This document shows positions 1 through 25,558 of a DNA stretch of 25,558 nucleotides, in pieces. The position numbers and the translations under genes were made by a program. The notes beneath the pieces were generated by a model, which was given only the letters and a program-made list of their open reading frames with translations, was not told the DNA's origin and did not search any database. The stretch's first letter is position 1, and the number at the start of each line of letters is the position of its first letter. Source of the DNA: an uncultured Candidatus Peribacteria bacterium (GTDB taxonomy: Bacteria > Patescibacteriota > Gracilibacteria > UBA4473). The stretch covers positions 1 through 25,558 of the forward strand of contig CAZBBI010000001.1 of the NCBI GenBank assembly GCA_964490135.1, given 5' to 3'.

Positions 1-237
1 GTTTTGATTAAAAACAGTAGCTCCCTGAAAGGCACCACGTAAGGTCTCTGCACTACCAGTGTTCCATCCACCAATATCTTGATTAAAGGATGAAGCATTT
101 CTAAAAGTATTGGATAAATGTGTAACCTGGCTTACGTCCCAATTACCTATGTTTTGATTAAATAACGTAGCCCCATCAAAACCGGATAGCAGAAGGGTAA
201 GACTGCTCGTGTCCCAGCCACCAATATTTTTATTAAA
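1..237 (-). repeat. 25-aa DUF285 repeats (3 full copies plus a partial one)
   Basis: Translated by hand: FNKNIGGWDTSSLTLLLSGFDGATL / FNQNIGNWDVSQVTHLSNTFRNASS / FNQDIGGWNTGSAETLRGAFQGATV / FNQN. Confidence 0.85.
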
Positions 238-837
238 ATTAGAAGCACCATTAAATAAGTACCTCATATCTGTAACATTGATTGTATTCCAATTCCAATT
301 CCCGGTACCACCACCTAACGAAGTAGCGCCTCTAAATAAATTATAAAAAGAGGTAATAGCGGAAGGAGGTGTGTCAGTTGCATTTATAACTAAATTAGAA
401 CAACCATAAAAAGAGTTATCCAGTGCGGTCCAATTGGTTCCCCACTGTTAGACTGAAAGTATCTTATCTTTGTCTCCTGCATTGTTAAACACAACTTGTT
501 GGAAGGAACCTGTTATACGAATAGTATAAGTTCCAGCACTACCATAATTACAAGTATAACCAGAAGTCTCTCCAGTGGCTTCATATACACCATTATCATC
601 ACAATCCACATCATAATTAACGCCTAAGCCAACTATTGGTATCGTAAATTCAGTATCAGTAGAAGTCCCAGTATTATCTGTTTGTACAGTGAAAACAAAG
701 TCATCTACTGGGGCGGCAAAGACTGTGTCTACACTAAACACAAAAAATGCCATTAAGAAATATAATATTTTGCTTTTACCCAGTTTTAATTTCTCACGAA
801 ATTGGGTATTTTTAATGCTACGTAGATTGGACATCAT
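1..837 (-). pseudogene. BspA/DUF285-type leucine-rich-repeat surface protein with signal peptide; interrupted by one in-frame TAA at 448-450; runs off the window start
   Basis: The 129-aa ORF ...DKDKILSV is followed by TAA, then the same frame stays open to position 1: QWGTNWTALDNSFYGCSNL...FNKNIGGWDTS...FNQNIGNWDVS...FNQDIGGWNTG, typical DUF285 repeats. N-terminal hydrophobic segment ends TVFA. Confidence 0.8.
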
Positions 838-912
838 AGAAATGGGATTAAAAAATTTCGAAAATATATTAATGAAAGTCTAATAAATTACTAACTTATT
901 AAGCTAAATTTA

Positions 913-2046
913 TTAGGCTTTTAACTTAATGATTTTTTCCCAAGGCAAATCTAAATCATCCCGACCAAAGTGACCATAGGCAGCTGTTTGAGTATAAATT
1001 GGTCGTTTTAAATCAAGATAATCAATAATGGCTCGTGGCCTGAAATCAAATTGGTTTTGCAGTAATTTTGATATTTTTTCGTCAGATATTTTTCCTGTAC
1101 CAAAAGTTTCGACTAGTACGGAAGTAGGTTCTGCTACTCCAATAGCATAAGAAACTTGAATTTCGCATCTGTCAGCTAACTCATTTGAGACAACATTTTT
1201 GGCTAAGAATCTGGTAAAATAAGCCGCAGACCGATCAACTTTTGATGGATCTTTACCAGAAAAAGCTCCTCCTCCGTGTCGTGCAAACCCACCATATGTA
1301 TCAACAATAATTTTACGTCCAGTCAGTCCACAGTCTCCCATAGGACCTCCTATTACAAACTTCCCAGTTGGATTTATATGAAACTTAGTATTTTTGTCTA
1401 TCCATTTTTCACAAATAGGAATTATTACTTCTTTTCTTAAATCCTTGCAAAGTTGTTCGTGAGATACGTCTGGTGCGTGCTGAGAAGAAAGAACAATTGC
1501 TTCAATTCGGGTAGGAATACCATTTTCAAACTCAAATGAAACTTGTGACTTTCCGTCTGGTCGTAGATATTTAAGCGTTTTATTTTTTCTAACTTCTGTT
1601 AATTTTCGTGTTAATTTATGGGCTATTGAAATAGCAATTGGCATTTTTTCGGGAGTTTGATTTATGGCGAATCCAAACATCAACCCTTGGTCACCAGCGC
1701 CTTGTTCATGATTTTCTGATTGATTAACCCCCTGAGCAATATCGGGAGATTGTTCATCAATAGCAGTTAGTACTGCACAAGAATTTCCGTCAAAATTCAT
1801 ATCACCGTGATTATATCCAATATCAATGATTTTTTTCCGAGCAATTTTTTGAATATCAACGTAATCAGCACGACTCGTAATCTCACCAGAAACAACAACA
1901 AGTCCAGTATTTACAAGAACTTCGCAAGCCACACGAGAGTGTTTGTCTTTCGCCAAAAAAGCATCAAGCACACTGTCGGAGATTTGATCGGCGACCTTAT
2001 CTGGATGACCTTCTGTTACGGATTCGGAAGTGAAAAATGTTTTCAT
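913..2046 (-). CDS. metK: S-adenosylmethionine synthetase
   Basis: [19 protein letters not shown] and GGGAFSGKD signatures. Start moved to the ATG at 2046 (MKTFFTSES) because the track's upstream extension lies within the leader terminator. Confidence 0.97.
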
Positions 2047-2069
2047 GTTAACTGTAGAATTATTTAAAA

Positions 2070-2095
2070 TAAAAAAACTCGACAATTTATCGAGT
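2070..2095 (-). terminator. Intrinsic terminator in the metK leader (riboswitch expression platform)
   Basis: Minus strand ACTCGATA-AAT-TGTCGAGT followed by a T run, between the aptamer and the metK ATG. Confidence 0.8.
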
Positions 2096-2120
2096 GAATA
2101 ATTTTTCCTATATAAAGATA

Positions 2121-2210
2121 ATCATCCCGTATGAGTGGAGCACCTTCCTTCAGTTTGAAGCGGTTGCTGATGGTTCGTAGAGTCATACCTCTCCCCATCT
2201 CTAGATAAAT
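2121..2210 (-). promoter_or_regulatory. SAM-I (S-box) riboswitch aptamer, compact variant without P4
   Basis: Minus strand TTATC-TAGAG-ATGG..GAGAG GTATGA CTCT ACGA ACCATC-AGCAACC..AAGGTGCT..TCATAC GG-GATGA. P1, P2 with kink-turn-like motif, the P3 AGCAACC/GGTGCT core and the pseudoknot all pair. Directly upstream of metK. Confidence 0.92.
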
Positions 2211-2218
2211 CTATGTTT

Positions 2219-2247
2219 AATGTACTCTGAAATAAGTTAGGAGTAAA
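2219..2247 (-). promoter_or_regulatory. Putative sigma70 promoter for riboswitch-metK
   Basis: TTTACT-N17-TACATT on the minus strand, ending a few nt before riboswitch P1. Confidence 0.5.
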
Positions 2248-2293
2248 ATCTTTTTTTGGACAGAAATTTATATTCAGTTAAGGTTCGAGCAAA

Positions 2294-3166
2294 ATGTTTT
2301 GGATATTAGCGTTGATTTCGATGTTGGGGTACACAATTCAAGGGACCTTGATGGCTCATTTTATCCGCAAAATTGATCCGTTGTCTATTGGGTTTTATCG
2401 GAGTATTACCTTTTTTATCTCCCTGCTACCACTTCTTTTCTTGGTTGATGTTTCAGAAATTATCGCCATCAAAGATTTTTGGTTTGAAATTTCGATTGCG
2501 GCTTTATTAGGAGCAGCCGCTCAGTGGGCAAGTTTTTGGACTATTAGGTTTTTCTCAGTTGGGATTGCTAGTGCGATCAAGATGGGACTTTTTGTGATTT
2601 TTTCGATTACTCTTGGTGTTTTGTTTTCAGATGAATTTTTAACTCAGGCTCAAGTGTTAGCGGTTATTTTGATTTTGGTTGGAGCAACTGCTTTGGGGAT
2701 TCGAAAAGAAAAAATGCCACACCTTAAACCAGTTGGGTTTTTAGAAGGATTATTGTTTCTTGTCTCAACAAGTATTTTGCTTTCTGTTTCAGTCTTTTTT
2801 GTGGCCAAAGTTTCACGGGAACTTAGTCCTTGGGTATCTGGTTATTTTTGGGAAACAGGGATTGCTGTATTTGCAGGGATTTTCCTTTTATTCCGAAAAA
2901 TATTCACAGGAAAGTCTATCGAAAGAATTTCATTAAAAACCTTTGGAAAGATTTTTTTAACAGCTTGGCCTACTTTACTCGGAACTGGTGGATTTACATT
3001 AGCAGTTAAATACGGACCAGTGGGACTTGTAAACGCAATTAGTGTTTCAGGTATTTTGTTATCGGTAGTTTTGGCTCATTTCTTGTATGGAGAAAAACTA
3101 AAACCAGTCCATTGGAGTCTTATTGGAATAATTATAATAGGAGTAGTAGCGTTGAAGATTTCTTAA
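2294..3166 (+). CDS. DMT/EamA-family transporter
   Basis: 290 aa, about 10 hydrophobic segments in two repeats; C-terminal AHFLYGEKL motif typical of EamA. Confidence 0.85.
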   Translation: MFWILALISMLGYTIQGTLMAHFIRKIDPLSIGFYRSITFFISLLPLLFLVDVSEIIAIKDFWFEISIAALLGAAAQWASFWTIRFFSVGIASAIKMGLFVIFSITLGVLFSDEFLTQAQVLAVILILVGATALGIRKEKMPHLKPVGFLEGLLFLVSTSILLSVSVFFVAKVSRELSPWVSGYFWETGIAVFAGIFLLFRKIFTGKSIERISLKTFGKIFLTAWPTLLGTGGFTLAVKYGPVGLVNAISVSGILLSVVLAHFLYGEKLKPVHWSLIGIIIIGVVALKIS

Positions 3167-3175
3167 ATTAAAAAT

Positions 3176-4111
3176 TTATAATTTATAAAACTTCTGCCCC
3201 CACTTGATAGCTTTTTCAAGTCCATCATTTAGATTAGTTTCAGGTTTCCATCCAGAAATTTTTTGAAATTTTTTGCTATCAAGACAACTGCGTAAAAGTT
3301 CACCAGGAAGGAGTTTTCCGGTATCTGGTTTATTTGAGATTTTTAATTTTTCTACAATTTTTTCGTATAAATCCTTGATAGAAGTTTCTATCCCGGTTCC
3401 AAGATGGAAACAGCCAGAAATATTTTTTTCTGTAGCAGCAAAATGTGCGCTAGCAACATCTTCTACAAAAATGAAATCTCGAGTTTGTTCACCTTTTCCA
3501 AACAAAATAATTGGTTCGTTTTCTAGTAAATTTTTTATAAAAATAGAAACTACGCCTGCCTCGCTTTTTGGCGTTTGGTGCGGTCCGTAAACGTTTGCGT
3601 AACGAAAAACAGTTTTTCCGTATCCATATTTTTTTGCAAAAAAGCCTAAATAATGTTCTCCTGAGAATTTCGAGATTTTATAAGGAAGATTTAGTGTTGG
3701 GGTTTGTGTTTCAACCGTGGGAAGTTCGTAATCTTCCTGATTTATTAGCCCAGCCGTTGAAGCAAAAACTACGTGGGTTACGTTGTTTTTTCCAGCATTT
3801 TCAAAAATATTTATAGATCCTAAAATATTTTGTTCGGCATCAAAAACAGGTTTACTAATAGAATCTCGGACAGAAATATGAGCAGCGTGATGTGAAACAA
3901 TATCTGGGTCGAACTCTGAAAAAACTTTTTCTACAAAAGATTTATCTTCGATATTCCCTTCAAATATTTTTATATTTTTATCCAAAAAAGTTTGTTGTCC
4001 ACTCGAAAAATTATCCAAAACAGCGACCTCAAAACCTTCTTTATTGTATTTTTTCGCAATATTAGAGCCGATAAATCCGGCTCCACCAGTAATAAGGATT
4101 TTCTTTTTCAT
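3176..4111 (-). CDS. NAD-dependent epimerase/dehydratase (UDP-glucose 4-epimerase-like, extended SDR)
   Basis: GGAGFIG Rossmann motif, YKISK (YxxxK), RYANVYGP, RDFIFVED; start moved to the ATG at 4111 (MKKKILITG). Confidence 0.9.
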   Translation of the reverse strand: MKKKILITGGAGFIGSNIAKKYNKEGFEVAVLDNFSSGQQTFLDKNIKIFEGNIEDKSFVEKVFSEFDPDIVSHHAAHISVRDSISKPVFDAEQNILGSINIFENAGKNNVTHVVFASTAGLINQEDYELPTVETQTPTLNLPYKISKFSGEHYLGFFAKKYGYGKTVFRYANVYGPHQTPKSEAGVVSIFIKNLLENEPIILFGKGEQTRDFIFVEDVASAHFAATEKNISGCFHLGTGIETSIKDLYEKIVEKLKISNKPDTGKLLPGELLRSCLDSKKFQKISGWKPETNLNDGLEKAIKWGQKFYKL

Positions 4112-4160
4112 TACTCTGATTGTAATGATTTTGTCTAAAAGTAAACTGAAAACATATTCC

Positions 4161-4880
4161 ATGAAACAAGAAATAACAAAACACTTTAGGCGATTTGAGG
4201 TAAAATACCTTATTCCAGAGAATTATGCTGATAAAATCATTCCATCAGTATTAGAAAACATGGAATGGGACGAATATGCCAAAGAAGAACAGTATTATAA
4301 ATGTTATTCCTTGTATACAGACGGACCAGGTCTTAATTCTTATAAAGCAGTAATTAATGGTGATTTATTTAGAAAAAAACTTCGTTTTCGTCTTTATGAC
4401 AAAAACGGGGAATTTGGTTTTTTGGAGATAAAAAGGAAAAAACATGGAGTTATAATAAAAGATAGAGAACGTTTGAGTGTGGATGATTTTAAAGGTTTTT
4501 TAAAAGACCCCATGTCCCTAAAGGTACAGAATTGGGACAAGGATTTCATCGAAGAAGCTATTGCTTGGCATTGGGAAAACAAACTAGAAGCAAATGTTTG
4601 GGTTGGTTGTAAGCGAAAACCTTTTACCCATTCTCTAAATTCTCAGTTTCGCGTTACATTTGATTATGATTTGGTTTTTTCAGAAATTGAAGCAGATGGA
4701 TATTCATCTATAAATGAACAAAAGAAATATGAGAAAAAAGTTATAATGGAGGCAAAATTTATAGAAAAAATGCCACTTTGGTTTAAAAATATAATAGATA
4801 TCTATAAACTAGAATCATCTGGTTTTTCTAAGTATTGTACTGGTATAGAAACACTTAATTTACAACAAAAAAATGTTTAA
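4161..4880 (+). CDS. VTC/polyphosphate polymerase (CYTH-like) domain protein
   Basis: RFEVKY (ExK), RKKLRFRLY, FLEIKRK, FRVTFD, IMEAKF, SKYC motifs; likely start ATG 4161 (MKQEITKH). Confidence 0.85.
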   Translation: MKQEITKHFRRFEVKYLIPENYADKIIPSVLENMEWDEYAKEEQYYKCYSLYTDGPGLNSYKAVINGDLFRKKLRFRLYDKNGEFGFLEIKRKKHGVIIKDRERLSVDDFKGFLKDPMSLKVQNWDKDFIEEAIAWHWENKLEANVWVGCKRKPFTHSLNSQFRVTFDYDLVFSEIEADGYSSINEQKKYEKKVIMEAKFIEKMPLWFKNIIDIYKLESSGFSKYCTGIETLNLQQKNV

Positions 4881-5550
4881 TTTAGAAGAAATTGTCGATT
4901 TGACGCTTAGTCCTCAGCAAATACTACTTGTTTTGTTTACTTCAGCTTTGGCGGGGTTTTTCATAGCTCTTGTTTACAAAAAAACACATAGAAACCTTTC
5001 CTATTCAGCGTCCTTCACGAGTACATTATTATTAGTTACAATTATTACAGCAGTTGTTTTGCTTGTTATTGGAGGAAACGTTGCCCGAGCAATTGGTATC
5101 TTTGGAGCATTTTCTGTAATTCGGTTTCGAACTTCTATCAGAGATCCACGTGATTTAGTTTTTATTTTTATGGCGTTGGTTTCGGGATTTGCAATTGGCG
5201 CCGGGGCGATATGGGTAGCTGCTTTTTCTATTCCATTTTTGCTGATTTTAGTTTTGATAATTTATCACACTGGATTTGGGGAACTACCAAAATTTGATTA
5301 TATATTGCACTGTAAGACAGATACAAAGACATACAAAGAAGATAATTTTGCTCAATTTTTGAAAAAATCTTTTCGTGAACATCAACTCTTAAATGTAGAA
5401 TCTCGGGAAAAAGGAAAAGTTCTGATTCTGAATTTCAACATTAGGCTTAAACCGAAAAACTCAATTGATAAAGTACTCAAAAACTTACACCAACACCCAG
5501 GAGTACTGGAAGCTTACGCCGTCAGATCCAAAAACGATTTAGATTTCTAA
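4873..5550 (+). CDS. DUF4956 family membrane protein
   Basis: IGGNVARAIGIFGAFSVIRFRTSIRDPRD is the DUF4956 signature; overlaps the stop of the VTC gene, its usual partner. Confidence 0.85.
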   Translation: MFNLEEIVDLTLSPQQILLVLFTSALAGFFIALVYKKTHRNLSYSASFTSTLLLVTIITAVVLLVIGGNVARAIGIFGAFSVIRFRTSIRDPRDLVFIFMALVSGFAIGAGAIWVAAFSIPFLLILVLIIYHTGFGELPKFDYILHCKTDTKTYKEDNFAQFLKKSFREHQLLNVESREKGKVLILNFNIRLKPKNSIDKVLKNLHQHPGVLEAYAVRSKNDLDF

Positions 5551-5564
5551 AAAATATTTCAAAC

Positions 5565-6584
5565 ATGAAACCCATTAACATTAACATTCCGGCAGAAAAA
5601 ACTCAGTATGATATTGATTTTTTAAATGAGTTTTCGGAGCTTGAAAAATCTTTGATGGCTCAGATTGGGGATCGTCAATATTTAATGATAACTGATGAAA
5701 ATGTTCTGGAAAAAAGCCCGTTTTTTACAGAAAATTTAAAAAGATTTGGAGATAATTTATTAGTTTTGCCAGCAGGAGAAGAACAAAAAACTTGGGATAC
5801 AGCGAAAAAAATATTGGATAAAGCGTTTGAGCTGAACCTTGATCGACAGGCGGTTTTGGTTGCTGTTGGGGGAGGTGTTTATGGAGATTTGGTTGGATTT
5901 GGGGCTTCTGTTTTTATGAGAGGAATACCTTTTATTCAAGTACCAACCACACTTTTGGCAATGGTAGATAGTTCTGTGGGAGGGAAAACAGGATTTGATT
6001 GTGAACATGGGAAAAATCTTATTGGTTCATTTCATCAGCCAGAAAAGGTGCTTTGTTGTCCAACATTTTTGGAAACTCTTCCTGAAGTTGAGGTAAAAAA
6101 TGGACTTTGTGAAATGATAAAACACGGGATTATTACTTCTCCTGATCATTTTTCAAACTTGCGAAAAGTAGAAGGACTGGATTTAAAAACTATTTCAAAA
6201 TTAATTCCAGATTCAATAAATATTAAAAAAGAAATCGTAGAAAAAGACGAAAAAGAAGCAGGAATTCGTGGTTATCTAAACTTAGGACATACTTTTGGTC
6301 ATGCGATTGAACATCTTTCTAATTTTAAAATCCCACATGGTCAGGCGGTAGCGATCGGATGTGTGATGGCGGCACAATTTGCTGCAGAAAAAGGTATTTG
6401 TGATTGGGATTTAGTTGATCAGATTGAGGATATCTTTAATCATTTTGAAATCGAACTTGAATGTGATTTTGAGGAAGCCTCAATTTTTGGAGCGATGACT
6501 CATGATAAAAAGAAAAAAGGAGGGAAAATTCGTTTGATTCTACCGCATAAAATTGGAAAAGTTGATTATTTTGATTTGGATTAA
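5565..6584 (+). CDS. aroB: 3-dehydroquinate synthase
   Basis: GGGVYGDLVGF, PTTLLAMVDSSVGGKTG, LNLGHTFGHAIE, HGQAV motifs. Confidence 0.95.
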   Translation: MKPININIPAEKTQYDIDFLNEFSELEKSLMAQIGDRQYLMITDENVLEKSPFFTENLKRFGDNLLVLPAGEEQKTWDTAKKILDKAFELNLDRQAVLVAVGGGVYGDLVGFGASVFMRGIPFIQVPTTLLAMVDSSVGGKTGFDCEHGKNLIGSFHQPEKVLCCPTFLETLPEVEVKNGLCEMIKHGIITSPDHFSNLRKVEGLDLKTISKLIPDSINIKKEIVEKDEKEAGIRGYLNLGHTFGHAIEHLSNFKIPHGQAVAIGCVMAAQFAAEKGICDWDLVDQIEDIFNHFEIELECDFEEASIFGAMTHDKKKKGGKIRLILPHKIGKVDYFDLD

Positions 6585-6620
6585 TTAGTAATTTATCCGA
6601 CATTCCTTAAAATTTGAGTA

Positions 6621-7955
6621 ATGGGAAAAAAATTTAACACATCGACGCCGTCTGGGTTTCCAGAATTTTCACCTGCTGAAGAACGAGTTAGACAGCAATG
6701 GATAGGAGTTATTGCTGAAACTTTTAGCTCTTATGGATTTGCTCCAATAACTACGCCTCTTGTGGAACGAGAAGAAAATTTACTTGGAAAGGGTGGTAAT
6801 CCAAAAGAAATCTATGCACTCAAACGAGTGATGGATGGTGATGGAGATAGTTCTCATTCGGGGAATACTTTGCGGTTTGATCACACGGTTCCGTTGGCTC
6901 TTTATGTGGCACGACACCAAAACGAACTAACTTTTCCTTTTAAGAGATATGCGATAGGTCCAGTTTTTCGGGGGGAGCGAGCACAAAAAGGACGGTTCCG
7001 GCAATTTGATCAATGTGATATTGATATTATTGGGATGGAAAATCTTTCGGTGGCAAATGACGGACTTATGCCGGCGATTATTATAGAAATTTTTAAAAAA
7101 TTATTACCAAATAATGAGTTTGTTGTTCGGATAAATAATCGGAAAATTTTGTTGGGATTTTTTGCTGATTTAGGCGTGTCAGCAGATGAAGCAAAAAAAG
7201 TTTTAGATATAGTTGATGATCTAGAAAAACTACCAAAAGAAAAAATAGTTGAGCAATTATTAGAAGTTGGAATTGACGGAGAAAATATAGATAAATTATT
7301 TGATTTTATAAATATCAAAGGAAGTAATGATGAAGTTGTGACAAAGCTCAAAGAGATAGGGGGTTGTGAGAGTTTTTGCGAAGGTGTTGCAGAACTTGAA
7401 GAGGTGGTTTCAACACTTAACAACATGTCTGTTAACGAAAATAATTTTGTTATAGATTTGCGGATTGCGCGAGGTCTTGATTACTATACTGGTACAGTCT
7501 ATGAGACAACTTTAATAGGTCATGAAGGGTTGGGGTCAATTTGTTCGGGAGGACGATATGAAGATTTGGCTTCTGTTTTTACTAATAAAAAAATGCCTGG
7601 AGTTGGAATTTCTATTGGACTTACGAGGCTACTTAGTCAGTTGCTAGAGCTGGATATCTTAGATGATGCAATGGTGTCGCATTTAGATATTTTATTTGTT
7701 CCGGCTGATGAGAACCAAGCTGGAAAATGTCTTGAACTAGCTTCAAAACTAAGAAAAGCAGGACATAAAACGGATGTTTATCTTGAAAAAAAGAAGCTAA
7801 AAAAGAAACTTGATTATGCAGATAAAATTAAAGTGCAATACGTTTGCATTATCGGCGAGAACGAGCTGGCAGACAGAGTTGTGCAAATTAAGAATATGAA
7901 AACAGGAGAAAAAGAAAATGTGAAAGACTCAGATGTTTTGGCATTTTTTGAATAA
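6621..7955 (+). CDS. hisS: Histidine--tRNA ligase
   Basis: LRFDHTVP, FRGERAQKGRFRQFDQ, RGLDYYTG, GGRYEDL motifs and C-terminal anticodon-binding domain. Confidence 0.97.
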   Translation: MGKKFNTSTPSGFPEFSPAEERVRQQWIGVIAETFSSYGFAPITTPLVEREENLLGKGGNPKEIYALKRVMDGDGDSSHSGNTLRFDHTVPLALYVARHQNELTFPFKRYAIGPVFRGERAQKGRFRQFDQCDIDIIGMENLSVANDGLMPAIIIEIFKKLLPNNEFVVRINNRKILLGFFADLGVSADEAKKVLDIVDDLEKLPKEKIVEQLLEVGIDGENIDKLFDFINIKGSNDEVVTKLKEIGGCESFCEGVAELEEVVSTLNNMSVNENNFVIDLRIARGLDYYTGTVYETTLIGHEGLGSICSGGRYEDLASVFTNKKMPGVGISIGLTRLLSQLLELDILDDAMVSHLDILFVPADENQAGKCLELASKLRKAGHKTDVYLEKKKLKKKLDYADKIKVQYVCIIGENELADRVVQIKNMKTGEKENVKDSDVLAFFE

Positions 7956-7991
7956 AAGATTGTTTTTTGTTTGTTATTCCTGTATGGTTAT

Positions 7992-8010
7992 GCGTACCTA
8001 AATACGTACA
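7992..8010 (+). promoter_or_regulatory. Putative YefM operator: two GTAC palindromic cores 12 bp apart
   Basis: GCGTACC (GTAC at 7994-7997) and ACGTACA (GTAC at 8006-8009), just upstream of the antitoxin ATG; same spacing as the TGTACA-core repeats of the E. coli yefM-yoeB operator. Confidence 0.6.
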
Positions 8011-8014
8011 AATA

Positions 8015-8266
8015 ATGACAATAGTTTCTGCAACCGATTTTCGAAAAAATATGTCGGAATATATTCAGCAAACGAGGGATCGTCGACAACCAATAACTAT
8101 TACAACACAAAAACAGGAAGCAATGGTTATGCTACCCCTAAAACAATGGGAAAGTTTTCAAGAGACTCTTTATTTGATGTCGTCGCCAGCGAATAAATCT
8201 AGGTTAGATACTGCTATTTCTGATATAAGAGCAGGGCGATTTAGTACTCATAATTTAGATATATAA
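8015..8266 (+). CDS. yefM: Phd/YefM family antitoxin
   Basis: MTIVSATDFRKNM..., ESFQETLYLMSSPANKSRL matches the YefM C-terminal motif; adjacent to a YoeB toxin; start moved to ATG 8015. Confidence 0.9.
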   Translation: MTIVSATDFRKNMSEYIQQTRDRRQPITITTQKQEAMVMLPLKQWESFQETLYLMSSPANKSRLDTAISDIRAGRFSTHNLDI

Positions 8267-8267
8267 A

Positions 8268-8525
8268 ATGATTATAGCTTTTCATAGTAGAGCTTGGGAA
8301 GACTATTGTCATTGGCAAAAGTATGATAAAAAAATCCTCAAAAGAATTGGACAGCTTTTGAAAGACATAAAAAGAAGTCCATTTTCGGGAAAAGGAAAAC
8401 CAGAACTGTTAAAGTATAATTATAGTGGATTTTATTCTAGAAGAATTACAGAAGAGCATCGATTAATATATACAATTAAAGAGGATACTATTATTATTGC
8501 ACAATGTCGTTTTCATTATGAATAA
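8268..8525 (+). CDS. yoeB: Txe/YoeB family mRNA interferase toxin
   Basis: AWEDYCHWQ, PFSGKGKPELLK, YSRRITEEHRLIY, CRFHY. Confidence 0.93.
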   Translation: MIIAFHSRAWEDYCHWQKYDKKILKRIGQLLKDIKRSPFSGKGKPELLKYNYSGFYSRRITEEHRLIYTIKEDTIIIAQCRFHYE

Positions 8526-9174
8526 CTATAAAATTCGTCGAAGTTCTCGAGCAAAAAAAATAAAACTAGTAGCAAAACCCGAAGGGATAGAGTTAGTTTT
8601 GCCACAATTTGTTCCTGAAATTATGGGGAAAGCTTTTGCGTCTTTACATAAAGATTGGATAGAGAAGCATTCTAAAAAATCAAAAAATGCTTTGCCGTCA
8701 ATTCCAGTAGAAGATGGAGCGGCTGTTTTTTTTATGGGAGAAGCTAAGTTTCGATTGCAAATAAAGGAAACAAATAAAAAATCTTATTATGAAAAAAGGT
8801 CAGAAGACTTAGTTATTTATTTAAAGACAAAAAATAAAAAAGAAATTTTGGATTTAATAGAAAAATTTTACAGAGAAGAAGCCAAAAGATATCTTCAAGA
8901 AAGAACAGAATCTTTTTCTAAAAAGCTAGATACTTCCTTTGGGAGAATAACTATTCGTGGGCAAAGTACTCGGTGGGGGAGTTGCAGTTCCAAAGGTAAT
9001 TTAAGTTACAATTGGAAAATTATGAAGGAGCCGTGTGACGTGATAGACTATCTTGTGATTCATGAGCTTTGTCATCGATTAGAAATGAATCATTCTAAGA
9101 AATTCTGGAAATTAGTTGAAAGTCTTGATCCTGATTATAAAATTCATAGAAAAGCATTAAATGGAAAATATTAA
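8518..9174 (+). CDS. YgjP-like M48/DUF45 (SprT-like) zinc metallohydrolase
   Basis: QSTRWGSCS, IDYLVIHELCH, MNHSKKFW; likely start ATG 8518, overlapping the yoeB stop. Confidence 0.88.
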   Translation: MNNYKIRRSSRAKKIKLVAKPEGIELVLPQFVPEIMGKAFASLHKDWIEKHSKKSKNALPSIPVEDGAAVFFMGEAKFRLQIKETNKKSYYEKRSEDLVIYLKTKNKKEILDLIEKFYREEAKRYLQERTESFSKKLDTSFGRITIRGQSTRWGSCSSKGNLSYNWKIMKEPCDVIDYLVIHELCHRLEMNHSKKFWKLVESLDPDYKIHRKALNGKY

Positions 9175-10240
9175 ATTTAATTTCACAAAAAACATAGATG
9201 GGATTTTGGTTACCACGCCAGAAAACATCAGATGGATTTCCGGATTTAAGGGTAGTTTTGGCTTAGTTCTTTTGAAGAAAAATGGTGAAAAAATTCTTAT
9301 TTCAGATGGTCGGTATGCAGAAAATGCGAAAAGAACTCTTAAGGTGAATTGCGAAGCAAGAGAGAATGCCCTGGGGCAGACTAAAGAGTGGAAGTTCCAA
9401 ATTTTTGATAAAGATTTTAAGAAAAATTTTGGCGAAAAAGTTTCAGGATCGTTTTGGATAGAGGATTTGGCATCTCTTGCCGATTTGAAAAAATATAAAA
9501 AGTTTTTTCCCAATATTAAATTTTTTCCAAAAACAAATTTCTTAGAAGAAAAAAGATCAATAAAAACAGAAATTGAGATTGATAAAGTTAGAATAGCTCA
9601 AAATCATGTAGATGATTTACTTATACCTTTTTTGAAAACTAAACTGAGAGAAAATGTTACGGAAAAATTACTTGCGTTTGAATTAGAACACGCAATTAGA
9701 GATAACGGGAAATTTGATATTAGTTTTGATGCGATTGTGGCATTTGGAGAAAATTCGTCGCTTCCCCATCATCATCCTTCAGAAAAAAAACTAAAAAAAG
9801 GAGATAATATTTTGATAGATTGTGGTGCAAAATTTGAAGGTTATCATTCTGATATGACTCGGAATTTTGTTTTTGGGACGGCTAAAGCCGATTATATAAA
9901 TAAATTTAATATTTGTTTAAACGCACAAAAAAAAGTGTTAGCTCAATATAAAGTTGGGAAAAAAATAAAAGATTTGGAGAATTTTTGTCGTAAAAGTTTA
10001 GGGGAAGAAGAAAAATATTTCACACATTCACTGGGGCATGGTGTGGGGCTTCAAATTCATGAAATTCCAAGTATTTCCATCAAAAGCAAAGATAAACTTA
10101 TTGAAAACCAAATAGTTACCTGCGAACCAGGTCTTTACTATCCTGATAACTTTGGGATTAGAATAGAAGATCTTTTGGTTATTAGGAAAAACGGTCCAGA
10201 GATTTTATCACAAACTAAAAAAGAATTAATTCTTTTTTAG
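9161..10240 (+). CDS. M24 family Xaa-Pro aminopeptidase/dipeptidase
   Basis: HHHP, IDCGAKFEGYHSDMTR, HSLGHGVGLQIHE, EPGLY, GIRIED metal-ligand motifs. Confidence 0.92.
   Translation: MENIKFNFTKNIDGILVTTPENIRWISGFKGSFGLVLLKKNGEKILISDGRYAENAKRTLKVNCEARENALGQTKEWKFQIFDKDFKKNFGEKVSGSFWIEDLASLADLKKYKKFFPNIKFFPKTNFLEEKRSIKTEIEIDKVRIAQNHVDDLLIPFLKTKLRENVTEKLLAFELEHAIRDNGKFDISFDAIVAFGENSSLPHHHPSEKKLKKGDNILIDCGAKFEGYHSDMTRNFVFGTAKADYINKFNICLNAQKKVLAQYKVGKKIKDLENFCRKSLGEEEKYFTHSLGHGVGLQIHEIPSISIKSKDKLIENQIVTCEPGLYYPDNFGIRIEDLLVIRKNGPEILSQTKKELILF
9341..9378 (+). repeat. 38-nt GC-rich two-hairpin repeat, copy 1 (in-frame within the M24 peptidase gene)
   Basis: AAGGTGAA TTGC-GAA-GCAA GAGAGAA TGCC-CTGG-GGCA; 32/38 identical, ungapped, to 20293-20330. 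Confidence 0.8.
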
Positions 10241-10346
10241 TTTTTCACAGGTTAACACAAAAAACCAACATCAAAAAAAATCAATCTAAGTGCTCTAGAC
10301 GAGATTTTTTAAAGGTATAAAATTAATAAGAAAAATTAATATAAAT

Positions 10347-11036
10347 ATGATGTCATATTCGCATAACTTCAAAAATACCAAGATTAGAGAGAAATTTAAA
10401 TTGGGTAAAAAAATATCTTCGATTTCAAAAAAAATTATGTATGGAACACTTATAGGAGTTCTTTTTGTAAATGTAACGTTTGCCTATAATATCTCTACTC
10501 CAAGAGTGGCAGTCGGGTCTTTTTTGACAAAATCATTATGGGATTTGTTAATTGATGATTTGTGGGGTCTTATGATGGAAATGGATACAAATAATGCGAA
10601 TATCTCAACAAATACTGCGAATATTGCAACAAATACTGCAAATATAGGTGCCAATGTACCAACTGGAGCGGTTATGCATTTTAATTTATCAAGTTGCCCA
10701 TCTGGTTGGTCATCTTTGGTGGCGGCAGAAGGGCGATACATGGTAGGGTTACCTTCCGGTGGTAGTTTGGGAGCCTCTGTGGGAAACGCTTTAACGAATT
10801 TAGAAAATAGAGAAGTAGGGCGACATACTCACGTGGTGAATGATCCAGGTCATGCTCATGGAATCGAGCAAATAGTTGGTACCGGTGGTGTTAATTGGGG
10901 TATATCTAGGAATCCAAGTGGAACAACTTTTAATGATTCCTCAACGGAATCTACTGGAATTGTTCTTAGTAATACTGGGGATATAAATGGAACAAATGCC
11001 CCCTATCTACAACTTTTAGTGTGTGAGAAAGACTAA
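10347..11036 (+). CDS. Predicted secreted protein with heptad stalk repeats and a phage tail-collar/tail-fibre-like C-terminal domain
   Basis: Signal peptide ending VTFA; TNxANIx repeats; VPTGAVMHFNLSSCPSGW, GRY, HTH/HAH and NAPYLQLLVCEK are typical of tail-collar/fibre-tip domains. Confidence 0.65.
   Translation: MMSYSHNFKNTKIREKFKLGKKISSISKKIMYGTLIGVLFVNVTFAYNISTPRVAVGSFLTKSLWDLLIDDLWGLMMEMDTNNANISTNTANIATNTANIGANVPTGAVMHFNLSSCPSGWSSLVAAEGRYMVGLPSGGSLGASVGNALTNLENREVGRHTHVVNDPGHAHGIEQIVGTGGVNWGISRNPSGTTFNDSSTESTGIVLSNTGDINGTNAPYLQLLVCEKD
10587..10649 (+). repeat. 3 x 21-bp tandem coding repeat (TNNANIS TNTANIA TNTANIG)
   Basis: acaaataatgcgaatatctca / acaaatactgcgaatattgca / acaaatactgcaaatataggt. 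Confidence 0.85.
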
Positions 11037-11081
11037 AATATACTAGGAAATTTTACATAAAAAGAATATCATAAGCTTGTT

Positions 11082-11915
11082 ATGAATGAATTTGATATAC
11101 AGTATCAGGGAATTTTGAAGGATATTCTTGAAAATGGATATGAGGAGGTGAATGAGAGGACTGGTCATGTATGTAAGAGTCTTCCTGGTATGACGATGAA
11201 GTTTGATCTTGCTAAAGGGTTTCCACTTTTAACTTTGCGGAAAATTCCTTTGAAGGTTTTTATAGCCGAACAAATCTGGTTTCTTATGGGTGCTAGAAAC
11301 TTAGAATGGCTTCAGGATTTTACTAAAATTTGGGACGATTTTGCAGAAAGTAATAATTGTGTAGAAGCTGCTTACGGATATCGTTGGCGGAAGCATTTTG
11401 GACGAGATCAAGTTGATGGACTGGTTAAATTACTCAGTGAAGATCCGTCTTCTAGACATGGAGTGATTCTCATGTGGGATCCCGCTGATGATGGACTAGC
11501 TGGCGGAACAAAGAAAAAGAATGTCCCTTGTCCATACACTTTTACTGTACAAATTATAGGAGGGAAGCTTTGTCTCCACCTTGTCATAAGATCGAATGAT
11601 ATGATGCTCGGAAATCCTCACGATACAGGCGGGTTTGCACTTTTGGCACATTTCTTAGCAGAAAAATTAAAAATTCCTGTTGGTTTTTTAACGGTTTCTA
11701 TTTCTAATGCTCATATTTATGATATTCATTTCGAAAATGCTAAAGAAATTGTAAGTCGGAAATTAGAACATAAACCAATAAAATTTGAATGTCCGAAGGG
11801 GGCGTTCGATCGAGCAGAAAAAGGGGATAAAGATTTAGTTTTAGAATGTTTTGATCAACTTATGTCTAAGTATGATCCACAAGAAAGTTTGGGTAGAATG
11901 AAGATAGTATTGTAG
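11082..11915 (+). CDS. thyA: Thymidylate synthase family protein (atypical active site, Asp at the E. coli Asn177 position)
   Basis: ERTG, FPLLTLRK, EQIWF, YGYRWR, PC (Cys150), RSND, NAHIY motifs; GNPHD instead of GLPFN. Confidence 0.85.
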   Translation: MNEFDIQYQGILKDILENGYEEVNERTGHVCKSLPGMTMKFDLAKGFPLLTLRKIPLKVFIAEQIWFLMGARNLEWLQDFTKIWDDFAESNNCVEAAYGYRWRKHFGRDQVDGLVKLLSEDPSSRHGVILMWDPADDGLAGGTKKKNVPCPYTFTVQIIGGKLCLHLVIRSNDMMLGNPHDTGGFALLAHFLAEKLKIPVGFLTVSISNAHIYDIHFENAKEIVSRKLEHKPIKFECPKGAFDRAEKGDKDLVLECFDQLMSKYDPQESLGRMKIVL

Positions 11916-12043
11916 TCTTGTATTGATTTTTATAAGATTTGATCCAGAGTGCTGATCTAAAAGAACTAAACTCTATTTAGCCGAACCTCTTTTTTTAAGA
12001 TAATTCTTAATTTTATCTTAATATTGTTATATAATTTTTTTTA

Positions 12044-12072
12044 TTGACAGCTTAAGATTTTTACGATAAGAT
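12044..12072 (+). promoter_or_regulatory. Putative sigma70 promoter
   Basis: TTGACA-N17-TAAGAT, 8 nt before the ATG at 12081 (near-leaderless transcript). Confidence 0.55.
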
Positions 12073-12080
12073 TCTCAAAG

Positions 12081-12773
12081 ATGAGCATAAATAAAAAAAT
12101 AATAAAAATATCAATTTTGGTTATTTTATTTTTTTTGATTACCACTTCAATGTGGGCAATTAATAGTATTCAAGAAGGATTTAGAGGCTCTGTCATAAAA
12201 CAAGAAATTGATGTCCATGGAACCTGCAAAAATGTTCAAGCATCTGGGACAAAAGAATATTTTATTCCTACTAATCAAAGTATAGAATGGACAAGTTTCT
12301 TAGCGCATCCACCTGCTGATATAATTATCTCACCATGTTATACTTATATATGGAAAGTTGGAGGCTATGGAGCATGTTCTAAATCTTGTGGAGGAGGTGT
12401 CCAATACCGATCAGTTTGGTGTCAGAGAAGTGATAGTACAACTGTTGCCGATAGTTTTTGTGGAGGTGGAAAGCCCGCAACAAGTAGAAGTTGTAATACA
12501 GCAGCTTGTTGTTCTAATAGGAATGTAAGTCTTGGAACTAATGGTGGGACCTGTTCTACTGCCTGCAGCAACATAGGTCAAAATTGTTCTTCCACTAGAC
12601 ATGAAAACTGGGGACAGCAAGGATCTCATTGGGGACCTTGGGATCCTGGGTGTGGATATGCGGTGCGAGGTTGGAGTGGTGACTGTGGAAGTATGCCAGG
12701 AAAAACTAGTTGTGGAAGCAATATGGACAGAGTAACTGTAGGATCGGCTACTTGTTATTGTTCTTGCAGATAA
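12081..12773 (+). CDS. Predicted secreted Cys-rich protein with a thrombospondin type-1 repeat
   Basis: Signal peptide ending SMWA; WKVGGYGACSKSCGGGVQYRSVWC...C...P...C...C is an ADAMTS-like TSP1 pattern; further Cys-rich C-terminal domain. Confidence 0.8.
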   Translation: MSINKKIIKISILVILFFLITTSMWAINSIQEGFRGSVIKQEIDVHGTCKNVQASGTKEYFIPTNQSIEWTSFLAHPPADIIISPCYTYIWKVGGYGACSKSCGGGVQYRSVWCQRSDSTTVADSFCGGGKPATSRSCNTAACCSNRNVSLGTNGGTCSTACSNIGQNCSSTRHENWGQQGSHWGPWDPGCGYAVRGWSGDCGSMPGKTSCGSNMDRVTVGSATCYCSCR

Positions 12774-12791
12774 AGTCTCATTTACAAAGAT

Positions 12792-12819
12792 TTGACACCC
12801 TCTGCTCTTTCATTATATT
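12792..12819 (+). promoter_or_regulatory. Putative sigma70 promoter of rplJL
   Basis: TTGACA-N16-TATATT immediately before the L10 leader. Confidence 0.55.
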
Positions 12820-12830
12820 TCCTTCGAAGT

Positions 12831-12923
12831 CAAAGACCGTCAGTGTGAGCAATCACTTAAATATCTGACCGAGACGGAGAAAATTTCAACCAAGTTGCTA
12901 ATTTAGGTCGCTCCAAGTATCTC
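12831..12923 (+). promoter_or_regulatory. Ribosomal protein L10 leader (autoregulatory RNA)
   Basis: AAAGACCGTCAG..GTGA-GCAA-TCAC-TTAAATA-TCTGACCGAG resembles the L10-leader pattern (AAGAC..UUAA..CCGAG) with a GTCAG/CTGAC stem; lies 5' of rplJ. Confidence 0.75.
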
Positions 12924-12960
12924 GTAAGTTTTGACTCAATCAAAAACTTACTTTTTATTT
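12924..12960 (+). terminator. Attenuator-type terminator between the L10 leader and rplJ
   Basis: GTAAGTTTTGA-CTCAA-TCAAAAACTTAC (one bulge) followed by TTTTTATTT. Confidence 0.65.
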
Positions 12961-12961
12961 T

Positions 12962-13510
12962 ATGGCAACATCTAAAGAAAAAAAACAATCTCAACTTACC
13001 GCTTTGGAAGAAAAGTTTAAAAATGCAGAAGGTATTGCATTTGTTAATTTTTCTGGGCCAACAGTAAATGAAGTACAGGAGGTTCGACGAGAGTTACGAG
13101 AAAATGGTATGACTTATACTGTTATCAAAAAAACTCTTATCGCTCTTGCTGCCAAAAACATGAAGGTCGCTGAATTTTCATCAGACGATCTAAAAGGAAT
13201 TGTTGCAGTTATTACATCTCAATCAGATGCTATCGCTCCAGCAGCAGCTATTAAAAAACTTAAAAAAGATTTCTTCAGTAAAGAAACTAAAACCGCTAAA
13301 TTTGATTTTTCTGGTTCAGTTTTTGAAGGAAAATTTCTTGATTATGAAGCTACGGCTATACTAGCTGAAACTCCAACAAAAGAAGAGTCTTATGCAAAAT
13401 TCATTGCAACTCTTCGTCACGGGCCAAAAGGTATTCATTCTATGCTTACCCATGGTCTTCGTGGAATTACGCTTTCACTTAAGGAAGCGGATAAATATGC
13501 TTCAGCATAA
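12962..13510 (+). CDS. rplJ: 50S ribosomal protein L10
   Basis: K-K...L, VRRELRE, VIKKTL motifs; upstream of rplL. Confidence 0.93.
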   Translation: MATSKEKKQSQLTALEEKFKNAEGIAFVNFSGPTVNEVQEVRRELRENGMTYTVIKKTLIALAAKNMKVAEFSSDDLKGIVAVITSQSDAIAPAAAIKKLKKDFFSKETKTAKFDFSGSVFEGKFLDYEATAILAETPTKEESYAKFIATLRHGPKGIHSMLTHGLRGITLSLKEADKYASA

Positions 13511-13569
13511 TTTGGGACAACTTTATAAAATTGTCCTTACTTAAATTATTTATTAAAACTTATTAAATC

Positions 13570-13965
13570 ATGTCAGACGAAACAACTGTAACTGTTGAAC
13601 TGTCAAAAGGAGAACAAGGCGTAGTAGACGCTATCGAAAAATTGACAGTAATTGAAGCGAATAATGTCGCTAAATACTTTGAAGAAAAATACGGAATCTC
13701 AGCATCTGCTGCGGTTGCTGCAGCGGCTCCAGCAGCTGCTGAAGAAGAAGAAACTAAATCAGCTTATGATGTAGTACTTAAAGACTGTGGTGCACAAAAA
13801 ATCGCAGTAATCAAAGTAGTACGAGAAATCACTGGTCTAGGACTTGGTGAAGCAAAAACTCTAACTGAAAGTGGTGGTAACATCAAAGAAGGTGCTAAAC
13901 CAGACGAAGCTGAAGAGCTTAAGAAAAAACTAGAAGATGCAGGTGCTACAGTAGAACTAGTATAA
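13570..13965 (+). CDS. rplL: 50S ribosomal protein L7/L12
   Basis: Ala-rich hinge; [20 protein letters not shown]; [10 protein letters not shown]. Confidence 0.97.
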
Positions 13966-13998
13966 TTTTTTATAAATTTTATGAACTTCTTCGTTAAT

Positions 13999-14029
13999 AA
14001 AAAAACCGTTGAAATTTCAGCGGTTTTTT
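13999..14029 (+). terminator. Intrinsic terminator after rplL
   Basis: A-tract, CCGTTGA-AATT-TCAGCGG, then TTTTTT. Confidence 0.8.
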
Positions 14030-14044
14030 GTATTAATGATGATA

Positions 14045-14836
14045 ATGAAAAAAAAATTTGCAGTTATCGGCTATCCCATCAAGCACTCAAAATCACCACA
14101 ACTTCATGAAGCTGGGTTTTTGGAGCTAGAAATAGACGCAAGTTTTGAAAAGCTAGAAATACATCCAGACGATTTGTCTGCTTGGCTGACAGATGAATTT
14201 ATAAATTACGCAGGAGTAGCAGTAACTATTCCACATAAGGAAGCTGTTATGAAATTAGTAGACAAAATAGCTCCTGCCGCTGAAAAAATAGGCGCGATTA
14301 ATACACTTTATTGGGAGAATGAGCAGATAGTGGGTACAAATACAGATTGTATCGGAGCGTTAAAGGCTCTGCAGACAGAATGTCCTGAATTATCAGAAAA
14401 AAAAGTTCTCATACTTGGAGCAGGAGGCGCTAGTCGCGGGGTTATTTTTGCTCTTAAAACTGCAAATTCTAAATTATCTATTTGGAATAGAACAACGTCT
14501 AAAGCGGAACAACTAGCTGAGGAATTTGAAATAGAAGCTATTAAGGATCTTAAGGCTGTAGATGGTGAAGATTTTGATATTATAATTAATACCACTTCAG
14601 TCGGGCTAAAGGAATGGGAATCCCCAGTACCAGAAGATTTCTTTTCTTCACGGAACATAGTCTTTGATATTGTTTATGATCCACTAGAAACCAAGTTTCT
14701 CTCTGACGCAGAAAACGTAGGAGCAACGACTATCACGGGAGACAAAATGTTAGTACATCAAGCACTTGAACAATTCAAAATTTGGCATGGAACCGAACTT
14801 GAAATGGAAATTATGGAGCAAGCGTTTTTTGAATAA
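14045..14836 (+). CDS. aroE: Shikimate dehydrogenase
   Basis: GYPIKHSKSP, VTIPHK, GAINT, NTD, LGAGGAS, DIVYDP; start moved downstream of the terminator (MKKKFAVIG; ATG at 14036 or 14039 also possible). Confidence 0.93.
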   Translation: MKKKFAVIGYPIKHSKSPQLHEAGFLELEIDASFEKLEIHPDDLSAWLTDEFINYAGVAVTIPHKEAVMKLVDKIAPAAEKIGAINTLYWENEQIVGTNTDCIGALKALQTECPELSEKKVLILGAGGASRGVIFALKTANSKLSIWNRTTSKAEQLAEEFEIEAIKDLKAVDGEDFDIIINTTSVGLKEWESPVPEDFFSSRNIVFDIVYDPLETKFLSDAENVGATTITGDKMLVHQALEQFKIWHGTELEMEIMEQAFFE

Positions 14837-14840
14837 TCAA

Positions 14841-14880
14841 ATAAAAAAGAACAACCACAGGGATTGTTCCTTTTTTTATT
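14841..14880. terminator. Bidirectional terminator between convergent aroE and gap
   Basis: A-tract, GAACAACC-ACAG-GGATTGTTC, T-tract. Confidence 0.7.
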
Positions 14881-14894
14881 TCTAAACTTTAAAT

Positions 14895-15893
14895 TTAAAC
14901 AATTCCTGCTAAATCAACAAGCCGGCAAGAATACCCCCACTCATTATCATACCAAGCTAAAACTTTAACCATATCATCGATTACCATTGTTTCGGAAGCA
15001 TCTATTACAGATGATCGAGATTCACATTTATAATCTGATGAAACTAAAGGTTTTGTTTCATATCCTAAAATATTAGGATTAGCATCAGAAGCTTTTTTCA
15101 AAGCAGCATTTACTTCTTCTTTGGTAACATTTCGTCCAACCTTAACCACTAAATCCACAAGTGAAACAGTTGGCATAGGAACTCTTACAGACATTCCATT
15201 AAGTTTTCCTTTTAGTTCAGGTAAAACAATCCCAACGGCAATAGCTGCTCCAGTAGAAGCAGGGATCAAGTTTTCTGCAGCGGCTCGTGATCGTCGAAGA
15301 TCAGGAACTCCTGTATCCAAAAGCACTTGGCTAGTAGTGTAAGAATGAATCGTAGTCATTAATCCTGATTTAATTTCAAATTCATCATGTAAAACTTTAG
15401 CAAAAGGAGCTAAACAGTTTGTTGTACAAGAAGCGTTTGAAATAAGTGTTTCCTCTCCTGTTAAAATATCTTCATTTACACCTAAAACTACAGTTGCAAA
15501 TCCATCTGATTTAGCTGGTGCAGAAATTACAACTTTCTTTGCACCTTGTTTTAAATGTTTTCCAGCTCCTTCTTTTGTTCGGAAAACTCCAGTACATTCT
15601 AAAACAACATCAACCTCTAAATCTCCCCAGGGAAGATCTTCAATATTTCTTGTTGAAAAATTTTGAATTTCGTGTCCATCAACCGTAAGTGTTTTTTCGT
15701 CTGCGCCCACTTTAATATCTCGATGATACGTTCCAAAATTTGTATCATACTTAAAAAGGTGAACAGTTTGTTCAGTTGGAGAAGGATCGTTAATTGCGAC
15801 TAACTCCATTGTGTCGGCGTGCTTGTCCAAAATAATTCGGGCAGATGCACGACCAATTCGCCCAAAACCATTGATGGCTATTCGTTTCTTCAT
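14895..15893 (-). CDS. gap: Type I glyceraldehyde-3-phosphate dehydrogenase
   Basis: INGFGRIGR, SNASCTTNCLAP, WYDNEWGYS. Confidence 0.97.
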   Translation of the reverse strand: MKKRIAINGFGRIGRASARIILDKHADTMELVAINDPSPTEQTVHLFKYDTNFGTYHRDIKVGADEKTLTVDGHEIQNFSTRNIEDLPWGDLEVDVVLECTGVFRTKEGAGKHLKQGAKKVVISAPAKSDGFATVVLGVNEDILTGEETLISNASCTTNCLAPFAKVLHDEFEIKSGLMTTIHSYTTSQVLLDTGVPDLRRSRAAAENLIPASTGAAIAVGIVLPELKGKLNGMSVRVPMPTVSLVDLVVKVGRNVTKEEVNAALKKASDANPNILGYETKPLVSSDYKCESRSSVIDASETMVIDDMVKVLAWYDNEWGYSCRLVDLAGIV

Positions 15894-16015
15894 TTTTATA
15901 TGTTTTTTAAGAATTTAAAGAAAAAATCGCTGGTAGTATAAATCATAATTTATTAATTTCCAATTAAAACATTTTTAATTGCTAAAAACACATCATTCCT
16001 CAATAATTATACTTG

Positions 16016-16576
16016 ATGGAAGTTGCGCTCACTTGGAATCTTGTTTTACTTTCTGGCTTCATTATGTTGTTTGCCTACAGCTTTTTGCTTGGACAAAATT
16101 CTACAATAAAACTTATTCTATCTATCTATATCGCGATTATGACGGCTGATGGTATTGCAAAAATCATTAAAGACTTTGTTATTGCACCGTCTCCTGGGTT
16201 TCGTGAATTGATTGGGGGACACGATGAACAAGTTTATGCTTGGACTCGAATTATATTATTTTTAGCAGCGGTTGTGGTTTTTGTTGTTAAAAGTGGTTTT
16301 CACGTTGCATTAGAAAAACATGATCACTGGGCAGCAAGATTTGGAATTCATGCCCTTTTCTCTGCACTATCCGCGACACTTTTTATTTCAACAATTTTAA
16401 TTTATGTCTCTGGTAATTCTTTTGTAGAAGGAATGCTTTATGCCAAAGATATTCAAATATATCAGCAAAGTTTTCTTGCTCAAATTCTGATAGACTATTA
16501 TCAATTTTGGTTTTCCCTACCAGCTATGGCATTTTTAGCCAATAGTTTTCTTTTTGGGAATGAAACAAAAGCTTAA
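16016..16576 (+). CDS. Hypothetical multi-pass membrane protein (possibly CvpA-like)
   Basis: About 186 aa with 4-5 hydrophobic helices; no motif recognised with certainty. Confidence 0.65.
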   Translation: MEVALTWNLVLLSGFIMLFAYSFLLGQNSTIKLILSIYIAIMTADGIAKIIKDFVIAPSPGFRELIGGHDEQVYAWTRIILFLAAVVVFVVKSGFHVALEKHDHWAARFGIHALFSALSATLFISTILIYVSGNSFVEGMLYAKDIQIYQQSFLAQILIDYYQFWFSLPAMAFLANSFLFGNETKA

Positions 16577-17481
16577 ATAATTTTTTGTTTTCTCAAAAAT
16601 AACCAAAACCCAAAAGATAAAATAATAAATAAAACGAATAATCCTAGATTTATTAGGATAAATGTTAGATGAGAGTTTTCCATTTTGTTGGAAATATTCA
16701 TTCCAAATATACCTGTAAAAAGAGCCAATAAAGCTAATATTCCGGTCACCATTGTGGCGATAAGATCAAATCGAATAATAGAATTTCGTCGGGTATTTAA
16801 TTTTAGAGTTATGATTTCTTGAGTGTCGTCAATATCTTCTTCTAGCCCCAAAAGTTTGTGTTTAATGTCCTCAATTTGTTCCAAATAAGATTCTAGAATT
16901 GATTCAACCTCATCTGTTTCTTTTTGTTTTATACTCAAATATAATTCTGCCAATTCTTCTTCGTCCTCTAAGACTTCTAAAGCGGCTGATTCGTTTTCTT
17001 CAACATTAATTTTAAATCGTGAGATTTTTTTCTTAAGTCGTAACAAATCCCACAAACTTTCTTCAGTGAATTTTTCTTCTATTTTATCGAGAAGCCCCTG
17101 AACGGACGTTTCAATCTTTTGAAATTTATTTAATGATTTTCTGGCTTTATAGTTTAGAGCAAATTCTAAAACTAAGAACTCAAACAGACTAGATCTGTCA
17201 TTCTTTTCTTCAATTGTTTGTTTCAGGTTTGGTATAAAAAAGTCTTTTATATCCCGCTGCCTTATATTTGAAACAAAAACTTTATCTGCGGTTAATACCA
17301 ATTTTATTTCTCCAAAATTCAAAATAATAGCGTGTTCTCGAGTCATAATAGTTGCCACTTGTTTCATCACAAAAACTGGACGCAAATCACGAAGATGAAC
17401 ACCAAGCTCTTGTGCTAAGTCTTTTCTCAATATGTGATGAGATTCTTTTTTTCCGTCTTTTGAAATAGTAATAATATTCAT
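16573..17481 (-). CDS. CorA/Mrs2-family Mg2+ transporter
   Basis: Two C-terminal TM helices with the GMN signature (TGIFGMN); N-terminal LGVHLRDLR resembles the Mrs2 subfamily. Confidence 0.9.
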   Translation of the reverse strand: MNIITISKDGKKESHHILRKDLAQELGVHLRDLRPVFVMKQVATIMTREHAIILNFGEIKLVLTADKVFVSNIRQRDIKDFFIPNLKQTIEEKNDRSSLFEFLVLEFALNYKARKSLNKFQKIETSVQGLLDKIEEKFTEESLWDLLRLKKKISRFKINVEENESAALEVLEDEEELAELYLSIKQKETDEVESILESYLEQIEDIKHKLLGLEEDIDDTQEIITLKLNTRRNSIIRFDLIATMVTGILALLALFTGIFGMNISNKMENSHLTFILINLGLFVLFIILSFGFWLFLRKQKII

Positions 17482-17491
17482 GGTATTCTAA

Positions 17492-18388
17492 CTAAAATAA
17501 TGCACTCTGAAAGGCTTGATTAAGCTTTAATCCTGGAGGAATTGGATCAAATTCTACCTGGTATCCATTTAAATCTTTGCTACAAATAGAAACAATTTCG
17601 TCAGGTAATTCTAAAATCAAAAAAGCCCCTCGTGCAGCTATAATACGACCAGAAACAGATTCACCGTTTTGTAGTTTTATAGTATGAAATGATTTGCTGT
17701 TATTTTTGATATTATCAAGGTTGTAAGTATTTCCCCAATGTTTGAATTCAGGATTTTTTAAAAAATAAGAATTTAAATTTTCATAATCATTTAAACAATT
17801 TTTATGTTTTTCAAAAACATCACGTAAGACTTCTTCGGTCCGTTCTATTGTGATTTCTGGGCAAATAAAATCCTTTTTTGTTGAAGCATTAACTTTATCT
17901 ATAAGCCCACTTTTTCGAAAAAGTGTTTCTATTTGTCTGGCCATAACTCCGTCAGTTGTTTGAGCTATATAAAGCGTTGCTTCGCTTCCTTGTTCGACTT
18001 GTCTCAAACTTTTTCGTTCTAATTTACTTACTCCAACTTTTATAATATTGGTATCAAAAAGGGCTAAATAGACTACATGTGGACCTTGTATTTGTGCCAA
18101 ATCTTCCGGTGTATAATTTGCTGTATTGAATCCATCAAAACTAGTAAAAATAAATCCTCCTTCTCGACCGCGACAAAACTCACATTTTTTCTTTCCCGGT
18201 GTTTGGTTTTGGCAAGGCTGAAATATTCCGTCTCGAACACTTCCAGCGCAAGAAACATCTGATTTAAGTGCCATAGAAAGATTATCTCCAATTTTTAATG
18301 GTTTTTTTGCAAATCGGTTCTCTAAAGCTGCCTGAAATTCAAATTCAGAATCATTGCTCCATCGAAAATCATATAAATGTACTTGCAT
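17492..18388 (-). CDS. DUF2797-like domain protein
   Basis: Cys cluster (CAG..CQ..CEFC), HVVYLA, IKVGVS, RQVEQGS; start uncertain (ATG 18388 or TTG 18442). Confidence 0.7.
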   Translation of the reverse strand: MQVHLYDFRWSNDSEFEFQAALENRFAKKPLKIGDNLSMALKSDVSCAGSVRDGIFQPCQNQTPGKKKCEFCRGREGGFIFTSFDGFNTANYTPEDLAQIQGPHVVYLALFDTNIIKVGVSKLERKSLRQVEQGSEATLYIAQTTDGVMARQIETLFRKSGLIDKVNASTKKDFICPEITIERTEEVLRDVFEKHKNCLNDYENLNSYFLKNPEFKHWGNTYNLDNIKNNSKSFHTIKLQNGESVSGRIIAARGAFLILELPDEIVSICSKDLNGYQVEFDPIPPGLKLNQAFQSALF

Positions 18389-18478
18389 AACTTTTTGAGG
18401 AAATAGCCACTGTAATTTAGAAAAAAACACGTCTAATGGCAAATGAAATCATTTTTTCTCGTTTTTTCTCGTTTTTTT

Positions 18479-18487
18479 TGGTATAAT
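18479..18487 (+). promoter_or_regulatory. Extended -10 promoter element
   Basis: TG-G-TATAAT, 40 nt upstream of the ATG at 18528. Confidence 0.5.
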
Positions 18488-18527
18488 CTGGAGATTAATC
18501 TACTCTTAGTCTAAGCTAAAGAAAAAA

Positions 18528-19472
18528 ATGAAGAAACTTAAGCGAAATGTATTTCTAGGTCTAAAAGAGTTTTTTTGGGGAAAAAAACATTTTCCTAGTA
18601 ATATAATTGTGACAGCTGCACATGGTAGTTATAAAATACCACTTTCTATTTTTCCAAAATTATCATCTTATTACAAAACCTCACCACGGTTATTGTTGAA
18701 TTTTTCTGACTATGGAACGAAATATTTAATAGAAAATGTTCCGTCAGAACAAAAGGTTATTCCTCAATATGGGAGGCTTATTGGAGATACAAATAGGGTC
18801 AAGGATTCTCCAGAACTTATACGTTTTAAAGATTTTGGTGGGAATAGGATTTTTTCTGAAAAATTCGAAAAAAGACTTACAACGTCTTGGTTTCATGCGT
18901 TTTGGTTAAATAAAATTCTAAAATTATCTTATAAACCTTTTTATAATAAAGTTTTTGAGGCGATTGAAAAAGCTGCTAAAAATAAAGAGAACGATGGAAA
19001 ACCAATATTTCTGATAGATGTGCATGATACTGGGAATTTGATACTTGGTTCTACAAAAAAAACAGACCGAAAAAGGAAAGGACTTTTCCAAATGCCAAAA
19101 GTTGTTATATCGAGTGCTCCAGATGAACAAGTTGATGAGGATTGTTTTGGTACAGCTCCAGAATATTTAACTGAGATCTTTCAAGAAAACCTAGCGAATA
19201 AACTAGGACTTGAACTAAGCGAAGTAAAAATAAATCATTTGTTTTACGGGGGGAATGTTGTCCGTTTTTTTGGTAATCCAAATAAAAACGATAGATTGAA
19301 AAAAATTTTGGGAAATAAAAAAATTTATGCAATTCAGATTGAATTTGATCGTGGGTTGTATATGAAAGAAGAGAGTCAACGTCCCATAAAATGGAAAGTT
19401 AAATCAATTAAAAGTGCTTTAATGGAGACGTTACGGGAACTTGAAAGTTCGATTATTAGTGTGGAGAAGTAA
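18528..19472 (+). CDS. N-formylglutamate amidohydrolase-like zinc hydrolase
   Basis: TAAHGS, LIDVHD, IQIEFDRGLYM motifs. Confidence 0.7.
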   Translation: MKKLKRNVFLGLKEFFWGKKHFPSNIIVTAAHGSYKIPLSIFPKLSSYYKTSPRLLLNFSDYGTKYLIENVPSEQKVIPQYGRLIGDTNRVKDSPELIRFKDFGGNRIFSEKFEKRLTTSWFHAFWLNKILKLSYKPFYNKVFEAIEKAAKNKENDGKPIFLIDVHDTGNLILGSTKKTDRKRKGLFQMPKVVISSAPDEQVDEDCFGTAPEYLTEIFQENLANKLGLELSEVKINHLFYGGNVVRFFGNPNKNDRLKKILGNKKIYAIQIEFDRGLYMKEESQRPIKWKVKSIKSALMETLRELESSIISVEK

Positions 19473-19474
19473 AA

Positions 19475-19838
19475 GCTCTTTTTGCGTAAGCCGAGTTTTG
19501 TTAACTATATCATTTATCTTACTCCCGAAAATTGCTTTTCGGTTTCTAGCCGCGAGACAAAATATTAGTCAAAGCTGGAATAATACAACTCTTAATATTT
19601 TGGCCACTCGCGTTTCCACACCTTGAGTTTTAAATACTTCAATCTTGCGAATGAAGCACTACCGAGAATGACCTCGATAAAATTTCATCGACCCCCCGCC
19701 GAAGCGGGGTCGTATATTTTCTGCTTCACTTTTCCTATCACGCTTACACGTGATGATCGGCTGTTAACCGTAAAGTCTTTATTCATGTGGCTCGGACTTT
19801 CCTCCCCACAGATGTGAGGCGATATATACAAAAAGAGC
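19475..19838 (-). ncRNA. rnpB: RNase P RNA (type A)
   Basis: Minus strand GAGGAAAGTCCGAG and AAAACTCGGCTTA (P4 halves); P1 GCTCTTTTTG/CAAAAAGAGC; P2 TATATC/GATATA; P12 with a cUUCGg loop; P18 CCGAAAA-GCAA-TTTTCGG. Confidence 0.96.
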
Positions 19839-19945
19839 ATGTCTATTAATACCAAAGAGTATGTCTAAAATCTACTAAAAAATGACTTTTTACTGTTTTT
19901 CAGGATTTTTTTATTGATTTTCGTTCGGTTGATCAAATAATCTTT

Positions 19946-19973
19946 TTGACAATAAAAATAATATACTTATCAT
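19946..19973 (+). promoter_or_regulatory. Putative sigma70 promoter of rpsP-khpA
   Basis: TTGACA-N16-TATCAT, 28 nt before the ATG. Confidence 0.5.
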
Positions 19974-20001
19974 CGCGAGTGAAAATTAACTTATTTTATG
20001 A

Positions 20002-20418
20002 ATGTTAAAAATTAGATTAGCACGGCGAGGACGGAAAAAACAAGCATTTTACGATGTTGTAGTAGCTGAAAAGGCTCGTGCAGTACAAAAAAAGTATGTT
20101 GCAAAATTAGGATATTACAATCCTCTTACTAAGGGAGGTGAAGGAGAACTAGTTATCGATAAAGAGGCTGTTGTAAAGTACATTAATAATGGAGCAGAGC
20201 CATCACAAACAGCGGCTCGATTGTTAGTAAAAAATGGAATTAAGGAAGCTGGGAAGTTTATAGCAAAACGAGTTTCAAAGCCTAAAAAAGATAAGGTGAA
20301 TGCCGAAGGCAAAGAGGATGCCCTGGGGCAAGCACCCAAGCCAGACCCTAAAGAGGAAGAACCAGCTGAAGAAAAAGTAGAGGTTGCTGAAAAAGAAGAT
20401 ACAGCAAAAAGCGAATAA
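20002..20418 (+). CDS. rpsP: 30S ribosomal protein S16 with an acidic C-terminal extension
   Basis: MLKIRLARRGRKKQAFYDVVV, LGYYNP, GAEPSQTA. Confidence 0.96.
   Translation: MLKIRLARRGRKKQAFYDVVVAEKARAVQKKYVAKLGYYNPLTKGGEGELVIDKEAVVKYINNGAEPSQTAARLLVKNGIKEAGKFIAKRVSKPKKDKVNAEGKEDALGQAPKPDPKEEEPAEEKVEVAEKEDTAKSE
20293..20330 (+). repeat. 38-nt GC-rich two-hairpin repeat, copy 2 (in-frame within the rpsP tail)
   Basis: AAGGTGAA TGCC-GAA-GGCA AAGAGGA TGCC-CTGG-GGCA; 32/38 identical to 9341-9378. Confidence 0.8.
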
Positions 20419-20457
20419 AAACTTTTTTATAAACGTAAAAACTAATAGTATATTTTT

Positions 20458-20715
20458 ATGACAGCAGAAAAGCAGGCTCTCGATTTTGTTCGATATATTT
20501 TAGAACAGTTTTGTGAAGATAAAGAGACTATTACCTTGGATCAAACAAAAGATGATCTTGGTGTTTTGATTACAATACAAATCCCTGAAAAAGATATGGG
20601 AAGACTTATTGGGAAAAAAGGGCAAACAATCTCTGCTATCAGAACATTGGTTCGTGTTATTGGAGCACGAGAAAATGAAAGAATTAACTTGAAAGTTATT
20701 GAGCCTTCGGATTAA
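20458..20715 (+). CDS. khpA: KH-domain RNA-binding protein KhpA
   Basis: DMGRLIGKKGQTISAIR GxxG loop; directly after rpsP. Confidence 0.92.
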   Translation: MTAEKQALDFVRYILEQFCEDKETITLDQTKDDLGVLITIQIPEKDMGRLIGKKGQTISAIRTLVRVIGARENERINLKVIEPSD

Positions 20716-20750
20716 AATAACGGTGTTTTATATTTTATATCAAAGTTATA

Positions 20751-21233
20751 ATGCAAGAGGATATGGTGATTCCAGCAGTGCCAGCAGATTTTGAATATCC
20801 TACAAATGTAGAATATTTATCTGATTCAGCAGGATATACAACTGGTGGTTCAGGTCTTTCTGTAAACACAGTGGCGTCTCCTGATATTACAACGATTCAA
20901 AACTTGGAATTAATGGATCTAGTGCAAATGTTTATTGTTTATGCTTTTATTATAGCGGCAGCTTTATCAGCTGTTTTTATTTTTGTTGGAGGTGTTTCTT
21001 TTATACTTTCAGGGGGAGAAGATGAAAAAATAAAAAGAGCTATTAATACCATTAGATATGCTATTATTGGATTAATTGTGACTATTCTTAGTTTTACTGT
21101 TGTTACTATTATAGGAAGAATGTTTGGATTAAATTTCTTGGATTATCTTTCTTATGGACAGATAAGAGAATCAATTGAGAGATTGGTTAAAACAGGAGAA
21201 AAGCCTAGTGGTAATTTTGATATTCAGAGATAA
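20751..21233 (+). CDS. CPR-type pilin-like membrane protein (TrbC/VirB2-like)
   Basis: Two-helix hairpin VFIFVGGVSFILSGGEDEKIKRAINTIRYAIIGLIV matches the pattern GG..I.S.G...K...A...I..A.IGL. Confidence 0.7.
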   Translation: MQEDMVIPAVPADFEYPTNVEYLSDSAGYTTGGSGLSVNTVASPDITTIQNLELMDLVQMFIVYAFIIAAALSAVFIFVGGVSFILSGGEDEKIKRAINTIRYAIIGLIVTILSFTVVTIIGRMFGLNFLDYLSYGQIRESIERLVKTGEKPSGNFDIQR

Positions 21234-21283
21234 TTTATATTAAGTTTTTTCATTGAAGTTGTTACTAACTTTTTAAATTACTT

Positions 21284-21916
21284 ATGAAATATCATTTAAA
21301 CTGGTTTTTTGAAGCATTATTTCCCCCCAAATGTTTGGTTTGTAAAAAAGAAGGAGATTATTTGTGTCAAACTCATTATAAATTTGAAAAAGCACCTTTA
21401 AACGCTGCTACGTTTCAGTTTTTAGATGATGTTTTTGCTAGTACAAAATATTTTTCAATTCCAACAGAGACAATAATTACTAATTTTAAATATAAAGGAA
21501 TTAAAGATTTATCAGATATTATGGCAACAGAAATTTTAAAAAATATTCCTGAAAAGTTTTTAAAAAATACAGTTTTAATTCCAATTCCACTGCACTGGAC
21601 AAGAAAATTTTGGCGAGGTTTTAATCAGGCTGAAATGTTAGTCAATTCCTTAAAACAAAAAAATCCAAAATTTAAAATATTAAAAAACCTCAAAAGGAAA
21701 AAAAGAACTGCACAACAAGCTAAGTTAGGAAAAGAAAGACGGGTTAAGAATATGAAATCAGCGTTTTTGTGGACTGGGGAAACCATTCCCTCAAATGTTA
21801 TCCTAGTTGATGATGTGGTGGCAAGTGGTACAACACTTGAATCGGCAGCAAAAACATTGAAACAAGTTGGAGTAGATAAAGTTTATGGACTTGTTTTTGC
21901 TCGTGGAGGAAAGTGA
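21284..21916 (+). CDS. comF: ComF family competence protein (zinc ribbon plus PRTase domain)
   Basis: FPPKCLVC..LC, PIPLHWTR..RGFNQA, ILVDDVVASGTT. Confidence 0.92.
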   Translation: MKYHLNWFFEALFPPKCLVCKKEGDYLCQTHYKFEKAPLNAATFQFLDDVFASTKYFSIPTETIITNFKYKGIKDLSDIMATEILKNIPEKFLKNTVLIPIPLHWTRKFWRGFNQAEMLVNSLKQKNPKFKILKNLKRKKRTAQQAKLGKERRVKNMKSAFLWTGETIPSNVILVDDVVASGTTLESAAKTLKQVGVDKVYGLVFARGGK

Positions 21917-22026
21917 GGAATTAAGATAATATTAAGTATTTGCCTCCTACTAAAAGATTATTCTTATTTTAGTTTGACAGGATTATTTCGGAAGATTAGA
22001 AAGAAGGAAGTATTTTTATATGGAAA

Positions 22027-23406
22027 ATGGAAAAAGAAAAAACAATTGATGAAAATTTTGATATTATTTTAGCAGAGCTAAATGAAGATGCGTTTGAGAG
22101 CGGAGAATCTATTAAGATGAGCTTAACAACGGCCCTTGCTACAATAAAGGTTGAGTTTAGTGAATTACCGGAAGATATAGGCGAAAATCTTTTAAATATT
22201 GGAATTGTTACCCAACAAGCTAATGAAAAATAAAATATACCTACAAAAAATTATATTAGTTTTTTTATTCTTTCTGAGGATGGTACAACCGGGACACATT
22301 TTATCTTAGATAAAACCTTTAACTGTTTACAAGACCAAAGTGGTACAGATGAAGATGAGGTAACAATAATACAAGATGAAACTATGCTAAAAAATCGTGA
22401 TTCTGCTATAAGGCAGGCTCCAACTAAAGATCGAATAAACCCTGAAAAAGAAATCAGTTTCCGCTATAGAGAGGGAGAGATAATTAGAGATTCTCGAGGA
22501 AAAGCTTCCTTTTATAATCTTGAAGACGGTCGGACATTTGTAATTACAAATGGAACTCTAGAATATGTAACAAAAGAAAAACTTGCAGAAAGATTGAACC
22601 AAGAAAAACAGCTCTTGGAACAGCAATTAGATAATCAAGAAAAATCACTAAAGAAAAACAATAAACCGGAAGAAGCTATTGATTTTGTAATGAGTCAAGT
22701 ACAAGAAATGCAAGAACAATTAAAGAGTTTATTAATGGTTGTAGATGATTTGAAAAAAGAAAAAGCAATTGCAATTGAATATACCGGGATAGAAAGAAGG
22801 CAGAGATTGGACGTAGAAGAAAAACTTAAAGCAGTGAAAAGAAGTGAGGCTCAGTTGGCAAGAACAAATGAAAAATTAGAAGAATTAGCTCTTTTGGATG
22901 GGCTCACGGGTCTTTATAATCGACGATCCTTTAATGATGATATTAAAGATAATTTACGAGAATCAGAAAGAACTGAGGAAAACGTAGCGCTTTTGTTTAT
23001 TGATATTGATCATTTCAAGAAATTTAATGATAATTATGGACATAATATAGGTGATTTAACTCTTCGTGAAGTATCAAAAACTATTGAAACAAATGTTCGA
23101 GCAGGAGAAAAAATTTATCGTTATGGAGGAGAGGAATTTATTGTAATTTGTAAGGGTGGGGATCCTCAAATATTAGCAGAAAGAATACTTGAAACTGTTT
23201 CATTGCTTGATTTAAACGCCTGTACCAACGCACAAAATAATTTACCAAATGTTACTGTTTCAATCGGGGTGGCAACTGCCTCCAAAGAACATGATACGCA
23301 TGGGGCTGATTCATTGCAAAAAGCAGCAGATGAGGCTCTTTATAGGGCGAAAGGAAATGGGCGAAATCAAGTAGTCTATGATAAAAGTGTGCCTCAAAAA
23401 AAATAA
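22027..23406 (+). pseudogene. Possible full-length (459-codon) diguanylate cyclase gene interrupted by one in-frame TAA at 22231-22233
   Basis: The track's 68-aa ORF and the 340-aa GGDEF ORF share a frame, and the 50 codons between them (NIPTKNYISFFILSEDG...QDET) contain no stop. Confidence 0.6.
22384..23406 (+). CDS. Coiled-coil plus GGDEF diguanylate cyclase (C-terminal part of the interrupted frame)
   Basis: DGLTGLYNRR, IDIDHFKKFNDNYGHNIGD, RYGGEEF, TVSIGVA, ADEALYRAK.GRN. Confidence 0.9.
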   Translation: MLKNRDSAIRQAPTKDRINPEKEISFRYREGEIIRDSRGKASFYNLEDGRTFVITNGTLEYVTKEKLAERLNQEKQLLEQQLDNQEKSLKKNNKPEEAIDFVMSQVQEMQEQLKSLLMVVDDLKKEKAIAIEYTGIERRQRLDVEEKLKAVKRSEAQLARTNEKLEELALLDGLTGLYNRRSFNDDIKDNLRESERTEENVALLFIDIDHFKKFNDNYGHNIGDLTLREVSKTIETNVRAGEKIYRYGGEEFIVICKGGDPQILAERILETVSLLDLNACTNAQNNLPNVTVSIGVATASKEHDTHGADSLQKAADEALYRAKGNGRNQVVYDKSVPQKK

Positions 23407-23519
23407 CAATTTTAATATTGAAGAATTTCTTCATAAACTATTAATCACATCATATTTAATTGGTCTTTTTCAGTTTATCTTTATAATCAGAATTGCAATT
23501 AACTAAAATAAAGAAAATA

Positions 23520-24443
23520 ATGAAAAAAGAAAAATGTATTATTCTCGGATCAGGTCCATCAGGACTTACTGCAGCTATTTATACGGCTAGAGCAAATCTG
23601 AGTCCATTGGTTTTTGAAGGGACTGCTCCAGGTGGGCAATTAATGGGGACAACAGACGTAGAGAATTTTCCTGGATTCCCAGAGGGGATTGTAGGACCTC
23701 AACTTATAAATAACATGCGGGAACAAGCTAAAAAGTTTGGAGCTCGTACAGAATTTAAAAATATTGATCGAGTAGATTTTTCTGACGAAAAAAATCTTAA
23801 ACTTTATGTTGGAGATGAAAAATTTGTAACAGAAAGTGTGATTATTGCGACAGGAGCTTCGGCAAGATGGTTAAATCTTGAAAAAGGAGAAGAAAAGTAT
23901 TGGGGAAAGGGATATACGGCTTGTGCAACTTGTGATGCAGCTTTTTTCAGAGAAAAAACAGTAGCAGTTGTCGGTGGGGGTGATTCTGCTTGTGAGGAAG
24001 CAATGTTTTTGACAAAATTTGCTTCAAAAGTTTATCTGCTTCATCGAAGAGATGCACTTCGAGCCAGTGAGCCAATGATTGCTCGTGTAAAAGAAAATGA
24101 GAAAATTGAAATAATTTGGAATACATCTGTTTCAGATCTTCGTGGAGAACCAATTTTATCAAGCGTAGAATTAACCGACACACAGACTGAAGAAAAATCA
24201 GAATTAGAAATAAATGGTTTGTTTATGGCAATTGGACATACTCCAAATACGAAATTCCTCGAAGGACAAATTGATCTTGGAAAAGGTGGGTATATAGATG
24301 TTACGAATCATACGAAAACTAATATACCATCAGTTTTTGTATCAGGAGATGTTGCAGACTATCGTTATCAGCAAGCAATCACTGCTGCGGGTGCAGGATG
24401 TATGGCGGCAATTGATGTAGAGACCTTTTTGGCAGAAAATTAA
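23520..24443 (+). CDS. trxB: Thioredoxin reductase
   Basis: GSGPSG, GGQL..TTDVENFPG, CATCD, GGGDSA, GDVAD..YQQAITAAG; start ATG 23520. Confidence 0.96.
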   Translation: MKKEKCIILGSGPSGLTAAIYTARANLSPLVFEGTAPGGQLMGTTDVENFPGFPEGIVGPQLINNMREQAKKFGARTEFKNIDRVDFSDEKNLKLYVGDEKFVTESVIIATGASARWLNLEKGEEKYWGKGYTACATCDAAFFREKTVAVVGGGDSACEEAMFLTKFASKVYLLHRRDALRASEPMIARVKENEKIEIIWNTSVSDLRGEPILSSVELTDTQTEEKSELEINGLFMAIGHTPNTKFLEGQIDLGKGGYIDVTNHTKTNIPSVFVSGDVADYRYQQAITAAGAGCMAAIDVETFLAEN

Positions 24444-24453
24444 TTAAAAAAAT

Positions 24454-25558
24454 ATGGCATATTTTAAAGTAACTGGCGGAAACAAGCTTTCTGGAGAAAT
24501 CAATATTCCTGGAGCAAAAAATGCGGCACTAAAGATGTTTTGTGCGGCTCTTCTTACTCGAGAGAAATGTATTTTAAAAAATGTTCCAGAGATTTCTGAT
24601 TTAAAGTTATTATTAAAAATATTTAATAAAATTGGAGTAGAGACTTCATGGGATAAGAAAAATAAAATTGTTGAAATCCAAGCAAAAAACATTGATCCAA
24701 CAAAATTAAAAGATTGTGATGAAGTTAAACAATTTCGAGCTTCTATATTAATTATGGGACCACTTCTAGCTAGATGTGGTAAATGTGAAATTTTGAAACC
24801 GGGAGGATGTGTACTTGGGGCGAGACCAAATATCATTCATACAGATGGGTTTAATATACTTGGAGCTAATGTTGTAGAAAATGATGAAAAAATTTCTGGA
24901 ACGTTTTCTCGAAAAGATTTTGAAAACAAAAGAATTCTTCTTCCGGAAGCTTCGGTAACAGGAACTGAAAATCTTTCTATTTTTGCGGCAGGAGTAGAAG
25001 ATAATGTAGAAATTTTATTTGCAGCTTCTGAGCCAGTTGTTGGAGGGACTCATAGAATGTTAGTTGGTATGGGGGCAGAAATCGAAGGTATTGGTACTCA
25101 CCATTTAAAAATTAAAGGAAAAAACTGGAAAGACCTTAAAGGCGGAACGTTTGAAATTCCACCAGATGGAATATTAGCCGGAACTTACGCTATTGCCACA
25201 ATCTTAACTGGCGGTAACCTAACAATTAAAAATGTTGATCATTTTGAATTATTTTCTTTTTATGGGCTTTTGAAAAGAGCTGAAGTAAATTTTGAGATGG
25301 AGGGGAATAATCTAAAAATTGCCCCAACAAAAAAGAAACTTGTGGCTATTCCAAAAATTCAAACGGCTATATTTCCAGCTTTTGCTTCAGATTTACAATC
25401 CCCTATGGGGTTACTTGCGACACAATGTGAAGGCGAATCTATGATTTTTGAAACACTTTATGATGGGCGATTAACTTACCTAAATGAGCTTGAGAAAATG
25501 GGGGCAAAAATTGAATTTTTAAATGCGCATCAAGCCAAAGTTTTTGGACCAACCAAAC
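24454..25558 (+). CDS. murA: UDP-N-acetylglucosamine 1-carboxyvinyltransferase (partial, runs off the window end; not in the ORF track)
   Basis: Translated by hand, open to the end: GAKNAAL, FRASIL.MGPLLAR, PGGCVLGARP, SVTGTEN, FASDLQ, DGRL. Confidence 0.93.
   Translation, partial: MAYFKVTGGNKLSGEINIPGAKNAALKMFCAALLTREKCILKNVPEISDLKLLLKIFNKIGVETSWDKKNKIVEIQAKNIDPTKLKDCDEVKQFRASILIMGPLLARCGKCEILKPGGCVLGARPNIIHTDGFNILGANVVENDEKISGTFSRKDFENKRILLPEASVTGTENLSIFAAGVEDNVEILFAASEPVVGGTHRMLVGMGAEIEGIGTHHLKIKGKNWKDLKGGTFEIPPDGILAGTYAIATILTGGNLTIKNVDHFELFSFYGLLKRAEVNFEMEGNNLKIAPTKKKLVAIPKIQTAIFPAFASDLQSPMGLLATQCEGESMIFETLYDGRLTYLNELEKMGAKIEFLNAHQAKVFGPTK

Follow-up and report, generated by a model that had tools for sequence, protein, structure and literature searches.

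In the window, i.e., the whole stretch of DNA analysed (25.6 kb; 25,558 nt), two genes encoding secreted proteins with unrelated mature parts open with the same short coding block, here referred to as the leader. This leader is probably a young, lineage-restricted and translated N-terminal extension of Sec and lipoprotein signal peptides which tunes or routes export. It precedes ordinary signal peptides, belongs to a multi-gene family, is an indel between orthologs, varies by coding-type substitutions and is absent from libraries of known motifs. Signal-peptide add-ons such as YSIRK, KxYKxGKxW and ESPR each mark a distinct handling of secreted proteins, and we know of no conserved add-on described for ultra-small uncultured bacteria, the surface proteins of which are thought to mediate host attachment.

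Leaders and signal peptides in the window

Leader 1 (22 codons, MMSNLRSIKNTQFREKLKLGKS; 772..837, minus strand) forms the 5' end of gene 1, encoding a DUF285/PARCEL-repeat surface protein (1..837, minus; PF03382 with E 1e-45; TIGR02167), and leader 2 (22 codons, MMSYSHNFKNTKIREKFKLGKK; 10347..10412, plus strand) forms that of gene 2, encoding a 229-aa secreted protein (10347..11036, plus). As the sequence-only reading had claimed, the first 21 codons (837..775, minus, and 10347..10409, plus) translate to MMSNLRSIKNTQFREKLKLGK and MMSYSHNFKNTKIREKFKLGK, respectively, with 13 of 21 residues identical without gaps, and the codon differences given there (TCC/TCA, CGT/AGA, CTG/TTG) are all present. 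At the DNA level, 48 of 66 nt are identical across the 22 codons. The back-translated pattern KNTxx(R/S)EKxKLGK has exactly two matches in the window and none among 100 dinucleotide shuffles, hence the match between the leaders is not due to chance. Likeness between the carrier genes starts exactly at ATGATG, the DNA upstream being unrelated, and the leader consensus reads M-M-S-x-(L/S)-(H/R/L)-x-(F/I)-(K/R)-N-T-x-(I/F)-(R/S)-E-K-(F/L)-K-L-G-K-(K/S). An AlphaFold model has no secondary structure in residues 1-24, where confidence is low (mean pLDDT <50 over residues 1-20). The mature parts are indeed unrelated, gene 1 belonging to DUF285/PARCEL (PF03382) and gene 2 to no Pfam family. The label tail-collar-like applied to gene 2 is weakly founded, its sole support being a weak phage tail-fibre likeness (PHROG match, E 1.7e-4) of the widely conserved C-terminal part of about 125 residues; PDB sequences gave no match to gene 2, and its structure model, of low confidence (pLDDT 65.6, pTM 0.31), no significant Foldseek match.

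Sec signal peptides comprise a charged n-region, an h-region of 7-15 residues and small residues at -3/-1 or a lipobox Cys. All of these parts can be recognized in frame behind the leader in the three fully read carriers, with cleavage sites read by rule: KSK-ILYFLMAFFVFSV-DTVFA|A in gene 1, KKISSISKK-IMYGTLIGVLFV-NVTFA|Y in gene 2 and KK-LITIISLSVFLL-AFTA|C, with a lipobox, in the cyclophilin carrier described below. The hydrophobic stretches reported earlier are thus in place, ending in TVFA|AP (to 715) and VTFA|YN (to 10484). In gene 1, inspection of the remainder of the signal peptide (715..771, minus) gives the h-region KILYFLMAFFVFSV and the c-region DTVFA, with predicted signal peptidase I cleavage before AP. 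Gene 2 has an ordinary Sec signal peptide (ISSISKKIMYGTLIGVLFVNVTFA|Y; 10413..10484, plus), which an ortholog keeps as MKKFPSISKKILYGTLISFLFISMSFA|Y. In five further copies, ten codons past the leader were read; four of these stretches are hydrophobic (ILLSIGLLSF, LFSLTAISLF, LLVFIFSFFA and LLGLFLSFIP) and one extends the charged n-region first (KYVFRKNIIM), the same as in gene 2. In total, 7 of the 8 copies read downstream go directly into a hydrophobic stretch, and the h-regions differ among copies.

A leaderless ortholog and further copies

A syntenic ortholog of gene 2 (67% identical) in a related MAG, GCA_054036475.1, begins with ATG-AAA-AAA, where the window has 57 nt between ATG and AAA-AAA. 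The missing segment is exactly 57 nt or 19 codons (MSYSHNFKNTKIREKFKLG) of leader 2. Promoter, start codon and signal peptide are common to both genes, and the shared upstream DNA extends right to the ATG of gene 2. It includes a promoter-like TAGACG-16-TAAAAT (10296..10323, plus); from consensus match and conservation with the ortholog, the transcript likely starts about 17 nt upstream of ATGATG. As the same gene does without the leader while retaining the rest, the leader is a dispensable module, gained or lost, and not required for export as such. Homologs of both window carriers in other organisms have plain signal peptides, for example, the DUF285 proteins P0122 and P0123 with an AFA|AP end at the matching place.

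A third copy, leader 3 (MMSHLHNFKNTHISEKFKLGKK), was found on a JGI salt-lake contig ahead of the lipoprotein signal peptide of a cyclophilin-type PPIase. For counting the family, leader 2 or 3 DNA was matched to Logan contigs at at least 80% likeness in six salt-lake metagenome runs, giving 7-9 contigs per run and about 12 distinct leader copies, leader 1 included, on metagenome contig fragments rather than a closed genome. The leader 1 DNA subtype is represented by a single copy in run X1 at at least 80% likeness. Copy depths, about 4-7x in X1 and 2.3-4.2x in X4-X6, co-vary over the six runs, as would be expected of copies in a single genome. Hence, the leader recurs in the cyclophilin carrier and the metagenome copies, and the outcome which the sequence-only reading had named as refuting, i.e., no further proteins with the motif, did not occur. 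Taken together, one uncultured, probably Patescibacteria/CPR-like bacterium from salt lakes appears to carry the leader on about 12 functionally diverse genes, which encode small secreted proteins in clusters as well as the PARCEL-repeat surface protein, the cyclophilin lipoprotein and the secreted protein with tail-fibre likeness. Outside the three fully read genes, carriers are mostly short and in tandem clusters, with three copies on one contig and two on another, 581 nt apart. Among 185,579 species genomes, the only match to the leader was out of frame and due to chance, and the JGI metagenome search yielded a single further gene bearing it.

Translation and substitution pattern

All copies read at the 5' end begin with ATG, 7 of 8 with ATGATGTC; in one variant (ATG ATA TTA), the first ATG is retained immediately behind a TAA. 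All copies align without gaps, and none contains an in-frame stop. Synonymous variation occurs at the conserved residues Ser3 (TCA/TCC/TCT), Phe8 (TTC/TTT), Asn10 (AAT/AAC), Thr11 (ACC/ACT), Arg14 (AGA/CGT) and Leu19 (TTG/CTG). Based on 22 codons only, dN/dS of leader 1 versus leaders 2 and 3 is 0.24 and 0.09, respectively, and that of the third pair 0.41. With dS values of 1.05 and 2.3, leader 1 is synonymously saturated against leaders 2 and 3, and the retention of 13 of 21 residues at dN/dS of 0.09-0.24 points to long-term purifying selection on the peptide. The substitution pattern (dN/dS 0.09-0.4) thus agrees with the earlier proposal of a conserved module under peptide-level selection. 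Shine-Dalgarno sites were found at none of the genes in the window, so that an ATG in A/T-rich context represents the normal start here. The leader is presumably translated, as supported by the substitution pattern, the lack of Shine-Dalgarno sites, the upstream DNA shared with the ortholog right to the ATG and the missing charged n-region if gene 1 started at Met29; RNA runs containing the locus were not found.

The proposal that the leaders do not stem from a recent DNA duplication stands in part. With dS of about 1 or more, leader 1 is old compared with the other copies, but most of these share 89-100% of their DNA sequence and are near-identical across codons 13-22, one is identical at 66 of 66 nt with different flanks, and orthologs differ by an indel comprising the leader. 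Recent spread or homogenization at the DNA level is, judging from these alignments, part of its history.

Comparison with known signal-peptide motifs

Leader N-terminal peptides gave no match in NCBIfam (E ≤ 1) and Pfam (E ≤ 10), including the YSIRK, KxYKxGKxW and ESPR models, in line with the view that no described motif model covers the leader; a text search of the literature for the motif was likewise negative. The loose resemblance to KxYKxGKxW (TIGR03715 / Pfam KxYKxGKxW_sig) put forward in the sequence-only reading amounts to a common [FY]KxGK, and with no match to the curated models this candidate was rejected. KxYKxGKxW is found on serine-rich adhesins of Gram-positive bacteria, for which the accessory SecA2/SecY2 system is the export route. 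Both are basic conserved n-region motifs just ahead of the hydrophobic core (FKLGK versus YKxGK), and the carriers of the leader also have differing mature parts. However, the leader lacks the first K and the W (E and I/L/S at these positions), its cargo is not serine-rich glycoproteins and includes a lipoprotein PPIase, its host is no Firmicute, and no accessory Sec genes were seen in the stretches covered, the 25.6-kb window and the 20.6-kb L004. YSIRK-G/S (TIGR01168 / PF04650), which in staphylococcal and streptococcal surface proteins alters where and how the precursor is secreted but not whether it is, was rejected for lack of a model match and of sequence likeness. It resembles the leader as a conserved motif within a cleaved signal peptide on a subset of the exported proteins of a genome, whereas the leader lies wholly N-terminal of a complete n-region, not inside it, and has no evident LPXTG cargo. 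ESPR (PF13018) of type V secreted proteins (proteobacterial autotransporters and TPS) comprises a charged and a hydrophobic sub-region of its own (N1/H1); it is dispensable for targeting as such, and its proposed role is the modulation of translocation kinetics. It is likewise an extension of about 20-25 residues ahead of a normal signal peptide, conserved while passengers vary, but was rejected, as Pfam gave no match, the leader has no hydrophobic sub-region and its different cargo is without autotransporter domains.

A Tat signal peptide, with its twin-arginine motif S/T-R-R-x-F-L-K, was rejected, as leaders 1 and 2 have a single R at that place and leader 3 has S, and as TIGR01409 gave no match. 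Class III type IV prepilins have a short basic leader ending in G and a hydrophobic segment with E at +5; here, KLG is followed by K-K/S without E at +5, and the normal signal peptidase I or II site after the h-region also contradicts this assignment. Conservation of complete signal peptides, frequently together with the 5' UTR, is known from the phytoplasma SVM signal (PF12113) and from the leaders of mycoplasma variable lipoproteins. Similarities are the near-identical N-terminus on many small, clustered, unrelated secreted proteins of a reduced AT-rich genome and the evident DNA-level spread. In contrast, only the block ahead of the n-region is shared here, while h-regions, cleavage types and upstream DNA differ, and the SVM signal was rejected, having no Pfam match and h-regions not being conserved among copies.

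Proposed role and alternative explanations

Under the preferred explanation of an export-modulating extension, the leader, located directly ahead of normal n-, h- and c-regions that close with either a site for signal peptidase I (TVFA|A, VTFA|Y) or, in the cyclophilin carrier, a lipobox (FTA|C), would be removed together with the signal peptide and could hence act only before or during translocation. Such a strongly basic, disordered pre-n-region may alter preprotein handling in the manner of YSIRK-G/S, KxYKxGKxW or ESPR, by changing how the preprotein is targeted or how strongly it binds to SecA, SRP or the membrane, by delaying release or by routing cargo to a particular site. The leaderless ortholog and the near-identical copies suggest that it is separable and was recently moved, lost or homogenized. 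The ortholog indel and the 66/66-identical copy with different flanks are also suggestive of insertion between ATG and MKK; a rather unlikely extension of this would be a self-contained in-frame coding cassette actively copied into that position of exported-protein genes, defining an undescribed route dedicated to export or sorting in a bacterium of the CPR type and read by a lineage-specific factor. Owing to sharp bounds, about 12 cargo proteins (signal peptidase I and lipoprotein types) and a natural minus-leader ortholog, the system is unusually tractable, and this ortholog allows for direct comparison of leader gain or loss and its consequences.

Alternatively, the leader could be translated but functionless, a (nearly) neutral tag which illegitimate or homologous recombination has distributed over genes of exported proteins, which is kept alike by gene conversion and by tandem duplication of genes for small secreted proteins, and which is tolerated because signal peptidase removes it. 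Its AAA AAA end resembles the usual signal-peptide opening ATG AAA AAA, and the 89-100% identical copies amid unrelated flanks, the tandem clusters, the presence or absence between orthologs with unchanged signal peptide and the confinement to one population would all fit. On the other hand, the residues retained in leader 1 at saturated dS, the constant length and the complete lack of decayed copies of a block dispensable for export are hardly expected of a neutral tag, and the repeated fixation of the leader ahead of unrelated proteins, one of them a housekeeping PPIase, is suggestive of a benefit, making this explanation unlikely; if true, the leader would still clearly exemplify how a short stretch of coding sequence spreads from gene start to gene start within one genome. 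More doubtful is an untranslated DNA/RNA cassette consisting of a -10-like TATGAT and a 5' UTR of about 45 nt, with the true start at codon 19 (TTG/CTG) leading to MGKK signal peptides. Codon 19 is TTG in most copies, a start there would yield signal peptides of textbook form (MGKKLITIISLSVFLLAFTAC; MGKKISSISKK..., exceeding that of the ortholog by one residue), (T)ATGAT at the leader start is a weak -10-like hexamer, and promoter-like matches containing it overlap ATGATG in both window genes. Moreover, the rare codons ACC (10% usage) and GAG (18%) as well as GGT are invariant in the three full copies, each of which could form a small ACCCA/UGGGU pairing; the rare codons and the near-identity of codons 13-22 mean that some conservation may be DNA-level or simply recent. 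However, three promoter-like matches versus 1.5-1.7 expected from shuffles represent no excess, T, C, A and G all occur as the base ahead of ATGAT, leader 1 has CTG instead of TTG at codon 19, the ortholog-conserved promoter lies upstream of ATGATG, and folding is no better than in shuffles (z-scores 0.22, -0.50 and 0.88), with no supported RNA structure in the leaders. The open frame of all of the about 12 copies, the third-position variation, the first ATG retained past TAA in the variant copy and a genome without Shine-Dalgarno use also speak against it.

Highly improbable, finally, is the role originally proposed, a sorting signal by which adhesins as a class would be directed to a special secretion system or to a certain site on the surface. 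Both window carriers are surface or secreted proteins with adhesin-like domains, and the [FY]KxGK core loosely recalls KxYKxGKxW, but the carriers include the cyclophilin lipoprotein and are mostly short tandem genes. Besides, the nearby adhesin-like, exported Cys-rich TSP1-domain protein (12081..12773, plus; MSINKKIIKISILVILFFLITTSMWA; plain signal peptide) lacks the leader, as already noticed in the initial reading, and so does a 622-aa repeat protein with signal peptide in L006. The plain signal peptides of homologs of both window proteins and the lack of accessory Sec genes in window and L004 (about 45 kb together) are further arguments against this role.

Integrity and annotation of gene 1

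Gene 1 extends past the window edge, to >684 codons in L008 (read-through translation), and is cut after codon 129 by an in-frame TAA (448..450, minus; GAA to TAA, ILSV*QWG), where homologs and its own second module have (L/V)(T/S)(I/V)EQWG. This stop is fixed in three ENA assemblies and in contigs from four runs, and a DUF285 carrier broken by a nonsense codon counts against the preferred explanation. The public call of gene 1 (P0121) begins at Met29, past the leader, which would give MAFFVFSVDTVFA without a charged n-region. Hence, leader and n-region are both lost from the annotation, a case illustrating that public gene calls can start carriers at an internal Met.

Two Unrelated Secreted Proteins Share an N-Terminal Leader

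Leader 1, MMSNLRSIKNTQFREKLKLGK, is encoded at positions 837..775 of the minus strand and leader 2, MMSYSHNFKNTKIREKFKLGK, at 10347..10409 of the plus strand, and 13/21 residues are identical in a gapless alignment, as the sequence-only reading had proposed. The back-translated pattern KNTxx(R/S)EKxKLGK matches the window at exactly these two sites and gave no match in 100 dinucleotide-preserving shuffles. In both genes the reading frame leads from the leader into a hydrophobic segment whose end is of the signal-peptidase-I type (...KSKILYFLMAFFVFSVDTVFA before AP in gene 1, ...KKISSISKKIMYGTLIGVLFVNVTFA before YN in gene 2). The view that the mature parts are unrelated holds as well, gene 1 encoding a DUF285/PARCEL-repeat protein (PF03382, E 1e-45; TIGR02167) and gene 2 (10347-11036, plus strand) a product that belongs to no Pfam family, with wide conservation confined to its C-terminal ~125 residues. 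For the latter, the label tail-collar-like draws on a weak PHROG tail-fibre match (E 1.7e-4) but stays tentative, since a PDB sequence search with the C-terminal domain was empty, its AlphaFold model is of low confidence (pLDDT 65.6) and Foldseek found no significant match. As also noticed earlier, the secreted, cysteine-rich protein of 230 aa encoded at 12081-12773 (plus strand; TSP1_ADAMTS, PF19030, E 4.5e-12) bears a plain signal peptide without the leader. Thrombospondin type 1 domains of this kind are mostly eukaryotic, and the gene is missing from the otherwise syntenic 20.6-kb locus L004 of the sister genome.

The DUF285/PARCEL gene (4482-6533 on L008, the contig extending it) is interrupted by a single in-frame TAA (448-450, minus strand), at a site where its homologs and its own second module have GAA (ILSV-stop-QWG versus ILSVEQWG). 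Past this codon the DUF285 frame continues without a stop for 554 codons or more, and the TAA is fixed, both across three ENA assemblies and among the contigs of four runs. An alternative genetic code was rejected because TAA is also the terminator of 22 of the 26 window ORFs tabulated. Two readings fit the gene: a pseudogene of very recent origin, or a gene now divided into a secreted stub of 88 residues and a signal-less remainder.

The Leader Is a Module Separable From the Signal Peptide

The nearest homolog of gene 2 (P0002, 67% identity) lies in a syntenic block of the NCBI MAG GCA_054036475.1, both genomes having the gene order YgjP-like, M24 peptidase, gene 2, thyA, rplJ, rplL, aroE, gap. 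The intergenic regions upstream of the two orthologs, including a promoter-like TAGACG-16-TAAAAT, align as far as the start codon. Here, the ortholog continues as ATG AAA AAA TTT CCT TCA ATC TCA... (MKKFPSISKKILYGTLISFLFISMSFA before Y), while the window gene reads ATG-[57 nt]-AAA AAA ATA TCT TCG ATT TCA... Hence, the window gene has exactly 19 codons (MSYSHNFKNTKIREKFKLG) more than the ortholog, and the signal peptide that follows is preserved in each of the two. The leader is therefore dispensable for export as such, and its gain or loss was precise and kept the reading frame. The module is a clean case of an extended signal peptide not described before, comes with a natural minus-leader control and belongs to a poorly known lineage.

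Among named signal families no counterpart was found: the N-terminal peptides were without a match in NCBIfam (E ≤ 1) and Pfam (E ≤ 10), including the models for KxYKxGKxW, YSIRK, ESPR, Tat and SVM. With KxYKxGKxW the leader has only [FY]KxGK in common, and the previously suggested likeness does not hold in any testable sense. In contrast to Tat signals a twin arginine is lacking, and unlike prepilins the leader has no G|FxxxE. By analogy, it can be filed as working like an extended signal peptide, yet it belongs to no named family.

Further Leader Copies in Salt-Lake Metagenomes

Recurrence of the motif, a prediction of the sequence-only reading, was borne out both by a DNA pattern scan and by using the leader DNA on metagenome contigs. 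In JGI metagenomes, the scan added a single gene, present on contigs L006 and L007 and reading MMSHLHNFKNTHISEKFKLGKK-LITIISLSVFLLAFTA before C and then a cyclophilin-type peptidyl-prolyl isomerase. This third carrier is a folding enzyme with a housekeeping function, not an adhesin, and by its sequence a lipoprotein of the SPase II type; its leader (leader 3) is identical to leader 2 at 59/66 DNA positions. The window is present in many runs labeled salt lake metagenome. When the leader DNA was aligned to Logan contigs of such window-containing runs at a threshold of 80% likeness, 7-9 contigs per run matched over the leader only and diverged on either side. From contig ends, five more N-termini could be read (MMSPSHG.., MMSLLLDFR.., MMSYLRDF.., MMSPLHV.. 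and MILYLHCFG..). The ten codons following the leader are hydrophobic in four of these five (ILLSIGLLSF, LFSLTAISLF, LLVFIFSFFA, LLGLFLSFIP), and the fifth (KYVFRKNIIM) first prolongs the charged n-region, as in gene 2. In total, about 12 distinct copies are known, including leader 1, which is the sole member of its DNA subtype.

Several copies are clustered. In run X1, this is seen on two contigs matched through L007 127-195 and window positions 10371-10416. One, of 4099 nt, has three copies, a tandem pair spaced by 876 nt plus a divergent one. The other, of 4150 nt, has two at a distance of 581 nt, and one of these two is identical to the cyclophilin leader in 66/66 DNA positions with different flanks. 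The depths of the copy-bearing contigs co-move over six runs (~4-7x in X1, 4.4-5.7x in X2 and 2.3-4.2x in X4-X6), which fits one population genome.

Within the data searched, the leader family is confined to this salt-lake population. A word-indexed protein search with the two-leader alignment gave two candidates, neither of which scored, the index being insensitive for this motif as it wants several shared 5-mers. HMMER with a two-leader profile found nothing at E ≤ 0.001 among 1.84 billion cluster representatives, a result of no weight given the short motif, the gene call of gene 1 from Met29 and the chance that leaderless relatives stand for their clusters at 50% identity. A degenerate DNA pattern had a single match in 185,579 GTDB species-representative genomes, which lies out of frame within a Clostridia ORF and was dismissed as chance. 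Two relaxed patterns had no match in IMG/VR viral contigs, so within this collection the leader is not carried by phages. With an HMM of three leaders, no further copy was found in six-frame translations of the loci examined, including the 20.6 kb of the sister genome. Full-length homolog searches with both window proteins revealed no leader on any homolog from other organisms, and the searchable literature yielded nothing for the motif string or by accession.

Probable Translation of the Leader

Several lines of sequence evidence make it very probable that the leader is translated. The likeness among the three fully read genes begins exactly at ATGATG, the regions upstream being unrelated, and all copies align without gaps and without in-frame stops. 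Conserved residues show synonymous variation (Ser3 TCA/TCC/TCT, His6 CAT/CAC, Phe8 TTC/TTT, Asn10 AAT/AAC, Thr11 ACC/ACT, Arg14 AGA/CGT, Leu19 TTG/CTG; numbered from the first ATG), and NG86 dN/dS values, based on 22 codons only, are 0.25/1.05 for leaders 1-2, 0.21/2.33 for 1-3 and 0.095/0.23 for 2-3. The conserved promoter is predicted to place the transcript start ~17 nt upstream of ATGATG. A Shine-Dalgarno sequence was found at none of 21 gene starts inspected (e.g., 12962, 13570, 20002), including those of ribosomal protein genes, the upstream regions being simply A/T-rich; therefore, an ATG in such a context is a normal start here. In gene 1, the public gene call P0121 begins at the following ATG (Met29), a choice that would leave the signal peptide without a charged n-region.

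Alternatively, the leader might be untranslated and initiation take place at codon 19; most copies have TTG there, and signal peptides begun at this codon would be of the canonical MGKK... form. A weak -10-like hexamer at the leader start, (T)ATGAT, would suit this reading, but such matches do not exceed their frequency in shuffles, and the base preceding ATGAT differs among copies. Also in its favor, the three full copies all retain the rare codons ACC and GAG. An explanation by RNA structure was rejected, as folding around the leaders is no better than in shuffles (z-scores 0.22, -0.50 and 0.88). As a side observation, Thr11 is encoded by ACC, which accounts for 10% of Thr codons, and this codon, along with the bases that follow it, is able to pair with the TGGGT conserved at Leu19-Gly20 (10377-10409; 775-807, minus strand; L007 157-189). 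The resulting 5-bp ACCCA/UGGGU stem is present in all three folds, albeit thermodynamically not significant; it could explain the invariant rare codons or be a coincidence.

Possible Role of the Leader

The translated leader is highly basic, leaders 1 and 2 having a net charge of about +5 and leader 3 one of about +4; it has no hydrophobic sub-region and is modeled by AlphaFold as unstructured (pLDDT <50 over residues 1-20). As an SPase I or II site lies downstream, it would leave together with the signal peptide, and any function would therefore be exerted on the precursor, for example, in targeting, membrane or SecA affinity, release timing or routing to a site or partner. YSIRK-G/S, KxYKxGKxW and ESPR function in this precursor-acting way, and by analogy we infer a similar role in precursor handling. 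Alternatively, the leader might be a tolerated hitch-hiker spread by recombination, as suggested by the fact that most copies are nearly identical in DNA, that carriers form tandem clusters and that the distribution is narrow. However, leader 1 keeps 13/21 residues relative to the others although synonymous sites are saturated. Accordingly, the earlier proposal of selection on the peptide instead of a recent DNA duplication stands in its first part, while recent DNA-level spread has been involved. Similarly, the idea of a conserved pre-signal leader marking adhesins is retained as to a conserved, selected and recurrent class, but not as to adhesin specificity, given the cyclophilin lipoprotein.

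Other Features of the Window

The window has a G+C content of 34%. Genes recognized through Pfam include those for the DUF285 surface protein, VTC/DUF4956, aroE, gap, a CorA-like transporter, a GGDEF protein and a thioredoxin-reductase-like flavoprotein, and metK, aroB, hisS, thyA, rplJ, rplL and rpsP were read from translations by inspection and synteny with L004. A YefM/YoeB type II toxin-antitoxin pair (7967-8525, plus strand; PF02604, E 5e-21; PF06769, E 9e-38) separates hisS from the YgjP-like gene and is absent from the corresponding place in L004. A 160-aa T4SS_pilin protein (20751-21233, plus strand; PF18895, E 6e-8) and a DUF87/T4SS-DNA_transf ATPase in L004 hint at a type IV secretion or pilus-like apparatus, as is common in CPR bacteria. 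Taken with the missing Shine-Dalgarno sequences and the clusters of small secreted genes, the pilin protein is a hint, short of a classification, that the bacterium is Patescibacteria/CPR-like. At 4044-5550 (plus strand), the gene for a VTC-domain protein (PF09359) overlaps its neighbor, which encodes a DUF4956 membrane protein. The listed TTG start of the former (4044) overlaps the end of the opposite-strand epimerase gene, and the real start is probably an internal Met (MKQEITKHF). Bacterial RNase P RNA of class A is encoded at full length between the FGase-like gene and rpsP (19471-19838, minus strand; RF00010, 126 bits). Upstream of metK, a SAM-I riboswitch is found (2119-2211, minus strand; RF00162, 53 bits); the TTG start listed for this gene at 2085 is probably too far upstream, another N-terminus fitting those of MetK proteins.

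Follow-up and report, generated by a model that had tools for sequence, protein, structure and literature searches.

A 39-nt double-hairpin repeat lies in frame within two unrelated genes of an uncultured Peribacteria bacterium and recurs under distant bacterial lineage labels

The stretch of DNA analyzed here (the window) comprises 25,558 nt from a contig of an uncultured Candidatus Peribacteria bacterium. Two of its genes, one encoding an M24 peptidase and the other ribosomal protein S16, each carry one copy of a short repeat that contains two hairpins. The genes, the repeat copies and their hairpins are located as follows:

9161..10240, forward strand: host gene 1, an Xaa-Pro aminopeptidase-type M24 peptidase (Creatinase_N + Peptidase_M24)
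9340..9378, forward strand: element copy 1, TAAGGTGAATTGCGAAGCAAGAGAGAATGCCCTGGGGCA, in the M24 peptidase gene, 3' of the second base of a codon (66.9 bits, model R1)
9349..9359, forward strand: hairpin 1 of copy 1, TTGC-GAA-GCAA (MFE structure, covariation across 16 copies)
9367..9378, forward strand: hairpin 2 of copy 1, TGCC-CTGG-GGCA, the 3' end of the element (folding, covariation)
20002..20418, forward strand: host gene 2, rpsP (ribosomal protein S16)
20292..20330, forward strand: element copy 2, TAAGGTGAATGCCGAAGGCAAAGAGGATGCCCTGGGGCA, in the C-terminal tail of rpsP (65.4 bits, model R1)
20301..20311, forward strand: hairpin 1 of copy 2, TGCC-GAA-GGCA (folding, covariation)
20319..20330, forward strand: hairpin 2 of copy 2, TGCC-CTGG-GGCA (folding, covariation)

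The preliminary description of this window reported two ungapped 38-nt copies in the same codon phase, and their positions, their identity (32/38) and the shared phase were all confirmed, with the peptides KVNCEARENALGQ and KVNAEGKEDALGQ encoded in the frame of the host genes. The copies were also correctly described as GC-rich (20/38 and 22/38) in an AT-rich window, which has a GC content of 34%. Four of the six differences between them are indeed two compensatory pair swaps (TTGC-GAA-GCAA versus TGCC-GAA-GGCA), and the second palindrome, TGCC-CTGG-GGCA, is invariant as claimed. One additional upstream base (T) is shared, extending the repeat to 39 nt, with 33/39 positions identical between copies. 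The first hairpin of copy 1 includes the GCGAAGC mini-hairpin. Chance is ruled out as the source of the similarity between the two copies. About 4e-4 such pairs are expected under an iid model, 100 dinucleotide shuffles yielded no match to the degenerate pattern, and the top 38-mer identity in 40 triplet shuffles was 27-30, compared to the 32 observed.

The insertion site in the M24 peptidase is inside the Creatinase_N domain, after SDGRYAENAKRTL, and that in rpsP is in a low-complexity tail (KPKKE/APKPEPKEE, with the slash marking the site here and below). Alignment with 22 orthologues in each case showed both copies to be clean 13-aa indels, consistent with the earlier suggestion that peptide segments had been added at permissive sites. 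At the DNA level the gain is exactly 39 nt (13 codons), starting with T and ending with CA, at both genes: the empty M24 site CTA GGT/AAA (L032) corresponds to the filled CT[T..CA]G ACT in the window, and the empty rpsP site AAA AAA/GAA (L031/L033) to the filled AAA GA[T..CA]A GCA. All S16 and M24 orthologues below ~75% identity were found to be without the element. The S16 insertion was base-for-base identical in four additional contigs, each assembled from a different sample, and is thus not an assembly artefact.

When 185,579 species genomes were scanned with a pattern, 13 further copies were detected, compared to ~0.6 expected, an outcome in favour of the preliminary description, which had proposed a search for other copies. 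These are spread over at least nine MAGs with 5-6 different labels at phylum or class level (i.e., Gracilibacteria/Peribacteria, Sulfurimonas/Campylobacterota, Zetaproteobacteria, Lentisphaeraceae and Pseudomonadales), and single MAGs carry two or three copies. Outside the genome collection, one variant on a metagenome contig and one copy on a viral contig, the latter with a 6-bp stem, were identified. Judged from sequence, the repeats are members of a real family. Its occurrence across phyla, rather than in one genome, is beyond what the preliminary description could have known. A covariance-model search of ~150 kb of sequence provided no additional copies.

In copies from different phyla, with hosts of 28-53% GC, ~27 non-stem positions are identical, an invariance that is partly a product of the exact search patterns, as the variants L015, L024 and L025 exist. 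Such near-invariance outside the stems, across phyla, exceeds what MITE or REP families usually show and would also fit a host-useful motif. Annotated neighbours revealed no genes common to the loci, and no transposase or other candidate mobilising gene, including those of RAYT/IS200 type (HUH), was seen in the 25.5-kb window. GC skew near the copies indicated no consistent replication-strand orientation. Rfam 15 gave no match at the element, at either gathering or E<=10 thresholds, in searches of the whole window, of nine loci and of 81-141-nt excerpts.

The layout of the element is T-AAGGTGAAT-(hairpin)-AGAGNNN-ATGCCCTGGGGCA, i.e., a conserved 5' block, a first hairpin with a GNA loop and a stem whose sequence is free to vary, AGAGNNN as a purine linker, and, closing the element, another short hairpin (ATGCCCTGGGGCA). 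The termini TAAGG... and ...GGGGCA are found in 16/16 copies. The length is 39 nt in the window and 38-45 nt in other copies, and the element lacks an ORF, terminal inverted repeats and a target-site duplication; its ATG, which is ATA in L015, opens no conserved ORF. In an 85-nt version from CPR bacteria, pairing is conceivable between C-rich and G-rich arms.

Selection for nucleic-acid structure, as previously proposed, was supported strongly by covariation in stem 1 and once in stem 2. Across 16 copies, 99% of cells are paired. Stem 1 shows ten double changes in two pairs, with no one-sided change and no G-U pair, and differs in sequence between copies within one genome; in stem 2 one compensatory change, G-C to A-T, is present in L015. 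None of 500 shuffles reached the observed values, and slid controls collapsed. Folding energies are unremarkable (z about -1.2), so the evidence for structure is the covariation. The stem-1 loops are GAA, GGA, GCA, GTA or AAA, closed by C-G, and most copies match GCGNAGC, the consensus of a DNA mini-hairpin (PMC13037366).

Six unrelated host genes carry a copy in their coding sequence: those of the M24 peptidase, S16, a multicopper oxidase, HtpG and KhpB, and an ORF of unknown family on the viral contig. The six insertions, which are independent of each other, all have the same strand and frame. That peptide segments are added to host proteins, as the preliminary description proposed, was supported. 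Every coding copy is open and a multiple of three (39 or 45 nt), and the encoded 13-aa peptides follow the hydrophilic consensus KVNx[EGAV]xRE[NDY]ALGQ, with synonymous positions conserved against the codon usage of the AT-rich hosts. Codons preceding the element are GAT, CTT, TAT or TTT, and its last codon is CAA, CAG or CAC. Apart from the window pair, 10/15 copies are intergenic, in either orientation relative to neighbouring genes; for example, L009 and L012 are antisense to their flanking genes and L005 is divergent. Some are embedded in larger lineage-specific repeats, and one code-25 MAG has its copies in repeat-rich spacers, within an 85-136-nt repeat. No clear target-site consensus was apparent over 15 sites. 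The base preceding the element is A at 12/15 of them and GA precedes it at 9/15, while the 5' flanks (AAGA, CTCT, AGGA, AATT, TCTA, GACA and others) are biased in the last base only.

In the htpG gene of Sulfurimonas the insertion is polymorphic. It is absent from 115 of the 120 closest Sulfurimonas HtpG proteins, and the five alleles that carry it are dispersed over the tree. Each intact one has an empty allele as its nearest neighbour, at 95.8-99.0% aa identity, so that presence or absence differs among near-identical strains. The empty site GAT GAA GA/G AAA compares to GAC GAA GA[T AAG..GGG CA]G AAA in L008, an exact 39-nt gain without duplicated bases, and the right border of the difference is the exact end of the element. 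Copies L004, L006 and L008 are 38/38 identical in genes that differ by 14-18%. Third codon positions in three species are identical at 12/12 inside the motif versus 0.53-0.75 in the flanks, with conservation dropping sharply at the motif borders. At the same site, L025 is a decayed copy with 14/39 nt changed that has remained in frame within an intact htpG gene, which indicates that read-through of the element is tolerated. These presence/absence changes look like allelic replacement, not excision.

Altogether, our reading, held with moderate confidence, is that the window repeats are copies of a very small non-autonomous selfish insertion element. As the filled and empty sites show, the element enters DNA as an exact 39-nt unit and leaves the reading frame unbroken, and old copies can decay. 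Trans-acting machinery would recognise its conserved core and hairpins. Recognition would most likely take place on single-stranded DNA, since the loop of stem 1 fits the GCGNAGC mini-hairpin of DNA and G-U pairs are absent. Between alleles of one gene, spread may proceed by recombination or gene conversion, with only the looped-out element, and little or no flank, being transferred. The frame bias may result from selection on the encoded peptide.

A bolder and rather doubtful proposal is that the element is a structure-driven gene-conversion parasite, the smallest known in-frame mobile element, which has no transposase of its own and is shared community-wide amongst CPR bacteria, members of other phyla of bacteria and a virus. 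The compact looped-out single-stranded DNA, with GCGNAGC-type mini-hairpins, would withstand heteroduplex or loop repair in the course of recombination or transformation, and the element alone would be copied into empty alleles. The native flanks of L008 and the sharp borders in htpG would follow from such copying. Host replication or repair activity would then occasionally set the element at new sites.

Explanations other than a selfish insertion element were also considered. It is possible, though we think it unlikely, that the repeat is a host-useful cis-acting motif, such as a site for a widely conserved protein or RNA, that is held by purifying selection and was recruited into mRNAs and spacers, with mobility being incidental through lateral transfer and recombination; the preliminary description had likewise named a protein-binding site as an alternative to a selfish element. 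The identity of non-stem positions across phyla and host GC contents would suit this explanation, as would the 12/12 third positions and sharp borders in htpG, and the decayed L025 could represent the outcome without constraint. A strong Shine-Dalgarno-like AGGUGA, read from the 5' block, is complementary to the 3' end of 16S rRNA, and the ribosome is therefore one candidate partner. However, the motif is dispensable in most close HtpG proteins (115/120) and in the S16 and M24 orthologues below ~75% identity, its host genes share nothing, its ATG starts no conserved ORF, and no Rfam family matches it. The antisense or divergent placement of L009, L012 and L005 disfavours a cis-acting mRNA signal, and recent transfer between alleles can account for the identity of the htpG copies.

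The remaining alternatives are less probable still. The gap of T4 gene 60 has hairpins and a Shine-Dalgarno-like sequence (see also bioRxiv 10.1101/2022.08.31.505936). Hairpins accompanied by an SD-like sequence here, and nucleotide-level conservation in essential genes, a trait of self-removing insertions, would suit an RNA-level element not meant for translation (i.e., a mini-intron or a translational-bypass 'hop' cassette), conserved because failed removal harms the host protein. This is very improbable, as removal would not need coding copies that are all open, multiples of three and in a single phase; moreover, there are no stop codons, take-off and landing codons do not match, the decayed L025 is in frame in an intact htpG, and no ribozyme family matches. 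We give hardly any credence to a peptide module, in which the 13 residues KVNxExREDALGQ would be selected (e.g., as a short linear motif) and DNA similarity would be secondary. The single frame of 6/6 coding copies and the hydrophilic, helix-prone peptide would agree with it, but synonymous positions are conserved against AT-rich codon usage, residues 4-6 vary freely yet as complementary codons, i.e., with stem covariation, and 10/15 other copies are intergenic. Chance similarity or an assembly artefact, which nothing but the small size of the match favours, has next to no probability and is refuted by the shuffle controls, by at least 13 independent copies with covarying stems, and by the identical insertion in contigs of four further samples.

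If mobile, the element would be far smaller than any described in-frame inserting element (RPEs are ~150 bp) and would not be restricted to one lineage, given its several phylum labels and the viral contig. Two questions are raised: which machinery can recognise a double hairpin of 39 nt in hosts so distantly related, and whether tiny structured insertions can spread in populations by recombination alone. From a practical standpoint, 13-aa indels in the universal marker proteins S16 and HtpG differ between near-identical strains and may confuse alignments, phylogenies and strain typing; they also mark permissive insertion sites in these two proteins. Additionally, the GCGNAGC-type hairpin here would provide an example from nature of a motif that until now has been investigated chiefly in vitro.

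Amongst known systems, bypass elements (the T4 gene 60 gap and yeast mitochondrial byps) are likewise short structured coding insertions from mobile DNA. In these, a stop codon is present, the take-off and landing codons match, and the length is not necessarily divisible by three, whereas the 39-nt element is without exception open and in frame, with a length divisible by three; a bypass cassette was rejected, there being no in-frame stop and the preceding codons (GAT/CTT/TAT/TTT) differing from the last (CAA/CAG/CAC). The target of IS200/IS605 elements is a fixed 4-5-nt sequence, on the 3' side of which they insert. Like the miniature elements derived from them (PATEs), the element lacks TIRs and a TSD and has hairpins close to both ends; seamless gain or loss is conceivable for both, and the gains at S16, M24 and htpG are exactly 39 nt. 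In contrast, its 5' flanks vary, with a weak A/GA preference only, its stem-1 sequence is variable within one genome, and the htpG changes resemble allelic replacement. A classical MITE was rejected for a 39-nt core without terminal inverted repeats or target-site duplication, and a described structured RNA family was rejected as no curated covariance model of Rfam 15 matches.

Mitochondrial GC clusters, double-hairpin elements and repetitive hairpin-forming elements, some in coding or rRNA regions (PMC4478555, PMC2800124), are also small GC-rich double hairpins in AT-rich genomes that are polymorphic between close strains, but they are organellar and lineage-specific, share no sequence with the element and have no cross-phylum conserved core. 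REPs and REPINs, which are mobilised by RAYT (HUH Y1) transposases, resemble the element in size (20-40 nt), hairpins, the lack of an ORF, more than one copy per genome and plausible recognition on single-stranded DNA. REPs are extragenic and have one end tagged with GTAG or CGTC (PMC3733652), whereas the element starts with TAAGG and ends with GGGGCA in every copy, has two hairpins with a conserved linker, and lies within the coding sequence of six host genes. Of the REP/RPE-like character initially proposed, in-frame peptide-adding insertion as in RPEs was borne out; this defining tag of REPs is absent, and a REP/RAYT link would be no more than a possibility. RPEs, ~150 bp long and known from Rickettsia, also occur in intergenic regions (PMC10969869). 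Membership in the RPE family itself was rejected on length (38-45 nt versus 100-150 bp) and hosts (CPR, Campylobacterota, Zetaproteobacteria and others), and no relationship in sequence between the element and RPEs is apparent; its near-invariant core is shared across phyla and with a viral contig. Both, however, form hairpins, lie in frame in unrelated genes (six independent host genes here) as well as between genes, and encode a conserved peptide at structurally permissive sites. The best reading is of an element that is RPE-like in effect and, as a selfish insertion element, apparently undescribed so far.

The two window copies of the element lie within the following open reading frames:

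9161-10240: M24 Xaa-Pro-type peptidase ORF, host of copy 1
20002-20418: rpsP/S16 ORF, host of copy 2

The preliminary description of two ungapped 38-mers (9341-9378 and 20293-20330) with 32 identical positions, each translated in the frame of its host gene and differing by compensatory swaps in the first stem next to an unchanging second palindrome, was reproduced in these respects. The repeat length is 39 nt, as the T just 5' is common to both window copies (repeat family D9). Chance is an unlikely source of the similarity: the degenerate consensus gave 0 matches in 100 dinucleotide shuffles of the window, ~4e-4 pairs were expected for the repeat by an iid model, and the best 38-mer identity across 40 triplet shuffles was 27-30, versus 32 in the actual window. 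An assembly artefact was excluded because four other contigs, from four samples, carry the S16 copy without a single base change.

Comparison with orthologues bore out the proposal that the encoded segments were inserted. The 22 closest S16 homologues (one 99%-identical protein was left out) read KPKKE/APKPEPKEE, with the slash marking the insertion point, versus KPKKD-KVNAEGKEDALGQ-APKPDPKEE in the window, where the S16 copy encodes the peptide DKVNAEGKEDALGQ; likewise, VNCEARENALGQT of the M24 peptidase is absent from the 22 closest homologues of that protein. At the DNA level, the empty S16 site is AAA AAA/GAA (loci L031 and L033) and the window reads AAA GA[T AAG ... GGG CA]A GCA, while the empty M24 site is CTA GGT/AAA (L032) and the window reads CT[T AAG ... 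GGG CA]G ACT. Deletion of the 39 nt T...CA gives back orthologue-like sequence in both genes. Filled and empty DNA revealed no target duplication at the S16 or M24 site, and inverted repeats were absent from the element ends. One M24 orthologue (P0128) carries a different insertion of 8-9 aa (SDPANAGE) where the window has its M24 element (columns 74-88 of the M24 protein alignment, A2), which could be an unrelated indel in a permissive loop or a shortened, decayed copy.

The search for further copies, made with a two-block pattern of 22 specified bases in 185,579 species represented by one genome each, returned 13 matches versus ~0.6 expected by chance, and all 13 contained the full motif with a complementary stem peculiar to each. 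According to the labels of MAG bins, from which carrier taxonomy was taken, the carriers include Peribacteria (three contigs of one MAG), Gracilibacteria, Zetaproteobacteria/Mariprofundaceae (one MAG with two contigs and another MAG), Sulfurimonas/Campylobacterota, Pseudomonadales and Lentisphaeraceae. Some of these labels may be wrong, and locus L007 looks CPR-like; in contrast, the htpG and fab-operon surroundings consist of genuine genes of Campylobacterota and Zetaproteobacteria. The metagenome scan used the linker ARAGNNAT, one base under ARAGNNNAT, with which standard copies are unmatchable, so that its output of a 1-nt-shorter variant (L015) and two chance matches (L014, L016) says nothing on metagenome abundance. 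In the second stem of L015 (TACC-CTGG-GGTA), a G-C pair is replaced by A-T in a compensatory way. Searches of INPHARED phages and PLSDB plasmids by blastn yielded partial matches at chance level only, and two exact-pattern scans of viral contigs found no copy; a scan with the 3' half identified one true copy, present on two viral contigs, with a first stem of 6 bp (TTGAGC-GAA-GCTCAA) and located inside a 135-aa ORF neighbored by PcfJ-like and DUF3102 genes. A covariance model that misses the known decayed copy of L025 detected no decayed copies in ~150 kb. The near-unchanging core of the element is in part a product of exact-pattern searching.

The consensus of 16 copies is (T)AAGGTGAAT-NNC-GNA-GN'N'-AGAG-NNN-ATGCCCTGGGGCA, in which 99% of the stem cells are Watson-Crick. 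Stem 1 shows 10 double changes in two pairs, 0 one-sided changes and a single A.C mismatch, and stem 2 shows a double change in one pair; these covariation values were equaled by 0 of 500 shuffles and collapsed in slid controls. The stem-1 loops are GAA, GGA, GCA, GTA or AAA, with a C-G closing pair. Because these loops are mostly of the GNA type with C-G closure, GCGNAGC, known as the consensus of an unusually stable DNA mini-hairpin (PMC13037366), is present in most copies. Based on this match and on the absence of G-U pairs from the stems of the 16 copies, we think that the structure may act in single-stranded DNA rather than RNA, a view drawn from few sequences. Predicted folding energies were ordinary, and thermodynamic support was weak under DNA and RNA parameters alike. 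A consensus fold of the larger CPR version (85 nt), built from four sequences, contained no usable covariation.

The independent coding hosts of the element are:

Window: M24 peptidase
Window: S16
L002: rhodanese-multicopper oxidase
L004, L006, L008 and others: HtpG
L007: KhpB/Jag, C-terminal tail
L017 (viral contig): ORF of unknown family

In 6/6 coding hosts the element has the same strand and codon phase and encodes the peptide KVNx[EGAV]xRE[NDY]ALGQ, an outcome with a probability of ~(1/6)^5 if both were random. Five of the six frames of the element have no stop codon (the sixth has TGA), and the bias is therefore not imposed by stop codons. We attribute it to selection for the sole hydrophilic reading, and a transcription-linked mechanism could also have produced it. 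The insertions are located in linkers, tails or loops, in agreement with the permissive sites envisaged in the preliminary description. At 2955-3011 of L007, five codons separate the element from the khpB/jag stop. The internal ATG of the element happens to share the frame of the RNase HI gene that follows, rnhA (MPWGKKLRMSSLKIYTDGG...), which probably has its own start at the next ATG downstream. A start cassette made of Shine-Dalgarno sequence, hairpin and ATG was rejected, as the ORFs from the motif ATG span 6-42 codons and are unrelated, and L015 has ATA.

Of the intergenic copies, L010 and L013 are downstream of genes with which they share the strand, L009 and L012 lie antisense in the space between co-directional genes, L005 diverges from a gene and L015 is placed between two convergent ones. 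This mixed orientation argues against a signal acting in cis on mRNA. In the Peribacteria-labelled MAG and one Gracilibacteria MAG, both of which require TGA as a sense codon, the element is the center of an 85-136-nt repeat within long, repeat-crowded spacers, and the Zetaproteobacteria-type L009 and L010 have flanks of their own in common. These larger repeats and flanks shared within lineages indicate a universal core with bigger, lineage-specific versions around it.

The closest Sulfurimonas HtpG proteins, 120 in number, comprise 115 empty (..DE/EKKEIYY) and five filled ones. The filled alleles are dispersed in the tree, and the nearest neighbors of the four intact ones are empty at 95.8-99.0% aa identity. 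The L008 gene has native flanks on either side and a gain of exactly 39 nt, the four other filled alleles have a common rearranged stretch of ~15 nt upstream, and on the right the difference stops precisely where the element ends. The copies of L004, L006 and L008 are 38/38 identical, with the same stem, in genes that diverge by 14-18% and have flanking codons that already differ at the element borders; L024 and L026 carry a variant with three substitutions, and L025 a decayed copy with 14/39 nt changed that still encodes an insert of 12-13 aa. Simple excision from a filled allele was ruled out as the source of an empty allele 4% away from it, because the empty allele keeps the native upstream flank. 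The htpG changes resemble allelic replacements over very short stretches, with essentially the element alone moving, and we infer that the element spreads between alleles by recombination. Recent transfer can account for the identity of the intact htpG copies, for which purifying selection on the core would be the alternative.

Other features observed in the window were:

1-447: diverged direct repeats with 75/150-nt spacing (D2, D8), at the left edge of the window
2119-2211, minus strand: SAM-I riboswitch upstream of metK (913-2085, minus strand)
7967-8525, plus strand: YefM/Phd antitoxin and YoeB toxin pair, immediately 5' of the YgjP-like and M24 peptidase genes
10212-10243: perfect 32-nt palindrome overlapping the M24 gene stop
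12081-12773, plus strand: 230-aa protein with a thrombospondin type 1 (TSP1_ADAMTS) domain, unusual for a bacterium
13988-14042: imperfect 55-nt palindrome between rplL and aroE
19471-19838, minus strand: bacterial class A RNase P RNA between the FGase-like gene and rpsP

The repeats at 1-447 probably represent the repetitive coding part of a gene that the window end truncates, and both palindromes are probably terminators. The RNase P RNA has a deviant J11/12, with GUCGAUGAAAU in place of GUAAGGGUGAAA, and some shorter helices. The element was compared with the J11/12-P12 region of RNase P (UAAGGGUGAAA plus hairpin), 5S rRNA and the Tn3 38-bp inverted repeat; the likenesses were set aside as coincidence, the window's RNase P RNA being without the motif and no Rfam family being matched at any threshold.

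The 30 ORF stops of the window comprise 26 TAA, 3 TAG and 1 TGA, and the TGA-ending ORF (ComF-like phosphoribosyltransferase, 21284-21916) remains open over a further 51 codons, extending into a 467-nt 'gap'. TGA may be a sense codon in this organism (code 25), as it is in the related Gracilibacteria, although it is otherwise nearly unused. Loci L001, L003 and L011 of the Peribacteria-labelled MAG CAZKLD01, as well as L012, have hardly any long ORFs in the standard code and are fully coding once TGA is sense; since its loci are coding only in this way, MAG CAZKLD01 uses a code of the 25/4 type. The spacers of this MAG (1-1.4 kb) are crowded by several further repeat families (36, 165 and 290 nt). 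In L001, a Vsr-like very-short-patch repair endonuclease gene (4946-5386 in motif orientation), adjoining genes of 680 and 276 aa, lies ~470 nt from the element. The element holds a CCTGG (CCWGG) site, and the proximity of the Vsr-like gene is probably a coincidence.

Altogether, the overall pattern is most likely that of selfish DNA, as indicated by the exact insertions into unrelated genes, the hosts without functional link, the copy in a viral contig, the occurrence of 2-3 copies in single MAGs and of two in the 25.5-kb window, the repeat-rich spacers, the presence/absence polymorphism among near-identical strains and the one decayed old copy. The main rival is a binding motif useful to the host, favored by the strong conservation of the core and by the Shine-Dalgarno-like AGGUGA in the element; most close relatives, however, do without the element, and its intergenic orientation is mixed. 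A peptide module, a mini-intron or bypass cassette and chance are unlikely explanations. 

Regarding the way in which such selfish DNA would reach new sites, no transposase was found within the 25.5-kb window, and IS200/IS605-type mobility did not stand up to the fixed-target test. Replication-strand orientation, as in IS608, was sought from the local GC skew, which taken along the element had a positive sign for 8 copies and a negative sign for the other 8, and which is confounded with gene strand. The REP/RAYT-type mobility put forward in the preliminary description was not supported, as the GTAG/CGTC tag, a defining feature of REP (PMC3733652) and the sole one tested, is absent from the element. 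Rickettsia palindromic elements provide the reference for effects on proteins (PMC10969869), and the element is like them in this effect; unlike them, it spans phyla, and its size is about a quarter of theirs.

Follow-up and report, generated by a model that had tools for sequence, protein, structure and literature searches.

The gene under study encodes a ThyA homologue, for which the explanation we favor, with moderate confidence, is a folate-dependent pyrimidine C5-methyltransferase with a ThyA fold and a cytosine pocket, acting in a reordered route to deoxythymidine nucleotides. It lies in a 25.6-kb window, this being the whole stretch of DNA analyzed (25,558 nucleotides). The substrate, the product, the order of the steps and the parts played by the deaminase and the DCD-like protein are inferred, and there are no biochemical data for any CPR member. 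Cells are generally taken to share one universal de novo route to thymidylate, in which ThyA or ThyX methylates dUMP to dTMP. No report of a methylate-then-deaminate route in cells was found in the literature searched, and the only proposals of such a route to date concern phages whose DNA contains 5mC. If dCMP is indeed the methyl acceptor, several lineages within a vast radiation of bacteria would make thymidylate in reverse order, and their 'thymidylate synthase' annotations and metabolic reconstructions would be wrong on the substrate and on the handling of dUMP, dUTP and uracil. The same reading, if correct, would provide a cellular source of 5mC-nucleotide enzymes for methylation-sequencing tools (the methylase, possibly a 5-methyl-dC-selective deaminase, and a DCD-derived pyrophosphatase), would make pool-derived 5mC DNA in cells a directly testable question, and would bear on how the DNA-modification modules of phages and the nucleotide metabolism of cells are related in evolution, in whichever direction.

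The open reading frame has no internal stop under table 11 or table 25. Its product matches the PF00303 profile of Pfam over residues 7 to 232 (E 9.9e-54) and phrog_160 (E 1.9e-67). Among NCBIfam models it scores above the cutoff of TIGR03284 (thymidylate synthase, 136.6 vs 108.35), and six other ThyA equivalog models give 53-162 bits against cutoffs of 325-576 bits, far below threshold. Structurally, the AlphaFold2 model (pLDDT 89, pTM 0.90) retrieves ThyA crystal structures as its top Foldseek matches (TM 0.73-0.82), with a full-length superposition that includes the C-terminal region. On the basis of this predicted model and its matches, the window protein has a ThyA fold. The coordinates of the gene and of its diagnostic residues are collected in Table 1.

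Table 1. Positions in the window of the ThyA homologue and of its diagnostic active-site features; unless marked otherwise, residues follow the numbering of the window protein.
Feature	Coordinates	Strand	Basis or remark
ThyA-family CDS (PF00303), Asp177 type (E. coli numbering), 277 aa	11082..11915	+	ORF, Pfam, AF2/Foldseek and discriminating residues; dCMP C5-methyltransferase activity is a prediction
Phe87, codon TTT	11340..11342	+	Position of Trp83 in ThyA; docking region for folate and the C-terminus
His126, codon CAT	11457..11459	+	ThyA Arg127 position; SSRH instead of DSRR
Catalytic Cys150 and Pro151, TGT CCA	11529..11534	+	Within the N-V-P-C-P motif; Pro151 at the His147 position of canonical ThyA
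Motif RSNDMMLGNPHD, R170-D181	11589..11624	+	HMMER alignments in register with solved ThyA structures
Asp181, codon GAT	11622-11624	+	Occupies the Asn177 base-specificity position

Sequence analysis reveals an active site that is ThyA-like in its catalytic core and altered around the base. Ungapped HMMER alignments to solved ThyA structures set RSNDMMLGNPHD against RSaDvfLGvPfN, with Arg170, Ser171 and Asp173 at ThyA R166, S167 and D169 and with Asp181 opposite Asn177. Window residues C150, R170, S171, D173, R26, E63, Y98, H211 and Y213 align to the catalytic, phosphate and folate sites of ThyA, and the retained set in E. coli numbering comprises R21, E58, W80, Y94, R126, C146, R166, S167, D169, H207 and Y209. 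An earlier interpretation made from sequence alone (hereafter the sequence-only reading) had claimed an Asp at the Asn177 position, PCP in place of PCH after the catalytic Cys, and SSRH in place of DSRR. All three claims held, with the codons present where it had placed them and the alignment in register. Its further claim that the other folate and phosphate residues are retained held for those it had listed, and W83F, Q165I, D205N and L143N are substitutions absent from its list.

This signature is strictly conserved in relatives. In all 120 close homologues (70-100% identity to the window protein), E. coli positions 177, 147 and 127 are occupied by Asp, Pro and His, respectively, which argues that the pattern is not a product of chance. 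A wider comparison took in 127 Asp-type and 17 Asn-type sequences; the two types are told apart with almost no exceptions by positions 177, 143, 147 and 144. At the best-separating positions, the window protein sides with the Asp type (D181, P151, F87, N147, V148). In this wider set, the Pro at position 147 occurs in 105 of the 127 Asp-type sequences, and His occupies that position in 17/17 Asn-type sequences; position 83 is Phe in 121/127 Asp-type and Trp in 15/17 Asn-type sequences. In ThyA, two arginines extend across the dimer interface to the phosphate, and Arg127 is the second of them; this position, always His in the close homologues, is Q, H or R across the Asp-type sequences.

The sequence-only reading had proposed an alignment and a phylogeny as a check, and both were run. 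The window protein lies outside canonical ThyA: in an unrooted neighbor-joining tree built on capped distances, 98/100 bootstrap replicates recover a canonical His147/Asn177 clade that excludes it, and it groups among the Asp-type homologues, the Xp12 phage enzyme included. Within this assemblage, the monophyly of the CPR and Xp12 groups is unresolved. BLASTP scores rank Xp12 (162 bits) above E. coli ThyA (123 bits) and T4 gp42 (42 bits). Identity to the Xp12 group is 35.5% (34-38% across comparisons), barely above the 33.5% to canonical ThyA, for which a second comparison gives 30%.

The gene is chromosomal and not part of a prophage, as the sequence-only reading had claimed. In the window it is flanked by a peptidase gene on one side and by rplJ-rplL on the other, and on complete chromosomes of 1.0-1.3 Mb the ThyA homologue lies near rpoC, rpsL and recA. 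Carriers include Gracilibacteria (70-85% identity) as well as Uhrbacteria, Kaiserbacteria and Parcubacteria MAGs (∼50%), a distribution that bears out the remembered idea, also part of that reading, of a variant widespread in CPR. Patterns derived from the window protein, which reach close relatives only, were scanned against the viral contigs of IMG/VR; they found no relative and therefore, within that reach, gave no sign of a phage-borne gene.

Genomic neighborhood analysis of relatives reveals a conserved cluster that is absent from the window, where no DHFR, deaminase or DCD-like gene is linked to the ThyA homologue and none of the 25.6 kb encodes a DHFR. Across 68 genome loci of relatives, DHFR is encoded within 10 kb of the ThyA homologue at 47, its start often overlapping the ThyA stop codon; a PF00383 deaminase is present at 39 and a DCD-like protein at 38. 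Often tmk and dut belong to the cluster too; at loci L065 and L045 it is rounded off by these two together with a nudix gene. The association also holds in the reverse direction, as 33 of 34 ThyA genes near a DCD-like gene are Asp-type when loci are picked through the latter. From the coupling of ThyA homologue and DHFR we infer DHF as a product and therefore methylation rather than hydroxymethylation. The cluster would also suit a conventional dUMP pathway, however, and the order of the steps is therefore not fixed by context alone.

Both remaining partners depart from their classical counterparts. The DCD/dUTPase-family protein has Pro at the position of the Dcd catalytic Glu138 at 38/38 and 80/80 loci (118 copies), retains Asp90 and Tyr93 of dUTPase, and barely passes TIGR02274 (93.5 vs a cutoff of 92.8). 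A role as dCTP deaminase was considered and rejected, since the catalytic Glu is replaced by Pro in 118/118 copies examined. The partner deaminase in relatives is a divergent protein of the dCMP-deaminase fold. Where a deaminase was detected among 148 fetched loci, it is of this divergent type in 81 and canonical in 3, the latter comprising L123, which has a canonical ThyA, and L119 and L120, which are short contigs without ThyA. On two complete 1.3 Mb chromosomes that carry ThyA, DHFR and the DCD-like gene, a search for the divergent deaminase returned no copy. This negative is weak, as the word-index search missed known copies; the same homologue search overlooked the known deaminase of locus L011 (a 160,547-bp contig).

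Published precedents place the residue signature among cytosine-modifying enzymes. In a study of ThyA homologues encoded on cytosine-modified phage contigs, positions 177 and 147 ranked highest as discriminating sites, and earlier work summarized in the same study showed that the N177D and N229D mutations switch ThyA to dCMP (PMC8670742), as the sequence-only reading had stated. T4 CH, MilA and BcmA, which act on cytosine, all conserve an Asp at the specificity position (PMC5175136). A preprint reports that 5mdC was made in E. coli by the Xp12 homologue and by 5/7 metagenomic Asp-type homologues, with no 5mdC from the other 2/7, that a linked deaminase turned 5mdCTP into dTTP, and that one pathway supplies both 5mC and T in Xp12 (bioRxiv 10.1101/2024.12.05.627091). 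For CPR, Gracilibacteria or Uhrbacteria, nothing was found in the literature searched on dCMP methylation, 5mdCMP or Asp-type ThyA. The proposal of the sequence-only reading that the gene might make 5-methyl-dCMP is thus supported computationally, as Asp at 177 combined with a residue other than His at 147 marks cytosine-modifying ThyA homologues in published work (PMC8670742), the substrate preference itself remaining an inference. Its reordered pathway, with deamination to dTMP, is supported by the DHFR and deaminase linkage in relatives and not by the window.

The best-matching phage homologues found are the deoxycytidylate 5-methyltransferases of the Xp12/Bradleyvirinae group (EC 2.1.1.54; QNN97214.1, annotated 'thymidylate synthase'). 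The window protein shares with the Xp12 enzyme the ThyA fold, the Asp at Asn177, the N-V-P-C-P motif with Pro at His147 and the Phe at Trp83. With the group it also shares a WDPxxDG insertion before the catalytic Cys (WDPxxDG...KNVPCP) and the terminal Asp of RSxDxxxGxPxD, and its D181 and P151 are the residues found in Xp12, DoCa10, Mallos and ZQG1. The linkage seen in relatives to DHFR, a CDA-fold deaminase and an NTP pyrophosphatase likewise recalls Xp12. Unlike Xp12, the window protein has His rather than Arg at 127, and the CPR gene is chromosomal and housekeeping-like, whereas the Xp12 gene is phage-borne. The pyrophosphatase partner is of the DCD/dUTPase family in CPR and of a HAD/MazG-like type in Xp12. 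The CPR deaminase has no detectable similarity to that of Xp12; membership of the same family as the Xp12/mSCD deaminase was rejected, as BLASTP gave no significant similarity.

Among phage pathways, the mSCD-B5 route from dCMP through 5mdCMP and 5mdCTP to dTTP (bioRxiv 10.1101/2024.12.05.627091) also places an Asp-type ThyA homologue beside a PF00383 deaminase. It bypasses the dUMP-to-dTMP step, and by analogy the CPR module may do so by the same logic. Unlike this route, which is described only for phages with 5mC DNA, the CPR module is chromosomal, spans several lineages and uses different deaminase and pyrophosphatase families. Canonical ThyA (EC 2.1.1.45; E. coli, Elizabethkingia 6AUJ) resembles the window protein in fold, length, catalytic Cys, hydrophobic C-terminal tail and, in relatives, coupling to DHFR; the window protein differs from it by N177D, H147P, W83F, R127H, Q165I, L143N and A/P144V.

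These observations can be assembled into a putative pathway. Like the phage Xp12 enzyme (EC 2.1.1.54 type), the protein would convert dCMP and 5,10-methylene-THF to 5-methyl-dCMP and dihydrofolate. The mechanism is proposed by analogy to that of ThyA and of the N177D/N229D mutants: Cys150 would attack C6 of the base. Asp181 may hydrogen-bond and protonate N3/N4 of cytosine, where Asn177 would read N3-H and O4 of uracil; methylene transfer would be followed by hydride reduction from THF, yielding DHF. Upstream, the DCD/dUTPase-family pyrophosphatase lacking the deaminase Glu would probably supply dCMP from dCTP, or may instead sanitize the pool. The ThyA homologue would perform the one-carbon step by methylating dCMP, and the dedicated, divergent dCMP-deaminase-fold enzyme is predicted to deaminate the 5-methyl-dC nucleotide, giving the dT nucleotide, at the mono- or triphosphate level. 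DHFR would recycle DHF, and Tmk would act downstream. This methylate-then-deaminate route fits the conserved association, in relatives, with DHFR and with a deaminase of its own. Against it, the case for the substrate rests on residues and on homologues of ∼35% identity. Moreover, a thyX or a second thyA elsewhere in the carrier genomes is not excluded.

The most conventional alternative, which we consider unlikely, is an ordinary thymidylate synthase that methylates dUMP despite Asp181, its site re-tuned by P151, I169 and F87, within the usual sequence from dCTP/dCMP through dUMP to dTMP. In its favor, the catalytic, phosphate and folate residues are kept except at positions 83, 127, 147, 165 and 177, TIGR03284 is passed (136.6 vs 108.35), and public annotation reads thymidylate synthase. 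The genes dut, tmk and folA together with the dCMP-deaminase-like and DCD-like genes make up a classical dTMP pathway set, and the canonical ThyA at the same cluster position in L123 suggests that the two types are interchangeable. Against it, all natural Asp-type homologues that the cited papers describe use cytosine (T4 gp42, MilA, BcmA, Xp12 and five metagenomic proteins; PMC8670742, PMC5175136, bioRxiv 10.1101/2024.12.05.627091), and N177D alone moves ThyA toward dCMP (PMC8670742). The protein also falls outside the canonical clade (98/100 bootstraps) and far under the cutoffs of six NCBIfam ThyA equivalog models. Finally, the DCD-like partner lacks the deaminase Glu and the deaminase is divergent, and the sole Asn-type ThyA cluster has a canonical deaminase. 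Less plausible still is a dCMP hydroxymethylase of the T4 gp42 type (EC 2.1.2.8) making 5-hydroxymethyl-dCMP. The window protein does share with gp42 an Asp at the specificity position (D181 aligns with gp42 D179), a non-His residue after the catalytic Cys and, by prediction for the window protein, dCMP as substrate. However, identity to gp42 is only 22% (42 bits, vs 162 bits for Xp12), and gp42 is a shorter protein without the C-terminal segment of ThyA, whereas the window protein has a C-terminal region of ThyA length and aligns over its full length to ThyA structures. In addition, gp42 hydrates the methylene intermediate without reduction and releases THF, with no need of DHFR (PMC8670742), whereas the relatives are tightly coupled to DHFR. 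The DHFR coupling, together with the weak resemblance to gp42, led to the rejection of this reading.

A bolder alternative, also unlikely, extends the methyltransferase reading to DNA: 5-methyl-dCMP would be more than an intermediate, being phosphorylated and then incorporated as 5-methyl-dCTP, much or all genomic cytosine of the CPR carriers would be 5-methylcytosine as in Xp12, and the deaminase would divert part of the pool to dTTP. It draws support from a functional set matching that of Xp12 (NTP pyrophosphatase, Asp-type ThyA, CDA-fold deaminase, DHFR), from the Tmk/dNMP-kinase gene in the cluster, and from the Xp12 pathway, which serves 5mC and T alike (bioRxiv 10.1101/2024.12.05.627091). 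The failure to find the divergent deaminase on two complete 1.3 Mb chromosomes with ThyA, DHFR and the DCD-like gene would also fit, but this support rests on the weak negative described above. No report of such DNA was found in the literature searched. The carriers range from 34% G+C (the window) to ∼50-58% (judged from Uhrbacteria MAG names), which argues against a uniform, strong 5mC-to-T deamination pressure, and full substitution would need an efficient removal of dCTP, for which there is no evidence. Were this reading true, the pre-replicative base substitution of phage Xp12 would for the first time have a counterpart in cells.

A promoter and terminator scan of positions 10900 to 12150 gave nothing over shuffled expectation near the gene. 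The label that public sources give to the window protein is thymidylate synthase.

The ThyA homolog of this Peribacteria contig is best explained as a dCMP C5-methyltransferase (EC 2.1.1.54 type) serving a reversed-order thymidylate synthesis in CPR. The evidence tips modestly towards this statement as a whole, while the dCMP-substrate assignment alone stands on stronger ground; both rest on inferred activity, as there are no biochemical data for any CPR member, and a thyX or second thyA elsewhere is not excluded. The protein matches Pfam Thymidylat_synt (PF00303, E 1e-53), and the motif RSNDMMLGNPHD is ungapped in HMMER alignments to solved ThyA structures. Residues R21, E58, W80, Y94, R126, R166, S167, D169, H207 and Y209 are kept, and extra substitutions occur (W83F, Q165I, D205N, L143N, A/P144V). 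The AlphaFold2 model (pLDDT 89, pTM 0.90) superposes over its full length on ThyA crystal structures (TM about 0.8); Asp181 is therefore predicted, by model and alignment, to be structurally equivalent to Asn177, with no reason for doubt. The sequence-only reading had named non-equivalence of these residues as a refutation, and equivalence stood. Its claims of a genuine ORF, of Asp at the Asn177 position, of PCP for PCH and SSRH for DSRR, and of retained folate and phosphate residues also held; the extra substitutions it had missed.

Features of the window and of related genome loci (L-numbers, loci fetched from relatives)
Feature	Position	Strand	Remarks
ThyA homolog CDS	11082-11915	+	277 aa; reading frame uninterrupted under tables 11 and 25
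Asp181	GAT 11622-11624	+	opposite Asn177 (HMMER alignments, solved ThyA structures)
Cys150-Pro151	11529-11534	+	opposite Cys146-His147 (same alignments)
His126	11457-11459	+	SSRH in place of DSRR
DCD-like protein, about 216 aa	L004:11791-12441; L008:12527-13174; L065:14733-15662; also L012, L045		linked to Asp-type ThyA
Divergent CDA-fold 'dCMP deaminase'	L008:13174-13644; L065:11474-12397; L045:9394-9933		81 loci in all
Operon with canonical ThyA	L123:7995-11318
ORF between ThyA homolog and DHFR	L004:10997-11272		91 aa; no recorded family match
Phd/YefM-YoeB pair	7967-8525	+	antitoxin and toxin
Hypothetical protein	10347-11036	+	229 aa; directly upstream of ThyA homolog
Cys-rich predicted secreted protein	12081-12773	+	TSP1_ADAMTS (PF19030), E 4.5e-12

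The Asp-type signature (named for the residue at E. coli ThyA position 177) is strongly conserved. A protein search returned >100 homologs at 70-100% identity, and Asp, Pro and His occupy E. coli positions 177, 147 and 127 in 120/120 listed close homologs; this pattern is not due to chance. When 1.84 billion cluster representatives were searched exhaustively with HMMER, the Asp type accounted for nearly all of the top 70 relatives by score. Positions 177 and 147 co-vary: no protein in that list has Asn177 without His147. Comparison of 127 Asp-type with 17 Asn-type sequences shows the least overlap at positions 177, 143, 147 and 144, followed by 83 and others, with N-V-P-C-P in the former against L-[PA]-P-C-H in the latter around positions 143-147; at every top discriminating position the window protein shows the Asp-type residue. 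In a neighbor-joining analysis, the only tree method used, canonical ThyA together with the homologs P0246 and P0264 splits from all other Asp-type proteins in 98/100 bootstraps. The Gracilibacteria sub-clade and the Uhrbacteria-like group are each recovered in 100/100, and deeper branching among Asp-type groups is unresolved. P0246 and P0264 are Pro147/Asp177 sequences nested within the canonical clade, which suggests more than one origin of the Asp/Pro state.

Characterized enzymes point to cytosine as the substrate base. The best phage matches (35-39% identity) are 'thymidylate synthases' of Bradleyvirinae siphophages, including that of Xp12, a Xanthomonas phage with a dCMP methyltransferase; they have in common with the window protein a WDPxxDG insertion ahead of the catalytic Cys, NVPCP, Phe83 and the Asp that ends the RSxDxxxGxPxD motif. 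BLASTP scores are 162 bits to Xp12, 123 to E. coli ThyA and 42 to T4 gp42, the dCMP hydroxymethylase. Positions 177 and 147 are the top two discriminators of ThyA homologs on cytosine-modified phage contigs, and classical N177D/N229D experiments turn ThyA into a dCMP methylase (PMC8670742 and summarized therein). Asp is conserved in the cytosine-using T4 CH, MilA and BcmA, and Asn in uracil-using enzymes (PMC5175136). The Xp12 homolog and 5/7 metagenomic Asp-type homologs make 5mdC in E. coli, a neighboring 'dCMP deaminase' selectively turns 5mdCTP into dTTP, and a phage route dCMP -> 5mdCMP -> 5mdCTP -> dTTP, bypassing dUMP methylation, has been proposed (bioRxiv 10.1101/2024.12.05.627091). 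Enzyme class and methylate-then-deaminate logic are already known or proposed for phages; no link of either to CPR or any cellular genome was found in the searchable literature, and public records name these CPR genes simply thymidylate synthase (also PMC12455944). Natural fusions of Asp-type homologs occur: P0135 (433 aa) carries an N-terminal dCMP-deaminase domain and, judged by eye, P0205 (424 aa) a MazG-like pyrophosphohydrolase domain, P0148 (432 aa) an HNH/AP2-like domain and P0121 (466 aa) a 188-aa N-terminal region of no known kind.

The gene is chromosomal and occurs in several CPR lineages. MAGs carrying the label Gracilibacteria, 'Altimarinota' or 'Peribacteria' give the nearest genome matches (70-85% identity), and some of these are complete chromosomes (0.96-1.33 Mb); homologs at 49-56% identity come from MAGs of Uhrbacteria, Kaiserbacteria, Parcubacteria and other Patescibacteria. 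This spread supports the idea, put forward in the sequence-only reading, of a variant common across CPR. The window gene lies between an M24 peptidase gene and a hypothetical gene on the left and a TSP1-domain gene and rplJ-rplL on the right, complete genomes place it near rpoC, rpsL, rpsG and recA, and no close relative turned up among scanned viral contigs; the non-prophage claim therefore held. The window has 34% G+C, and almost all its genes stop at TAA or TAG, consistent with the Gracilibacteria code, in which UGA=Gly. TGA terminates only about one table-11 ORF (21284-21916, extending to 22072 if TGA is sense); in-frame TGA is rare in the window and absent from the ThyA homolog.

Within its 25,558 nt, the window contains no linked DHFR, deaminase or DCD-like partner. 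Among 68 related genome loci, DHFR lies within 10 kb of the ThyA homolog in 47, mostly directly downstream; 39 have a PF00383 deaminase, 38 a DCD/dUTPase-family protein and about 14 a canonical dUTPase directly upstream. In the Uhrbacteria-like group the ThyA stop codon and the DHFR start commonly share bases. A representative Uhrbacteria-like cluster, L065, has the order tmk, dut / thyA(Asp), folA, deaminase, nudix ... DCD-like, its deaminase carrying a fused nucleoside 2-deoxyribosyltransferase-like domain. The order in L045 is tmk, deaminase / thyA(Asp), DCD-like, folA. In L008, a Gracilibacteria chromosome, thyA(Asp) is closely followed by folA, DCD-like and deaminase, whose starts overlap. 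The tight DHFR coupling suggests DHF as product, and hence reductive methylation rather than gp42-type hydroxymethylation. The small ORF of L004, a complete 'Altimarinota' chromosome, is missing from the sister chromosome L007.

The DCD-like partner is annotated as dCTP deaminase and barely passes the corresponding model (TIGR02274, 93.5 bits, cutoff 92.8). Pro replaces the Dcd catalytic Glu138 (LMIPILN vs IVLEFYN) in 38/38 copies adjoining Asp-type ThyA and in 80/80 recovered independently from metagenomes (118 in all), and the dUTPase catalytic Asp90 and sugar-gating Tyr93 are kept (GIIDTFYCG vs GLIDSDYQG). This combination makes dNTP pyrophosphatase, rather than deaminase, the most likely activity, an inference from sequence that does not extend to base specificity: dCTP, dUTP or 5-methyl-dCTP could each be the substrate. 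A second plain dUTPase is less likely, since a canonical dUTPase coexists in Uhrbacteria-like clusters.

The divergent deaminase beside Asp-type ThyA reaches just 23.5 bits against 2HVV and about 24 against solved dCMP deaminases, and no more than 123 homolog clusters were recovered for it in a protein search; it is a possible 5-methyl-dC nucleotide deaminase, its activity inferred. Deaminases detected across 148 fetched loci are divergent in 81 and canonical in 3 (L123 and the short contigs L119 and L120, which carry no ThyA). When loci were picked by their DCD-like gene, 34 had a nearby ThyA, which was Asp-type in 33/34. The exception, L123 (Asn177/His147), encodes DCD-like(Pro), deaminase, canonical ThyA (PPCH ... 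GVPYN), FolA and Tmk, and its deaminase is canonical ComEB-type (138 bits to 2HVV). The locus looks like a unit replacement of the ThyA-deaminase pair. ThyA type and deaminase type thus appear to change together, as would be needed for the reactions to swap order; this remains tentative, resting on one independent event and on phylogenetically related loci.

In the proposed route, the DCD-like pyrophosphatase would convert dCTP to dCMP, the window enzyme would convert dCMP to 5-methyl-dCMP and DHF (inferred from residue signature and homologs), FolA would return DHF to THF, the divergent deaminase would turn a 5-methyl-dC nucleotide, of unspecified phosphorylation level, into a dT nucleotide, and Tmk would act downstream. 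The suggestion of a dCMP methylase and alternative thymidylate route is accordingly supported by signature, homologs and gene context, with the substrate inferred only.

That the protein is an ordinary dUMP-using thymidylate synthase is unlikely. The same gene set would serve the conventional dUMP pathway, but the natural Asp-type enzymes in the literature examined all use cytosine, the window protein falls outside the canonical ThyA clade, and the partner enzymes are altered as well. Slightly less probable still is additional incorporation of 5-methyl-dCTP into DNA on the Xp12 pattern, a scenario compatible with the methylase reading; the divergent deaminase was not found on two complete 1.3 Mb chromosomes with ThyA-DHFR-DCD-like, a weak negative in its favor, but carriers span 34% to >50% G+C. 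A hydroxymethylase is very improbable, given how tightly relatives are coupled to DHFR and how little the protein resembles gp42 in sequence.

Other window genes are of separate interest. The predicted secreted protein carries a thrombospondin type 1 domain; TSP1_ADAMTS domains are unusual in bacteria. The 229-aa hypothetical protein has no Pfam match; its N-terminus includes a hydrophobic segment, and NTANI(A/S/G)T repeats occur in tandem. hisS and a gene for a YgjP-like metallopeptidase flank the inserted Phd/YefM-YoeB pair.
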